Under the pieces are notes generated by a model. The model was not told the origin of the DNA and searched no databases. It worked only from the letters and a program-made list of their open reading frames with translations. 64,000 bases of DNA from an uncultured Verrucomicrobiae bacterium (GTDB taxonomy: Bacteria > Verrucomicrobiota > Verrucomicrobiia > Chthoniobacterales > JAFAMB01), in contig CAVXLD010000005.1 of assembly GCA_963762565.1 (NCBI GenBank), positions 1 to 64,000 on the forward strand. The letters are read 5' to 3'. This document shows, one piece after another, positions 1 to 64,000 of this stretch. Position 1 is the stretch's first letter; each line of letters begins with the position of its first letter. The translations under genes were made by a program, and so were the position numbers.

Positions 1-665
1 GGCGCAGATAGAGGGTTTGGGGTGCTTCCCGCCGGGAATCCGGCAGCCTTTACGGTCTTGTCGATTTCCACTGATGGTAGTGGTTGCTGGGTGCGCAGAT
101 TTACAGCTTGAACCGCCAATGGCCGCATCTGGTGGCTTTCGATACCAGCCACGCTGTAAACAAAATTCCCTGCCTCGCCGGTTAGCCGGGTGTCACGCAC
201 GTTCGCGCGGAAGGTTAATCCGTTGTGCTCGAACTGATGAATTTCGGTGTTAAAGGCGCTTTCCACATTCGCGATTGTGCCGTGAGCCCGGATCATAAAT
301 CCGAGCTTGTCGGTGGAAATAATCTTCAATCCGTGTGCTTCGAGTTCGTGACGCACGCTCGACCGTTGCGCTTCAGTGGGCGCGTACTTCTTGAGATCGT
401 CGTTGGTCATCCATTTGTGGAAGGTCGGCGAAGCCGGTTCGTAAAGCGCGTCGACAGCGCTGTCGAATGCGGCTTTGTCACTGAGCTGAAGGTGGACCGT
501 GATGTTGATCTCGGTCGATGGATCGACACGGCCGAGGTCTTTCGATAGATGAATGCCGGCGGGTACGTCAGTGGCCACCGTCTGGGCGTAGGCGGAAGAG
601 CCGGCTACAGCCAGAGGCGGAATCACTAAGGCGATTAAGAGCGGTATTGACGATATCTTGGTCAA
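1..665 (-). CDS. S53 (sedolisin/kumamolisin) protease, N-terminal part: signal peptide + pro-domain; runs off window edge
   Basis: Not in the ORF track because there is no stop in the window. TTG start at 665 follows an AGGAGA RBS. Reads MTKISSIPLLIALVIPPLAVAGSSAYAQ...DLGRVDPSTEINITVHL...LYEPASPTFHKWMT...HGTIANVESAFNTEIHQF, a pro-kumamolisin activation-domain pattern. Confidence 0.8.
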   Translation of the reverse strand, partial: MTKISSIPLLIALVIPPLAVAGSSAYAQTVATDVPAGIHLSKDLGRVDPSTEINITVHLQLSDKAAFDSAVDALYEPASPTFHKWMTNDDLKKYAPTEAQRSSVRHELEAHGLKIISTDKLGFMIRAHGTIANVESAFNTEIHQFEHNGLTFRANVRDTRLTGEAGNFVYSVAGIESHQMRPLAVQAVNLRTQQPLPSVEIDKTVKAAGFPAGSTPNPLSA

Positions 666-1406
666 GACTTTCTCCTGGTTTTGAGTTGAGTGATGCGGTC
701 ACCAGACCGCATGGATCTGCATCTTATGCCGGAGCGCTTTCGTCCGGTAAATGACTAAAGTTCAAATTTTTTGCCTAAATCGCTGTGACCGCCCCTTCAT
801 GGGCGCACTTTGATGGTTATTATCAAAAACCGATAATTCCTAAATTATTATCGATTCTTAGAATGTAAGGATTTCCGCCTAGCGCGTTCCTGCTCCGCAT
901 TTATCGCTTTGCCGGGCTTGGCCTGATAACGGTCGCCTTAGCTAAAATCGTTATACTCGATGTCTGGGGTTAGAGCTGTTTTACAGGATAATCAGTTTCA
1001 TGGTTCTTGGTGTCGTTCTCTTGTTTATCGGTTTCCTTTACACGGTACCAAGACAAGATCCGGGATTGGCTGTGACGAATAAGTGGGACGAGAAGGAAAT
1101 AAAATAGGGTCACGTCTTAACATAACGTAAAATACCGTCTGTCTTTGTGGCCTTTGTGATCTTTCCATATTGTGATTTGAGATTTTAAGGGCGGAAATTC
1201 GGGTCGCTGAAGCCGGATGGGTGCAGCGCGGTGGCATTCGATCTGGAAGGGAGCCAGACTTCGCCCTGTCGTCTGAAACTCCAGGAGGCTACGTCGGGCA
1301 AGCCGCTCTAGAGGAGCATCTCTCAATCTCTCCACTTGAGAAACGCAATCGGGCTGTCATCTGTCATTGGTCATCTGTGATTTGTAATTTGTTTTTCCTG
1401 CACACC

Positions 1407-3968
1407 ATGACCAATCGCCGTAAACCATCAATTGTTGTCACCGCGTTGCTCGCTCTCAACTTCGTGAGCGCTACAATCCAAGCCCAGGATGCGTCGCCGT
1501 CACCTTCGCTCTCCGCAACTGCGGCTTCCACACCCATCGCCCTAGATCAAGTCCCTTCGGAAGCCGAGTCTGCCTTTGGTGAACTCCATCAGATCGAGGA
1601 CACTCTCTCTAAAGCCAGAGCGGCTCTGGAGTCCACCAACGTCGGTCTTACTAATCTGAAGGCTGAGGTCAAAGCGAGGATGGCTGAGGATGCGAGAATT
1701 CTGGCCGGGAGCCCGTCACTGGATCTGCTTTACCCACTGAGAACGAATTGGCAGACGTATACTGCTAGTCTGACGAGCTCGGAGCAGGATTTGACCCAAC
1801 GGGCCGCGAATTTGGAGGATCAACTCGCCAGCCTGAGGCAGATGAATCAGGTCTGGCAACCAACGTTGGAATCAGCACCTAAGATCAATATGCCGCCGGC
1901 CGTCTTGCAACGAGTCCAAAAAGTGGTTGAGAGGATTGACAAGACCAATCGAACGGCGGAATCAGATCGTGCCCGGGTTCTCACCTTACAAAGCAGCCTC
2001 TTAATGGAAGAGGCTCGGGTCCGCAGAGCGACTGCGGCGATCGCTCGAGCGCAAAGTCAGGCGCTGAAAGATCTATTAGAGCGAGACGGCCAGCCTATCT
2101 GGACTGCGCCCAGCACTTTAACCACCGAATTGCAAACCCAGAGCGACGAGAGCCTTTCTTCGCAATGGAGCGCAACTAGCGCTTTTATCCAACGGCGTCC
2201 TTCCTCCTTCGTTGTGCATGCCGCCTTGATCCTGTTATTAGCGGGCTTTATTCAGTGGCTACGACGCCAAATACGAAAGCCGGCCGTAGCAGAACCGGCG
2301 CTGGAACGCGCGTTATCGATTCTCGATCTCCCAGTGTCAACGGCTTTTGTTCTATCGAGCTTGTTCGGCCCCGCACTCTATTCGGAGGCGCCGCGTTGGA
2401 TCCAAGCTCTGGTTGGTGCTGTCGCGTTGGTCCCTACGGTGCTGATTCTTCGCCGTCTATTGGAACGAAATCTGTTCCCGATCCTTTATGCATTGGTTGG
2501 CTTGTATCTGATCACCCAGCTTCGTTTGCTGGCGGCATCAGTGCCTTCCTTGGGCCGATTCTTTTTCTTGGTCGAAACTTGCGGCGGATTCCTTTTTCTA
2601 ATCTGGTTCCTTCGTAGTGGGCTCGTTGCGCCGAAGCTGGGAGAACGCGGACCTGTTATGGCAAAGCTGGGCGAAGGCGGACCTGTCGCGCCGAAGCTGG
2701 GAGAAAGCGGACCCGTTATGGCAAAGCTGGGCGAAGGCGGACCTGTCGCGCCGAAGCCGGGGGAAAGCGGACCCCTTATGGCAAAGCTGGGCGAAGGCGG
2801 AAAGTTGGCCACCGCGAAGCCTGGAACGCCGGATCGTTTTAGCCGAGCGATACTTCTTATCGCAAAAATAGGGCTCATCGTTTTTCCGATAGCGGCCCTG
2901 GCGAACATTCTGGGATATGTAAACTTGGCCAACCTCTTAGCCATCGTCTTTGTCCGGGGCGTCTTTTTAGCTGCTATCTTCTATGTCGCTATCAGGGTCC
3001 TCGATGGCTTTGTGGTCATTGCTTTACAGGTGCGGCCATTGGGTGCTTTGCACGCCGTCCAGCTGCACCGTCGAATGCTCTACCGGCGATCCTGCCGAGC
3101 GCTCGGGTTTCTTGCGGTCCTCTTCTGGCTGGATCTGATGTTGAACTTTTTCGGTCTGCTTAATCCGTCGCTCGCGAAAATCGGCGATCTATTGGATGCA
3201 AAGGTCGGCATGGGTTCGCTCGAGCTCTCTTTAGGCCGGTTGCTGGCGTTCGGGATCACAGCATGGGCAGCGTTTCTGGTCTCGAAATTCTTGCGCTTTT
3301 TGTTGGAAGAGGATGTGTATCACCATTTCCGCCTCGAGCGCGGGCTCCCTTACGCGATCTCGACCATGCTCCATTATTCGATCCTGCTGGTCGGTTTTGT
3401 CGCGGCTTTAGGAGCCTTGGGCATCGATCTTACCAAGATTACCATCTTAGCCGGTGCATTCAGCGTCGGGGTCGGTTTCGGATTACAAAATGTGATCAAT
3501 AACTTCGTTTCCGGCTTGATCCTGTTATTTGAACGCCCCATCAAGATCGGGGATGTCATCGAGATCGACGGCACAGTAGGCGAGGTACGCCGGATTGGTA
3601 TCCGGGCTTGTGTCATCCGGACCGGACAAGGTTCGGAAATCATCGTGCCGAACGGAGCATTGATTTCGAATCAAGTGACCAACTGGACTTTCTCGGATAG
3701 AGCCCGAGCCATCGAAGTCTCGGTTAACGTATTGCCAGGTGCAGATTCCCAGCGGGTGACCGAGCTTCTCAGAACCACGGCCACTAGCGAGCCCGGCGTC
3801 GCTAGTGAACCGGCGCCCCAGGTCTACGTCGTGAATTTCAGCGCTGGGGCGATCACTTTCCAGCTACGCGCTTGGACCGACCGTTATCAGGATTGGGCAC
3901 GAGTTCGTAGCGATCTAGCGGTCGCGGTTAACAGCGCGTTGGCTGAAGAGAGGATCGCTATCGCGTGA
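1407..3968 (+). CDS. Large MscS/MscK-like mechanosensitive channel
   Basis: Signal peptide, coiled-coil periplasmic region, multiple TM helices, and C-terminal MscS signature GVGFGLQNVINNFVSGLILLFERPIKIGDVIE. ATG 1407 preferred because the upstream extension is repeat DNA. Confidence 0.9.
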   Translation: MTNRRKPSIVVTALLALNFVSATIQAQDASPSPSLSATAASTPIALDQVPSEAESAFGELHQIEDTLSKARAALESTNVGLTNLKAEVKARMAEDARILAGSPSLDLLYPLRTNWQTYTASLTSSEQDLTQRAANLEDQLASLRQMNQVWQPTLESAPKINMPPAVLQRVQKVVERIDKTNRTAESDRARVLTLQSSLLMEEARVRRATAAIARAQSQALKDLLERDGQPIWTAPSTLTTELQTQSDESLSSQWSATSAFIQRRPSSFVVHAALILLLAGFIQWLRRQIRKPAVAEPALERALSILDLPVSTAFVLSSLFGPALYSEAPRWIQALVGAVALVPTVLILRRLLERNLFPILYALVGLYLITQLRLLAASVPSLGRFFFLVETCGGFLFLIWFLRSGLVAPKLGERGPVMAKLGEGGPVAPKLGESGPVMAKLGEGGPVAPKPGESGPLMAKLGEGGKLATAKPGTPDRFSRAILLIAKIGLIVFPIAALANILGYVNLANLLAIVFVRGVFLAAIFYVAIRVLDGFVVIALQVRPLGALHAVQLHRRMLYRRSCRALGFLAVLFWLDLMLNFFGLLNPSLAKIGDLLDAKVGMGSLELSLGRLLAFGITAWAAFLVSKFLRFLLEEDVYHHFRLERGLPYAISTMLHYSILLVGFVAALGALGIDLTKITILAGAFSVGVGFGLQNVINNFVSGLILLFERPIKIGDVIEIDGTVGEVRRIGIRACVIRTGQGSEIIVPNGALISNQVTNWTFSDRARAIEVSVNVLPGADSQRVTELLRTTATSEPGVASEPAPQVYVVNFSAGAITFQLRAWTDRYQDWARVRSDLAVAVNSALAEERIAIA
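2622..2801 (+). repeat. In-frame tandem array, 6 x 30 bp (alternating A/B units), inside the MscS gene
   Basis: Units such as CCTGTCGCGCCGAAGCTGGGAGAAAGCGGA and CCTGTTATGGCAAAGCTGGGCGAAGGCGGA encode approximately (VAPKLGESGP VMAKLGEGGP)x3. Confidence 0.95.
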
Positions 3969-4066
3969 TGGGAAAAGTCTGACGGATCGCTTCTTCTTGT
4001 TTTGACAGGATCCGCCTTTCCGGACTTAGTTTATTCTGGTCACTTTGTAAAACGAACGGCAGGCAC

Positions 4067-4414
4067 ATGAAGACACTGACTCTAACGTTGGGCGCTGTAA
4101 CACTCTTGGCATTCGCGTCCTTTACTAAAACCGGAGCAGGCGAGACAGATCCGGCTTTTAACCAATTCATTCAACAGATTAAGGGCATTTACACTAGTCA
4201 CCCGGGTCAGGCGCTTTCAGAGACTGAATCTGCCGAAGTGTATCGATTGATCAGCGCTGAAATCGATCGCGAGGCACACTTCGATCATCCTGGTTTTGAT
4301 AACCTCGCGAGTGACGAGCAGGAAAGCATCAGGCAGGACGAATTCAATAAAGTCAGAAAGGCGCTGGCCGATCTTCAAGCAAAGGGAGTTTTGCCCCCGG
4401 CGATCAAAAACTAG
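4067..4414 (+). CDS. Hypothetical secreted protein
   Basis: 115-aa ORF with signal-peptide-like N-terminus MKTLTLTLGAVTLLAFA. Confidence 0.65.
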   Translation: MKTLTLTLGAVTLLAFASFTKTGAGETDPAFNQFIQQIKGIYTSHPGQALSETESAEVYRLISAEIDREAHFDHPGFDNLASDEQESIRQDEFNKVRKALADLQAKGVLPPAIKN

Positions 4415-4486
4415 GAGAAATCCCACCATCCCAAACGATTTGCACAATACGGAAAGATCACAAAGGCCCACTGCGAACGTGCTGCC

Positions 4487-5740
4487 GTGATGGGAGAGCT
4501 GCCCGCACAACAAGTGCAAGAGAAAGTGGACGCCGTTTATCGCTCGGAATCGCGGCGAATCCTTGCGACCCTGATCCGCCTGCTCGGCGACTTCGAACTT
4601 GCAGAGGACGCGCTACACGACGCATTTAGTGCTGCGCTCGAACACTGGCCGAAGCAGGGCATGCCGGCCAATCCCCGAGCGTGGCTGATTACGGCGGGCC
4701 GGTTCAAGGCGATCGGCGCAATGCGGCGGCGTGCCCGGTTCGATGCGTCGCAGGCGACCATCGCGGAGAAACTCGGTGGTGAGGCTCGCGAGGTCGTGGA
4801 CCTCGACTCTGAGAGCATCGAGGACGACCGGCTTCGGCTGATTTTCACTTGTTGTCATCCATCTCTGCCGCCGGAAGCCCGAGTTGCCTTGACGCTGAGG
4901 GAAGTGTGCGGATTAACCACCGAGGAGATCGCACATGCTTTCCTCACCGCTCCGTCGACACTGGCTAAGCGCATCGTACGTGCCAAAGCGAAGATCCGTG
5001 ACGCGCGTATTCCGTATCAGGTACCGTCCGCGGATGAACTGCCGGACCGCTTGGACGCGGTGCTCCAAGTGATCTACCTGGTATTCAACGAGGGATACTC
5101 TGCTTCCTCAGGTGAGTCTGTGACCCGGTCTGATCTCTCGGGCGAAGCCGTCCGGCTGGGGCGGCTACTAGCAGAACTTTTGCCTGAACCGGAAGTGATG
5201 GGGCTCCTTGCGCTGATGCTGCTGCAGGAATCGCGACGCGTCGCGCGGACCTCGCCAACGGGCGATCTGATCTTGCTCGAGGAACAGAACCGTGCGCTCT
5301 GGAATCGAGATCAAATTGTGGAGGGAAAGGTCTTGGTGGGAAAGGCATTGTCATTGCGCCGTTTTGGTGCGTACACGCTTCAGGCGGCAATCGCGGCCGT
5401 GCATGCCGATGCGTCCGACGCAGCAGCGACCGATTGGGCGCGGATTGTTCGTTTTTACGATGTGTTTCTGCGTGTGCACCCGTCGCCGGTGGTGGAATTG
5501 AATCGTGCCGTGGCGCTGGCAATGCGGGATGGCCCAGATGCCGGTCTGGCGCTGATCGACGCTATCCTCGCGCGCGGGGATTTGGCCGATTACCACTGGG
5601 CGCACTCGGCGCGGGCGGACTTGTGGCGGCGAAAGGGAAGCACGGCGAAAGCGCGGGCTTCCTATGAAATGGCCCTAACCCTGGCGCGTCACGAGGCGGA
5701 AAGGCGGTTTCTCGAACGCCGATTGACCGAGTTAGGCTGA
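4487..5740 (+). CDS. ECF42-type RNA polymerase sigma factor with C-terminal TPR-like extension
   Basis: DDRLRLIFTCCHP, VIYLVFNEGY, QAAIAAVHA and SPVVELNRAVA motifs; adjacent DGPF/YCII gene. Confidence 0.92.
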   Translation: MMGELPAQQVQEKVDAVYRSESRRILATLIRLLGDFELAEDALHDAFSAALEHWPKQGMPANPRAWLITAGRFKAIGAMRRRARFDASQATIAEKLGGEAREVVDLDSESIEDDRLRLIFTCCHPSLPPEARVALTLREVCGLTTEEIAHAFLTAPSTLAKRIVRAKAKIRDARIPYQVPSADELPDRLDAVLQVIYLVFNEGYSASSGESVTRSDLSGEAVRLGRLLAELLPEPEVMGLLALMLLQESRRVARTSPTGDLILLEEQNRALWNRDQIVEGKVLVGKALSLRRFGAYTLQAAIAAVHADASDAAATDWARIVRFYDVFLRVHPSPVVELNRAVALAMRDGPDAGLALIDAILARGDLADYHWAHSARADLWRRKGSTAKARASYEMALTLARHEAERRFLERRLTELG

Positions 5741-5823
5741 ATTTCTTTCGTTGTCCATTTCCGATGTCTCGGGACGACTAACTGGTGAAAGAAGATTCCA
5801 CCTAACCAACTGAACAAAAAAAC

Positions 5824-6219
5824 ATGAAATACATCTGCCTTGGATACTTCGACGAGAAGCACTGGGAGACAATGTCCGAAAGCGAGCGCAACGCCATGCT
5901 GGATGAGTGCTTCACCTATGACGACGTTTTGCGGAAGAACGGTCACTTTGCCGGCGGCGAAGCGCTGGAAAGCCCGCGGGACGCAATTACGATACGATTG
6001 CAAAAGGGCCAGGTGAGCATCACGGACGGCCCGTATACCGAGACGAAGGAGCAGCTGGGTGGAATCTTAATTCTCGAAGCTACGGACTTGAATCACGCCG
6101 TACAGCTGATGTCAAATCATCCCGCCGTGAAGCAGGGCAGCATCTTCGACATTCGTGCGGTCTCCGATATGAGCGAGACGATCCGGGAGAGCGAACGGCG
6201 GCGAGCCGCGAGGGGCTGA
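5824..6219 (+). CDS. YCII/DGPF-family protein
   Basis: ITDGPYTETKEQLGG motif; usual partner of ECF42. Confidence 0.9.
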   Translation: MKYICLGYFDEKHWETMSESERNAMLDECFTYDDVLRKNGHFAGGEALESPRDAITIRLQKGQVSITDGPYTETKEQLGGILILEATDLNHAVQLMSNHPAVKQGSIFDIRAVSDMSETIRESERRRAARG

Positions 6220-6626
6220 GCCTACCCTATGCGAATGGGCGCACTGGCGAAACGGCGAATGGGCGAAACGCCGGTAAAAAGAACGACACTCGATTCACAC
6301 GATACGGAAAATCACAATACGGAAAGGTCACAACGGTCACAACGGTCACAAAGACAGAAGAAATGACCATGGCGGGCGAGTGCGGGCGTCGCCCGGGAGG
6401 GATCGCGTCCTCGCGATCCATTGTTAACGGAACCAAGCGTGCTTTCTCGTCGCGGACGAAAAATACGTCTTAACGTGGTGGCACGTCCTCGCGGCGCGCG
6501 GGGATCCTCCGTCGCTAAAGCTATGGCGGACAGGCAGCGCGCCGTCCCCGTACCTCAAACCCGACCATACCCAGGGCTATGACCTATAGCTGCTTCGCGG
6601 CATCCGAATCACGCGGGAGTCTGTGG

Positions 6627-7598
6627 TCAAAGCGGCGGGCTCTTCAGAACAGCGCGGTTCACGACCAATGCTGGATCTAGCGTTCCGTCTAATCCTGCCA
6701 GAGCGTTTTTGGCGGTTACCTGGGACATGGCAGCAAGAGACGTTTCTGTCATCGCGGCCGTATGCGGGCTGAGGACAATCCGCGGTTCCAAGAACAACGG
6801 AGAGTCTTCCGGAGGCGGTTCCAGCTCAAATGTGTCCAGACCGGCGCCGTGAAGGTGCCGCGTTTTCACCGCAGCCAGCAAGGCAGCTTCGTCGACCACG
6901 CCGCCACGGCTAGCATTGACAACGATTGCGTCTTTGGGGAGCAAAGAAAGTTCGCGCGTACCCAGCATACCCTTCGTTTCGTCGGTGAGCGGCGTGTGCA
7001 GGGTAACGACGTTTGCCTCCGGTAGCGCACTCTCGAGCGAGGTGAACACCCGAACGTCCTTTTGTGAATTCGTCGGTAAATAGGGATCGAACACCAAAAT
7101 GTTCATGCCGAACGCACGAGCCCTGGCCGCGACCTGTTTTCCGACCCTGCCAAACCCGATGATCAGGAGATTGAGTCCGCTGAGTTCAATGCCGGTCACG
7201 CGATTTCTAATGCCGAAGTCACCGCGCCTGGTTGCCGTGTCGAGTTGGATTCCGGCTCGGGCGGCCGCCAGCATCAGGAATATTGTGTGCTCGGCCACAG
7301 AAACCGCGTTAACCGAGCCGACAATGGTCACGGGGATACCTCGCTCCGTGCATTTGCTGACCGGGATGTTGTCGTAACCGACACCGTGACGTGAGATCAC
7401 CTTCAGTCGCGGAGCCGCATCCAGCACGCGTTCCGTGATCAACGCCGTGCGGACGGTGATCGCGTCGGCGTCTCCTACGCTGGCCGAAAGATTTTGTTCG
7501 GAGCAATCAGTGACCAGTTCGTAGGATATGTCTTTCCGGGCGTCGAAAATTTTTAGCGCCTCGGGACGAAGGGATTGGATAACCAAGATCTTGTTCAT
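6627..7598 (-). CDS. D-2-hydroxyacid / phosphoglycerate dehydrogenase family
   Basis: RHGVGYDNI, IIGFGRVG, NASRGGVVDE, GAGLDTFELEP and SPHTAA motifs. Confidence 0.9.
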   Translation of the reverse strand: MNKILVIQSLRPEALKIFDARKDISYELVTDCSEQNLSASVGDADAITVRTALITERVLDAAPRLKVISRHGVGYDNIPVSKCTERGIPVTIVGSVNAVSVAEHTIFLMLAAARAGIQLDTATRRGDFGIRNRVTGIELSGLNLLIIGFGRVGKQVAARARAFGMNILVFDPYLPTNSQKDVRVFTSLESALPEANVVTLHTPLTDETKGMLGTRELSLLPKDAIVVNASRGGVVDEAALLAAVKTRHLHGAGLDTFELEPPPEDSPLFLEPRIVLSPHTAAMTETSLAAMSQVTAKNALAGLDGTLDPALVVNRAVLKSPPL

Positions 7599-7829
7599 TA
7601 CGCGTTCGGCGTATCGGCGTTTGGCGTATCGGCCTGTTCGCCGTATCGCCGTGACTCCTTAGCCAGCCCTAGAAATCTTAGGGTAAGTGCGTGATAAAAC
7701 AACCTATCGGTTCCGACCGATTCGGCCTTGCAAGCGAGGCAGCGCTCCAAGGCACGCCAAACGCCAAACGCCGAACGCCAAACGCCCATTCGCCCATTCG
7801 CCGTTTCGCGGTACCGTTGAGTGAAAAAC

Positions 7830-8633
7830 ATGCCTACACTGTCAACGTTCGGTCAGCTGCGTACGGGGCTTGATGCTGGTAAAAAATTCGTGAACGGCTT
7901 TTGTTCGGCTCCCAGTCCGGTCATGGCTGAGTTCTTTGCCCGCCAAGGTTTCGATTCGATCACGATTGATCTGCAGCATGGCCTGATTGATTACCAGACC
8001 GCATTGACGATGCTGCAAGCCATTGCCGGCGCCGGAGTACCGGCGATCTGCCGGGTCCCTTGGAACGACCCGATCCCGGTGATGAAAGCACTCGACGCAG
8101 GTTTTGAGGCCATCATCTGCCCGATGATAAACAATCGCGAAGAAGCAGAAAAATTCGCTTCATACGCTCGATACGCTCCAAGAGGTGTGCGCTCGTTTGG
8201 CCCAACCCGATCTCTGAATGTTTTCGGTCCATCCTACACCCAAGCCGCTAACGACCAGGTCGTAACCTTTGCCATGATCGAAACGGAAGCAGCGGTTAAC
8301 CACCTCGAGGACATTCTGGCAGTGCCTGAAATCGACGGCATCTATATCGGGCCCGCGGACCTGACCCTCTCAATGGGTTTTACGCCTTCGATCATGGTGA
8401 CCGAGCAGAAAGTACTTGAGGCGATTGAACATATCCGTTCGGTCACCAAGCAGAAGAACAAGTTCGTTGGTATCCATTGTAGCAGTGGAGCCGCGGTGTC
8501 CGAAATGCTGAGCCGGGGCTTTGACCTGGCCACGATATCAACGGATATCCGTATTTTCGTTGCTGCGGTTCAACAGGAGGTAAAGGCGGCACGGCCCACG
8601 CAGCAACAACGCGATACGGCGTCAGCTTACTGA
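7830..8633 (+). CDS. HpcH/HpaI aldolase family
   Basis: IDLQHG, KALDAG, RYAPRGVRS, MIET and YIGPADL motifs. Confidence 0.9.
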   Translation: MPTLSTFGQLRTGLDAGKKFVNGFCSAPSPVMAEFFARQGFDSITIDLQHGLIDYQTALTMLQAIAGAGVPAICRVPWNDPIPVMKALDAGFEAIICPMINNREEAEKFASYARYAPRGVRSFGPTRSLNVFGPSYTQAANDQVVTFAMIETEAAVNHLEDILAVPEIDGIYIGPADLTLSMGFTPSIMVTEQKVLEAIEHIRSVTKQKNKFVGIHCSSGAAVSEMLSRGFDLATISTDIRIFVAAVQQEVKAARPTQQQRDTASAY

Positions 8634-8850
8634 GGGCTGTCTTAATCGTTCTCGTCCTCGTCGTCGTCCTCGTCCTCGTCCTCGAGAGGGTTGGGGTGAT
8701 GTGGAGCCAGGCTACCATCACAACGTCCCTCCGGGACAAAATTCGATACCCGGGATAAACACCCCACACGCGTCCACAAAATCTACTCCACATCAGTCCC
8801 GCCAAACCAGATCGAGGACGAGGACGAGAACGAAAGCGACAGACCCATCC

Positions 8851-10071
8851 CTAGCGGGCCGGCTTGGGCTGGAGCTGAATCATCACTAAGCCCAAGACAC
8901 TCAGGATCGCGCACGCGAAAAAAGTCGATCGATATCCAAAGGCTTGAGCCAAACCTCCTGTCGAGAGACTGGCAAACAGAAAACCCGCGTTGGCTGTGTT
9001 GGCAAACAAGGCGGTTGCTGAACCTGCTTGATTTGGCATGAGCGCTTGCATGTAACTGATTCCCTGAAAGGCGATCAATCCGATGCCAATGGCCCGGAAC
9101 AACTGGGCGGCTAGCAATACCGACACCGACGGGGCCCACGTTATCATTAAGAAATAGGCGATGAAGGCGACGAATCCGGCCGAAATCCAGCCGCGATTGC
9201 CCGCGGCGACTGGGCGAAGTACAAAAGCGAGCATTACGGGTACCTCCAGAAAAGCGCAAAGGCTAAAGATTAGTCCAACGTCTGTTTTGGTTCCTCCCAA
9301 CTCATGAGTCGCGACGATGGGGAGGGGGAAAGATCCCATAAACATCGCCATATGGAACAAGAGTAGGCTCGCCACAGCAAAGCCGACACGGCGCCTGCTT
9401 CGGCTGGTTGGTCCTAGATCTAGGGCCTTTGGCGTCGTCCGATCCGCGTCCACCCGCGCCGAAATGACGATAATGGTCGCTGCTAGCGCGAAGATCGCCT
9501 CGGCGATGAACACTCCGGAGAAATCAAACCAATTGATTACCAGCGCGCCCAACGCCGGCCCAATCGCCCAGGCGATCGACCAGGTCGCGCGCATCATAGC
9601 GGTTCCCCGCTCGGCTGTATTGGCGTCAACTCGGTCGAGGTGGCCCTTGGCCAAGGCAAAGAGTTGCGGGAACACCGCCAAGCTGGAGCCGAGCGGCACA
9701 GCCGCGATAAGCAGGAGCAAATAAAAGTTAGTGGTAACACTTAGAAGTGCATAGGCGCTTACGGTCATCAGGAGCGAGAGGACCAGAGGCACCGGGCTTG
9801 GTGCACGATCGAACCAGTGTCCGAAACGCGTGCTGACGATCACGCCGCTCAGAGCATCAATCGTAAGAAAAATCCCCAGGCCGATGGGGCTCAGGTGAGC
9901 CTTGTCAACCGCGAACAGCGTCAAGTACGAACCGGCTACCCCGTTCCCAAGTGCAACGAAGAAGGCAGCGATCACCAAGGGAAGAAAATAGGGTGTCGCT
10001 GCTAACCTGGTGAGGGGGCGAAGACGCGAAGTCTGTTTCGGTGGTGATTTTATCGGAGGAACAGTGACCAT
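8851..10071 (-). CDS. MFS transporter, sugar efflux (Set-like)
   Basis: About 12 hydrophobic segments; FPQLFALA, MRATWSIAWAIGPALG, AFLEVPVM and GSATALFAN motifs. Start approximate. Confidence 0.85.
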   Translation of the reverse strand: MVTVPPIKSPPKQTSRLRPLTRLAATPYFLPLVIAAFFVALGNGVAGSYLTLFAVDKAHLSPIGLGIFLTIDALSGVIVSTRFGHWFDRAPSPVPLVLSLLMTVSAYALLSVTTNFYLLLLIAAVPLGSSLAVFPQLFALAKGHLDRVDANTAERGTAMMRATWSIAWAIGPALGALVINWFDFSGVFIAEAIFALAATIIVISARVDADRTTPKALDLGPTSRSRRRVGFAVASLLLFHMAMFMGSFPLPIVATHELGGTKTDVGLIFSLCAFLEVPVMLAFVLRPVAAGNRGWISAGFVAFIAYFLMITWAPSVSVLLAAQLFRAIGIGLIAFQGISYMQALMPNQAGSATALFANTANAGFLFASLSTGGLAQAFGYRSTFFACAILSVLGLVMIQLQPKPAR

Positions 10072-10424
10072 AAAACCCAAAGAAGCGATTCTCTCCGCAT
10101 AAGAGAATAACCTCATATCGCGGGTTACCCTTTTATTCAAAATATTTGATTAAAAGGCGTTTTTGTCCCGGAGGGTACTGTGTGACGCCAAAGCCCGAGG
10201 TCTACGCGGGTGCTTTTCGGACTTGGCGCAGTACTCCCGCACTCCGCGTGGCCGGATTCGAGGACAGCCTGTCCGCCGTAGCCCACGGTCTATGTTGCCA
10301 ACCGCTCGAAGTCGGCCTCGCACTTGTCCTTCATAGCTTTAGCGACGGAGGAAGCGAGGCGCGCTCCACAACCAAGGAGTGGGCGAAGGCGGAAGAACGA
10401 GGACGAAACGCCTAGTCAGGGCTA

Positions 10425-10613
10425 TCAGTAATAGCGTGGGCGCCAACCTGGGAGCACGGAGTTTTGTCCGGTCCTTTGATATTCAGCTTCTCCTCCGTAA
10501 TAACCACCTTGTGACCGGTCATCTCGGCCCGTTGATTCGCTGTACGTAGTACAAGCAGATATCAAGAATACTACTCCGACCAACAGGAACACCCGTGCGA
10601 ATACAGTCTCCAC
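10425..10613 (-). CDS. Small putative lipoprotein
   Basis: Hydrophobic N-terminus ending in lipobox-like ISAC. Confidence 0.5.
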   Translation of the reverse strand: METVFARVFLLVGVVFLISACTTYSESTGRDDRSQGGYYGGEAEYQRTGQNSVLPGWRPRYY

Positions 10614-10762
10614 TGATCTCCTTAGCTACTTATCCTTTCACGCCTCCGCTCAGCGATCCTTTCAAAAAATATCAGAGAACTGCCAGGACTTCGGCGAGCT
10701 CAGTCGAATCGCCACTATCATTTAGTGCCTCCGGGACACCTCACGAGTGGCACCTGTCTGGT

Positions 10763-12139
10763 CTACGTCTTCAAGATCGGGTTATGCCAACCCTCGGCCG
10801 GCGAGACTTTTTGATCGACTTCGCTCGGCCCCCAAGTGTTTGGCTCGTACTCATAGACTGGTGTTTCCGTCGCCAAGACCGGATCAACGATTCGCCATGC
10901 CTCTTCTACGTAGTCTTCGCGAGCGAATAGCGTCGCGTCCCCCGCCATCGCGTCGCCTAAGACTCGTTCATATGCATCCATCTCGTCCTTGCCAGGGTGA
11001 TGACTCACTATCATCTCGACCGGCCGGCTGGTGTTATCGTCGTCGGCCGCGATTACGTTCACGCCAAAGGCCCCTACGACCTCGGGACTAATGCGAAATC
11101 GGAAATGGTTATTCACCAGATCGAATCCTTGGTACATGGTTGGCGGTTGACGAAGTGTCACCATTACTTCGGCACAAGTCACCGGGAGACATTTTCCTGC
11201 TCGAATGTAGAAGGGCACTCCTCTCCAGCGCCACGAATCGATCTCCAGTTGCAATGCCGCAAAAGTCTCTACTTGGGAGTTGGGTGCGACGCTATTTTCC
11301 TTCCGGTAGCCTTTAAACTGACCGCGGACCAAGTTCTTAGTTTCAAGCGGCGGAATCGCCTTTAAAACTTTTACCTTTTCATCCCGCACCGATTCGCTGT
11401 CGGTTCTTGCTGGCGGCTCCATTGTCAGGTTGGCCAGGACCTGAAACAGATGGTTCTGAATCACGTCACGGACAGCCCCGGTCTGATCATAGAAGGCGCC
11501 CCGGCCTTGAACTCCAAAATCTTCCGCCATCGTGATCTGCATACTTTCGATGTGGTTCCGATTCCAAAACGGCTCTAACAGCGCGTTGCCGAACCGGAGA
11601 AAGAGCAGGTTGTGGACAGGACTCTTCCCCAGGTAATGGTCGATACGGAAAATGGATTTCTCGTCGAACGCGCCGAGCAGAATTCGATTCAGATCCAGGG
11701 CTGAGGCCAGGTTGCGGCCAAAAGGTTTCTCAATAATAACTCGTGCGCCGTCGTGGCAGCCTGATTTTGCTAGTTGTTCAACGACTAAGCCGAACAGCAC
11801 CGGCGGAATAGCGAGGTAGTGCGCCGGCCGCTTCGCTGCGCCTAACTGTTCGCGAAGGGCTTTAAATGTCGCCGGGTCCTGATAGTCACCGTCCACATAG
11901 CGCAAGAGGCTGGATAGCTTCTCAAAGGCGGCGGTATCAATGCCTCCGTGCTTCTCAACGCTATCTCGCGCTCTGGCCTTGAGTTGTTCGAGGTTCCAAC
12001 CCGCTTTTGCTACACCGATGACCGGGACATTCAAGTGCCCGCGTTTAGTCATCGCTTGCAGGGCGGGAAAGATCTTCTTGTAAGCCAGATCTCCGGTAGC
12101 ACCGAAAAATACGAGGGCATCTGAATGAGAAGGAGTCAT
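10763..12139 (-). CDS. zwf: Glucose-6-phosphate 1-dehydrogenase
   Basis: [31 protein letters not shown] and [12 protein letters not shown] motifs; GGAGAG RBS before ATG 12139. Confidence 0.95.
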
Positions 12140-12506
12140 TTTTTTTGTTCTCTCCAAGCAGTTAGCGCGCCACCGCGCTTCTGTCTATCTAAGTGGCTTG
12201 TGACAAGCAATTTATGAGTTTTCTATTCTGGAAATGCTCAGTCCGAAATCTCGAACGGCCGGTCAGGTCACAGTCGCGCGTAAACCTTGACCTTCAACCC
12301 AAATTCACATTCCGTCTTTCCCCGTTCACAAGGCGCTTCGTTCTCGTCCTCGTCGTCGTCCTCGTCCTCGAATCCGGCCACGCGGAGTGATGGAGTGTGG
12401 GAGTGTTGGAGTACTGCGCCAAGTCCGAAAAGCACCCGCGTAGCGGGTTGGGGATACTTGAGGCGCGACGACGGCCCTGCGGTACGTTTTGTCGGGTGCA
12501 GACAAC

Positions 12507-12773
12507 TCACCGCTGAACGACTTGGTGCGGCAAGTAAGAAAGATATTCGACGCCATTTATACCCTGCTGTTCCTCTAGCGGTTTACCATGATTATCGGTG
12601 AGGACAAAATGCGGGATGCGAATCTCATCGGCGGTAATGCTCGCGCCGGAACGGCTCGTTGCGGCAATCGAAGCTGCGCCGGCCAGGGCGCAAAGCAACC
12701 CGATTAGAATACGATTTTGCCGCTCAAGACGGCGTAGACGGGCCTGGATTTCAGCCAACACTGCGGGGTTCAT
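12507..12773 (-). CDS. Hypothetical membrane-anchored protein
   Basis: 88 aa; short coiled coil (RLRRLERQNR) followed by a TM segment. Confidence 0.55.
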   Translation of the reverse strand: MNPAVLAEIQARLRRLERQNRILIGLLCALAGAASIAATSRSGASITADEIRIPHFVLTDNHGKPLEEQQGINGVEYLSYLPHQVVQR

Positions 12774-12899
12774 TGGTCAGACTAAGTAAGGTCAAACCGG
12801 GCAGCAACGAAAACCTCGGGCTAACGCTGGCTAATCAACAAATGACAAATGACAGATGACAAATGACAGATTGGTAGGCGTGCTGATCGAATCAGGTAT

Positions 12900-13196
12900 C
12901 TAGTGTCCTGTCCCATAAATAACGTGGCTTTCGTTGCGATCAAAATGGGCCGCCGGCAAGGCGGTCCGAGCCGGACTGGCGGTAAGAGGGCGCATATCTT
13001 GATCGATACGTAACCGACGAGCAACGCAGCCGCCGGCCCATTTTCATCGCAACCCTCCGGGCCGTGGCCAGTTGGCTGTTTTTCCGCGTTGCTCGCTCGA
13101 CCCGTATGAACCAGATATGGGCACTTCGCTCGCGCCTTGAAAAACAGCCAACTGACCGACGGCGAAAGCCACGTTATTTATGGGACAGGACACTAG
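12900..13196. mobile_element. MITE with perfect 34-bp terminal inverted repeats (CTAG ends)
   Basis: CTAGTGTCCTGTCCCATAAATAACGTGGCTTTCG at 12900-12933 and its exact reverse complement at 13163-13196; no credible ORF inside. Confidence 0.85.
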
Positions 13197-14359
13197 TGTG
13201 TTGAAAGATAAGTCAGTAACATTAGTGTTGTAATCAGTGTAGGCAAGCTGTAATAATGGGAGGATGGCGAAGGGACGACCGGTTAAACCAATTAGACTAA
13301 GCAAAGAGCAGGAAGAGAAACTGAGGTTAATCGAGCGGCGGCCTAGTAGTCAGCAGAGTTTGGCGCTGCGAGCCAAAGTGATATTGGAATGTGCTCAAGG
13401 CAAAAGCAATCTGGAGGTAGCCAAAGAATTAGGCGTTTGTCAGCACATGGTGGGGAAATGGAGGCGGCGCTTTATTGAGCAGTCCTTGGAAGGCTTAGTC
13501 GATGCGCCCCGTAGCGGAGCGCCACGAGAGATCTCCGATGAGAAAGTAGAAGAAGTGGTGACAAAGACATTGGAGACTACGCCCGCTGCTAGAACCCATT
13601 GGAGCAGTTGGCTCATGGCTAAGGAAGCCGGCATTTCCCAAGACTCGGTTCGACGGATCTGGCAAGCCTTCGGTTTAAAGCCGCACTTAGTAAAGAGCTT
13701 CAAACTCAGCACCGATCCGATGTTTGTCGAAAAGGTACGCGACATCGTGGGCTTATATTTATATCCGCCGCAGAAGGCCATCGTGCTGTGTGTCGATGAA
13801 AAGAGTCAAACCCAAGCTCTAGAAAGAACCCAGCTGATCTTGCCGATGAAGCCGGGCTACCCAGAGCGCCAGAGCCACGACTATTATCGTCACGGGGTGG
13901 TTTCACTCTTTAGCGCTTACGAGGTAGCGACCGGTCGAGTCATTGGCAAATGCCACAGTCGTCATCGTGAAGAGGAATTCTTGAAATTTATGCAACTCAT
14001 CGATACCAAATTCCCCGGCTCGGCTCCCATTCACCTGGTGCTGGATAATTTGGCCACTCACAAGACGCCCCGAGTGCGCAACTGGTTTGCCCGCCGACCT
14101 CGATACGTTTTGCATTTTACCCCTACGGGCAGCTCCTGGATTAATCAGGTCGAACGCTGGTTTGCCAAAATCACTACTCAAGCCATTCGCCGTGGCAATT
14201 TCCGTTCCGTTAAACATCTCATCCAAGCCATCGACGACTATATCGCCCAGCACAACCAGGACCCAAAACCCTTCCAGTGGACCGCCACACCCGAGAGCAT
14301 CTTCGCCAATCTAGAAGCCTCCCTAACTTAATGTTACTGACTTATCTTTCAGCACACTA
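13194..14359 (+). mobile_element. IS630-family insertion sequence
   Basis: Terminal IRs TAGTGTG(T/C)TGAAAGATAAGTCAGTAACATTA with one mismatch; TA at both ends (13194-95, 14358-59) within CTAG. Confidence 0.95.
13264..14331 (+). CDS. IS630-family transposase
   Basis: N-terminal HTH; DDE motifs CVDEKS, VLDNLATHK and SSWINQVERWF. Confidence 0.95.
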   Translation: MAKGRPVKPIRLSKEQEEKLRLIERRPSSQQSLALRAKVILECAQGKSNLEVAKELGVCQHMVGKWRRRFIEQSLEGLVDAPRSGAPREISDEKVEEVVTKTLETTPAARTHWSSWLMAKEAGISQDSVRRIWQAFGLKPHLVKSFKLSTDPMFVEKVRDIVGLYLYPPQKAIVLCVDEKSQTQALERTQLILPMKPGYPERQSHDYYRHGVVSLFSAYEVATGRVIGKCHSRHREEEFLKFMQLIDTKFPGSAPIHLVLDNLATHKTPRVRNWFARRPRYVLHFTPTGSSWINQVERWFAKITTQAIRRGNFRSVKHLIQAIDDYIAQHNQDPKPFQWTATPESIFANLEASLT

Positions 14360-14414
14360 GGGCGTGACAAAGATAACGTGCATCTGATAAAAACCGCCTA
14401 AGCACACGCAAGCT

Positions 14415-14726
14415 ATGAGAGAGCTCGGCAACGTTCCACGAATAAGGAGCACGCCTCTTCGCTCAAATCTGAAGATCTTGTTGGTAGTTGGTGTATTGAT
14501 CTGCTGGCAACTTGCTGCCATTGCTCAGGCCCCAGGTTGGACATCGCAGCAGTATTATGATGCGAGGCACAAGGCGTGGTGGGTCCAAGTAAGTAGTACT
14601 CTTCCCCAATCATTCACCATGACGGTTACTTGGCACGGTAACAGAGGGTATGGCGGAGCAGTGAGAGGAACCTTTGTGCTGCTGGTTCCGCCTTATCCAG
14701 GCTTCGGAGCTCCGGTCACTGCGTAG
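14415..14726 (+). CDS. Hypothetical exported protein
   Basis: 103 aa with a hydrophobic signal-like segment. Confidence 0.4.
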   Translation: MRELGNVPRIRSTPLRSNLKILLVVGVLICWQLAAIAQAPGWTSQQYYDARHKAWWVQVSSTLPQSFTMTVTWHGNRGYGGAVRGTFVLLVPPYPGFGAPVTA

Positions 14727-15027
14727 AGAGGCATACCCGGAGTTCACAATTTCGGTTACACGACCGTACCGAATTGAAGATCGAATTCGCAGCGCCGAGT
14801 CGGCGTTGCGAACAATTCTCCACAAAATCAATTCCACATCACGCGACCGGATTCGAGAACAGCTTGTCCGCCGTAGCCCATTCTCTATATCGCCACCCGC
14901 GCAACGTCGGCCTCGCACTTGTCCTTCATAGCTTTAGCGACGGAGGAAGCGAGGCGCGCTCCACGACAAGGCGTCGGCGAAGGCGGAAGGACGAGGACGA
15001 GGACGAGGACGAGTACGAAGGGTCCAC

Positions 15028-15705
15028 TTACCACACTCCGGGGACAAGCCGATAGCGTACCCGAGTAGCGTATTCGTTGTAACCCTGTAGTTCTTTTCTG
15101 AGGGTGCCCTCTTCGATCAGAACCCGAAGCACGAATAGACCCAGCAGGCCGCATCCCCAGAGAAGTCCCCACCAGGATCCAAGAAGCAGGGGAGCGCCGG
15201 GTAAATAAAAGAGCATGCCGGCATACATCGGATGGCGAACATAACGGTACGGACCAGTGGAAATGACGGTTTGGTCCCGTTCCTTTTGGACCTTTACTAC
15301 CAGCGCCGCAAACGTGTTTTCCCGAAGCGTCAGATAACCGATATAAGAAGCAACCAATACACCCAGAGCGCCTGGGATCTGGAGCCAGGCAGGAACCGAA
15401 GACCATTTGAAGCAAACGGCATCGAGCGCCATAAACACGAACCAAGCGAAAAAAAGCGATACGAGCAGCCCGGTCACCATCTTGTCTTGGGTTGATTGTT
15501 CTTTCTGGATCGGGGAACGCAACCGTTCCTTAAGCAACTCCGGATCATATTTGGCCAGCCAGATCCCCAAAACGATGCTGATCACAGCGGTTTCGATGAG
15601 AAAGATCCAACCACCTGTCCAGCTAAGGGTACCGGCTGGAACGAACAACAAAATGGCGATAACTACTAACCACACTACGGTTCGAACGAGGGATTTCGTC
15701 AGCAT
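15028..15705 (-). CDS. Isoprenylcysteine carboxyl methyltransferase (ICMT/PEMT) family membrane protein
   Basis: VISTGPYRYVRHPMYAG, EEGTL and YATRVRYRLVPGVW motifs. Confidence 0.9.
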   Translation of the reverse strand: MLTKSLVRTVVWLVVIAILLFVPAGTLSWTGGWIFLIETAVISIVLGIWLAKYDPELLKERLRSPIQKEQSTQDKMVTGLLVSLFFAWFVFMALDAVCFKWSSVPAWLQIPGALGVLVASYIGYLTLRENTFAALVVKVQKERDQTVISTGPYRYVRHPMYAGMLFYLPGAPLLLGSWWGLLWGCGLLGLFVLRVLIEEGTLRKELQGYNEYATRVRYRLVPGVW

Positions 15706-15845
15706 AAATTCAATTCCGTGACCGGTTAGGCGCCCCGAAACGGGATGCCGTTTTCGACAAAACCCGGTCGTTTTAAAGGCACTTATTTTAGAGAGCTATT
15801 TCAGTTAGTTATCTAAATGGAAACCAAGTGAAAAACGCTTGTTAT

Positions 15846-15887
15846 TAGACCACTGGCCTACTATATAGACCAGTGGTCTATTGTCAA
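15846..15887. promoter_or_regulatory. Tandem palindromic TetR-type operators overlapping a leftward sigma70-like promoter
   Basis: TAGACCACTGGCCTA (15846-60) and TAGACCAGTGGTCTA (15866-80). Minus strand reads TTGACA-N16-TATAGT toward the ICMT gene. Confidence 0.7.
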
Positions 15888-15988
15888 GATCCACCCAGCC
15901 TTGCCCGACGTAGCCTCCGTTTAGGACGCCGGTGCGAAGTCATCACGCCGATACGCCGATACGCCCATACGCCGACACGCACAGACGC

Positions 15989-16687
15989 ATGCCCCGAGTA
16001 ATCAAACATCCCGATGTACGACGATCCGAAATTCTGGACCAGGCGTTGGCGTTGTTTCTTTCACACGGTTATGACCACATCAGTCTCAATGATATCATTG
16101 CCCAGGCCGGCATCTCGAAAGGCGTTTTCTATCACTACTTCCTATCAAAGGAAGCGCTTCTGGTTGCGTTATCGGATCGCTTCTCTCGGCAAATGCTGGC
16201 TGATCTCGACGATGTCCTCAAAAATCGTGAACTGAATCCTTTGGAGCGCCTGAATGCCTTTCTGGCAAAAGGCACGCGGATCAAAACTGAGTTAGCACCT
16301 GGCGCCTGGGCTGTTTTCGGCGCGCTCTTTCGACCAGAGAACCAGTTGCTGTATCAACGCATTGTTGCCGCTTCGGAATTGTTGTTCCGACCGGTTCTGA
16401 CCGAAATCATTACCCAGGGTGTCAAAAAACATATTTTCGATACGACCGATCCGGAGGGAGTGGGTGACATGCTCCAACAGCTGGCCGCAAATACGCACCC
16501 TTTCGTTACCCAGATGATCGGGGCCGCCACGCAGAAGGAGAGGCAAGAGGGGCTTAGGGCTTTTCACAGACGTTTGCGGCTCAATGGAATCGCCATCGAC
16601 AGACTGCTGGGCTTGGCCGATGGGACCCTCTATGTGCCCAGCCTTCGGGACGTAAAGAAACTCATGGCCAAACTGTGCTCGGCTTAG
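15989..16687 (+). CDS. TetR/AcrR family regulator
   Basis: N-terminal HTH ...SLNDIIAQAGISKGVFYHYFLSKEALL; divergent from the ICMT gene. Confidence 0.92.
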   Translation: MPRVIKHPDVRRSEILDQALALFLSHGYDHISLNDIIAQAGISKGVFYHYFLSKEALLVALSDRFSRQMLADLDDVLKNRELNPLERLNAFLAKGTRIKTELAPGAWAVFGALFRPENQLLYQRIVAASELLFRPVLTEIITQGVKKHIFDTTDPEGVGDMLQQLAANTHPFVTQMIGAATQKERQEGLRAFHRRLRLNGIAIDRLLGLADGTLYVPSLRDVKKLMAKLCSA

Positions 16688-16994
16688 CCTCGCACTGTGA
16701 GACGTGAGAAGTGAGAAGTGATTGGTGACGCTCGTGCTTAGTCCACGAGGAGACAGTTTGCGTCCGACGCGTAAGTTCTAGCTACCCATAGAGCGTATCG
16801 CGCCGTAGGCTTGGCGAAGGTGGATCCTATCCGTCGCCCGCTCTCAGGCTCTCGCATAACAGTCGACATTTCATCACCCAGCGCCAAATCACTTCTCACC
16901 TCTCACCGATCACCTCTCACTTCTCACAGTGCGAGGCTAAGCCGAGCACAGGAAAGCTTGCCAACAGACAGGGGCTGAGGTTAAGATTAGACAA

Positions 16995-17597
16995 ATGTCT
17001 AATCTTGTGGCGATTGAAAACAATGTCGATTTGCTGCCCTTCTTCAAAGCGCTTGCCGACGAAACGCGATTGAAGATGGCAGGTCTGCTGGCCTCCGAGC
17101 CCCGCTCTGGGGAGGAGCTTGCGGTGCTGCTGAGCATTAAGCCGGCGACGGTCTCGCACCATTTGGCGAAGCTTGCCGATGCCGGACTAGTGACCTCCAC
17201 CTCGGAGGGGCACAAAAAGTTTTATCGGCTACGTCTCGATGCGGTGCGCGCCACGGCGCAACAACTGCAGAGCAAAGACCACGGACTTCTGTTACCGGAA
17301 GACGCTGATACCAACAAATTTTACCCGAACCGCGTTCCCTACGACGAGTACGATCGCAAGGTGCTCAAGGATTTTTTCAACAGTGACGGTTCGCTGCGGC
17401 AGCTTCCGATGCAGCGGAAGAAGTTTCTGGTCGTGCTCAAGCACATCGTCAAGGATATCGAACCTCACCGCGAATACACCGAGAAAGAGATTAACGCTCT
17501 GTTGAAGCGCCGCCACCCAGACACGGCCAGCCTGCGCAGAGGCATGATCGACTTTCGTTTGATGGAACGCAAATCGGGCGTGTATTGGTGCGTGTAA
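16995..17597 (+). CDS. ArsR/SmtB regulator with C-terminal DUF2087-like domain
   Basis: FKALADETRL...PATVSHHLAKL; C-terminal YTEKEIN...HPDTASLRRGMID. Confidence 0.85.
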   Translation: MSNLVAIENNVDLLPFFKALADETRLKMAGLLASEPRSGEELAVLLSIKPATVSHHLAKLADAGLVTSTSEGHKKFYRLRLDAVRATAQQLQSKDHGLLLPEDADTNKFYPNRVPYDEYDRKVLKDFFNSDGSLRQLPMQRKKFLVVLKHIVKDIEPHREYTEKEINALLKRRHPDTASLRRGMIDFRLMERKSGVYWCV

Positions 17598-17680
17598 GCA
17601 TGCACACGGTTCGCGGTTGGCAGTTTGCGGTTCACCGTTCACCGTTTGTCGTGTTCGCTCGAGCTTAGCGAAGGCGATTC

Positions 17681-18244
17681 TTAGATGACACCCGGAATCA
17701 GGGCCTTTACTCGTTTCTGATACTCCTGATACGCGTGTCCAAGATTGGCTGTTAACAGCCGTTCTTCTGCAGCCATTTTGAATATTAACGCAACCAGCAG
17801 AACTGCCCAACCGCACACGCTTTGGAGGGTTCCGATCGTCATAACGGTTCCGGCCATGCTAAGCAGAAGGCCGGTGTAGATGGGGTGACGCACTAAACGG
17901 TAGGGTCCTGACTCGATTACCTGATGTCCCTCTTTCAGTGTGACCCTTGCGCTCCAATACCGGCCCAGATGTCGACGGGCCCAAATGGCGAACCAAAAGC
18001 CGCAAATGACCACGATCACCCCAACGCATAGGACGGGAACTGTGACTGGCCAGAGCTGGCTCTTTATTCGCCTGAGACCGAAGATGAGAAAAATACCGAC
18101 AAGAGTTGCGCCCCGGTAAAGAGCCCCAGTCAGAAGCGATTCGGATTTTTGGGTGGGGGCGGTGTTCCGGGCTTCAATGAGCCAGTAAGCAAGCCACAAG
18201 AGCCACAAAGCCGGTATGGTCCATTCGAGAATTCGGTGAAGCAT
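17681..18244 (-). CDS. ICMT-family membrane methyltransferase
   Basis: WARRHLGRYWS, GPYRLVRHPIYTG and EERLL motifs. Confidence 0.88.
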   Translation of the reverse strand: MLHRILEWTIPALWLLWLAYWLIEARNTAPTQKSESLLTGALYRGATLVGIFLIFGLRRIKSQLWPVTVPVLCVGVIVVICGFWFAIWARRHLGRYWSARVTLKEGHQVIESGPYRLVRHPIYTGLLLSMAGTVMTIGTLQSVCGWAVLLVALIFKMAAEERLLTANLGHAYQEYQKRVKALIPGVI

Positions 18245-18518
18245 CCTGTACCCAAATATACGCCTGCACGGTAAGACCGCGAGGCGACGCGGCCCGAACG
18301 AAAAGAGGTGATTGGTGATTGGTGAATTGTGATTGGTAGGTCCGTAGGACTACCCACGAGCGATTTTGTATTTCCCGGTTCTTTTTGCGTTCTTTCGCGG
18401 CTATTCCATTTCTTATCTTCCCTTTGCGCCTTTGCGGGACGAACGCACCAATCACGATTCACCAATCACCAATCACCTCTTCGCGGCTTTGCGTCTTTGC
18501 GTGAGATATTTCTCCCGG

Positions 18519-18932
18519 CTATCCGCCTTTGATGTACCCCATGGCTTCTACGATGAGGCCGTCGCGGACCCGCATCAGGTTAACTCCGCGCGTCGACCGG
18601 CCTTCACTCGACCAATAGCACCAGCGGATGATGGCGCGGTCGCCGGCTGCGAAGGTTTCCTCGAGATCAAAGTGCGCTCCAGGCTCGGTAGCGATGGCCT
18701 TCCAATTTTCAATGCAAGCGTCACGTCCGATCCAGCGATCGCCATCGGGCCCCGGTGTAATCTTCTCGATCACACAGTTTTCGGCTATGAGGTTGTTTAA
18801 CTCCGAGGGATCATGACGCTGAAACACGTCGTTGAATCGTCTCATAATTTCTGCTGTCTCTCTGGATTTCTCATCGGGAAGGTTCTCGATGGCTGACTCT
18901 AAAGTACGGGCTCCAAGTTCGTGGTTATTCAT
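18519..18932 (-). CDS. SnoaL-like / NTF2-fold protein
   Basis: RFNDVFQRHD, GDRAIIRW and RGVNLMRVRDGLIVE motifs. Confidence 0.85.
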   Translation of the reverse strand: MNNHELGARTLESAIENLPDEKSRETAEIMRRFNDVFQRHDPSELNNLIAENCVIEKITPGPDGDRWIGRDACIENWKAIATEPGAHFDLEETFAAGDRAIIRWCYWSSEGRSTRGVNLMRVRDGLIVEAMGYIKGG

Positions 18933-19147
18933 TTAGTACTGATCTTCTATTTCGTTGCTTGGGGATTGATCCCGATTTGTTTCGGGATTAGGACCGCAGC
19001 GAGATTAGAGCGACCAACTGACAGCCTTATGTCAGCAGAAAAAGGAATAGGTTGCGTGGTTGTTCTTGAACGCAATTGACTCCTCATTTGCGAACACAAA
19101 GGAACCGCGTCACGTTCCGGCTGCATTTGGGCAGAAGCTTTTAATCA

Positions 19148-19921
19148 ATGAACGCGACCACCCAAGACATGAAAGGAGCTCTTAGCAAGGTTCCTGAGGT
19201 CACCCTGGTATTTTGGATCATTAAGATCGCTGCAACAACGCTCGGAGAAACGGGCGGGGATTCCGTCACGATGACTTTCAATTGGGGTTATCTCGCCGGG
19301 ACCTTGCTTTTCTTGGGTTTCCTGGTGGTGCTGGTGATTGCCCAAATCTTAGCGAAGAAATTTAACCCGTTCCTTTATTGGGCCACGATCGTTGCGTCCA
19401 CGACCTTCGGCACTACGATGGCGGATTTCGCCGATCGATCGCTGGGGATCGGCTATGCCGGGGGAAGCGCGTTGCTTCTGGTGTGTCTGCTGGTGGCGCT
19501 CGGTGTTTGGCATTTTTCGGAGGGGACTATCTCGGTTAACACCGTGTCCACACCCAGGGTCGAATGCTTCTATTGGGCGGCGATCACTTTCTCGCAGACG
19601 CTGGGCACGGCGCTCGGTGATTGGATGGCCGACACCGGAGTCGGCTATGAAGGAGGTGCGCTGGTTTTCGCGGCCGGTCTCGCCATCGTCGGCGGGCTCT
19701 ATTTGTGGACCAACGTCTCGCGCGTTTTCCTCTTCTGGACTGCATTCATTCTCACGCGGCCGTTCGGTGCAACCGTCGGCGACTTTCTAGATAAGCCGGT
19801 CACTGCCGGCGGCCTGAACTTCAGCCGGCCACTCGCTTCTGCGATCATTGCGGCTTTCATCATTGTGTGCCTATTCGTCCTGCCACAACGAGCGGGAAGA
19901 CATCCAGGAGTAGCGGAGTAG
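19148..19921 (+). CDS. COG4705/DUF347 repeat membrane protein
   Basis: SKVPEVTLVFWIIKIAATTLGETGGD and LTRPFGATVGD motifs. Confidence 0.88.
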   Translation: MNATTQDMKGALSKVPEVTLVFWIIKIAATTLGETGGDSVTMTFNWGYLAGTLLFLGFLVVLVIAQILAKKFNPFLYWATIVASTTFGTTMADFADRSLGIGYAGGSALLLVCLLVALGVWHFSEGTISVNTVSTPRVECFYWAAITFSQTLGTALGDWMADTGVGYEGGALVFAAGLAIVGGLYLWTNVSRVFLFWTAFILTRPFGATVGDFLDKPVTAGGLNFSRPLASAIIAAFIIVCLFVLPQRAGRHPGVAE

Positions 19922-20302
19922 TTCAGCGTGGGCCAGATACGAAATTGCGAGGAAATTCTTATTCGAAATCAGTGCGCATGATACGGGAGTTGTTCCTTTT
20001 GACAGTTTTCGTATAGGCAACAAGAAGGCGCGAGACTTCCTCAAGAATCGGCTCTAGCGCAGTACAGTCGCCCGTGCAAACGGTCATTAGGCGCAAGCAC
20101 GGAGAAGGCGGCTAAGAAGTTTGCACAACAATGCCGCAAAGATTTTTCTAAGGGAAAGTGACAGAGAACCGAAGGTCTGATTTCCGGGCGGCGTGCGGCT
20201 ACACATTCTGAACTCCTGCAACTCCTGAACTCGTTGAACTCCTCCTCCCTCGTGAACTCCTTCCCCTTGCGTGCCGTCGTTCGAGGGACGAGCTTACGCA
20301 AT

Positions 20303-20596
20303 ATGAATGCGCCACTAGGTTACGCGCTTCTTCGCGACCGGCGTGTCTCTGCTCGGGCAAAGTTTATGGCTTTGGGCGCAGGATTGGCTGTCATGGGGAT
20401 CATTCAGCTTCTCCAGGTCCCGTTCGAAAGCGTGCTTGCGTTTGTGCTGCCGGGTGTTGGGGCGGCCGGGGACGTAGCGCTTGATGGGGTGGAAGCTGTC
20501 GTCTTGCCGGTCCTGGTAGCGACCTTATTGATGCCTTATCTGGCTCCGCAAAGCATCGTTCAGGAACTGCGAGCAGCGCACGCGACGAGGGTGTAA
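20303..20596 (+). CDS. Hypothetical membrane protein (DUF1232-like N-terminus)
   Basis: LLRDRRVSARAK followed by hydrophobic helices; start uncertain. Confidence 0.5.
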   Translation: MNAPLGYALLRDRRVSARAKFMALGAGLAVMGIIQLLQVPFESVLAFVLPGVGAAGDVALDGVEAVVLPVLVATLLMPYLAPQSIVQELRAAHATRV

Positions 20597-20870
20597 GCGC
20601 CAGGAGCTTCGTTCTCGTCGTCGTCCTTCCAACTTCGCCCCGTCGTCTGAAACTCCGGGAGGCTACGTCGGACAGGCTGTCCTCGATTCTTGTCGCGCGG
20701 AGTGTTGGAGTGTCGGAATAATGGAGCAATGGCCTGCACGTGCAAGACAATGACCAATGCCTTGTTTTCTTGCGCGCCTTCAGCGCTAGCCGTTTTTCTT
20801 AACCTAACCTAGGCCTCGCAGACTCAACCTAGGCTAAAATCTGACAGCGCTTCGCGCCTCGGTTCGGTGA

Positions 20871-20958
20871 ACACTCCGACACTCCGACACTCCAACACTC
20901 CGACACTCCAACACTCCAACACTCCAACACTCCAACACTCCAACACTCCAACACTCCA
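20871..20958 (+). repeat. 8-bp tandem repeat (ACACTCCR) x11
   Basis: Read directly; related degenerate copies near 12390, 23820 and 31840. Confidence 0.95.
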
Positions 20959-21008
20959 CTCCTTCTTTTGCTATTTGCTATCTGCTATTTGCCATTCACT
21001 CTCTCCCC

Positions 21009-21731
21009 ATGCATACGGAAGTTCTCAGCTATGAGGCCGATGGCCTCTTAATGCAGAGCCATCTTTATTTCGAAGATGGCCCGGCGAGTCGCCCCGGAAT
21101 CTTGGTTTTTCCTGAGGCGTTTGGACTTAGCCAACATGCCAAAAACCAAGCGCAACGGTTAGCCGAGCTAGGGTATATCGCGCTCGCCTGCGATCTTCAT
21201 GGTGACGGCAAACTATTTGCGGATTTAAAGTCAGTGGGTCCTATCTTAGACAACCTCAGAAAAGAACCGGCTAAGATGCGGGCTCGGGCTAAAGGCGGGC
21301 TGGATGCGCTCGTTGCGCGATCAGAGGTCGATGCATCTCGAATCGCAGCCATCGGGTATTGTTTTGGCGGCACCATGGCGCTGGAATTGGCCCGTGGCGG
21401 AAACCCGATCGTCGGTGTGGTCGGTTTCCACAGTGGGTTAGCCACTGTCGCCCCGCAGGATGCCAGTAATATCGAGGGCAAAATCCTGGTGTGTATTGGC
21501 GCGGATGATCCGGTTATTCCGCTTGAACAACGGATCGATTTCGAGAACGAGATGCGAAACGGCGGGGTAGATTGGCAGATGGATCTCTATGGAGGCACGG
21601 TGCACAGTTTCACCAACCCTGGCGCCGATAAAGCAGGCCTGCCGCACGCGCGTTACAATGCTAAAGCCGCTGCCCGGTCATGGGCAACGATGCGCGCATT
21701 TTTCGAGGAAGTGTTTGGGGAAACGGAGTGA
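21009..21731 (+). CDS. Dienelactone hydrolase family
   Basis: PEAFGL, nucleophile motif GYCFGG, HSFTNP. Confidence 0.92.
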   Translation: MHTEVLSYEADGLLMQSHLYFEDGPASRPGILVFPEAFGLSQHAKNQAQRLAELGYIALACDLHGDGKLFADLKSVGPILDNLRKEPAKMRARAKGGLDALVARSEVDASRIAAIGYCFGGTMALELARGGNPIVGVVGFHSGLATVAPQDASNIEGKILVCIGADDPVIPLEQRIDFENEMRNGGVDWQMDLYGGTVHSFTNPGADKAGLPHARYNAKAAARSWATMRAFFEEVFGETE

Positions 21732-21867
21732 TGGAGCGATGGAGTGATGGAGACGAGAGGCGCGAAGCGTTTACCCAGGAGCATTTCGGGGCTGAAATAC
21801 TTAGCCTAGTCTAGCAGCCGCCCATAGGCGTCAACCTATGGAGATTGTGTGATAGGCACCTGACTAG

Positions 21868-21986
21868 GGGAGGGCGCGCGTTCCCGCGCGCCGGGAACTG
21901 GTCTATCATTGTGGACATAGCATAACGCTGGATCGGGTCTGTCGTGGGCTTCGAGAACAACGGATCGCGGGGACGCGATCCCTCCC
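21868..21986. repeat. REPIN-like element with inverted GC-rich ends (family also at 6395-6549, 26446-26627, 47698-47820)
   Basis: GGGAGGGCGCGCGTTCCCGCG ... CGCGGGGACGCGATCCCTCCC; sub-terminal GGCTTCGRGAAYAACGGATCGCG shared by three copies. Confidence 0.75.
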
Positions 21987-22042
21987 GGCGCTGGGTCCGG
22001 CACGTGCCAAGGCAGCCGCCGGACGCGATCCCTGCCGGAATC

Positions 22043-23203
22043 TCAGACCGAGTTTAGCGCGCTATAAAGATCGCTCTTTCCTTCGAAGCCGATACCGGGC
22101 AAAGGTGGCAAAGTCACATAACCATTCTCAACCGAAACCCCATCTGGGAATCCACCGTAGGGTTGAAACAGGTCCGGGTAAGACTCGTTTCCGCCGAGGC
22201 TGAGACCTGCTGCGATATTCAACGACATTTGATGGCCGCCGTGCGGAATGCACCGGCGTGAAGACCAGCCATTATCTTTGAGCATTTGAAGTGTCCGAAG
22301 ATACTCGACCAGCCCATAGCTCAGAGCGCAGTCGAACTGGAGCCAGTCCCGATCTGGACGCATCCCGCCATAACGGATCAGGTTCCGAGCATCTTGCATC
22401 GAGAACAAGTTTTCGCCCGTCGCCATCGGGCCGGGATACCGCCGGCCGAGCTCGTTTTGGAGCTCGTAATCGAGTGGATCGCCGGCTTCTTCGAACCAGA
22501 AAAGTGGGTAATCAGAGAGGGCATCAGCGTAAGTTAACGCGGTCTCCCGGTCGAATCTGCCGTTGGCATCGACCGCTAACTGTTGCCCGTTACCCAATTC
22601 TTCGAGAACCGCCTCGATTCGTTTCAGATCTTCTGGGAGCGAAGCGCCTCCGATTTTCATCTTCACCACCGAATAGCCGCGTTCGAGATAGGATCTCATC
22701 TCCGCTTTGAGCTCCTTAACGCCTTTGTCTGGATAGTAGTAACCACCGGCCGCGTAAACAAAGATCTTGGGGTCAGCCGTTCCATTCCCGTAGCGCTCCG
22801 CCAGAAGCTCAAACAGCGGTTTTTCAGCGATCTTAGCGACCACATCCCACACCGCCATATCGATGGTTCCAACCGCTACGGAACGCTCACCGTGACCGCC
22901 CGGCTTTTCATTGATCATCATTCGGTCCCATATTTTCATCGGGTCCAAATTGTTATTCTGATGATCAACCAGCGTTTCCGGGTCTGCTTCGAGTAGACGA
23001 GCTGCAAAGCGTTCACGAATCAGTGATCCCTGCCCGTAACGCCCGTTGGAATTGAATCCGTAGCCGGTAAGCGGTTTCCCGTCTCTGATGACGTCCGTGC
23101 TAACAGCTACCACGGAGCAGGTCATCTTAGAAAAATCGATGAAGGCGTTGGCGATAAGCGAAGCGATCGGGACGGTTTTTTCTCGAATTTCTGTTATACG
23201 CAT
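22043..23203 (-). CDS. tarD: D-tartrate dehydratase-like enolase (mandelate racemase subgroup)
   Basis: GYGFNSNGRYGQG, NEKPGGHGERSVAVG, KMKIGG, LQFDCALSYG and PHGGHQMSL match my recollection of Bradyrhizobium TarD over the full length. Confidence 0.85.
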   Translation of the reverse strand: MRITEIREKTVPIASLIANAFIDFSKMTCSVVAVSTDVIRDGKPLTGYGFNSNGRYGQGSLIRERFAARLLEADPETLVDHQNNNLDPMKIWDRMMINEKPGGHGERSVAVGTIDMAVWDVVAKIAEKPLFELLAERYGNGTADPKIFVYAAGGYYYPDKGVKELKAEMRSYLERGYSVVKMKIGGASLPEDLKRIEAVLEELGNGQQLAVDANGRFDRETALTYADALSDYPLFWFEEAGDPLDYELQNELGRRYPGPMATGENLFSMQDARNLIRYGGMRPDRDWLQFDCALSYGLVEYLRTLQMLKDNGWSSRRCIPHGGHQMSLNIAAGLSLGGNESYPDLFQPYGGFPDGVSVENGYVTLPPLPGIGFEGKSDLYSALNSV

Positions 23204-23403
23204 GGGCTACCTCGCTTTCAGCTCGGTCAATGACAAATGACAGATGACAGATGACAAATTTAAGACGCTGCCAGACCCTGGATGAAGACACCAATCTGTC
23301 ATTTGTCATTTCCTTTTGGCAACTCGGCCGCATACCGGTCCCAATGCTGCTGCTTCCCTTTTTCTGCCGGATGTGCGACTCTAGGCATCAACGTCGCCGC
23401 CCG

Positions 23404-23748
23404 ATGAAAAAAATTGTTGTTCTCCTCGTCTGTGTCTGCGCCTTGCTTGGCTCGGTACACCCGGCTGAAGCTGGCGGTTTGAGTTGGGGTATTCCTCTCC
23501 CGTTCCCTTTCCTTTTCTGGAAACCTAGTTGTGGTAATAGCAACCAGACCGCTCAAAACGGGTACACCAAAGAGAACGGCTACTCCAAGGACAATGGCTA
23601 CTCGTACTCCACGGCTTCTGGATATCCCGCCCGCAGGAACTGCCCTTGCATTCCATCGTGGTTGCAATACCACGTTGAGTACGACTGCAATATGCACCTG
23701 GACCAGACCACTTCGATGCCCGGGGTAGGCGGACTGCGGGATCCTTAG
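23404..23748 (+). CDS. Hypothetical secreted protein
   Basis: Signal peptide MKKIVVLLVCVCALLGSVHPAEA; internal NGY repeats. Confidence 0.6.
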   Translation: MKKIVVLLVCVCALLGSVHPAEAGGLSWGIPLPFPFLFWKPSCGNSNQTAQNGYTKENGYSKDNGYSYSTASGYPARRNCPCIPSWLQYHVEYDCNMHLDQTTSMPGVGGLRDP

Positions 23749-24035
23749 GGTCACCGCGCTCGTCAGGCGCTTCGTTCTCGCTCTCGTCCTCGTCGTCGTC
23801 CTCGGATCCTGGCGAGTGGAGTGTTGGAGTAACGGAGTATCGGAGTTTTGGGCTTTCTCCGAATTGGATCCCGCGGATGCGGGGTCGCTGCTTACAGCGC
23901 GACGGAATGATCCGGCAGCCGCCGGAACAGATTCTAAATGACAAATTCCGGCAGTCCGTCCCTGGGTGGATAGGAAAATTTGTCATCTGTCATTTGTCAT
24001 TTGTCATAAATCCGAGCCTTGGGCGAGGATTGGGG

Positions 24036-25187
24036 ATGGAAACGGTAAGACTTGGAATCATCGGGGTCGGTTCGATGGGGAGCGTGCACGCGCGAAGCAT
24101 TATGGAAGGCAAAATCCCACGATGCGAGCTGACGGCTGTCTGCGACCCCAGACCAGAAACCATGCAGCGCTTTTCAGGCGCAGAAGCGTTTCAATCCGCG
24201 GATGATTTCTTAGCTCGGTCTAAGACAGACGCCGTATTAATTGCTACCCCGCACTACGCGCATACCACCACCGGAATCCACGCGCTTGAATCCGGACGCC
24301 ATGTGATGGTCGAAAAACCGATCTCGGTCCACAAAGCCGATGCGGAACGATTGATCGCGGCTCATCGGAGACCGGATCAGGTCTTTGCCGCGATGTTCAA
24401 CCAAAGGACTGATCCTTTCTTTCTGAAGCTTCGCAGGCTGGTAAAATCGGGCGAGCTCGGAGCGATCAGGCGAGTCAACTGGACCATTACCAATTGGTTC
24501 CGAACGGACGCGTACTATGAATCCAGCGATTGGAGAGCGACTTGGGCAGGCGAGGGAGGCGGGGTCTTACTCAACCAATGCCCGCACAATCTGGATCTGT
24601 ACCAGTGGATCTTTGGGATGCCGGCCACGGTTCGAGCATTCTGTCACTTTGGCCGATATCATCATATCGAAGTCGAAGACGATGTAACCGCCTATCTGGA
24701 ATATCCAGACGGCATGACGACCGTCTTTACTGCGTCCACCGGTGAAGCGCCGGGCACGAACCGTCTCGAAGTGGCTGCCGAAAAGGGGAAGGTAGTGATC
24801 GAGGACGACCAATTCTTATTCACCAGAAACGAGGTGCCGATGAGCGAGTTTGCCCGCACCGATCCGGGCCGGTTCTCCGTGCCACCAGTTTGGGAAGTTA
24901 AGATCCCGATCGAGGGGCATGGTCCCCAACACAACGGAATTCTCACAAATTTTGTGGCCGCGATCTTAGATCGAACCCCTCTGATCGCGAGGGCCGAAGA
25001 AGGAATCAATTCTCTGGAGTTGACCAATGCGTTTCTGCTCTCAACTCTGGAAGACCGAACCATCTCGCTTCCCATCGATGGCGCCTTGTTCGAAAAACAT
25101 CTGCACAAGTTGATCGATTCATCCACGCTCAAGAAGCCGAAGGTCGTGAGGGAGACCTCAGACGATATGAGCAAATCGTTTCGCTGA
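24036..25187 (+). CDS. Gfo/Idh/MocA oxidoreductase
   Basis: GIIGVGSMG, IATPHYAH, VEKP and GGGVLLNQCPH motifs. Confidence 0.92.
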   Translation: METVRLGIIGVGSMGSVHARSIMEGKIPRCELTAVCDPRPETMQRFSGAEAFQSADDFLARSKTDAVLIATPHYAHTTTGIHALESGRHVMVEKPISVHKADAERLIAAHRRPDQVFAAMFNQRTDPFFLKLRRLVKSGELGAIRRVNWTITNWFRTDAYYESSDWRATWAGEGGGVLLNQCPHNLDLYQWIFGMPATVRAFCHFGRYHHIEVEDDVTAYLEYPDGMTTVFTASTGEAPGTNRLEVAAEKGKVVIEDDQFLFTRNEVPMSEFARTDPGRFSVPPVWEVKIPIEGHGPQHNGILTNFVAAILDRTPLIARAEEGINSLELTNAFLLSTLEDRTISLPIDGALFEKHLHKLIDSSTLKKPKVVRETSDDMSKSFR

Positions 25188-25355
25188 AGGAGTTCAGGAT
25201 GAGCCCAACCAAGGGATTGCAAGACAAAACCTCCCTTTACGCGGCGTTTGCGATCCGTCCATAGCTCTCGATAGTTGCCTCCTGAACTCCTGCAACTCCT
25301 TGAACTCCTGAACTCCTTTCTTGCTATTTGCTATCCGCTATTCTGATTACAGACC

Positions 25356-26426
25356 ATGAGTCAGACAGGATACGATTATGCGCCTAAAGGTAAGCCGGCG
25401 CCGGTTTGCCGGCCGGGCGAGTTCAAATTCGCGGCAGTTGCTCTCGATCACGGCCACATTTTTGGACAATGCAACGGGTTGGCCGAAGCGGGCGGTGAAC
25501 TGAAGTGGGTCTTTGATCCGGATCCCGCCAAAGTAGAAGCTTTCCGGCAAAAATTTCCGCAAGTCGAGCCTGCTCGCACTCTTAATCAGGTTCTGGAGGA
25601 TTCGGAAATTCAGCTCGTCGCCGCCGCAGCGGTTCCTTCGGAAAGAGGGCCGTTGGGCTGTCAGGTTATGCGGGCCGGTAAACACTATTTTACCGATAAA
25701 ACTCCGTTCACTCAGCTGGCCCAATTGACCGAGGCCAAGCGGGTAGCCGCTGAAACGGGCAAGAAATACATGGTTTACTACAGCGAACGCCTGCACGTGG
25801 AATGCGCGGTGTTCGCTGGTGACCTGGTTGCGCAAGGCGCTATTGGCCGAGTTGTACAGGTGTTGGGGCTGGGACCCCATCGGCTAAATGCCGAGTCACG
25901 TCCGGCTTGGTTTTTCGAAAAGGCGAAGTACGGCGGGATACTGTGTGACATCGGCAGCCATCAGATTGAACAGTTCCTTTTCTATTCCGGGGCCGCCGAC
26001 GCCAAGGTCACATCGGCGCGGGTGGCCAATTATGCCAATAAGAAGTATCCGGAATTGGAAGACTTTGGCGATGCTACGTTAGTGGCTGATAACGGTACGG
26101 CTTCCTATTTTCGAGTGGATTGGTTAACTCCGAACGGTCTGCGGACCTGGGGTGACGGCCGCACCATTATCCTTGGGACGGACGGCTACATCGAAATGAG
26201 GAAGTACATCGACGTTGCCCGGGAGGACGGCGGCGATCAACTGTTTGTCGTGAACCAGGATGGCGAGAAACAGTTCTCGCTCGCTGGCAAAGTTGGTTTC
26301 CCGTTCTTTGGCCGGCTAATCCTGGATTGCCTCAACGGAACTGAATCCGCGATGACGCAGGAACACGCCTTCAAAGCCGCGGAGCTATGTCTCCAGGCTC
26401 AGGCTGTAGCGCAGGTGATAGGGTAG
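25356..26426 (+). CDS. Gfo/Idh/MocA oxidoreductase
   Basis: LDHGHI, FTDK, GGILCDIGSHQ and TWGDGR motifs. Confidence 0.9.
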   Translation: MSQTGYDYAPKGKPAPVCRPGEFKFAAVALDHGHIFGQCNGLAEAGGELKWVFDPDPAKVEAFRQKFPQVEPARTLNQVLEDSEIQLVAAAAVPSERGPLGCQVMRAGKHYFTDKTPFTQLAQLTEAKRVAAETGKKYMVYYSERLHVECAVFAGDLVAQGAIGRVVQVLGLGPHRLNAESRPAWFFEKAKYGGILCDIGSHQIEQFLFYSGAADAKVTSARVANYANKKYPELEDFGDATLVADNGTASYFRVDWLTPNGLRTWGDGRTIILGTDGYIEMRKYIDVAREDGGDQLFVVNQDGEKQFSLAGKVGFPFFGRLILDCLNGTESAMTQEHAFKAAELCLQAQAVAQVIG

Positions 26427-26661
26427 TTCGCGCGCGACAAATTCGGGGAGGGCACGCGTCCCCGCGCGCCGCGAGGATGTATGACAACCTAAAGGCGTAT
26501 TTTCGTCCGCGATCAGACCACACCCTCGGCTTCGGGAATAACGGATCGCGAGGATCCGACGTCGCCTAAGTCGGGAGAAAAGGAACCAGGAAGAGAAGGC
26601 TATGTCGGACAGGCAGCGATCCCTCCCGGGCGATGGGTCCGCCCAAACATCCCAGGCCAGC

Positions 26662-27135
26662 CTACTTAAGATGTCCCACCGAAGCCCCCTGGTTGAACCA
26701 CGGTGTGGTTAGCACCCGATGGGTTGGTGGTCCGGAATAGATCAGACTAGAAACGTAATCGAGTAAAGGCTCCGGAGTACCAGGATTGCTGGTCAGCGCA
26801 AAGTAAACCGAAGTTACGATTGCCGCCCTTTCCGAGCGAGACGCCCCTTCGATCGCGGCTTGGACGACCTCTTGACCGTTCTGCAGATTTGCCAAAACTG
26901 CGGTTGCTACCAAAGGAGGAATTTGCTCCGCCGGAGCAGAGGCAATAATAGACCGGATTAAATTAGCCGCTTCGCCCGATCCAGCCCTGGCAAATTCCTG
27001 TCTAGTGAGCGCTAGGGCCGAGTTGTAGTCCTGCCCGGCCAACGCCCGGCGAATCGAATAATGGTCCCGGGCAGATAACGGCGTAACCAGCGCCAGGGTC
27101 CCTATCAGCAGGAGCTTAGAGATATGAGATGTCAT
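26662..27135 (-). CDS. Hypothetical secreted helical protein
   Basis: Signal peptide; 157 aa. Confidence 0.6.
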   Translation of the reverse strand: MTSHISKLLLIGTLALVTPLSARDHYSIRRALAGQDYNSALALTRQEFARAGSGEAANLIRSIIASAPAEQIPPLVATAVLANLQNGQEVVQAAIEGASRSERAAIVTSVYFALTSNPGTPEPLLDYVSSLIYSGPPTHRVLTTPWFNQGASVGHLK

Positions 27136-27452
27136 GGAAGATCTAAAATCGAGTTTTCGCGGCGAAGCCTAATAGCGGGCTTGACCTAACACGCAGGATA
27201 CAATGTTCGGAAACTGTAAGTCAATAGCCGACAAGGTTCGCATGTCAGCAGGAAGTTCGAAGCTGAGGGGAGGCGTGTAGGCGTATTAGCCCGTCTGGGT
27301 ATGAAGCGTTTATGGGTCCTGGTCGGGAATAAATTTTTGGGACTTATGGGGCCTATGGAAGTGCTGCTCTTCCGGCCGGATTTCGTTGGCTTCGTGGACG
27401 TCCCGCTGAGCCCGGGAACGCCTTCTGTTTGAGAAATGGTTTCGCGAGACTA

Positions 27453-28343
27453 CTAAAGGGTTGCCCAGAGATTATCGAGGTTGTGATTATCGTCTACTCT
27501 ACCCTGGTCGAAGGTAACGGAGACGGGGTAACCAATGTGCGAAAAGCCTGCAGGCAGGCCATGGATCAGCACGTTCAGAAAGATGCTGGTGGGGCTAGTA
27601 TTACCTAGCTGATTCGATGAAATCGGTACTATGGGAACGATGTCCTCAGTGTTAACGATCCGCCAAGTTTGTAAGCCCTGATCAATAAAGGCTTGGGCAA
27701 ATGCCGGGTCTCCGGTGCGGGGCCCGGAAAAAGTATACGAAACGGGATCGACGTTGAGAGACGCCTTTATCCCGGCGGCAACCAGGTGGGCGAGTGCTGC
27801 CCCGAGGCTGTGTCCGGTCACGAAAAGGGAATTCAGAGGGTTGCCGGCGGCTTGTATATTTTTGAGTCCGGCGATGATGTCCGTAATTATCTGGATGTAT
27901 AGCCCGGAGAAACCTTTGGTGGTATTCCCCCAAGCCTGGCCGGGCGCCGCGGTGTTTGGAACAAATGGCTCAAAGCCAACTGTTGCGTCATCGAGCCATT
28001 CCAGTGGTGTTTGCGTACCCCGGATGGCGACATAAACATCGTTACCAGCAGTCGCCACGAATCCGAATGGAATACGTGGCTTTGGCACTACCGTCGGAAG
28101 ACCCCAGGTTTCGACCGCGGAGAATTGAGCTTCGATTTGATATTGCTTAGGCCCGGGTACCGGATCAACCGGGTCCACCTGATTTTTCTGGGGCGTTACT
28201 GTACGGGGCCCGGGAACATTCCAAGCGTTATTATTTTGAAAGTCGGTCAATTGTTGGTAAGCGGCGTCGATTAGCGCCGCCAGTTCGATAGCCCGGCTTT
28301 TACTGAAGTTTTGGGAATAACTGTATGGAGGTGGTTCTGGCAT
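27453..28343 (-). CDS. Class 3 lipase family
   Basis: VAIRGT, TGHSLGAALA, PRTGD and DIVPIVP motifs. Confidence 0.9.
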   Translation of the reverse strand: MPEPPPYSYSQNFSKSRAIELAALIDAAYQQLTDFQNNNAWNVPGPRTVTPQKNQVDPVDPVPGPKQYQIEAQFSAVETWGLPTVVPKPRIPFGFVATAGNDVYVAIRGTQTPLEWLDDATVGFEPFVPNTAAPGQAWGNTTKGFSGLYIQIITDIIAGLKNIQAAGNPLNSLFVTGHSLGAALAHLVAAGIKASLNVDPVSYTFSGPRTGDPAFAQAFIDQGLQTWRIVNTEDIVPIVPISSNQLGNTSPTSIFLNVLIHGLPAGFSHIGYPVSVTFDQGRVDDNHNLDNLWATL

Positions 28344-28442
28344 AACTGTATCCTTGGATCAGTGCTCTGATCTGATAGAGCGAGGGAGTGTGCTTAAACG
28401 CGTTTATGTGCCAAGTCGATACGTCGATTAACGTATTGACTC

Positions 28443-28561
28443 GGCGTTTGGCGTTTGGCGTTTGGCGTTTGGCGTTTGGCGTTTGGCGTTTGGCGTTTGG
28501 CGTTTGGCGTTTGGCGTTTGGCGTTTGGCGTTTGGCGTTTGGCGTTTGGCGTTTGGCGTTT
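28443..28561 (+). repeat. Perfect 7-bp tandem repeat (GGCGTTT) x17
   Basis: Read directly; lies upstream of the lipase gene. Confidence 0.97.
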
Positions 28562-28656
28562 GGGCCGACGATAAAGCCTGAAAAGATCAAGATAAAACGT
28601 CGGAATGCGTCTTGATCCGCGGAAGCGCCGTTCCACCAATCACTATTCACCAATCA

Positions 28657-29934
28657 CTACTGTGCGATTTGTTTCGAGGTGAGATCCAGCACGAACGAGT
28701 CAGCCAATCGAGGGGAGGCTGGGTTCGATCCTTCTGAAGGGCACACAGCGAAAAATTCCCCGGTCAGTTTGTGTTGGTTAAGATCAATTGTGATTCTGAC
28801 AAAACCAAAATCGGTGTCGTTGTAGGCGACAACTTTAGCGCTGTCGCCCTGTGGCAAAGTGAACTCAGCCGGTAGCACCAGATCCAATGGAGCCGCTTTG
28901 CGTTCCAACGAAGTCTTCGCGCAGGTTTCAAACAGGTTCTCGATTGGTGGATGTCCGCCGCTGCCCAGGATCAGGTGAGGGATTTGCCGTCCACTCGCAT
29001 ATTGATACGTGATCCGCTGATAGAGATGGGCGTGCGCCGATAGAACCAGGTCCGGATAAAAATTTGTTTTTCGATAGGCCTCCTGCAGCAAAACCGCCAG
29101 CGGCTTTAGCGGGCCCCGACGAGGGGTTGGTCCGAGGTTTGGGTCGCCTCGTTCGCGGAAATTAGCGCCACCCGAGTACGGAGGATAATGTAACGCGATC
29201 ACCAGAGCCTTTTCGGGCTCAGTGGCTTTGATTTCCGACAGCGTTTTGACCAGCCACTGATATTGAGGGTTATCGGAGCTCATCGGGTCGTCGAGCTGGC
29301 CGCCATTGATGTCGTTAGTGTATAGACCGATAAACGATGCCACCGCGGTTTCGAGTCGCCAGTATGGGTATGGTTGGCACATTGCTTTCCGATGATCCGT
29401 CTGATTGTCCGGGCTAACTTTGCGGTCGGGGTCGCAGAAATTCTGGAGGAAATGTGCCATCGCGGACTTCTTATCATGCCCGGATACCTTGCCGTCATGG
29501 TTCCCCGGGATCGCGAAGATGTTCCGCCGGTAGGCTGCGTATTGAGCATAGAGCTGAGCGTTATAGATCGTCGCTTGATCTTTCGCGGCCGGGTTCGAGG
29601 GATCTTCGTCCTTATAAGAGATATCCCCGAGGTGAAACAGTAGGGAGGCTGGAGCCGCGCCAGAATTCCCGCCGTAGATGCCCGGTTGCCCGACCTGGGT
29701 CGCCATTGCGGTCGCCACTCGTTTACCCGGCTCCTGGTCTGGGTAATAGCCGGAGCACCCGAGTGCGTGAAAACTGATGACTCCGCGTTCCTTGATGGCG
29801 TGTGATTCGTCTGGATCAACTTCTTTCAGCTTTAGGCAAAGTTCGTTATCCGGCGGATCACTGCTAATCGGCACCCAGACGCCGTGCTCAACACATTCTG
29901 GGTAGGTGGTCGAGGGAGAACTGCTTTCGCTCAT
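28657..29934 (-). CDS. Calcineurin-like metallophosphoesterase
   Basis: HLGDISY, PGNHDG, LHYPPYS and SAHAHLYQR motifs. ATG 29934 preferred because the upstream extension is repeat DNA. Confidence 0.85.
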   Translation of the reverse strand: MSESSSPSTTYPECVEHGVWVPISSDPPDNELCLKLKEVDPDESHAIKERGVISFHALGCSGYYPDQEPGKRVATAMATQVGQPGIYGGNSGAAPASLLFHLGDISYKDEDPSNPAAKDQATIYNAQLYAQYAAYRRNIFAIPGNHDGKVSGHDKKSAMAHFLQNFCDPDRKVSPDNQTDHRKAMCQPYPYWRLETAVASFIGLYTNDINGGQLDDPMSSDNPQYQWLVKTLSEIKATEPEKALVIALHYPPYSGGANFRERGDPNLGPTPRRGPLKPLAVLLQEAYRKTNFYPDLVLSAHAHLYQRITYQYASGRQIPHLILGSGGHPPIENLFETCAKTSLERKAAPLDLVLPAEFTLPQGDSAKVVAYNDTDFGFVRITIDLNQHKLTGEFFAVCPSEGSNPASPRLADSFVLDLTSKQIAQ

Positions 29935-30207
29935 AGGAGAAGAAACATACCGGGCACCAGCCAATAGCCAATAGCCGATGCGCTTCGGGGAGCTAGCAGA
30001 TCGAAACGGCGAAACGGCGAAAGGGCGAGACGTCAACCAAAGAGGCAAAAATCTCACGCAAAGCCCCCTTTCGTTTTGCTTTCGGTTCGAAAGAGAATTC
30101 GACTGGCGAGAAAAATCGCGTTATGTGTCGGTTAACGAAGATCGCGAGCCTCGTCCCGAGTGCTCTCTTCGTCCAAATTAATCAGACTATAAACCGCACG
30201 AATTTTT

Positions 30208-31779
30208 ATGGAGACAGCATTGACCCAAGATCGGAGCGCAGCCACCGCTCCTCGCAGCGCCGGAACATCGGCCCCCCAAATTGAGCATTATGTGAATGGG
30301 AAACGGGTCGTTGGCAGCGGGATTCGGACCTTGAATGTTTTCAATCCGGCGACCGGTGAAGTCGTTGGGTACGTAAAAGCGGCCACGCCGGCGGATGTGG
30401 ATGCAGCAGTACAAGCAGCGCGAGCGGCTTTTCCCGCCTGGAGCGAGACCTCACCCGTAAAGCGGGCCCGGGTCCTCTTCAAATTCAAAGCGTTGCTGGA
30501 AGAGCATTACGATGAGCTCGCGGCCATGATTACCCGGCAGCATGGAAAAGTCTTTTCCGATGCGCAAGGTGAAGTGCAACGCGGGATCGAGGTGGTCGAG
30601 TTTGCTTGCGGAGTTCCGCATCTGCTCAAAGGCGATTATACCGAGCAAGTCGGAGGCGGCATCGACAACTGGAGTATGCGCCAACCGTTAGGGGTGGTGG
30701 CCGGAATTACGCCCTTCAATTTCCCGGTAATGGTGCCGATGTGGATGTATCCGGTCGCTATCGCATGCGGTAACACTTTCGTGTTGAAACCATCCGAACG
30801 GGATCCGGGTGCATCGCTCCTGGTAGCGGACCTTTTTAAAAAGGCCGGCTTGCCGGACGGGGTCTTTAATGTTGTGCAAGGCGATAAAGAGGCTGTGGAC
30901 GCGCTCATCGCTCATCCGGACGTGGAAGCGCTTTCGTTCGTCGGCTCAACGCCGATCGCGGAATACATTCACAGCGAAAGCGCCAAGCGCGGCAAACGAG
31001 TTCAGGCTTTAGGCGGCGCCAAGAATCATCTGGTCGTCATGCCGGACAGCGATCTGGATACGGTAACCAATGCATTGATGGGTTCGGCCTATGGATCGGC
31101 CGGTGAACGTTGTATGGCCGTGTCCGTGGCGGTAGCAGTGGGGGATGAGCTAGGCGACCGTCTCGTGGACAAACTGGCGGCGAAAGTCCGTACTTTAAAG
31201 ATCCGCAACGGCATGGAAGCCGATGCTGATATGGGGCCGATCGTAACCGCCCAACAAAAGACGAAGATCGAGGGTTACATTGAAGCGGGCATTAAGGCGG
31301 GCGCAACTCTGGTAGTAGACGGCCGCGGCCTGACCGTGCCGGGACATGAGAAGGGTTTTTTCCTGGGCGGAACTCTATTCGATCATGTCAGCCGGGATAT
31401 GACGATTTACCGCGAAGAGATCTTTGGACCCGTCCTTTGTGTTATCCGGGTCCCCGATTTCGAAAGCGCGGTTAGTCTGATCAATGCGCACGAATTCGGG
31501 AACGGCGTCTCCTGCTATACCAACGATGGCAAGACGGCGCAGGAGTTCGCTCATCGGATAAAGATCGGGATGGTCGGGATCAACGTGCCGATTCCGGTGC
31601 CGATGGCGTGGCATTCTTTTGGCGGTTGGAAGCGTTCGCTTTTTGGCGGCTATCACACCTACGGGGAAGAAGGCGTTCGTTTTTATACCCGTTACAAGAG
31701 CATCATGCAGCGCTGGTATGACAGCACGCCGAAGGCCGGGGAAAAGCCGGGCAATCAATTCAACATGCCGACGGTCTGA
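30208..31779 (+). CDS. mmsA: CoA-acylating methylmalonate-semialdehyde dehydrogenase
   Basis: [38 protein letters not shown] and INVPIPVP motifs. Confidence 0.93.
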
Positions 31780-31916
31780 CAAAATGTGATCCTAGCCCAT
31801 CGCTCCGAAGGGGCAACAGATCTAGTCCAGAACTCCAGCACTCCGATACTCCATCACTCCGCGCCGCCGAATTCGAGGACGAGGACGACGACGAGGACGA
31901 GAACGAAACCCACCCT

Positions 31917-33041
31917 ATGACAACAGTCGAACAGCTTGACCGAACCGAACCGGTAGTTGCCGAAAAGAAAGGCACCTACAAGAGCCCGTTGTATCAGATG
32001 ACGCAGACAACGCCTACCTGTCTGTGGAATGATTCGGCATCCATTGAAGAACTAGCTTATTCCATTGAGCATGGCGCGGTCGGAGCCACTTGTAACCCGG
32101 TGATCGTGGTTGGGGTGCTCAAGAAAGAAATGCCTCTATGGAAGGACCGGATCCGGGCCTTGATCAACGAAATGCCAACTGCTACTGAGGACCAGATCGG
32201 TTGGCAGATCGTTCGGGAGATCTCCGTCAAAGCCGCCGCGCTTTTGGAGCCGACGTTCGAACAGCAGAAAGGCAAGAACGGACGGTTGTCTGTTCAAACA
32301 GACCCCCGGCTTTATCGGGACACTGAGGCAATCGTTAAACAGACTATCGAGTTCTCCCAGCTGGCGCCTAATATCATTGTAAAGATTCCGGTTACCCGCG
32401 CCGGCATACCGGCAATCGAAGAAGCCACCTACCAAGGCGTGAGCATCAACGCCACGGTCAGTTTCACTCTGCCACAAGCGATCGCCGTTGCCGAAGCCGT
32501 TGAACGCGGCCTTAAACGCCGGGAACGCGAAGGGAAAGATATCTCCACCATGGGCCCGGTCTGCACCATCATGGTAGGCCGGCTGGACGATTGGTTAAAA
32601 GCCGTAGCTGAGAAAGAAAGCATCACCACCGATCCCGGGTACTTCGAATGGGCCGGTGTCGCTGTGTTCAAAAAAGCGTATCAGATCTATCGCGAACGCG
32701 GCTATCGTCTCCGTCTGCTTTCAGCCGCCTTTCGCAATCATATGCATTGGAGCGAATTCATCGGGGGCGATGTCGTCATCTCGCCGCCTTACGCCTGGCA
32801 AGTCCGGTACAACGCCAGCGATATCGCCGTCGTTCCGCGGATCGATAATCCCGTCGATCCGAAGATCGTGGCTGACCTCTCCAAGAAGTTCGTCGATTTT
32901 CGCCGAGCCTATACCGAAGACGGGCTTACAGCGGAAACCTTCGATTCGTTTGGCCCGACTCGACGCACCCTCCGCCAATTCATCGCCGGTTGTGGTGATC
33001 TCGGAGCCATTGTCCGCGATTTCATGCTGCCGGAGTGGTGA
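31917..33041 (+). CDS. Transaldolase family protein
   Basis: WNDS, GATCNP, NIIVKIP and GVSINATVSF motifs. Confidence 0.88.
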   Translation: MTTVEQLDRTEPVVAEKKGTYKSPLYQMTQTTPTCLWNDSASIEELAYSIEHGAVGATCNPVIVVGVLKKEMPLWKDRIRALINEMPTATEDQIGWQIVREISVKAAALLEPTFEQQKGKNGRLSVQTDPRLYRDTEAIVKQTIEFSQLAPNIIVKIPVTRAGIPAIEEATYQGVSINATVSFTLPQAIAVAEAVERGLKRREREGKDISTMGPVCTIMVGRLDDWLKAVAEKESITTDPGYFEWAGVAVFKKAYQIYRERGYRLRLLSAAFRNHMHWSEFIGGDVVISPPYAWQVRYNASDIAVVPRIDNPVDPKIVADLSKKFVDFRRAYTEDGLTAETFDSFGPTRRTLRQFIAGCGDLGAIVRDFMLPEW

Positions 33042-33175
33042 GCGGGGGAAGTGAGAAGTGATTGGTGGGTTCGTGGAGGGCGCCTCGCTTGCGAGGCCCA
33101 CCTTGGCGAGTGTTGAAACCCAACGTGAGCTACGTGGGCGATCCGGCGGCCGCCCATAGGCGTCAAGATAAGGAG

Positions 33176-33367
33176 TTAGTGCTTGAGTTTGAGGGGCTTA
33201 GTCGGTTTCTTTCGACGCAGGATGAGGGTGTTTTTGTCTTCGACGAACCACTCTAATTCTTCTCCTTTGTCCAGTTCAATAGCGTCGGCCAGAGCGGCAG
33301 GCAAATTGACATAGAAGCTGCGATTGGTGGGACGATCGACTTTTTGGAGTTTGACCGGATAGCCCAT
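33176..33367 (-). CDS. AbrB/MazE/SpoVT-like small DNA-binding protein within the IS
   Basis: VKLQKV...SFYVNLPAALADAIELDKGEELEW, a swapped-hairpin pattern. Confidence 0.75.
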   Translation of the reverse strand: MGYPVKLQKVDRPTNRSFYVNLPAALADAIELDKGEELEWFVEDKNTLILRRKKPTKPLKLKH

Positions 33368-33454
33368 GGTTAGGAAAGAAGTCTAACGCTCTAAAGAGCA
33401 AGAAAGAGAGAGAAAAAAGCTGTGCAGGTATATAGTGTTTATACTATATATCAT

Positions 33455-34714
33455 ATGCTGCAACGCTTTTCCTATTTGCCTCTGCAAACCTTGGCTAGAA
33501 GCTCTGGTTTTGTCTTACGACGCCCTAAAAAACTCTCTCTGGAAGCATTCCTTCAATCCATCCTCTTGAGTCTGTGCTACCCAGCCTATTCTTTCCAAAG
33601 CTGGGCGGCCCAATTAAGTGCCTTGCAGGCGGGACTGTTCTCTAAACAAGCTCTGCATCAGCGCTGCGACAGAAGGCTGCTAGATTTTCTGCAACTTTGT
33701 TTGGCCAGCTTGTTAGCCAATTTTATGCACCGCTCTTGCCCCAGTCGGCTGTTGGAACCTTTCGGCCGAGTTTTGCTCCAGGACAGCACCGCTTTAGCCC
33801 TCCATCCCAGACTGGCGAGTTGTTTTCCGGCTTGTGGTAATCAACACCAAGCAAAGCTTGCCAGCGTCAAAATCCAAGCCGTCTTTGAACTGCGTTCTCA
33901 ACGCTGGCTTCATTTCCAACTCGGTGCCCTGACCGACAACGATCAGAAGGCCTCGAGCTTGATTTTAAGTTTGCTCCAACCCGGAGACTTGGTCATTCGC
34001 GACCTGGGCTACGCCGTCTTTAAAGTTTGGCGCCAGATCATCCAGGCCGGGGCCTATTTCTTGAGTCGGTGCCGCAGCGATTTTGTTTTCTTTGATCCCA
34101 AAACTCAAAAGCCGGTCGAGCTTTTGGCTTTAGTGCAAAACCATGGTCAACTCAGTGCCCAGCTGCTGCTCGGCGCCCAAGAGCGACTCCCGGTGCGTTT
34201 GGTGGCTTTGCGCTTGCCCCCAGCCTTAGCCGCTCAGCGTCGGCGGCGCGCTCGGGCCAACGCCAAAAAAGATCGCTCGCTAAAGCTCACCAAACGCTAT
34301 CTCAAACTTTTAGGTTGGACCCTCCTATTGACCAACGTCACCGCTGAACAACTCAGTGCCCAGCAACTCTGGGAAGTCTATAGCACTCGGTGGCAAATCG
34401 AAGTGCTTTTCAAAAGTTGGAAATCTCATTTTCAGCTCGGTCAGCTTCCCGCTCGCAATCCACTCTGGGTCCAGATTCAACTCTTAGCAAAACTACTAGC
34501 CATTGCCTTGCTGCAGACCGCTTTTGCCCTTCAGCCTTGGGGCGTTGAACTAAACGCTCTCAGTCCACTCAAAATCGCTGCCTATTTGAGTCGTTTGCTT
34601 CCCTTAATTGCCGCTTCCCCTCACCAAGACTGGCTCCAACATTTCTTTTACTTTTGCCGTTATGACTCCCGTTCCGATCGAACCAACCTCTTTCAAAGAC
34701 TCGCAGCTTTATGA
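33455..34714 (+). CDS. IS4-family DDE transposase
   Basis: LLQDST, LVIRDLGY and YSTRWQIEVLFKSWK (YREK) motifs. Confidence 0.93.
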   Translation: MLQRFSYLPLQTLARSSGFVLRRPKKLSLEAFLQSILLSLCYPAYSFQSWAAQLSALQAGLFSKQALHQRCDRRLLDFLQLCLASLLANFMHRSCPSRLLEPFGRVLLQDSTALALHPRLASCFPACGNQHQAKLASVKIQAVFELRSQRWLHFQLGALTDNDQKASSLILSLLQPGDLVIRDLGYAVFKVWRQIIQAGAYFLSRCRSDFVFFDPKTQKPVELLALVQNHGQLSAQLLLGAQERLPVRLVALRLPPALAAQRRRRARANAKKDRSLKLTKRYLKLLGWTLLLTNVTAEQLSAQQLWEVYSTRWQIEVLFKSWKSHFQLGQLPARNPLWVQIQLLAKLLAIALLQTAFALQPWGVELNALSPLKIAAYLSRLLPLIAASPHQDWLQHFFYFCRYDSRSDRTNLFQRLAAL

Positions 34715-34827
34715 GTCGACTCCTTATCTTGACGCGCATGGGCGGCCGCCGGACGAGATTCCTCTTTTTTGCTTCCGTTTGCGGTTAGTCTCCGAAACTC
34801 TTGCTCCCGATCCCGGGAGAAGTGTTC

Positions 34828-35301
34828 ATGCATAGAAACAAACTTTACTTCATCGGTTTGTTCTTTTTAATTTTTCTGGGTGTCGGCGTTTATCTTATCA
34901 GCAAGGAAGTCATTTTCGCGTTTACTCAAGCGCCGGCCACCGCGCGCGTAGTCGATAAGACCGTTAGTCATTCAGGCAATCCGGGCAATCGCTCAGGTCG
35001 AGATGAACATTTTCTCGTGTGCGAGATTCGGCCGGATCCAGGGAACAAAACTTTTCGGGGCGATGTTCAAATTAATTACGTCAGCTGGAGTCTGACCAAG
35101 GTGGGCCAAGAGATCGAAGTTCGATATGAGCGAACTAACCCAACTATCATGCGGCTTCCTCGAAGCGTTGGAAATTGGCCCTTCGGTCTTTTTAGCTTAG
35201 CGGTCGGGGCCTTCGGCCTCTTCTTCGTTGGCAAAGCATGGTTACGTCCGCGACCCGCTGGCGTTGTTCGGGAAACGCCGGGAACGCCGACATCGCCGTG
35301 A
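34828..35301 (+). CDS. DUF3592-like membrane protein
   Basis: TM - ATARVVD...VGQEIEVRY...P - TM architecture. Confidence 0.7.
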   Translation: MHRNKLYFIGLFFLIFLGVGVYLISKEVIFAFTQAPATARVVDKTVSHSGNPGNRSGRDEHFLVCEIRPDPGNKTFRGDVQINYVSWSLTKVGQEIEVRYERTNPTIMRLPRSVGNWPFGLFSLAVGAFGLFFVGKAWLRPRPAGVVRETPGTPTSP

Positions 35302-35461
35302 TCGCCAGACTTCGCCCAGTCGTCTGAAACTCCGACTTCGTCTGTCGCTTAGGCTCCTGGAGACTTCGTCGGGGGCCTGGAGGCTACCTCTGGCAGGGCC
35401 GGGAACGGAGAAAGGTAAGATTACGTTAGACAATATGACCTGTCCCTATTTTCATCTGCTT

Positions 35462-35660
35462 TTACGCCTGGCAAGTGCGTTACAATGCGAGCGATATACC
35501 CGTCGTTCCGCGGATCGATAATCCCGTCGATCCGAAGATCGTGGCTGAGCTCTCCAAGAAGTTTGTCGATTTTCGCCGGGCCTACACCGAAGACGGCCTG
35601 TCCTTAGAAACCTTCGATTCGTTTGGCCCGGCCCGGCGTACCCCGGCAATTCGTCGCCGG
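35462..35660 (+). pseudogene. Diverged duplicate of the transaldolase 3' region (32789-32989)
   Basis: Long identical stretches such as CGTCGTTCCGCGGATCGATAATCCCGTCGATCCGAAGATCGTGGCTGA; no 5' part; small deletion near the end. Confidence 0.9.
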
Positions 35661-35679
35661 CTTCAGTGATTTGTGTTGG

Positions 35680-36387
35680 TTATCTTACGCTGCGCCTGCT
35701 AGGAGATTGGCGGACTGGTGAATTTTGCACTGGCTGGATGCGATAACAATTGATCGCAACAATCCGCTCCTGGCCTGGTAAAAGAGGGGTCACCTCATGA
35801 GGCACTATGCCACCTAACAGCACAGCGGTGTCGCCTCGTTCCAAAGTCACTGCCACTCCCGATAATTTTCTGTTGGCGTGAAGCTTTGATAACGGTTTTC
35901 CAATATATTCTGGATAAACATGCAGCCCGCCGGCGAGGCGACTCGTGTCGTTTGATGTGAGACATGTAATAAGGGCAACGTCACAACCTTCTTCGTCGCG
36001 GTGCAGGCCTAGGAAGTCACCCGCTTGGTCATAGTAGGTGTAGATGCCCGCGCCGGTTGGTTGGACCGAAGTATTGCATAAGCGGCCAAGCGCCCCCGTG
36101 ACTCGGGATGATGAGTGGATCCTCCAGTGAATGTCTCCGCCATCCGTTGATCTGAAGGCTCGCGCCGGAGCGCCTCCCCGTCCCTCACTACCGTCCGAAT
36201 TCATCACCAAAAAACGCTTGGCTTTCGCCCGCATCGCATTCGCCTCGGTCGCCAGAATTTTCAAAGTGTATTTCGACATCCATTCTGGCAACACTACAAA
36301 ACCGCCATCAGCAGCTAAGCGAGATCGCCTAACCTGCTCCAATGCCGGCAAATCCCAATCATCTATGCCAAATGCCAGGTCTCGCAT
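35680..36387 (-). CDS. Fe(II)/2-oxoglutarate-dependent oxygenase-like protein
   Basis: YYDQAGDFLGLHRD...GGL...PHEVTP...ERIV gives the HxD...H facial triad plus a 2OG-binding Arg. Confidence 0.75.
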   Translation of the reverse strand: MRDLAFGIDDWDLPALEQVRRSRLAADGGFVVLPEWMSKYTLKILATEANAMRAKAKRFLVMNSDGSEGRGGAPARAFRSTDGGDIHWRIHSSSRVTGALGRLCNTSVQPTGAGIYTYYDQAGDFLGLHRDEEGCDVALITCLTSNDTSRLAGGLHVYPEYIGKPLSKLHANRKLSGVAVTLERGDTAVLLGGIVPHEVTPLLPGQERIVAINCYRIQPVQNSPVRQSPSRRSVR

Positions 36388-36404
36388 CCTTTGAAAAGCA
36401 CCAG

Positions 36405-38249
36405 TTAAGGGGTAGTTTCCTCTTCGAACCCTGCTGCACAGCGGCTTCGGCTTGGATCTATTGCCAGACTGAGATAGGAGTCACCTTCCCGTAGCATCAG
36501 TTGAGAAGTTACCAATTGCTGAAGAAACGCATCTAGAGACACTGGTTTTCCAAATCGTCGGGCTGCGAAGAGATCGATGCTGGAGCGGCTTCGGATCTCG
36601 TCACAAAATTCGTAGATCTCTCGTTGCAGACCATTGAACGGATAGTGTAAAGGCTCACGATTGGGTCGACTGTCTAGAACCATTAGCTCAGGATCTGTGC
36701 CGTAGTTTTTTATAAGATCGCCTTGATTTCCCCTCCAGGTCTCGACCTTGTCGAGCACTGGCTGCATATACTGAATGGGCTCCCGACTGTCAGAGTACTC
36801 GTAATCAAAAAAATAGGCTAGGTTGGTCACGGTTTCGTCAGGTAGGAAATAAATGTGGTAATATAAAGAGTACGGCCGTACATCGACGAAGCCGAACTCC
36901 TCAGCTTGGTCATAATTCGGGCTAAAGCGGTCGAGGCGGATCTTGGCGACGACGCCGGGGGATGGAAGATGATAGATTGCCTCGATGACTCGCGCTGTTT
37001 CTTCGTAGTCTTGGACGGTTTCTCCCGGGAAACCGTATAACAAGTTCCAGGCGATTTCGACACCGTACTCGCGCGCGAGTTTAAGCAATTGCACATTCTG
37101 GATCGCGCTAACTCCCTTGCGCATAAGTTGCAAGACGTGGCTGTTCAAGCTCTCGATGCCGGGCTGGATGGCCGTCACCCCTGCGTCGCGCAACATCTCG
37201 ATCTGATCACGTCTAAGATTAGACTTTACTTCATAAAAAAGGGAAATCCCCGGATTGTGCTCCTTTAGCATCGGCAGCAGATCCCGGAAAAATTTATATG
37301 ACATGATATTGTCTACGGCCTGAAACTCACGTAACCCGTAACGGGCTCTCTGCCTTTCTAGTTCTCTATAGACGCGTGAAGCGCTTTTTGCTCGAAAGGT
37401 TAGCGTCGAGCCGTTCAAACCACAGAACGTACAATGCGACTTGGCAAACCACCAGCAGCCCCGGGCGGTCTCAATCAACAATGCCGGTTCTAATTGCGGT
37501 CCAAGCGAAGTGCGACGCACAGCGGTAAAATAGTCATCATAATCCGGGTCCGGTAAGCGATCCAGGTCATGAATCCGATCCGGGGGCGCTGTAAGCTTTG
37601 ACTCACCGTCCTCCCTACAAATCACGCCGGGTACTGCTTCGGCCGTATGACCGGTGCACAGCCGTGCAACTAGAGCTGGAAAGCTGTTGTCCGACTCCCC
37701 AGAACAGATGTAATCAATCCAAGGAAACTGGCGGTGGAGCTCTAACCCCATTATACCTTCGCAGTTCCCGCCCCCAAACACTATGATTTTGTCCTTGTAT
37801 CTCTTCTTAATGGACTGGGACAAGGCGAGGGAAGCTAGATTTTGCTCGAAGGTCGTCGAAAACCCAATAATCTGGTGGCCAGCGATATCGAATTCGTCAA
37901 AGCAAGCCTCGATAAATGGAGACACCTCTCCACGAAGGTTCATCACATCCTTGAACTCGCCGTCGTCTAGCTCCTGTCGCAAAAACTCGACATAGGGGGA
38001 GCGATCTTCTCCCGGAAATACGTACTCAGAAAACAACCAGTCACCAGTGAACAACCATCCGCTAAGCCGATCGTTAATCAGTTCGTACGCTGAGAGTCCA
38101 ACCCGCTCAGCAAAAAGCAAATTTCCGTATCCAATATCGCACCGGATCCCTTCTTCAGATAACCGGGCCTTAAGAATACTGATCCCGATTGCAGGCCTGG
38201 ACAGCGAAACGAACGGCATATTCAGAAGTAGAACCCTGAACATGAGCAC
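36405..38249 (-). CDS. RiPP maturation radical SAM C-methyltransferase (TIGR03975-like, B12-binding N-domain)
   Basis: LLNMPF...RPAIGISILKA, GFSTTFEQNLASLAL, FGGGNCEG, ETARGCWWFAKSHCTFCGLN (Cx7CxxC), IQPGIES, WNLLYGFPGE and RLDRFSP motifs. Confidence 0.9.
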   Translation of the reverse strand: MLMFRVLLLNMPFVSLSRPAIGISILKARLSEEGIRCDIGYGNLLFAERVGLSAYELINDRLSGWLFTGDWLFSEYVFPGEDRSPYVEFLRQELDDGEFKDVMNLRGEVSPFIEACFDEFDIAGHQIIGFSTTFEQNLASLALSQSIKKRYKDKIIVFGGGNCEGIMGLELHRQFPWIDYICSGESDNSFPALVARLCTGHTAEAVPGVICREDGESKLTAPPDRIHDLDRLPDPDYDDYFTAVRRTSLGPQLEPALLIETARGCWWFAKSHCTFCGLNGSTLTFRAKSASRVYRELERQRARYGLREFQAVDNIMSYKFFRDLLPMLKEHNPGISLFYEVKSNLRRDQIEMLRDAGVTAIQPGIESLNSHVLQLMRKGVSAIQNVQLLKLAREYGVEIAWNLLYGFPGETVQDYEETARVIEAIYHLPSPGVVAKIRLDRFSPNYDQAEEFGFVDVRPYSLYYHIYFLPDETVTNLAYFFDYEYSDSREPIQYMQPVLDKVETWRGNQGDLIKNYGTDPELMVLDSRPNREPLHYPFNGLQREIYEFCDEIRSRSSIDLFAARRFGKPVSLDAFLQQLVTSQLMLREGDSYLSLAIDPSRSRCAAGFEEETTP

Positions 38250-38290
38250 ACTTACTCTTCACTTAGATGGCTTAGCCATCGAGATCGGTT

Positions 38291-38413
38291 CTAAGCTCGG
38301 CAATTCTCCGCATCGCTGGTTGGGTTTCGAGCTTTTGGCGTTTGTGGTTCTGGTGGCGAAGCGGTTCGCTCGGATCGTGTGATAGTTCTGATCAGACTAA
38401 CTGACTCGGACAC
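38291..38413 (-). CDS. Second putative precursor peptide (40 aa; possibly frameshifted, alternative end at 38259)
   Basis: Below the ORF-track cutoff. GTG start reads MSESVSLIRTITRSERTASPPEPQTPKARNPTSDAENCRA*, resembling the upstream peptide (ESVxxIR, PPEP..KAR). Confidence 0.45.
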   Translation of the reverse strand: MSESVSLIRTITRSERTASPPEPQTPKARNPTSDAENCRA

Positions 38414-38418
38414 ATAAT

Positions 38419-38601
38419 CTATCTCTCGGGCTTAGCCGGCCGGGCTTTTTTAGGCTCGGGCGGTGTTCTGATTGGTGGTTTAATTTGGCGGATCGGTGGT
38501 TTGCGCGCTGGTTTGGGCGCACTTGGCCGAGTGGACGGCTTGGCTGGGTTGGCTAGGTTGGCTGGCTTGACCGGTCTGATCGGATCAACTGACTCGAGCA
38601 T
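38419..38601 (-). CDS. Putative RiPP precursor, Pro/Lys/Arg-rich 60-aa peptide
   Basis: Strong RBS (AAGGAG-ATCCTAT-ATG); first gene of the minus-strand unit with the radical SAM gene; 17 Pro, 15 Lys/Arg. Confidence 0.7.
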   Translation of the reverse strand: MLESVDPIRPVKPANLANPAKPSTRPSAPKPARKPPIRQIKPPIRTPPEPKKARPAKPER

Positions 38602-38793
38602 ATAGGATCTCCTTTATAAGCTCCGATGGTAATTGATTTCGCTGCGTGTCAGCAAGTCAGAAATAGGTTAGGATGCGAATGTTGAATGCTCGTAGCTGAA
38701 AATGGTCGACTAAATCGAATCCGCTCTGCAGGATAATCTCGTAGTCTCGTCCCGGGTTTTGCTACACAGTGTCGGAGTTAGGCTTTCTAGAAC

Positions 38794-40135
38794 ATGAGCC
38801 TGTTAAAAACCTTTTCGCCCCGGCTTTCTCCCGATTTTCAGGGGACTCCTGGCCAAGCGGAAGCTTGGCACAGTGCTGTGAATGCCTGGTTCCAGTCATC
38901 AATCGCACTTCAGAGGTCGTCCGTGAAATCGCGGAACTCAAGGTCTCGGGGAGTTGTGCAATTCTACAACCCTGCAAAATTTGACCCAGGTGGCCCAGCT
39001 GCGGAACAAGCAATTGTCTGGAACGCCTTCCCTAAAGAACTCGATAAGCAATACGGATTCGATCGTGCTTTGATTGAAGCGGATCGGCTACAGACTCTGA
39101 ATCGCTATTCCAAGGACCTGAATGCAGCAGTTCATTTCAGAACTTTGTATCGGCCACTTAATGAATATTGCGAATGGCATACCGTTCGCGATCCTAATAC
39201 TCAGAAGATAACAAAGGTTACGTTCTCCTCTGAACCTCCCGAATATTGGCGAGCACTATTCGGCGATGAAATAACGATCGACAGAAGGATGAGCATTAGG
39301 TTTCCAGGCGACCGCCAGCGGGTTCTAGCGCTCTACCGTGAATTGGTGAGTCCGGAGGTGCAAATGGACGATCTAATCTGCAAGGAGACGATACCGAATG
39401 CTGCTGGTCTTCCGCCGCTTGCCGTAAAAGGCGGTTACAATACCTATAATAAATGGAACACCTCGCATGGAACGTTCACTGTGATATCCCCGAAATTCCC
39501 TGGCACAGGAGATTGAGCTTGGAGCTGCCGCTACTGTCCTCCGAGCGACTGCTTCAGGCGGAGCTATCGTACAGCCTGAGCCGCTAACCTGCTGCAGCCT
39601 CGCTGGGAACCCAGATCGCAATAGCGATCCGACAATCAGTTCTTCCCTGAACGCTCTGGCGCGGGCTGGGGCTTCACTTTGCAGAATCCCGTCGGCCTAT
39701 ACCTGGACCACATCGATATTTTTGGATGGTGCGGACCGGAGTCGCGACGTTAGTGATTGTATAAGGATTGTTCGTGGCGCACCTGGGATGATTGAGCGCC
39801 TTATAATACAAGTACCGTCTGAACGTGGTTTCCTGGTGGGCAACATTACGATAGGTGGCGCCCCAATCGTTTATGGGGGACAGATTGCTGCCTGCATAAC
39901 CATGAAACTCATCGGTACAGCAGCTTGTCTCGGTACGATCTACAATGCCCCTGTCAGATGCGCTGGTCGCTGCTGCGTAGACCTAGCCAACCCGGTTCTC
40001 CTGAACCGGCGGGTCCCGTTCGGTTCTCCGACGCCCATCGGGATGGTCGACGCGTTTTTTGGCGAAATTTCTCGTCGAGTCGATCCGTCGAGAAAACACT
40101 ATAAGAATCGACAGTCGTTCCGACGCACCCGTTAG
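38794..40135 (+). pseudogene. Uncharacterised EYCEW/RNSDP-motif protein, split by at least 3 frameshifts (decay or sequencing error)
   Basis: Joined frames read ...NEYCEWH...KVTFSSEPPEYW...YNKWNT / NSLAQEIELGAAATV...TCC...GNPDRNSDPTI...NALARAG / TLQNPVGLYLD / RIVRG...IVYGGQIA. Confidence 0.7.
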
Positions 40136-40211
40136 ACTCTCAACTATAACGAAACTTCATGAGACGGAAGAGAAACCACGAAAGTCACGCACCAATCAAC
40201 CGGTGCTCTCG

Positions 40212-41784
40212 ATGGACGACATCCAAGGCGAAGTTGTACCTGGCTTTTTCAAACCTCATCAGACGCTGTTGGGACTTCACATCCCAGATCGGATAACCGC
40301 CCTGCGGAGGTTTAAGAGAATAGTCAAAGATCTTCCGCAGAAATCACTACCGCAAGGCAAACACTCGACGATCGGCGCGCGCACCGCGAGTTTCGTCGAA
40401 GGACGAAATCTGGCGCATCCGAGGCTGAGCAAGCAGGGGTCCTTCCGCCATAGGATTTTCTTACCGCGGTCTGATTCGCTTGACACCAAGCGCCAGTCTG
40501 ATCACTAGCGAACCATTTCGATTGGGACTTGTGGCTCGCTCGACACTCTTGGGCGACCCGATTGATGCCTCCGAAGAGGGTGCTCCCTGGAATTGGGTCG
40601 TAGGTGCTCCGGGCGCTGAACTCGATGCTCTCGTGATCGTTGCCGGCAACCAGCGAAATTGGGTCACCAAGAGAGCCAGGGAATTAGCCGAGCGGTTAAT
40701 GAAGGGCGGCGTCACTGTCGCCTATGACGAAGACGGTGATGTTCGGACTGGCGAGGGGCGCGGGCGAGAGCACTTCGGCTTCAAAGACGGTATTTCACAA
40801 CCGGGTATCCGAGGGCGGGCGTCGGATAGTCCAAACGACTTTATTACCGAGCGTTATATCGCTTCAAGCGAAGTGCCTGAGCGTTGGTTGTACGGCTATC
40901 CTGGTCAGGATCTGGTTTGGCCTGGCGAATTTGTAATTGGATACCCAAAGACCGGCCCTGATCCGTTGGTTCCCGCCCCTCCTGACCCAATTGAACCGGA
41001 ATGGACGCGGAACGGTTCTTTTCTAGTCTTTCGTAGGCTTCGCCAGGACGTAGGCCTTTTCTGGCGCAGCATGCGTGCAATGGCCGCCGAGCTCGCAATG
41101 TTGCCAGGATTTGTTGGCATTGAAGAACAGCGATTGGCGTCGTTATTGGTTGGACGTTGGCCGAGCGGCGCGCCTGTTAACAGAACGCCCGCCGCAGACA
41201 ATTACGAATTAGGAAATGACGCATTAGCCAACAATAATTTTCAGTTTGACTCTAATGGTCTGCTTGTGAAGCTCGCTGGTAACCGCCGCGACGGATATCC
41301 ACAAGCGAAGGCCGACCCACTCGGAGCGACTTGCCCGTGGGCAGCCCATGTTAGGAAAGTCAACACCCGTGATTCCGCGTCTGACATGGGTGGTCGCGAA
41401 AGTACTTACAATCGTCGCATCCTGCGAGTCGGGGTGCCATTTGGTAAATTCCTGGACAGTCGCAACGCGACTGCGAAACAGGATCCAAAAAAACGCAACC
41501 GCGGTTTGCTTTTCCTTTCTATACAAGCCTCGATCGAGAAGCAGTTCGAGTTTCTCGTTTCGCGATGGATAAACGATCCGTCGCGACCGAAGATGCCTGG
41601 CGGACAAGACATGCTAGTCAGTCAAAAATCAGCTGCAGAAGATGGCATTCGACGATGTTTCCTGTTGGGATCTGGATTGCAGCAGGTAAAACTCTCCACC
41701 AACCAAGAGTGGATCATCCCGACCGGAGGTGGTTACTTCTTTATGCCCTCGATAAGCGCTCTTCGTGAGGTAATCGCTAAGTGA
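40212..41784 (+). CDS. DyP-type (dye-decolorizing) heme peroxidase, N-terminus frameshifted
   Basis: DDIQG N-terminal motif in another frame; EHFGFKDGISQP, NGSFLVFRRLRQDV, AHVRKVNTR, RRILRVG, GLLF and GGGYFFMPS motifs. Confidence 0.88.
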
Positions 41785-41824
41785 GCAAACAAACACACTG
41801 GTCAAACGGGACGCCGGAGCACGA

Positions 41825-44800
41825 CTAGCTACCGGGCGATCCGACTGGATTGACATGCGCCAGACTTTGCAATGCTTGACTTATTTCATCGATCAGCATT
41901 TGTCGGTCACTACCGTCGTACAGTTCCGCCAAGTCCAAACCCGCCTGAAGAAACCTTTGGGTTTGCGTTATGTTTTCATTGCCGCCTACTTTTTCCATAG
42001 TCATGGCAGCCTTATAGAGCGCCAAAATTAGATCCCGTCGCCAAGTCGAATTGGATTTGTCTTGCTCAGCTAAATTTCGTCGGATCTGCAAGCTTTCCTC
42101 GTACACCTCGAGTGCTTGCCGAATCCTGCCTTGTGCTGCTAACCCATCGCCAAACTTTTCATAGCTCACCGATAGCTCTCGTTGCCAGTCTAGGTTAGAC
42201 TTGTCCTCGTCGGCCAGTCGCTTGGCGATCGTCAAACTTTTACCGTACGCATCCAATGCATCTTGGAGCTTGCCCTGTGCTACCAATATATCCCCAAACT
42301 TGTAGTAGCCGGCCGAGAGGTTCTGCTGCGCGATCGAGCCGGATTTATCTTGTTCAGCCAGTGCTAACCAGATTTTTAGGCTTTGCTGGTAAAGCTCGAG
42401 AGCGTCCTCCAGCTTGCCCTGTGTCTGCAGCACAGAAGCAATCTTTTCATCGTTGTTTGAGAGATCCCATTGCCAAGTTGAGTTGGATTTGTCTTGTTCA
42501 CTTAAGCGCTCGGCAATTGCCTGTGCTTGCCGGTAAAGATCCAATGCATCCTGGAGCTTGTCTTGAGCCATCAGGACGTCGCCGAGCCGCGTGGTAATCG
42601 CCGATAAGTCTCGCTGCCAACTTGAGTTGGACTTGTCTTGCTCAGCCAAGTATTTGATCATCGCTAGTCCCTGCCTGTCAGTCTTCAGCGCATCATTAGG
42701 TGTCCTTGCGCTGTCAACACATCCCCAATCTTAATAAAGCTCACCGCAAAGTCCCGTTGCCAGGCTGAATTGGATTTGTCCTGCTCGGCGAGTTTCTGGC
42801 GGATGTGCCAGCTTTGCTGGTAGAGATCCAGTGCGTCCTGGAGCTTGCCTTGCCACTCGAATACCTCACCAACACGGTCGTAACTTACGGGCGAGATCTT
42901 GCTGCCAAGCAGTGTTGGATTTGTCTTGCTCACTCAGTGTCGTCCAGATTTTCAAGCTTTGTTGGTAGTACTCCAGCGTCTCGCGAAGCTTACCTTGCCA
43001 CTTTAGCTGATCGCCAACGTTGCGGTAACACAGCGCGAGAACTTGTTGCGACTCGGAGTTAGTTTTATCTTGCTCGGTCACCAGTTTGGCAAGCGTTAGG
43101 CTCCGTCGATACTCCTGCAGCGCTTCCTGGAGTTTGCCGCGTAAAGCGAGAACATCGCCAAGGTTATTCAACATGACTGTTTGCTGCCTTAGACGCGAGG
43201 GAGTTACTAACTCCTTTGATACGTTGTCTAAATATTCCTGCGCTTTCTTGGCAACGTCGTCAGTCCATGTCTAGTCGGCCAATCGGTTTCAATTTATCGC
43301 GCAGGTCGTACAGCATGAAGTTGATAATGCGGTCGCCCTGATCACGTGCATTGTTGGCTTGCTTTTGCGAGGTCTGAGCCGCGATTCTGGCTTGTTCTGC
43401 GCGGCGGTACTGACGATAGCTAACCACTCCGAAGATGATCGCTACGATAAGCGCGGCGGTGATCCCGGCCATTACGCCATACCGGATCCGTTCCCGGATC
43501 CGGTGTTGTCGCTTCTGTTCAGCAACGCTCGCGCGGACATAATCGGCCTGTGTCTGGCTCAACGAGGGTTCGAAGTCTTTGAGTAGCTTCTCTCCTTCCG
43601 CCAACGGCAGTCCCGGTCCGAGTAAATCATCTTTCTGTTTTCCGCGGCTCAGCCAGAGCTTCAGGCTCGAATCGAGCCGATCGCGCATTCGGAGGAAATC
43701 GCGGTTCTCAGTCAGCCATTCTCTGATTCGTTGCCATTCCCTGAGCAGAGCTTCATGAGCAACACTGACATTGACCTCGCCGTGGGGATCCGTATCCGCG
43801 ATGAAAAGGCGTTTGGCGATGAAGAGATCAACGAAGCCTTTCGCGCCTGACTTCCCATCTTCGCCATCGCCGGCGACAAATTCACGGTAAGGAGCGGTTC
43901 TGCGGTTAGGCGCTTCTTCCTCGCCTTGGCCCAGGGTAACCAGGTGCCGCATCACCAGCGGAAAGGCGAGTTGTTCGTTTGGTTGCAACGTCGCAAAAAC
44001 TGTCTCCGCATATTTGGCCAGCGCTCCCTTCAATTCACCGAGGTCGCGATAATCCGACCAGCGTAATAAGCCGTCACCGCGTTCAACCTGCTTATCATAG
44101 AGCAGGGACAAAACATGTTGGAGTAGGGGCAAAGATTCCGGCGTGGTCGATGCCGCATCGCGTAGCCCTTCATCCAGTCGCTGGCCGCTTTTCTGATCGA
44201 GCTCGAATTGAAGGCCGGCAGCTTCGGCCGGCAGTCGGATCATATTGCCAATCTCATAGGCCGTGGGCGGCCGCAGATCCACCTTCCCGCTAGGTCGAGT
44301 CAATTCGGTTAACTCAGGGAATTCCTGGTAGGAAGAATAAAAGTCGCTGCGTAGGGTTGCTAAAATAAAAACCCGGCCGCTTTGACTTAACCCGGCAATC
44401 GCCGAGACATATTTTTCCTGAATCTCCGTCGAAAAACCGCTGGTGAAGAGTTCTTCCAACTGATCGATCACTAACGCCAGGCGAGCTTTGGGAAGTTCAG
44501 GTGCTTCCGTCGGGGCGTCGTGGTGAAATGACTCCCGATACCGTCGTGGATGCCGAGCTCCGCGATTTCTCCGCTTTCGCCCGCAAATACGAAGTCCGTT
44601 GCAGTTTCCATTCTCTGGCGGCGTTATCGAGCGCGTCCCGGACCCGAAGTGCAACGGCGTCGGGATGATCACGCAATTCGGCAGCTAATTCCTCGACCGC
44701 ATTGGTCGACTCCGGATTCTGCAAGCCGGGCAGGGCGGCAGAGTCGAGCAAAGCATTCGCCAGTGCATCGAAACAATCGCCGCCGCTTCCGCCGCCGCCG

Positions 44801-46753
44801 GGTCGGGTCACAGCTCGACGCCATAGCCCGATCCCTTCGATTGTGCCTGGCTGGATTAACTGTGGGAGAACTCCTGCTCGCACTAAAGAGCTTTTGCCTG
44901 AGCCGCTCCCGCCTACAATGAGCACAAACGGGCGCCAGACTTTCCTCTGCTGGTCTAAAGCTTCTAACACCTCGCCGATTGCCTTGGTTCTTCCAAAAAA
45001 GATCGGTGCGTGCTCAAAATCGAAGACGTTCAGCCCACGAAACGGACTCGTTTTCCATCGGCGTACTCTTCTTTCCGGTAGTTTGGTTCTGGCATCATGT
45101 TTGACCTGATCCGCTAACAAAATCTCGGAAATGGTTCCGGAATTGTTCCTCAAATTGTTCTAAAGTCTTGTATTGATTAAAGTCAGTCGTGCCTTTCCGC
45201 TTGTCTTCCCATTGCGCCAGAAAATCGCGCTTCGACTCCGGTTCTTGTACGCTGGACTTCGCGTTCTTGTCGCGGTTCCAACGAGACCTGCAGCATTGAT
45301 TGCTGCGATAAACTCGGAGAACTGGCAGACCATGATTTCTGCTGGCATGTTCGGCTGCCCAAGCGATTTCGTATTCCGTGCCCGAAGCCGGAACCCCACC
45401 GTCTGGCAGTCTTAACTCAGGGTGAACGGGCAGGCCTGTTTGATTCCCTAAAAGGCAAACCACTAAATCAAAGTTTCCAGGGTCCGGCAGTCGCGCGACT
45501 TCGCCTTCTGACTGTGTAGTCCCAAAATTGCACACAAAGCACGAATTTCTGATGTTCTTGGTCATCACCGCTTTTCGTTGCCGTCGTGTTCCAAAAGGGG
45601 ATCAACTTCCGTTATGCGTTGAAAATCGGAACTGGATTCGGACACCAGCAGATCGAACTCGCCGGCGATCGCTCGGACGATTCGGTTTGCCAGATTTCGT
45701 TCGCTCTGGACATCGCTACTCGAAGAGACAAAGACTCTGATTGTTTTCCTGACCAGTTGCCCCGTTTCGACAGCACTGATTACCGTTGGCAGCACCGTTG
45801 CTAGTTCAGCCGGGGTTTGAAACCTTCGCGCTGGATCTTTCCTGAGCAGAACCTCAAGCAATGCAACGACCGGTTGGGGTACGTCTCGGAGTTTCTCCAA
45901 CGGCAAGAGGGCTGTTCAAGTGCTGGTTCATCACCGCATTCGGAGCTCCTCGAAACGGCGGTTGGCCGGTCAGCATCTGCCAGAGCGTGATCCCGAGGGA
46001 ATAAAGGTCAGAACGGATATCGACATCAGTCCCCGTGAATTGTTCCGGGCTAGCGAACTCGGGCGTTCCGACGAAAGCGCCCAGAATCGATATTTCCTGA
46101 GATTCGGACTCGCTAAGCGTCTTGGCCAGCCCCAGATCGATAATGTTTACTGAGACAGCGCCATCTGCCGCCGAGCTCACCATGATATTGCTCGGTTTGA
46201 TGTCGCGATGAACCAGATTCTGTTTGTGAATTGCCTCCAATCCGGCAGCAACCTGTGCGACGATTCCCAATGCCAGCTTAGCGTCGAGACAGGTAGAACG
46301 CTTGATGAGACTCCCTAAGGTCTCCCCCTCGACAAACTCCATTGCATAGAAGTAGTGTTCCTGACTCGTCCCGAGTTGGAAAACTGAGGCAACATTTGGA
46401 TGGCGAACGCTGGCCGCTGCTCGCGCTTCCCGCAGAAATCGGGATCGAGCCTCCTCATCAGCGAGGTAACGCGGGCTGATAACCTTGAGAGCAGCGAACC
46501 GACGTAAATCGACATCAAAAGCCTTGTAGGTAATCCCCATCGCGCCGCGACCTAACTCGAATGGGGATCCATCGTCGTGCCGCAGGATCTCATAGTGCCC
46601 AAAGCGGGTTAGCGGGGCCAACGGCTCGGATGGTTCGGTGGCTGCATCGTCGGGTTGAAGTGCTCCTCGAAAAGCGCAAACCGGACAGAAGTCGTCGTGC
46701 GGAGCCAGGGTGGCGCCGCAAATCTGGCAGATTCGAACTTTTGCAGCACTCAT
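41825..46753 (-). pseudogene. Zn-ribbon Ser/Thr kinase - DUF4062-like - STAND NTPase - TM - TPR fusion, split into about 8 frames
   Basis: Kinase motifs LGRGAMG, HRDIKPSN, DLGLAK, GTPEFASPEQ; then IRVFVSSSSDV, SGTEYE, SPFRGL...FFGR, GGSGSGKSS, IDQLEELFT, VAHEALL; a TM helix; TPR repeats. Colinear with 52364-56446. Confidence 0.85.
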
Positions 46754-47520
46754 GCCCTAAGCCGGCCCTCTGACGCGATCAACGCCTCGCAAAGTGAACG
46801 AATCTCGTCGTCGATCTCATTGGGATCCGTGACCGTTTGGGCCACCGCCTCTCGTAATATCTCAGAGTAACGCTTGCGAAGACGATGGATGAGTGTCTTC
46901 ACGCCCGCGCCAGTGACCTTCAGTTTTTCGGCGACGACCTCGTAACTGAGCGCCTGGGCTGCGCCGCTTACATCAAGAAAAGGTCTCAGGGTTTCGAAAA
47001 TGTTCCCTTTTCCTTGGGCTGAATACTCTTCTTTCAGTCGTTCCATGGCCCGCCCTAAAAGCGTAAGCGCCCAATTGGCATCAAAAATTTTTTCGGGGGT
47101 CAGCGAGTCAGTTGGTTCTCGACTGTATCGATCCTCGCCATCACTGAAATCGACCGAGACAAACTCAATCTTTCCGCCCCGCTTAATCGCGTTCTCACGT
47201 TGATACTCGTTTGAAAGATAATTCTTTAGCGAGCCTAACAAGAAAGAGCGGAACTTGCCCTTGGTGGGCGTCGCTCGCTGGAGAGCTTTGTGATCAAAGA
47301 TAAAGAGGAAAAAGCCCTGGGTTAGATCCCTGGCATCCTCAGCGTTGTATCCGCGCCTTCTAATAAAGGCGTACAGCGGATACCAGTAAAGCTGGCAGAG
47401 TTCCTCCCGGGCATGATCGGCGCCTGGGGCCTGGCTTTGGCCCGAAAGCAGAACAGCACTCCAACAGGTGGTCATGAACTGGCCGCCTTTTCCGGCAACA
47501 GAATCGTCACTCGGTCTCAA
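46750..47520 (-). CDS. ECF sigma factor of the Ser/Thr-kinase-associated type
   Basis: FMTTCWSAVL, LCQLYWYPLYAFIRRRG, DLTQGFF, KGKFRSFLL and IHRLRKRY motifs; stop overlaps the kinase start (ATGA). Start approximate. Confidence 0.9.
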   Translation of the reverse strand: MRPSDDSVAGKGGQFMTTCWSAVLLSGQSQAPGADHAREELCQLYWYPLYAFIRRRGYNAEDARDLTQGFFLFIFDHKALQRATPTKGKFRSFLLGSLKNYLSNEYQRENAIKRGGKIEFVSVDFSDGEDRYSREPTDSLTPEKIFDANWALTLLGRAMERLKEEYSAQGKGNIFETLRPFLDVSGAAQALSYEVVAEKLKVTGAGVKTLIHRLRKRYSEILREAVAQTVTDPNEIDDEIRSLCEALIASEGRLRA

Positions 47521-47980
47521 AGTGTCTCTATTTCCCCGGGGTAGAAGTTTACCAGAAGTACAACCGTTGGGAAGGGGACATTTATCTAAAAGCCGGATTC
47601 GAGGACAGCTTGTCCGTCGTACCCCACGCTCTATGTTGCCGACCGCTCGAAGTCGGCCTCGTCCCGCGGCCGCGCGGCACGTGCCGGACCCAGCGCTGGG
47701 AGGGATCGCGTCCCCGCGATCCGTTGTTCCCGAAGCCGAGCGTGTTTTGTCAGTCGAGTGATCGGAATACGTCTGCAAGCTTGGCACGTCTTTGCGGCGC
47801 GCGAGGACGCGCGCCCTCCCGGTCAGGGGCCGGCCAACGCCTGCGCCCTTATGTTGACGCGCATGCGCGGCCGCGGGAAGGCGCGCTCCACGGAGCCGTA
47901 GCAAAATTTCTGAAACTTCGGCTCCGGAAATCTTTTGTAGCTCCTCTGAGGTCGGGAACCCGCCCGCAAAAGAATCCACT

Positions 47981-48250
47981 ATGAAAGCTAAAACCATCCA
48001 ATTACCAGCTCGGCTCAGCGGCCGTACATCACTTCCGGCGGGTACTCACCCAACGACGGCGGGACATCTCAGGCTCCTCATCGAAACCGATGACCGTCGA
48101 TCTTGGTACACGTTTTTCCGTTCATTACGAGCCGTTCTTTCCGCGGTCCTCGACAGTTCCGCCTATGACCAAATCTCGTTGGGTCGAGAGGTCTCGGTCG
48201 CGTTTACTTCACAAGGGCCGGTCGTCTATCGATCCGGTCGGAAAAGCTAG
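47981..48250 (+). CDS. Hypothetical protein
   Basis: 89-aa ORF, divergent from the ECF gene. Confidence 0.4.
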   Translation: MKAKTIQLPARLSGRTSLPAGTHPTTAGHLRLLIETDDRRSWYTFFRSLRAVLSAVLDSSAYDQISLGREVSVAFTSQGPVVYRSGRKS

Positions 48251-48759
48251 GTCGATTCTGTTTCTGCCACGCGGGAGACGAATCGGACGGGGCGATTCTC
48301 GGACAGGTCATGAACTCAAGCTGGGCGGCCCTCCGCCATCCCACTTTTCGACGCGCCGGTCTCGACCGCTATCGTCGCCCAGTGGCGCCTGAGACCGAAC
48401 TCGGCCTCGTGGCGGTTAGCCGCTAATAGCTTTGATCCATCAGTCCCATCTTTAATCCGAATTACCCAGACTGAACGCGGTTTCTGCGCGCGCCTTCAGC
48501 GCTAAACGGTTTTTATTCCTGGGTACCGAGGCCATCAGGCAGATTCCAGATTAGGCTAAAGGTCGTCTTACCAGCTGCTATCGCGCACTATTTCTCAGCG
48601 AACAACCGCGCTCCGTCGATGAAGGCACCAATCTGGCGCCCTTTCGCCCTCTCGAAGGGGTATGGACCGGTCAAGAGAGCTGTCAATGTGGTTGCAGAAA
48701 CGACAGCTGTTCTTCTCCCAAAGATATTCTCGGGTGCCAAGACCGAAATAACGTCAGCG

Positions 48760-49184
48760 TGAAACTCCGGGTCGCGAAATACTAAGTACTCCGATGAAGC
48801 CGGTGACCGGCTAAATAACAAAAACCTAAACGGAACAGAATATGTTTACTATTACCCACAATTTTATGCCGGCTCATCTGCTAGTTCGTCCGAAGCCGGA
48901 GGAAAAACCTGTAACTGAACAGAAGGAAAGCCCAGAGAGAACCGTCGAGCCGGAAACTCGGCTTTGGAAAGTGACCGCTGAGACGGTTAAGCCGAACCTA
49001 GTTAGGTCCGAGCTGCTGATCCTTTCGGTCTTCTTGGCCGTGGTCCTCTCGGCCACTGTTGTTAGTGTTCAGGAACTATCTCGCCTGATGAGATCGAATG
49101 CTATCGAGCACGTGGCGGCTAGGGCGCTGCAGGTCTCAGAGTAAAGTACGAAAATCAGGTGATTGGTGATAAGTGATTCGTGAT
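48760..49184 (+). repeat. 425-bp direct repeat, copy 1
   Basis: Matches 50449-50873 with 4 substitutions seen. Confidence 0.95.
48842..49144 (+). CDS. Hypothetical membrane protein, copy 1
   Basis: 100 aa with one TM helix; identical protein encoded at 50531. Confidence 0.65.
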   Translation: MFTITHNFMPAHLLVRPKPEEKPVTEQKESPERTVEPETRLWKVTAETVKPNLVRSELLILSVFLAVVLSATVVSVQELSRLMRSNAIEHVAARALQVSE

Positions 49185-50448
49185 GGTTCTTCCGGGTTTA
49201 GCGTGGGATTTTTGATTAGGGTAGCGTGAGAGTTTCCGCAACAGAACAGGATACGGATACGGTAATTAGCGAAGCTGCGGAAGCTACGAGCAGCATGGCG
49301 TAGGGCTTGGATTTTGGAGTTGAAGCCTTCGGTGACGCGTTAGTAATGGGATGAAGGATGTAATTGAGCAGTCGCTCAAGATGGCTACGCAACATTTTGG
49401 CCGCGACTTTGAGCTGAGGGATACGGCTGCGAATGACCGGCGGTAAAAGTTAAAAAACTCTAGGGCGGCTTCACGCTGGGGTTTTGCAAATGAGGCGAAC
49501 AGTTCTTTAGCCAGCTAGGCCGAGCTGCTTTAAGCTCACTGCGCACTAAGAACTGGAATTGTTCTTTGCGTTCTGGGCTGAGTCGCTCGGGCCGCATTAA
49601 CACCATTGCCGAGTGCTTCCCAGACGCCGATCGCCCTTTTGATCAGCGCTTGATGTTCTTTACGTCGGATCAGATCGATGGCCTGATTGAGTTCTTGACT
49701 GACGTGAAATTTATCGTAGACGATGCGCGCTGGGAGCAACCAGATGTGGGAGGCCGTTAGATAGACTTCCCACATATCCATCGCCACCGCTTCAACGCTG
49801 TCGCGTTGAGCTTGGCTCAAGCCAACCAAAGCTCCCGCGTGGCCTCATAGCTACGGCTTAAAGTCACTTCAAGACTCGGTTAGTGACCTGATCGCACAGT
49901 AGACTGCTGCAGCTTTGACCATGAGCGAACTCTTCTGGTCTAAGCGAACATAGCGTAAGGCTTCGATTTGGCGCCGTGCCAAATGTCGCTCCACGGCTCG
50001 CTCCATGATCTGTAGGGCTTGGTCCAGCAATGCGCAATAGCTGACAGCCTGTCTGCAAACAGGCGCTGGCAACAATACCCGAATCGATAAAGCTTCAAAC
50101 ATACTCGTAAAACGACTCCGATCTTCGGCCAAGGTACCGCACCATCTGAGCGACTGTTCGTAACGCACCGTGGCCCTGGCCTGACCCAGGTCTTACATTG
50201 GCAGGTATCCAAATGCCGCCACCGGCGCTCCTCGTATCCATGGATATGGGCTCTCTTACCAGCCTCCACCCATTCGACCGCCTCGCAGCTGACTTCCACC
50301 TCCACTCGTTGATGCTCCAAATCCAGCTCCACTCCAGTCACTTTCCAGGGCGCTTCACCCCCAACAATCGTTGATAGAAATCCTTCTCATTCACCTCCCA
50401 ACCTACCAAACTCCCGCTTGCCTATCCCACGCTTTTCCCCGAAGAAGC
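49185..50448 (-). mobile_element. Degenerate ISL3-family element (transposase pseudogene, start ~50394)
   Basis: Ends GGTTCTTCCGGGTTTAGCGTGGGAT and GCTTCTTCGGGGAAAAGCGTGGGAT. Fragments RRWRHLDTCQ, SRFTSMFE, AVAMDMW, IVYDKFHV, EGFNSKIQ and RGFR-like RSFANYR; many frameshifts and deletions. Confidence 0.88.
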
Positions 50449-50873
50449 TGAAACTCCGGGTCGCGAAATACTAAGTACTCCGATGAAGCCGGTGACCGGC
50501 TAAATAACAAAAACCTAAACGGAACAGAATATGTTTACTATTACCCACAACTTTATGCCGGCTCATCTGCTAGTTCGTCCGAAGCCGGAGGAAAAACCTG
50601 TAACTGAACAGAAGGAAAGCCCAGAGAGAACCGTCGAGCCGGAAACTCGGCTTTGGAAAGTGACCGCTGAGACGGTTAAGCCGAACCTAGTTAGGTCCGA
50701 GCTGCTGATCCTTTCGGTCTTCTTGGCCGTGGTCCTCTCGGCCACTGTTGTTAGTGTTCAGGAACTATCTCGCCTGATGAGATCGAATGCTATCGAGCAC
50801 GTGGCGGCTCGGGCGCTGCAGGTCTCAGAGTAAAGTACCAAAATCAGGTGATTGGTGATTAGTGATTCGTGAT
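50449..50873 (+). repeat. 425-bp direct repeat, copy 2
   Basis: See copy 1. Confidence 0.95.
50531..50833 (+). CDS. Hypothetical membrane protein, copy 2
   Basis: Identical translation to 48842-49144. Confidence 0.65.
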   Translation: MFTITHNFMPAHLLVRPKPEEKPVTEQKESPERTVEPETRLWKVTAETVKPNLVRSELLILSVFLAVVLSATVVSVQELSRLMRSNAIEHVAARALQVSE

Positions 50874-51062
50874 TGGTGGTTAGTGAGTGGTGGACGGCGG
50901 TGGGTGGCGGCGAAGTAGTCAGTGCTGATGCTCCGCTGCGCCGCGGGTTCACCATTCCTGAACTGGCCTACCGCTTACTGCTTACTGCTTACTGAGCCTT
51001 GCGCCCACCTCGCTGATGTTTTTACTTCCTACAATCGCTTCTCACCTCTCACCAATCACCTC

Positions 51063-51944
51063 TCAATTCTCACCAGTAAGCTCTACCGTATCGTTGAACT
51101 TGCTGTAGTCGACGGTGTACCGCCCGATCTCATCTTCGGTATAGATCTCCGCGAATTGCCGGTTCCAAGCGATTTGCTCGTGCACATATTCGGTCTGGGT
51201 TTGCACCCGAGCTTGAATGACTGGGTCGGTGCAAACGATCGATGCTAGCATTCGGCTATCGGTTAGTTTCAAATCCTCCGAAGATACCCCATGTAACGGA
51301 CTGGTTTCATCGATTACATGCCGGACCGTGAGCGCTGCTGGAAAACTGATCAGATGATCGAATTGCAGCCGTAACGGATAAAAGCGCCGGACGTCTTCGC
51401 CCTCCTTGGTCACTTCGCTGCGCATTAAGAGTAGTCGAAAGTCGGCTTCGACCATGGCGTGATGTCGAAGGTTCGCCAGCCGAATCATCAATGTGGGAAC
51501 ACCATCAAACGGCGCAAGTACGGCAACACTACTGAACCTGATTCGGGCCGTCGGCCTGGAAAAACGGACAAAGATCAAGCCGGTCAACACCGCCAGACCG
51601 AAAAGGCCGACTAAGATTTCGAGCGTCGCCACGCAATGTCCATAGAGAGTGGCGGGATAAGCATGTCCATACCCGACGGTCGCGAGCGTTTCTACGCTAA
51701 AGAAAAAATGGTCAGTGAATGATCCAGGAACAAGTTCGGCGACGCAGTTGCCGCCCAGAAGATATAGACCAGCGAAGATAAGATTAATACAAAGGTAGAC
51801 CCCCAGAATCATGAAGGCGAACTGCGGCCAGGTGAGGGTTAAAACCAGGTGATAAATGTCGCGCCAGTCATATTTCATGGCGTTGACTTTGACAAACTCG
51901 CGATGCCCGGCTCGGACGGTGATTGGGGTAGAGGATCTTTTCAT
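51063..51944 (-). CDS. KirBac-type inward rectifier K+ channel
   Basis: DIYH, FFFSVETLATVGYG (selectivity filter), RFSRPTARIRFS and HVIDETSPL motifs. Confidence 0.93.
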   Translation of the reverse strand: MKRSSTPITVRAGHREFVKVNAMKYDWRDIYHLVLTLTWPQFAFMILGVYLCINLIFAGLYLLGGNCVAELVPGSFTDHFFFSVETLATVGYGHAYPATLYGHCVATLEILVGLFGLAVLTGLIFVRFSRPTARIRFSSVAVLAPFDGVPTLMIRLANLRHHAMVEADFRLLLMRSEVTKEGEDVRRFYPLRLQFDHLISFPAALTVRHVIDETSPLHGVSSEDLKLTDSRMLASIVCTDPVIQARVQTQTEYVHEQIAWNRQFAEIYTEDEIGRYTVDYSKFNDTVELTGEN

Positions 51945-52363
51945 GAATTGGCTCCGATAACCAATCATGTTGCTCCCGGAGCGGCCTTAGAGGCAAGGAG
52001 CGGGTTATCGACCCAAAAAGAAATCTTTGGGTCCGACCCTCAAAGCCCAAGGAAACGAAGCGATCGGGGATTAACGGCTAAGCACAACACATTGGACTGG
52101 TGTCCGGACAGCTCTTGAGTATAATCCAGCCCGCTCATTCACTATGAAAATTTACCGCATACCAACCGTTCTTGTTCTCGTCGGAATTTTTTTGGCAGGC
52201 TGTTGCGGGCAAAAAAACGTGACCCCGCCTCCGGCTCCTGATGGTAAGTCGGCTGCTGAGGGCCCTAATGGCAGCTACGTTAAGCCGAATCATCCCTGAG
52301 GTCGTTTTGAGGCACTTGGCGTAGAACCAGCAGACCTGCTTCCCAAGAGGCAAAGTAGATAAT

Positions 52364-55300
52364 TTACAGGCTGCCGATTGCGGCCTGTATCTCTTGCAAA
52401 TGGCGCTGATCAGTCGGTGATAGAGTGGTTTGCGTTTGCAATTTCAAGAGTATATCTCGGCCTCTCCCTAATAACGCTCGGGTCTCCTGGCTTGGTTCGA
52501 GGCCGGTTTTGGGCAGTGTGATGGCCGCGGAATAACAAGCTAAGGCGAGGTCGCTTGCCCAGTCGCCGTTGGTGGGATCTTTGCTGACAAGGTTTTCGCC
52601 TAACCCAATGCACTCGCGATAGCTGCTCAGCGCATCAGAGATTGTACCCTTGGCCCGGAGAAGATCCCCCACTTTTTGGCAAGTCTCTGCTAGATCGCTT
52701 TGAAATCCCAGAGTGGTTGAGTTCTTCTTGACTAGCTCCCTTTCGAGGCCCTGAGCAGTTCGATAATTGCTTAATGCCCCGTCTAAATCTTTTTTCGCGT
52801 AAAGCAAATCGCCGACAGTGATGTAACTCCAAGACAGGTCGTTTTGCCACTGGGCATTACTCTGGTCCCGATCTGCAAGCTTCTTTCTGATAGCGAGCGA
52901 TTCGAGGTCTTTGGCAAGCGCGCCCGAGAAGTCGCCCTGCGTACTGAGGATAGTACCCACTCTCTCAAGGCCGATCGATAAATTGCGTTGCCATTCTGAA
53001 TTGCTGGGATCCTGAGCAACCAGCGTACGATTTATCGAAAGCGCGACCTCATATTTTCCCATAGCGCCGTTTTTGTCGCCTTGTAATTCCAACACCTTAC
53101 CGAGGTCGTAGTACCCGGTGGATAAGTCGGCCTGCGCATTAGCGTTGCTCGGGTCTCTTTTTGCGAGCATCTGCTGAATTTCGAGGGCGCGCTGGCAGTT
53201 CTCGAATGCGTTCGTCAAATCGCCTCGCGAAATAAAAACGTCCGACACGTAACTGTAACTGCGAGCTAACAGACGTTGCCACGTCGCATTTGACGGGTCT
53301 TTTTCTGTAAGCTTCCGTCGAAGTTCGAGTGCGTCGCGGTGCATTTCCAGCGCGCCGGCGAGGTCCCCCTGTTGAGTCAGTCCTTTGCCCAGCCGTTCTT
53401 TGCTGACGGCGAGCTCCTGTTGCCACAGCGCATTCGTCGGTTCCGCGTCTGCCAGCTTCTGCTGAATGGCCAGACTGTCTTTGTAACTTTTGACGGCGTC
53501 TGCCAGGTTCGCTTGCTTAGAAAATACGTCACCAATTTTCAGAAGAACACGGGAGACATCATGGTCGCGCTCGATATTGTTCGGCTCTTTCATTTTCAAG
53601 CCTTCCCGGATGGCGAGACAATCCTGGTAGCTCTGCAAGGCGCTTGTCAGATCACCTCGACTGTCTAACACTTGACCAATGTTCTCCTCGATAACCGACA
53701 GATCATGCTGGAGATCAGCATTGTCTGATTCGCGAGTGACCAAGCCTTGCAGAATTTTGAGGGCCGCTTGATAGCGCTCCAATGCCCCTGAAGTATCTCC
53801 CTGGAGATACAAGACGTCACCCACGTTTCCGGTGGCCAACGCTCGATACCGCTGCCAATCATTATTGTTGAGGTCTTGTTGGGCGAGGCGCTCTTGGATG
53901 CTCAGCGACGCATTATAGCTCTTTAATGCGCCGGTAAGATCACCCCGGTCTTTCTGAATATCACCGGCGTTCGTAAGCGCGACACTCGATTGGCGGAGAA
54001 CGTCTGGGTTATTCGTGTCACTTCCAAGTGAGGCGTAGTAACCAAGCACACGCTGATTGACGTCGTCCAACAAATCTAACCGTCCAATCGGTTTCAGTTT
54101 GTCCCGAAGATCGGTCGTCATGTAGTTGATCAACTTACCGGCATCATTTCGGGCCAGAGTCGCTTGACGAGATTGTCTAAAGGCCAGACCAGCCAGGACC
54201 AACGCTAATACCAAAGCGGCACTGATGACGCCGATTACCACCCGGGTGGCACGTCTTTTTCGGATCAGCTCCGCATGAGCCCGCGCAGTCGAGGCTTCCA
54301 CGAAATCGCGTTCGGTGGAATCCAGGAAACCTTCAGCCAAAGTCTGGCGCGCTTTTTCGAGCGGCAAACCAGTTCGATACAAGTAGTCTGGATTCTTGTC
54401 GCTTTCCAGCCAGCGCTTGGCGTCTGCGGCTACCTGCGCGCGGTTCAAAAGTGATTCTCGATTCTCCTGTAACCAGCGGAAGAGTCGTTCCCAATGAGTC
54501 AGTAATGCCTCGTGGGTAACACTCACTACCACCCGCCCAGCGTCCGTCCGATCGACAACGAATAGCCGAGCATCCCGGTGTAAAAATGCACTAACAAAAG
54601 CTTTGTCACCCGCCGGTCTGGTCAGTTCGTCGTACTCTGCCCAGCGGCGATTGAACGCGACCGCTTCTTCGGTAACCACAGTGGTTACCCGGCGCATCAC
54701 ATGATCGAATTGGGCTTGAGCTTCCGGACCCAACGATAGGAATAGATCTTCTGCCCGGCGGGCCAAAGATCCTTCAACCCCTCCCATCGCTTCATAGTCC
54801 TGGTGGGTTAGTAATCCGTCATTACGGCGTTCTTGGGCTCGGTAGAGTTCTTCCAAACAGAATTGCAGTAAAGGAAGCGCTTCCGGGCTCCCGGTAGCGG
54901 CATCGCGCAACCGATCGTCCAGCGATTCCTTGGTTTCCGGGTGTACTTCAAATCGTAAACCCGCGGCGGCAGCGGGTTGTCTGATTATCTGACCCAATTC
55001 GGCGATGCTTGGCGGGAGCAAATGATACAATCCGTCCCCCTGGCTGAGATCTGCTAGCAGCGGCAACTCGGCACATCGGCCAAAGAAATCGCTCCGCAGG
55101 GTAGCGATCACATAAGCTTTCCCGCTTTTAGCTACTGCTGCCAACGCGGTGATGAACCCACGGCGTTGATTTTCGCCAATTCGCTCCAAGGTAAACAGCT
55201 CTTCAAGCTGATCGATGAACAAGACTAATCGAGCGGTCTTCGGTGCTAACGTCGGGGTAGGCGCTGCGACAGAAGAAGGATTAGTTTGGTCGGCGCGTTT

Positions 55301-56446
55301 GGCCCCGGCTGCGGCCTGATCCAAAGCGGTTACCAGCCCGAACTCGATCCCGGCCGGATTCCGTCTTAAAAGATCTGCAATCGATTCGACCGAAATGTCG
55401 CCGCTGACCAACTCTGGTAATGCTTCTGGGCGGCACAACGCCCGAGCTAAACCATCAAAGAGGTCGCCAGCCGCTTCACTGGGCCGCATCACCGCTCGTC
55501 GCCAGACAGCGATCCCATTTCCAGGCTCTACCAGGAGTGGCAGTACCCCCGCCCGGATCAGCGACGATTTGCCGACTCCGCTCATGGCGGAAACCAACAA
55601 AAAGGCCGCAGGTTCGATCTCGGCGCCCGGAGAGCGCGAAGCTCTGGCGTCTTCCACTTCCGCCATTCGTTTCCGGAGCCGATTGACGACGTCGCCGATC
55701 GCTTTGGTACGTCCGAAAAAAATCGGTGCGTGTTCGAAATCGAATGCCTCTAAGCCTCGAAACGGGCTTCTTCGTCCCCAGACTAACGATTGATCGCGGT
55801 TTTCGCTGCGTTCTACTCGTGCCTTAGGCAGTTTTTCATCAAAAAGCCGGTCAAGATGCCGTTCGATCAGCTCTTCGAACTGGCCAAGCTCGGCGTAAGT
55901 CATGTATGCGCCCTTGTTTTCCCCGGTCTCCGGATCGCGGCAGTATTCCGCGATGAATTCTTTTACTAGTCTAAGTTGTTGGATCGACCGCTCGAACTCG
56001 GTATCCGGGAATTGGCGGATCTGGGCTGGTGCCGTATTAAGATAGATCATTAGGTTCGGCCGCCCATTGGCCAGCCAGGCCGCTCGCGACGTGAGAACCT
56101 CATATTCAGTTCCGGACCGATACCGCTTGCCGTCTGGCGCTATCATAGGAGTACCCAGCCGGGACCAGAGTATACAGATAACGATGTCGAATCCGGCACA
56201 ATCAGGGATCTGCGCTTGGAAGGTCCCAGAGTTGCTCATCGGCTCGTACTCCCAAAAGTAGGGTTCGATCGTACCCCGGCTGGCGAACTTGGCCTGGAAC
56301 CGATTGATAACGCGTTCGGTTAGCTTCCGCTCGAGATCCACGTCCCCGGGAGACGAAATGAACACCCGGATGACGGGGCGTTCAGGGCTGGCGGCAGGAG
56401 GCGCGGTTCCATCTTCAGACGGTCCCGGCTGTAAAGCAGAACTCAT
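52364..56446 (-). CDS. DUF4062-like - STAND (nSTAND1-like) NTPase - TM - TPR protein, 1360 aa
   Basis: IRVFISSPGDV, SGTEYE, SPFRGL...FFGR, SGVGKSS (Walker A), IDQLEELFT, TLRSDF, ALPLLQF and HEALL motifs; TM helix; long TPR array. Confidence 0.88.
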   Translation of the reverse strand: MSSALQPGPSEDGTAPPAASPERPVIRVFISSPGDVDLERKLTERVINRFQAKFASRGTIEPYFWEYEPMSNSGTFQAQIPDCAGFDIVICILWSRLGTPMIAPDGKRYRSGTEYEVLTSRAAWLANGRPNLMIYLNTAPAQIRQFPDTEFERSIQQLRLVKEFIAEYCRDPETGENKGAYMTYAELGQFEELIERHLDRLFDEKLPKARVERSENRDQSLVWGRRSPFRGLEAFDFEHAPIFFGRTKAIGDVVNRLRKRMAEVEDARASRSPGAEIEPAAFLLVSAMSGVGKSSLIRAGVLPLLVEPGNGIAVWRRAVMRPSEAAGDLFDGLARALCRPEALPELVSGDISVESIADLLRRNPAGIEFGLVTALDQAAAGAKRADQTNPSSVAAPTPTLAPKTARLVLFIDQLEELFTLERIGENQRRGFITALAAVAKSGKAYVIATLRSDFFGRCAELPLLADLSQGDGLYHLLPPSIAELGQIIRQPAAAAGLRFEVHPETKESLDDRLRDAATGSPEALPLLQFCLEELYRAQERRNDGLLTHQDYEAMGGVEGSLARRAEDLFLSLGPEAQAQFDHVMRRVTTVVTEEAVAFNRRWAEYDELTRPAGDKAFVSAFLHRDARLFVVDRTDAGRVVVSVTHEALLTHWERLFRWLQENRESLLNRAQVAADAKRWLESDKNPDYLYRTGLPLEKARQTLAEGFLDSTERDFVEASTARAHAELIRKRRATRVVIGVISAALVLALVLAGLAFRQSRQATLARNDAGKLINYMTTDLRDKLKPIGRLDLLDDVNQRVLGYYASLGSDTNNPDVLRQSSVALTNAGDIQKDRGDLTGALKSYNASLSIQERLAQQDLNNNDWQRYRALATGNVGDVLYLQGDTSGALERYQAALKILQGLVTRESDNADLQHDLSVIEENIGQVLDSRGDLTSALQSYQDCLAIREGLKMKEPNNIERDHDVSRVLLKIGDVFSKQANLADAVKSYKDSLAIQQKLADAEPTNALWQQELAVSKERLGKGLTQQGDLAGALEMHRDALELRRKLTEKDPSNATWQRLLARSYSYVSDVFISRGDLTNAFENCQRALEIQQMLAKRDPSNANAQADLSTGYYDLGKVLELQGDKNGAMGKYEVALSINRTLVAQDPSNSEWQRNLSIGLERVGTILSTQGDFSGALAKDLESLAIRKKLADRDQSNAQWQNDLSWSYITVGDLLYAKKDLDGALSNYRTAQGLERELVKKNSTTLGFQSDLAETCQKVGDLLRAKGTISDALSSYRECIGLGENLVSKDPTNGDWASDLALACYSAAITLPKTGLEPSQETRALLGRGRDILLKLQTQTTLSPTDQRHLQEIQAAIGSL

Positions 56447-56854
56447 CGCGTTAAGCTAGATGACTCAAGTCTTACCAAATGCTGGTGATTTGTCGACTTA
56501 TCGTGTGACGGAGGATCGCTTCGCGTGTCTTCATTAGCGTCCTTGCGCCGCGCGCGCATCGCTACGCGAAGCGTTGCGGGCTTTGGGCCTAGCCGTGAGA
56601 TTTGACCGATAAACAAGCTCGTGTGTTGCGACATGGCGATAGACAGGCGGACGCGTGCGTTTCGTTGGCCGAACGAGAATCTTTAGTCCGGCGACCGCCA
56701 AGTACATGTCGTCGATATGATACCTGCGGACTGCCCGCTGAAAACATCAATAAGATCACTGCTCTCCTCCTCTTTTCCTGAAACCTGGGTCTCGCAATTC
56801 CTAAGTATCCACTCGAGGCAGGTTTAAACAACCGGCCCAACAAATAAAAATAAA

Positions 56855-57211
56855 ATGCAAAAATCAGTTAGAACTCTACTAGCAGTCGGCGCTAGTGCCG
56901 TGATTGGGCTGCAGGTTGCTCACGGTGAATGCGTCCGGGTGAACTTCCAAAATTGGAGTGGCAGAACCATCCAGCATCTCTACATGTCGCCATCTGCGGT
57001 TCGCGGATGGGGCGGCGATGTCCTAGGCGATTATGTGCTTGGCGCGGGGCGTTACGCGATCATCGCACGTTGCTTCGATTCAGACGATGACGACTACGAT
57101 TTCAAAGCCGTTTACAGTGATGGCACCGTCGACGAATGGCGTCAGGGAGTGCCCATTTCTGGAACCGCGACTGTTTGGGTCGATGACAACTCCTTTCTTC
57201 ACTCGCGCTAG
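56855..57211 (+). CDS. Hypothetical secreted protein
   Basis: Signal peptide; NWSGRTIQHLYMSP...WGGDVLG...YDFKAVYSDG. Confidence 0.7.
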   Translation: MQKSVRTLLAVGASAVIGLQVAHGECVRVNFQNWSGRTIQHLYMSPSAVRGWGGDVLGDYVLGAGRYAIIARCFDSDDDDYDFKAVYSDGTVDEWRQGVPISGTATVWVDDNSFLHSR

Positions 57212-57286
57212 TCCTATCAAACGACTAACCCTGTTTTTCCTGAGTAAGAACTATAACAGCTAACTAATTTCAGAGAAGAACTATCT

Positions 57287-57559
57287 ATGCGTAAACTATT
57301 CCTCTCCACGCTGTTCCTAATCGTGGCACCCATTCAAATCCTCCATGCCGGCACGGTCGACTATGGTCTTACTGACTACGGAGTCGCCGACAGACAGCTG
57401 TATCACGTTTATTGGCGTCTATACAACCGTTTGTCGCCAGCGGACCGAGCGCTGCTGAAGGCAAATGAGATGCGCTGGATCGATTGGAAGGACACCCTCC
57501 CGTTGAACGAACGGATCCAGGCGACTTGCGAGCGAATCGCGCTGCTGGAGCAATTCTAG
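57287..57559 (+). CDS. LprI/DUF1311-like secreted protein
   Basis: Signal peptide; ADRQL..VY..L...LLKANEMRWIDWKD...RIALL pattern. Confidence 0.6.
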   Translation: MRKLFLSTLFLIVAPIQILHAGTVDYGLTDYGVADRQLYHVYWRLYNRLSPADRALLKANEMRWIDWKDTLPLNERIQATCERIALLEQF

Positions 57560-57628
57560 CGGTTTAAAAATTAGGCGGGTCTACTTCGTTGTGAAAAGAA
57601 CGGGGCGGACCCGAGACCGAAAATCAAT

Positions 57629-57928
57629 ATGGAAACGTATCAAATCGAACTTTCCGCGGCCGAAGTTCTCGTCATCGCGCAAATAACTGGCACCCTCGTC
57701 GATTACGCGGTACCCGATCGATATTGGGAGCGGGAAGTGGTTTTGAGCATATTTAACAAGGCGAATGATGCGCTGGTGAAGATTTTAACTGCTGCTAACA
57801 GAACTGCCGGTGCACACGATGTGCGGCAAGCTTCGACTTTCGCCACAAAAATGCATGCTATCGGATTTCTGCCAATCGGAGCTGGGGACCAAGGCGATGC
57901 GGGCCACGAAGTCGGTACTGGCCTGTAG
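57629..57928 (+). CDS. Hypothetical protein
   Basis: 99-aa ORF co-oriented with its neighbours. Confidence 0.45.
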   Translation: METYQIELSAAEVLVIAQITGTLVDYAVPDRYWEREVVLSIFNKANDALVKILTAANRTAGAHDVRQASTFATKMHAIGFLPIGAGDQGDAGHEVGTGL

Positions 57929-58052
57929 ACGATCGCCACGAGTCAGACAACCCGCTTGTTCTCGTACCGCGCTTCCGCCTCGGTCCCGCGACTGCGGGAC
58001 TTCGGCGGAACGTCTGGGACGAAACAGTATCTTTGAGAACGGATTCTAAAGA

Positions 58053-58265
58053 CTAGCGATTGGTTATGGCATCTCGGACTTGGTGAGCCCGATAATCGAC
58101 CGTTCGACCGGCTGTTCTTACCACGTTGCCAGCAGTGTAAGCGGCATTGGCGACGTGTCTCGCTGCCCAGTGTAACGGTCCTTCAGAAATTGGTCCTGCG
58201 TTCGCCCCTGAAATGAGGTAGGGCGACAACAGCGCAACCGCTAGTATCGCACACATCTTCTTCAT
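58053..58265 (-). CDS. Small hypothetical secreted protein
   Basis: Signal peptide MKKMCAILAVALLSPYLISGANA. Confidence 0.55.
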   Translation of the reverse strand: MKKMCAILAVALLSPYLISGANAGPISEGPLHWAARHVANAAYTAGNVVRTAGRTVDYRAHQVRDAITNR

Positions 58266-58635
58266 ACTATTTTTGACGGGTTGAGACCGGGTTTTGTTCA
58301 AGGTTTTTCTGGAGGAACCGGAGACAGGAATAGCCTCAAAAAACGCAAAAAAACCGCGAATGGACACGAATCGGGACACGAATGGACGCGAAGATGAAAA
58401 AGAACAAACCTCAACCGCAGCCCCGAAATACTTCGGGGTAAATGCTTCGCACCTTAAGACTCCGCGTCGCCGTTTCGTTCGTAAGCCGACGCGCCTTTTA
58501 TCTGCGTAAATCTGCGTTCATTTCACCCCGGAGAATTTCGGGGCTGCGGTTAAGTTTTTTGAGCCTTTTGCGCCTTTTTCGCGGCTATTCAGTTTCGATG
58601 CTTTGCGTCTTGGCGGCTTTGCGTGAGATTCCGTT

Positions 58636-59913
58636 GTGGATAACCACTTCGCTGAACGCCGGAATCGTGTCGCTACTGCGCTTGGGTTAAAAAACGAGTT
58701 GCTCTTGATCGGTGCCGGTCAGCCGATTGCGCTGCCGGAAAACACCGACCAGACCTATCCTTTTCGTGCGCACACGGAATATTTTTATCTGACCGGGAAC
58801 GATTCGCCTGGCGGCGTTCTGGCTTTCGATCCTAAAGATGGCGCGGCCGGCTGGGTATCCTTTGTCCCTGAAGTCACCGACGCTGAAAGAACTTGGGAAG
58901 GACGGCTACAGCCCGAGGGCACGCCGATCGCCGTGTTGGAACCTTGGTTGACCAATCGTCGTGGACGGCCGCTCGTACTATTAGGTGAACCCATTCGAGG
59001 GGTTGCGGCCGATCCGTCGTTGATCGGTTCAGCACGCGAAAAATTTCGGCATGCGCGCCGGGCAAAAGATGCGGTCGAGATGGATGCCTTACATCGAGCG
59101 GTGCGAGCAACCGCGGCCGGTTTTTCGGGGCTTTGCCAAGCGCTTCGTCCCGGTGTCACCGAACGCCAACTTCAAATCGAGCTTGAAGCCGGCTTTTTCC
59201 GAGCGGGTGCGAATCGAACCGGATACGAAAGCATTGTTGGTGTGGGATCCAACTCGGCGGTCCTGCATTTCCCTCCTTCAAGCCGGGCTGCGGCGGCCGG
59301 CGATTTGCTTTTGGTCGATGCCGGCGCGGAAGTGGATCGTTATGTGATCGATGTCACTCGCACCTATATTGTCGGAGGTAACTATAGCCCGTTTCAGCGT
59401 GATCTATACCAAATCGTTCTGGCAGCCGAAGAGGCTGGTATAGCTGGTTGTACGGTTGGGACCGAGTGGAAGGAATTACATCTCCGGATCGCCAGGCAAA
59501 TAACCGAAGGACTGGTTCAGGTTGGTTTGCTCCGAGGATCGGCCGACAGCCTGGTTGAGCGCGGCGCTCATCAGCTCTTCTTTCCACATGGCCTGGGGCA
59601 TCTGGTTGGCCTCGGCGTGCGCGACGCCAGCGGTCTGTTACCGGGCAGACAGAAAGATCAAAACCCGATGTTTGCGACTCTCCGGATGGATCTACCGTTA
59701 GGAGAAAACTATGTCGCCACGGTTGAGCCCGGAATCTATTTTATCCCGGTTATCCTCAACCATCCTACGAATCGCGAACGGTATCACGACTGCGTCAATT
59801 GGGAGTTAGCCGAACGCCACCTGAACCTCGGCGGTATCCGGATCGAGGATAACGTGCTGGTTACCGCGAATGGACCAGTCGTACTTACCAGCGATATTCC
59901 AAAGACGTGGTAG
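58636..59913 (+). CDS. pepP: Xaa-Pro aminopeptidase (M24B)
   Basis: AMP_N-like YPFR...FYLTG; metal ligands in VDAG, DVTRT, HGLGH, TVEPGIYF and GGIRIED. Confidence 0.88.
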   Translation: MDNHFAERRNRVATALGLKNELLLIGAGQPIALPENTDQTYPFRAHTEYFYLTGNDSPGGVLAFDPKDGAAGWVSFVPEVTDAERTWEGRLQPEGTPIAVLEPWLTNRRGRPLVLLGEPIRGVAADPSLIGSAREKFRHARRAKDAVEMDALHRAVRATAAGFSGLCQALRPGVTERQLQIELEAGFFRAGANRTGYESIVGVGSNSAVLHFPPSSRAAAAGDLLLVDAGAEVDRYVIDVTRTYIVGGNYSPFQRDLYQIVLAAEEAGIAGCTVGTEWKELHLRIARQITEGLVQVGLLRGSADSLVERGAHQLFFPHGLGHLVGLGVRDASGLLPGRQKDQNPMFATLRMDLPLGENYVATVEPGIYFIPVILNHPTNRERYHDCVNWELAERHLNLGGIRIEDNVLVTANGPVVLTSDIPKTW

Positions 59914-60033
59914 AGTGGTGGCCAGTTGTGGGAGTGGCGCGAAGAGTAATCAGTAATCAGTGTGTCAGTAATCAGTACTGATGTCCCTCAGGCGGTTTTA
60001 CCGACTCCAGAAAATCGAAGAGAGAAGCAGACT

Positions 60034-62109
60034 ATGAAAGGCTTAGGTAATGTAGTGGACCGGTATTCGCCGGTCCGTTTTGCTCTAGCCGCTGGAACAC
60101 CGCGGCCGTTAGCGTCGGCGCTATTGGGTATTGTGATCTATCTGGTAGTTCCTACCCGGGAAGCAGCGGCGGCATCGCGAGCGATCGTTGATCTCTCGCC
60201 GATGGTTGCCAAATCAATATTGGTCTCGCCCACGGACCTGTCCAAGGAGATCAGCGTGATCTTCGTGTTGCCGCTAAAAGATGGAAAAAGGGCGACAGAG
60301 TTCGCTGAACGTGTTTCTAGCCCCGGCGACGAATTGTACGGGAAATTCCTAACTCCGGACCAATTCGCAGCCGCCTATGGCGCTGATCAAGCCGACTATA
60401 CCGCGATAAAGAATTGGGCCGTTGGTAGCGGGCTTACCATCTCGGAAGACTCGATCAGCCGGACGACGTTAACCGTGACTGGCACGGTTGGACAATTTGA
60501 GTCGCTCTTTAACGCCCAAATCAATAACTATCGGTCGCCGGATGGGGAGGGGTTCTATTCTGTTGGGATTGAGCCGGTAATTCCCGGCAGTATCTCGGAC
60601 AAACTAATCGGCCTGATTGGACTCTCCAGTAGTACGAGGTACGCGCCCCTGATCAAAGTCTACAAGAAACTTAGCGAAACATCGGTTGGCAAAGAAGAAA
60701 CCAATACCCCCGGAGGCAGTGGACCTGGAGGCGCCTATAACGCTGCCGACTTGCACACGGCTTATTTCATTCCCACATCCTTCGGTGGCACCGTTCCGCA
60801 GACAGTGGCCGTATTTGAACAGGGTGGGTTCGCGAAGTCTGACGTCACCAAATACCTGGAAACTAACCATCTACCGCCCGTCCCTGCCGTCTTAAGGGGC
60901 GTAAACGGTTATCGCGGCGGGATTAATGATCCAAACGTGGAGCTCGAAGCCGTGCTGGATATCGACATGGTGATCGGGATGAATCCGGCCGTCCAAAAAG
61001 TGTTGGTGTATGAAGACGGCAAAGATCCGTTCGCGGTTGCGCTGCTCGACGCGTTGAAGGACGTGGCCGACGACAATCTCGTTCAGACCCTGAGCATCTC
61101 TTATGGCACTGATGAGGTGATTCAAGGTAAAAGGCAGGTCGAAGCAGAAGGCCAGGTATTCGTTCAATTGGCGGCGGAAGGGATCACCGTTTTGGTCAGC
61201 GCAGGAGACGACGGCGCTTACGGGCGTAGCGCCCAGGGACTAAACGCGAGTGATCCTGGCGCTCAACCGCTAGTGACTTCGGTCGGCGGAACCACTCTCT
61301 ATACTGCGCCGCACGCCGTGTACCAGGGTGAAGAGGTCTGGAATTTGTTAGGAATCGGCGACGGCGCGACCGGCGGCGGCGTTAGTAAGTATTGGCTCCT
61401 TCCTTCTTGGCAACCTGCCAAAGTCATGACCAAAAACGGGGGATCAGCGACGCACCGTAACTTCCCGGATGTGGCCGCTGTTGCCGACCCGCTAACTGGA
61501 GTCGCTGTTTACTCATCCCTTTTCGGTGGTTGGCAAGAGATTGGCGGAACCAGCGTCTCTGCGCCGCTCTGGGCAGGATTTTTGAGCTCGCTGAACTCGA
61601 GTCGCGAGACCGTTGGTCTAGGGAAGATCGGTTTTTTCAATCCTTTCTTCTACAAAATCGCGCGGGTGAATCAGGCCAATATGCTTAACGATATTCTCGA
61701 CGGGACTAACGGGAACGCAGAGCTGAACCATATTCCTGGCTATAACGCCGGCCCTGGCTACGACGATTGCTCAGGCTGGGGGACAATGATCGGTGAGGAG
61801 TTCGCTTCGGTTTATCTTACCTCACCCATTAAATCCGGAAAGCTTCCAGGTAACTTCGGTGGTGTAACTGGAACCGCGCAAGGTACTTCCGCCAAGCTGT
61901 CTTGGGCTCAGTCGAGTAGTGCAACCGGTTATCTAGTTGAGCTGTTACAAGGAGGATACCCCATCCCGTTCGACTATGTCTCGAAGGGCATCAACATTGA
62001 CCTCACCGGTCTTGCACCTGATACCACCTACGAGGTGCTGGTGTATGCATTGAACCTTAGCGGGTCCACGCAAAGCTCGAATACGATTAATCTTACAACC
62101 GGCGACTGA
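60034..62109 (+). CDS. S53 sedolisin-family protease with pro-domain and C-terminal FN3 domain
   Basis: EAVLD (Glu/Asp), SISYG, SAGDDG, PDVAA, GGTSVSAP (Ser) and GYDDCSGWGT motifs; LTGLAPDTTY FN3 motif. Confidence 0.92.
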   Translation: MKGLGNVVDRYSPVRFALAAGTPRPLASALLGIVIYLVVPTREAAAASRAIVDLSPMVAKSILVSPTDLSKEISVIFVLPLKDGKRATEFAERVSSPGDELYGKFLTPDQFAAAYGADQADYTAIKNWAVGSGLTISEDSISRTTLTVTGTVGQFESLFNAQINNYRSPDGEGFYSVGIEPVIPGSISDKLIGLIGLSSSTRYAPLIKVYKKLSETSVGKEETNTPGGSGPGGAYNAADLHTAYFIPTSFGGTVPQTVAVFEQGGFAKSDVTKYLETNHLPPVPAVLRGVNGYRGGINDPNVELEAVLDIDMVIGMNPAVQKVLVYEDGKDPFAVALLDALKDVADDNLVQTLSISYGTDEVIQGKRQVEAEGQVFVQLAAEGITVLVSAGDDGAYGRSAQGLNASDPGAQPLVTSVGGTTLYTAPHAVYQGEEVWNLLGIGDGATGGGVSKYWLLPSWQPAKVMTKNGGSATHRNFPDVAAVADPLTGVAVYSSLFGGWQEIGGTSVSAPLWAGFLSSLNSSRETVGLGKIGFFNPFFYKIARVNQANMLNDILDGTNGNAELNHIPGYNAGPGYDDCSGWGTMIGEEFASVYLTSPIKSGKLPGNFGGVTGTAQGTSAKLSWAQSSSATGYLVELLQGGYPIPFDYVSKGINIDLTGLAPDTTYEVLVYALNLSGSTQSSNTINLTTGD

Positions 62110-62210
62110 GTAGTTTTAGGCAAGCGCTCCGCTCGTCCTCGGAGTGCTCGCCATCACCCAGGACGCGCCTTCCACCATTCACCTTTCGCGTCCCTCCGCC
62201 CTTCGATCTC

Positions 62211-62521
62211 AACGGTTTCGTGAAACTTGCTGTAATCGACGGTATACCGTCCGATGGCATCTTCCGCATCGATCTCCACGAACCGGTGGTTCCAAGCGAT
62301 ATGTTCGTGGATATACTCCGTCTGGGTTTGCACCGAAGCTTGAATCACCGGATCGATGCAAACAATCGATGCCAGCATGCGCCTCTCGGTCAGCTTCAAG
62401 TGTTCGGCGGTTAGACCAAATAACGGACTGATCTGATCGATTACATGCCGGACCGTTAGTGCTTTTTTCTCGTATTGACTTTGACAAGCTCGCGATGCCC
62501 AGATCGGACCGTGATTGGGGT
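62211..62521 (-). pseudogene. Internally deleted KirBac paralogue remnant
   Basis: 62211-62462 matches the 3' end and 62473-62521 the 5' end of 51063-51944; the pore region is absent. Confidence 0.85.
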
Positions 62522-62618
62522 CCGGGCAAAGGCATCGATGCGAAAATATGCCTTTGATGGCCGCTCTAGGACGACTAGAGCGGCCGTGGGTAGGGTTAGC
62601 AGCCGTTACGAATGCAGG

Positions 62619-64000
62619 CTAGTTGGTCTGAGTTGGGATCACGACAACTTGGACGCCGCCATCGTTTACATAAGGTACGACATCGTAGTTCGGATCCGGG
62701 TCAACCGTCACGACGCACGACTGATGACCGGCATCTTCGTTGAGGTCCGCGATCGAATCCAATTTTATCGACGTCGTCACCAACGATTTGCCGGCCGGAA
62801 TCACGACTTGTACCAAATGGCTGGTAGCAGATCGATCCCTCTTCGCGTGATCAGTCACTCTGATATACACTGTGAGAGCCTGAGTGATGTCACCGGTCCG
62901 CGATACCAAAAACGAGGCTGACACTTCTTTAGAGCCAAAAGTCAACGGAGCGCTTGCTCGTTGTAGGCGGATTTGAGGCAGGGCCGGCGCGAAGAAAGCT
63001 CCGTGCGGGCTAATAAAACCAGTCACAATTGGCGTGACTTGGCCACTGATCAGGTCGGTTCTCACCAAAGTACCGTCACTGTTGCTGGCCGAGAACGCGG
63101 AATTCGGCGGGATCGCGTTACTGGTCACAGCATAGATGACGTTCGCTGTGGTATCGGCGACGTAAATCGTGCCAGTCGTTGCCGAAGGAAAGACGGTGTC
63201 GTCCACCTGTACCTGATTGGTGGTACCATCGCTCAGGTGGAGGCGAAAGCCGGCTTGATTTGGGAACCCGGGTCCACGAAGGAAAATGAGATCACCGTCA
63301 GCTTGGCTATCCAACACAAGATCACCGGAAGGATCGATTGTCAGGGAGTCCGGATCAGATTGCGGAGACACAGTCGGCTGGCCAGTCGCGATATCGGTCA
63401 ACGTGGCGTTTCCCAACACGACGGGTGCTACATAAATCTTGTTTCCGACGACCGTCGCACTGACGATTGAGGGATAGATGTTTTGGCCCTGAGCATTGAG
63501 TTTCGGGTTGGATGCACTCAGGAATACCTGGTCGTTGACGAAGACGACATCGTCGTATCCGCCGCCATGGAGGGGGGCATTGGCGTAAACAAGATCTGTC
63601 GACGATCCGTTGGTGATGTCGAAGACGGTCACTGCGGGGTTAGCATCCTGGTTTCGGAGTGCCCAAAGGGTGTCATCGAACGGATTGTATTTAAGACCGT
63701 CGTTTGAACCAGGTACTGGTGCCAAAAGCCGGATAACCTGGCCAGTGGAAGAATATTGAACGATGTTACTGTTCCCAACGCTGCCATCCGGTGCTGCATT
63801 ATTAGTGTAGGACACGAAAACATAACCGAGGTGACTAGCGATTGAATCGGGATTCGTGAACCCGACGGCTGTACCCGTCGCAAACACGGAAACGCTGTAG
63901 TCTGGGTTGACTGAGGTCGGGGTGGCCCCGAGTTGTTGGTAGGACACAGCTGATAAAGCTGCCAAGCAGATAACCGAAGAGATGACACCGGTTCTCGCGA
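62619..64000 (-). CDS. Secreted beta-rich hypothetical protein with Calx-beta-like C-terminus; 5' end beyond window
   Basis: Frame is open to the window edge; signal-like N-terminus; NPDSI, DGLK, HGGGYDD and DPDSL repeats; C-terminal VSRTGD...VVIPAG. Confidence 0.7.
   Translation of the reverse strand, partial: ARTGVISSVICLAALSAVSYQQLGATPTSVNPDYSVSVFATGTAVGFTNPDSIASHLGYVFVSYTNNAAPDGSVGNSNIVQYSSTGQVIRLLAPVPGSNDGLKYNPFDDTLWALRNQDANPAVTVFDITNGSSTDLVYANAPLHGGGYDDVVFVNDQVFLSASNPKLNAQGQNIYPSIVSATVVGNKIYVAPVVLGNATLTDIATGQPTVSPQSDPDSLTIDPSGDLVLDSQADGDLIFLRGPGFPNQAGFRLHLSDGTTNQVQVDDTVFPSATTGTIYVADTTANVIYAVTSNAIPPNSAFSASNSDGTLVRTDLISGQVTPIVTGFISPHGAFFAPALPQIRLQRASAPLTFGSKEVSASFLVSRTGDITQALTVYIRVTDHAKRDRSATSHLVQVVIPAGKSLVTTSIKLDSIADLNEDAGHQSCVVTVDPDPNYDVVPYVNDGGVQVVVIPTQTN

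Follow-up and report, generated by a model that had tools for sequence, protein, structure and literature searches.

A proline-rich repeat peptide encoded with a radical SAM enzyme of the B12-dependent kind and an Fe/2OG oxygenase in a Verrucomicrobiae bacterium: a candidate minimal form of a repeat module of soil bacteria

Known TIGR03975 C-methyltransferases come from a handful of RiPP pathways, in which NHLP/Nif11-type leaders are their classical partners. The family is annotated as RiPP maturation radical SAM C-methyltransferase, a name based on few characterised members, and B12-dependent radical SAM enzymes catalyse non-methylation chemistry as well. PoyB and PoyC of the polytheonamide pathway are, we assume, members of this family. 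In polytheonamide, a proteusin, a Cx7Cx2C B12-radical SAM enzyme iteratively methylates unactivated carbons of Ile and Val, and the 2OG hydroxylase PoyI acts on the same ribosomal peptide, as laid out in excerpts of two papers (PMC11285071, PMC9505594). One of these, a review, in the part excerpted calls the Cx7Cx2C motif unique to PoyC, states that PoyC C-beta-methylates Ile and Val, and describes BotRMT1-3 of the bottromycin pathway as class B radical SAM enzymes that C-methylate a ribosomal peptide at residues including Pro (BotRMT3) and Val (PMC11285071). The prolyl 4-hydroxylase of chlorovirus PBCV-1 is a small stand-alone 2OG enzyme acting on short Pro-periodic repeats, Pro-Ala-Pro-Lys in the excerpt of its description (PMC3634087). 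The 2OG enzymes BesD, HalB and HalD act on free Lys or Orn. In plants, the pathway to the extensins, which are hydroxyproline-rich glycoproteins, comprises a prolyl 4-hydroxylase and a hydroxyproline O-arabinosyltransferase; to our knowledge, C-methylation has no counterpart in plants and no radical SAM partner has been described for the viral hydroxylase.

The window analysed here is a stretch of 64,000 nucleotides from an uncultured Verrucomicrobiae bacterium. An earlier note on this DNA had picked out a minus-strand trio encoding a Pro-rich peptide (ORF60), a radical SAM enzyme and an oxygenase, and all three ORFs lie where it had placed them (Table 1), the oxygenase gene starting 17 nt past the radical SAM stop codon. 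On balance, we consider that the three genes probably form a self-contained post-translational modification unit whose substrate is ORF60, which would be C-methylated and hydroxylated; ORF60 is best read as representing, in minimal and stand-alone form, a repeat module widespread in soil bacteria. The unit contains no second radical SAM ORF and no epimerase, N-methyltransferase or dehydratase. A scan of positions 35400-39000 gave one promoter-like site, on the wrong strand (2.9 in shuffles), and two terminator-like sites (3.8 in shuffles). Two soil DNA runs set against the stretch yielded nothing beyond short, nearly identical contigs, with no joints. The neighbouring gene at 38794-39516 was considered as a penicillin amidase on the strength of an Atlas cluster match, but recognition was low (1607) and neither Pfam nor NCBIfam bears it out, and the gene is left unnamed.

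Table 1. Features of the unit and the basis on which each was assigned
Feature	Coordinates	Strand	Basis
Fe(II)/2-oxoglutarate oxygenase, unnamed family, 235 aa	35680..36387	-	Invariant residues, predicted fold
B12-dependent radical SAM enzyme, TIGR03975 family, Cx7Cx2C motif	36405..38249	-	HMM, alignment, tree
ORF40, 40 aa, GTG start, shortened and diverged tandem copy of ORF60	38291..38413	-	DNA alignment, BLASTP
ORF60, Pro-rich repeat peptide, 60 aa, candidate substrate	38419..38601	-	Composition, repeat reading
AAGGAG ribosome-binding site	38609..38614	-	7 nt 5' of ORF60 ATG; direct sequence reading

Both enzymes bear out what had been read from their motifs. The radical SAM enzyme, suspected to be of the TIGR03975 type on its Cx7CxxC pattern, scores 647 bits on the family model, far over the cut-off of 281.85, in a full-length match (residues 6-597 aligned to model positions 1-606), and the motif cysteines C265, C273 and C276 are invariant across 28 sequences. 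PF04055 matches at 68.4 bits, and the B12-binding domain PF02310 is seen over residues 124-194 at 20.2 bits (E 5.6e-4), below its cut-off of 32.1. A PDB sequence search returned only distant B12-radical SAM enzymes (TokK and CysS; E 1e-6 to 1e-7), and no other strong TIGR03975 member is present in the genome. In the radical SAM tree the window enzyme pairs with that of locus L004 (support 99) inside a seven-row clade (support 100), every row of which has a Pro-Ile repeat upstream and none an NHLP or Nif11 leader. The adjoining 23-row clade (support 99) is associated mostly with subtilase tails and the remaining clades with unrelated precursors. Public data hold more than 120 sequence clusters of the radical SAM clade at 52% identity or above.

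The HxD...H pattern proposed for the oxygenase proved to belong to an invariant set among 11 homologues, H129-x-D131...H197...R208, corresponding to the iron triad and the 2OG-binding Arg. The AlphaFold2 model (pLDDT 84.5) has a double-stranded beta-helix fold, for which Foldseek found at least 500 matches at E<=0.001, 33 of 33 among the matches listed being 2OG oxygenases, and VIA found 151 chains at Z>=8; the predicted fold thus identifies the product with confidence as an Fe/2OG oxygenase. The best structural match is HalB (Foldseek E 3.7e-11, TM 0.68; VIA Z 21.5 over 188 residues, rmsd 2.5), with PHD and P4H chains second at Z 15.9-17.0. By sequence, the sole Pfam match is PF03171 at 13.4 bits (cut-off 23; E 0.1), PF13640 is weakly seen in fused relatives (E 0.003-7e-5), and searching PDB with a profile of the oxygenase yielded nothing better than E 0.17 and 0.34. 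Among Atlas clusters, the nearest that have a name bear PF23169 (HalD), a likeness by structure and language-model features only. The family numbers 389 representatives at E<=0.001 among the 1.84 billion searched, and in a sample of the phylum one of 400 other genomes gave a weak partial match (E 2.4e-4, 72 aa).

A recount of ORF60 agrees with its first description: 17 Pro, eight Lys and seven Arg, KPPIR twice, and no Cys, Gly, Phe, Trp, Tyr or His. The AAGGAG site reported in front of it is likewise in place, and ORF60 would be translated from this strong signal. The peptide is built of P-[I/V/A]-x triplets, degenerate in form, together with a pair of PPIR units; it includes a stretch ..SAPKPARKPP.. 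and contains a 9-nt tandem repeat in its DNA (38540-38569). It is the shortest and most degenerate of the repeat members, with only four Ile and two Val, many of its triplets being P-A-x or out of register. Its two ends resemble those of much larger proteins found in relatives, the N-terminal LESVDPIRP resembling their domain/tail junction (..VTESITPIIPIRP..) and the C-terminal ..PPEPKKARPAKPER the ..EP.KP.K ends of their tails. The ESVxxIR start singled out in the earlier note is real. ORF40 has about 45 nt in common with ORF60, a segment that runs from the ribosome-binding region through the start codon to codon 10. BLASTP aligns the two in collinear segments (ORF60 1-11 and 37-54 with ORF40 1-11 and 8-29), and most prolines are gone from ORF40, which could have decayed or could serve as another precursor. 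Neither ORF matches an NCBIfam or Pfam family or an NHLP/Nif11 leader, in keeping with the missing leader already remarked on for ORF60. Elsewhere in the genome five other short P-[I/L]-x runs occur in open frames of 18-172 aa that are not gene-like, and as far as the sequence can tell there is no other credible repeat carrier.

A complex prediction for the radical SAM enzyme with ORF60 scored 0.45 (runs 0.45, 0.45 and 0.48) against 0.01 for the best control, with partner pLDDT of at least 39 and at least 35% of contacts agreeing between runs. Of 157 solved complexes, 116 pass the mark used for such predictions, as do 2 of the 215 mismatches, and scores of 0.60 or less account for 18 of the 157 solved complexes and for both mismatches; we take the prediction as weak support for ORF60 as a substrate.

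Of 80 related loci, 24 have a Pro-periodic repeat, mostly (P-[I/V]-x)n, in the Pro frame directly 5' of the radical SAM gene, 13 of the 80 having less than 150 nt upstream and being unjudgeable on this point; repeat types were assigned by manual reading of translations. Because in-frame Pro-periodic repeats precede the orthologous enzyme in this many loci, ORF60 is more than a chance occurrence. Sixteen of the 24 repeats are in-frame C-terminal tails of S8 subtilases (PF00082), five are in-frame C-terminal tails of an all-beta protein of about 550 aa, two are cut by contig ends (L008, L076), and one, in L004, is a stand-alone ORF of 170 aa in the same layout as in the window, so that only the window and its nearest relative have the repeat on its own. 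The outcome that the earlier note had named as its refutation, homologous loci lacking any such small ORF, did not come about, though two of its expectations need revision here. The synteny it anticipated holds insofar as Pro-rich repeats do accompany the same two enzymes, but these are mostly tails of large proteins and not small ORFs; and a small cationic peptide is not the specific substrate it was taken for, the carrier in most relatives being a protein of about 550-650 aa. In the six closest loci, 7 to about 45 nt separate the tail from the radical SAM gene. Across 271 triplets from 19 loci, position 2 is Ile in 182 and Val in 51, and position 3 is variable (Q 76, R 43, E 29, I 25, K 18, also T and others); the conserved residues are thus Pro and Ile/Val, and Lys and Arg vary.

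The oxygenase occurs together with the repeat. Where 1300 nt or more of flank are available, 14 of 14 repeat loci (L015 and L016 being duplicates) have it downstream of the radical SAM gene, as against none of 35 other loci, which comprise three of P-G-P type, two with a 30-aa repeat, three of MAE-leader type, 23 others and four lacking upstream sequence. No signal peptide was found on the carriers read. The all-beta carrier of L011 was modelled by AlphaFold2 at pLDDT 45.6, has no PDB match by sequence, and owes its 'BNR/Asp-box' label to sub-threshold Pfam matches only. Genes of protein O-glycosyltransferase families occur in three relatives only and are absent from the window and its genome: a gene of the O-FucT family (PF10250) comes directly 3' of the oxygenase in both L009 and L011 (E 1.2e-23 in the latter), and in L010 there is a gene of the hydroxyproline O-arabinosyltransferase family (PF23452, E 1.4e-17) that is convergent and so linked to the unit by adjacency only. 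One fused form, P0191, has a GT8-like N-terminus (PF01501, E 4.3e-7). These neighbours are a hint of hydroxyproline in the repeats, as is the ..SAPKPARKPP.. of ORF60 when set beside the Pro-Ala-Pro-Lys repeats on which the viral prolyl 4-hydroxylase acts (PMC3634087). In the window's own genome, tblastn at 1e-3 found no match for either carrier type, the small accessory protein, either glycosyltransferase or the L008 neighbour.

Set against the described systems, the unit is closest to polytheonamide, with an enzyme of the same cysteine spacing in an NCBIfam family annotated for C-methylation; it differs in having no epimerase, N-methyltransferase, dehydratase or protease, in a substrate that bears no NHLP/Nif11 leader, and in using, as its type of substrate, a Pro-periodic stretch that frequently belongs to a large protein. 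Bottromycin requires YcaO enzymes and a follower peptide and its substrates are unrelated to ORF60, whereas YcaO, which the earlier note did not see at the locus, gave no match (PF02624) in the whole 93.7%-complete genome in a search that matched 5 of 14 control genomes. The PBCV-1 hydroxylase resembles the oxygenase model in structure (5c5t, Z 15.9) but shows no detectable sequence similarity to it, HalB being the better fold match. The BesD/HalB/HalD group differs in turn, since the window oxygenase is genetically tied to a peptide, keeps the HxD of the hydroxylase form rather than the halogenase form, and gives no match to PF23169 at E<=10. The bacterial loci resemble plant extensins in combining a Pro-rich repeat with a 2OG hydroxylase and, in the case of L010, with a glycosyltransferase of the HPAT family (PF23452), but they have no Ser-Pro(3-5) motifs, their carriers read have no signal peptide, and the window has no glycosyltransferase.

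From these parallels a course of modification can be proposed. The radical SAM enzyme would bind ORF60 and, by means of methylcobalamin and the 5'-deoxyadenosyl radical, methylate unactivated side-chain carbons along the repeat, most likely at C-beta of the conserved Ile/Val by analogy with PoyC, with Pro as second choice by analogy with BotRMT3. The oxygenase would then hydroxylate the same stretch, most likely converting Pro to hydroxyproline, as its fold, the composition of the substrate and the neighbouring glycosyltransferases suggest, and in some relatives the new hydroxyl may be O-glycosylated afterwards. The (P-[I/V]-x)n module is likely an extended polyproline-II-like rod, and the product would be a bulky, rigid, protease-resistant peptide.

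The alternative that fares best, unlikely as we judge it, keeps ORF60 as substrate and changes the chemistry: the radical SAM enzyme would be non-methylating (catalysing, for example, cross-linking or radical rearrangement), or the oxygenase would act on Ile/Val or on Lys/Arg. The few characterised members behind the TIGR03975 name and the weak scores of other B12-radical SAM families on the enzyme (ApyD, BchE and HpnJ, 68-94 bits) leave room for the former, against which stand the full-length family match far over threshold and the PoyC-type Cx7Cx2C motif, as the excerpted review describes it (PMC11285071). The oxygenase target could be Ile/Val or a basic residue because the top fold match is the Lys/Orn hydroxylase/halogenase group of HalB and BesD and because PoyI hydroxylates Val, according to the excerpt that describes it (PMC9505594); yet the repeats conserve Pro and Ile/Val and not Lys or Arg, and L010 has its arabinosyltransferase-family neighbour.

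Decay is a less probable account still. ORF60 and ORF40 would be leftovers of a tail without its carrier in an eroding locus, the enzymes being idle or acting in trans on the NHLP/Nif11-leader precursors of the genome. The surroundings are indeed decayed, with an IS4 element, a transaldolase fragment and a DyP peroxidase that is probably frameshifted; ORF60 is short and degenerate, with a broken duplicate alongside; and in the genome, whose only strong TIGR03975 member is the window enzyme, two NHLP leaders score above cut-off and about 18 leaders at C5:579-594 kb are Nif11-like. This array, however, is more than 515 kb from the unit and comes with a LanM synthetase and a C39-ABC exporter of its own, and the seven-row clade pairs with Pro-Ile repeats throughout and with no such leader. 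Both enzymes also keep all their invariant residues, the ORF60 frame is intact behind a consensus ribosome-binding site, and L004 too is stand-alone.

The earlier note's own suggestion, a secreted RiPP natural product acting as a cationic proline-rich antimicrobial or nucleic-acid-binding peptide, draws on the 15 Lys/Arg and 17 Pro in 60 residues and the PPIR/KPP motifs, and we now regard it as very improbable. The antimicrobial reading goes unsupported, and the nucleic-acid-binding one is weakened with it, because charge is not conserved among the relatives: position 3 varies, L004 is acidic and made up of PIEP/PILP units, PIQ, PIE or PIT predominates in the tails, and an acidic helix follows the repeat in the subtilase type. 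Most relatives, moreover, are tails of large proteins and not peptides, and no leader-peptidase or other protease, exporter or immunity gene adjoins the unit. That ORF60 is a chance untranslated frame, as the repeat DNA of L004, open in three plus frames and one minus frame, might suggest, is highly improbable given the Pro frame running on from catalytic domains in 21 large-protein loci, the correctly spaced consensus ribosome-binding site and the conserved start and end motifs.

We therefore retain the modification unit with ORF60 as its substrate. The novelty lies in the substrate class and not in the enzyme pair, because polytheonamide, in the excerpts cited (PMC11285071, PMC9505594), already pairs a Cx7Cx2C methyltransferase and a 2OG hydroxylase. 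Our literature search found no paper on this system and none that connects Pro-Ile repeats with a radical SAM enzyme. An entire radical SAM clade is here linked with a substrate of another and very simple kind, a Pro-periodic repeat, and the same enzymes appear to serve free peptides and the tails of large enzymes alike. If confirmed, this would provide a new substrate class, probably with new residue chemistry (methyl-Ile, tert-Leu or methyl-Pro, together with hydroxyproline), a name for an unannotated 2OG oxygenase family of 389 representatives, and a compact three-gene system directly testable in E. coli. A broader view, possible although we would not count on it, is that several phyla of soil bacteria have a counterpart of the hydroxyproline-rich glycoproteins: (P-[I/V]-x)n polyproline-II rods, on their own or attached as tails to proteases and all-beta proteins, that are C-methylated on side chains by a dedicated B12-radical SAM enzyme, Pro-hydroxylated by a new family of 2OG oxygenases and in some lineages O-glycosylated, the window holding the minimal, peptide-only form. 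If true, it would amount to a new class of modification for ribosomal peptides and proteins, one that straddles the customary divide between RiPP natural products and protein post-translational modification.

The minus strand of the window carries four collinear open reading frames, namely ORF60 (the 60-aa Pro-rich candidate substrate), ORF40 (its 40-aa neighbor with a GTG start) and the genes of a radical SAM enzyme and an oxygenase. An AAGGAG motif lies upstream of ORF60 at a spacing of 7 nt. The peptide holds 17 prolines, 8 lysines and 7 arginines but no Cys, Gly or aromatic residue, and a 9-nt unit is repeated in tandem within its reading frame. ORF40 and ORF60 have about 45 nt in common, comprising RBS region, start codon and the first ten codons, and the end of ORF40 (..SPPEPQTPKAR..) parallels that of ORF60; for these reasons ORF40 appears to be a tandem duplicate that has undergone an internal deletion and a loss of prolines. 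The repeat ORFs fall outside all Pfam and NCBIfam models. The earlier note had described a Pro/Lys/Arg-rich ORF lacking Cys, Gly and aromatics behind a strong AAGGAG RBS, and every detail of the minus-strand unit that was checked was correct.

Features of the minus-strand unit and its surroundings, in window positions
Feature	Positions	Strand	Basis or remark
ORF60	38419-38601	-	ORF reading
ORF40, GTG start, 40 aa	38291-38413	-	ORF reading
Radical SAM protein, 614 aa	36405-38249	-	ORF reading
Oxygenase, 235-aa protein	35680-36387	-	start 17 nt past radical SAM stop codon
Complete IS4-family element	33142-34753		35-nt inverted repeats, 94% complementary
IS4 transposase	33422-34714		NF033592, 208 bits
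Two adjacent ORFs, 240 and 137 aa	38794-40135	+	no Pfam or NCBIfam match
DyP-type peroxidase, seemingly split over two frames	40059-41784		TIGR01413, 121 bits, match starting at residue 43
TPR protein	41825-42661		reported together with the nSTAND1/kinase group
Two nSTAND1 NTPase proteins	43260-44672, 52364-56446		one of 1360 aa with TPR repeats
Ser/Thr kinase	45854-46753		reported between the nSTAND1 NTPase genes

The radical SAM protein matches TIGR03975 from end to end (647 bits against a cut-off of 281.85) and also PF04055, with the B12-binding model PF02310 below threshold, and in 28 relatives its C265-x7-C273-x2-C276 motif does not vary. It is the only strong TIGR03975 member in the 6.1-Mb genome. 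More than 120 database clusters share at least 52% identity with it, their named sources being soil Acidobacteriota (Terriglobia, Bryobacteraceae), Vulcanimicrobiaceae and Verrucomicrobiae assemblies. The oxygenase is without a family assignment, its sole Pfam match being PF03171 at E 0.1. H129-x-D131, H197 and R208 are invariant in eleven homologues and the AlphaFold2 model, built on the homologue alignment, has a 2OG-oxygenase fold (pLDDT 84.5), in keeping with the HxD...H oxygenase first proposed. Its top structural match is HalB (Foldseek E 3.7e-11, TM 0.68; VIA Z 21.5 over 188 residues, rmsd 2.5), followed at Z 15.9-17.0 by prolyl hydroxylases and related enzymes that include PHD, the EF-Tu-acting Pseudomonas P4H, OGFOD1/Tpa1 and the chlorovirus collagen-type P4H. 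Searched with a profile of the oxygenase family, a set of 1.84 billion proteins yields 389 representatives at E<=0.001, and 144 of these reach E<=1e-30.

We compared 80 loci related to the window's radical SAM gene, one from the species-representative genomes (L004, 75% identity) and 79 from metagenomes, by translating the region upstream of each radical SAM gene and setting repeat types by eye from the translations. Of these 80 loci, 13 have less than 150 nt of upstream sequence, and 24 of the rest show a Pro-periodic repeat upstream, which in the closest loci stops 7 to about 45 nt short of the radical SAM start. The carriers of the repeat differ: a stand-alone 170-aa ORF in L004 (MPAPLEPVEPIRP... 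then (PIEP/PPIL/PPIQ)n), the C-terminal tail of a ~550-aa all-beta protein in five loci (BNR/Asp-box matches sub-threshold only) and the tail of a ~600-aa S8 subtilase (PF00082) in sixteen, there followed by an acidic stretch (e.g., ..LSAEEVAALEELIVETDVDPDL). L008 and L076, truncated by a contig end, are assigned to none of these layouts, and the repeat in L076 is built of E-I-R-P units. A P-G-P-rich variant is seen upstream in four more loci. Ile fills position 2 in 182 of 271 repeat triplets (19 loci) and Val in 51 (86% Ile/Val), and position 3 varies. In 21 loci the repeat continues the frame of catalytic domains encoded upstream, so the Pro frame is the one that is translated.

In a FastTree of 72 radical SAM sequences (local SH-like supports, arbitrary root; 9 of the 80 loci, with a best segment below 520 query residues, left out), the window pairs with L004 (support 99) within a 7-row clade (support 100) that also holds L008 and four all-beta-tail loci. 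The adjoining 23-row clade (support 99) comprises 15 subtilase-tail, 4 P-G-P and 1 all-beta-tail loci and 3 without a recognised repeat. In the remaining clades the upstream ORFs are unrelated, for example a Cys/Gly-rich precursor starting MAE..TLEMRVAELEDKL. This MAE type forms a separate TIGR03975 clade (support 100; L067, L068, L071, L083, L053) whose ~120-aa precursor starts MAE..K.TLEMRVAELEDKL..HI.EEEM, ends Cys/Tyr/Gly-rich (..GGGGGFGGFG) and seems to represent a distinct precursor family that may be undescribed. Upstream ORFs with ~30-aa repeats (..PKPVARPIVEV..) but no oxygenase, in L027, L030 and L070, are another candidate repeat-type substrate.

The linkage of repeat, radical SAM gene and oxygenase is conserved. 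With the repeat type read from upstream sequence only and loci then searched by tblastn with the window oxygenase, a match is present in 14 of 14 repeat loci whose flank past the radical SAM gene is 1300 nt or longer (L015 and L016 being duplicates of one sequence); under the same limits it is absent from 3 P-G-P, 2 30-aa-repeat, 3 MAE-type and 23 other loci and from 4 without upstream sequence. An oxygenase is also present in L032, which has short flanks on both sides and was given no type. In the window-type clade the oxygenase directly follows the radical SAM gene, and in subtilase-type loci a ~110-150-aa gene stands between the two where the oxygenase is present. The ~110-150-aa protein is conserved downstream of the radical SAM gene in loci of the subtilase type (L015 5451-5840, equivalents in L019, L021, L024, L025 and L028), reads ..ISAQV.LR... 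..TFTPPPDFGPT.. and has a faint match to the Pro-kumamolisin activation domain (E 0.1). Neither the oxygenase nor the small accessory protein is covered by a Pfam or NCBIfam model. Fused oxygenases carry a GT8-like glycosyltransferase at the N-terminus (P0191; PF01501, E 4.3e-7), a methyltransferase domain (P0123) or the ~120-aa protein which subtilase-type loci encode separately (P0136). An O-FucT-family gene follows the oxygenase in L009 and L011 (PF10250, E 1.2e-23 for L011), and a convergent gene of the hydroxyproline O-arabinosyltransferase family lies past it in L010 (PF23452, E 1.4e-17); such genes are absent from the window, L004 and L008 loci, and neither has a homologue in the window's genome.

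The order of the genes, the families, catalytic residues and fold of the enzymes and the conserved linkage are observed; beyond these, we propose that the Pro-periodic repeat would be the substrate of both enzymes. The start of ORF60 (M-LESVDPIRP) resembles the all-beta domain/tail junction of the large carriers (..FFFSVTESITPIIPIRP..) and its end (..PPEPKKARPAKPER) resembles carrier tail ends (..PIEPVEPAKPAKPQKPKK, ..PVEPIEPQKPK); it is the shortest and most degenerate candidate seen, has 6 Ile/Val, and many of its triplets read P-A-x. When ORF60 was modelled in complex with the radical SAM enzyme (28-row alignment), the prediction scored 0.45 against 0.01 for the best control, with a partner pLDDT of at least 39 and runs agreeing in at least 35% of contacts, and hints at binding; the mark used is reached by 116 of 157 solved complexes and 2 of 215 mismatches, and at scores <=0.60 only 18 solved complexes pass, together with both mismatches.

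The radical SAM enzyme would methylate the repeat, with C-beta of Ile/Val the favored site because position 2 is so dominated by these residues and because PoyC, likewise a Cx7Cx2C enzyme, C-beta-methylates Ile and Val (PMC11285071); Pro is the alternative site, for which the same paper offers BotRMT3 as a precedent. The oxygenase would in turn hydroxylate the repeat, most plausibly at Pro, given the composition of the repeat, a fold like that of prolyl hydroxylases, the glycosyltransferase genes found as neighbors and in a fusion, and the precedent of a viral P4H that acts on Pro-Ala-Pro-Lys repeats (PMC3634087). The hydroxylated residue may be another, since HalB, the top fold match, comes from a group of Lys/Orn hydroxylases and Val is the residue hydroxylated by PoyI (PMC9505594). 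Less probably, the radical SAM enzyme might act in trans on NHLP/Nif11-type leaders, as the genome also encodes NHLP and about 18 Nif11-type leaders, but these lie more than 515 kb away, beside LanM and a C39-ABC exporter. That array, in which about 18 Nif11-like leaders are joined by an NHLP leader, lies outside the window on the same contig (579766-593904; L093, L094), adjoins genes for HlyD and OEP proteins, for an ABC exporter with a C39 peptidase and for a class II lanthipeptide synthetase (DUF4135 + LANC_like), and resembles a prochlorosin-type multi-precursor lanthipeptide cluster.

The unit sits in a region of flux marked by the IS4 element, a transaldolase fragment and the seemingly split DyP peroxidase. 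A 182-nt direct repeat (88% identity) links 35462-35643 with 32789-32970, and the former copy lies immediately past the oxygenase gene and is a displaced piece of the 3' end of the transaldolase gene (31917-33041); transfer or recombination may have brought the three-gene unit next to a foreign transaldolase end. The overlapping upstream frame at 40059-40508 looks like the missing N-terminal part of the DyP peroxidase, whose split would be either a frameshift or an assembly error. The two adjacent plus-strand ORFs, for which Atlas points to penicillin-amidase clusters at low recognition, may be fragments of one broken gene.

The pairing of a B12-radical SAM enzyme with a 2OG enzyme has its precedent in the proteusins, and a literature search found none for a Pro-periodic repeat as substrate. 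We rate the unit as a B12-radical SAM + 2OG peptide-maturation system of a known kind acting on an undescribed substrate class, one that would span free peptides and protein tails and of which the window would hold the minimal form.
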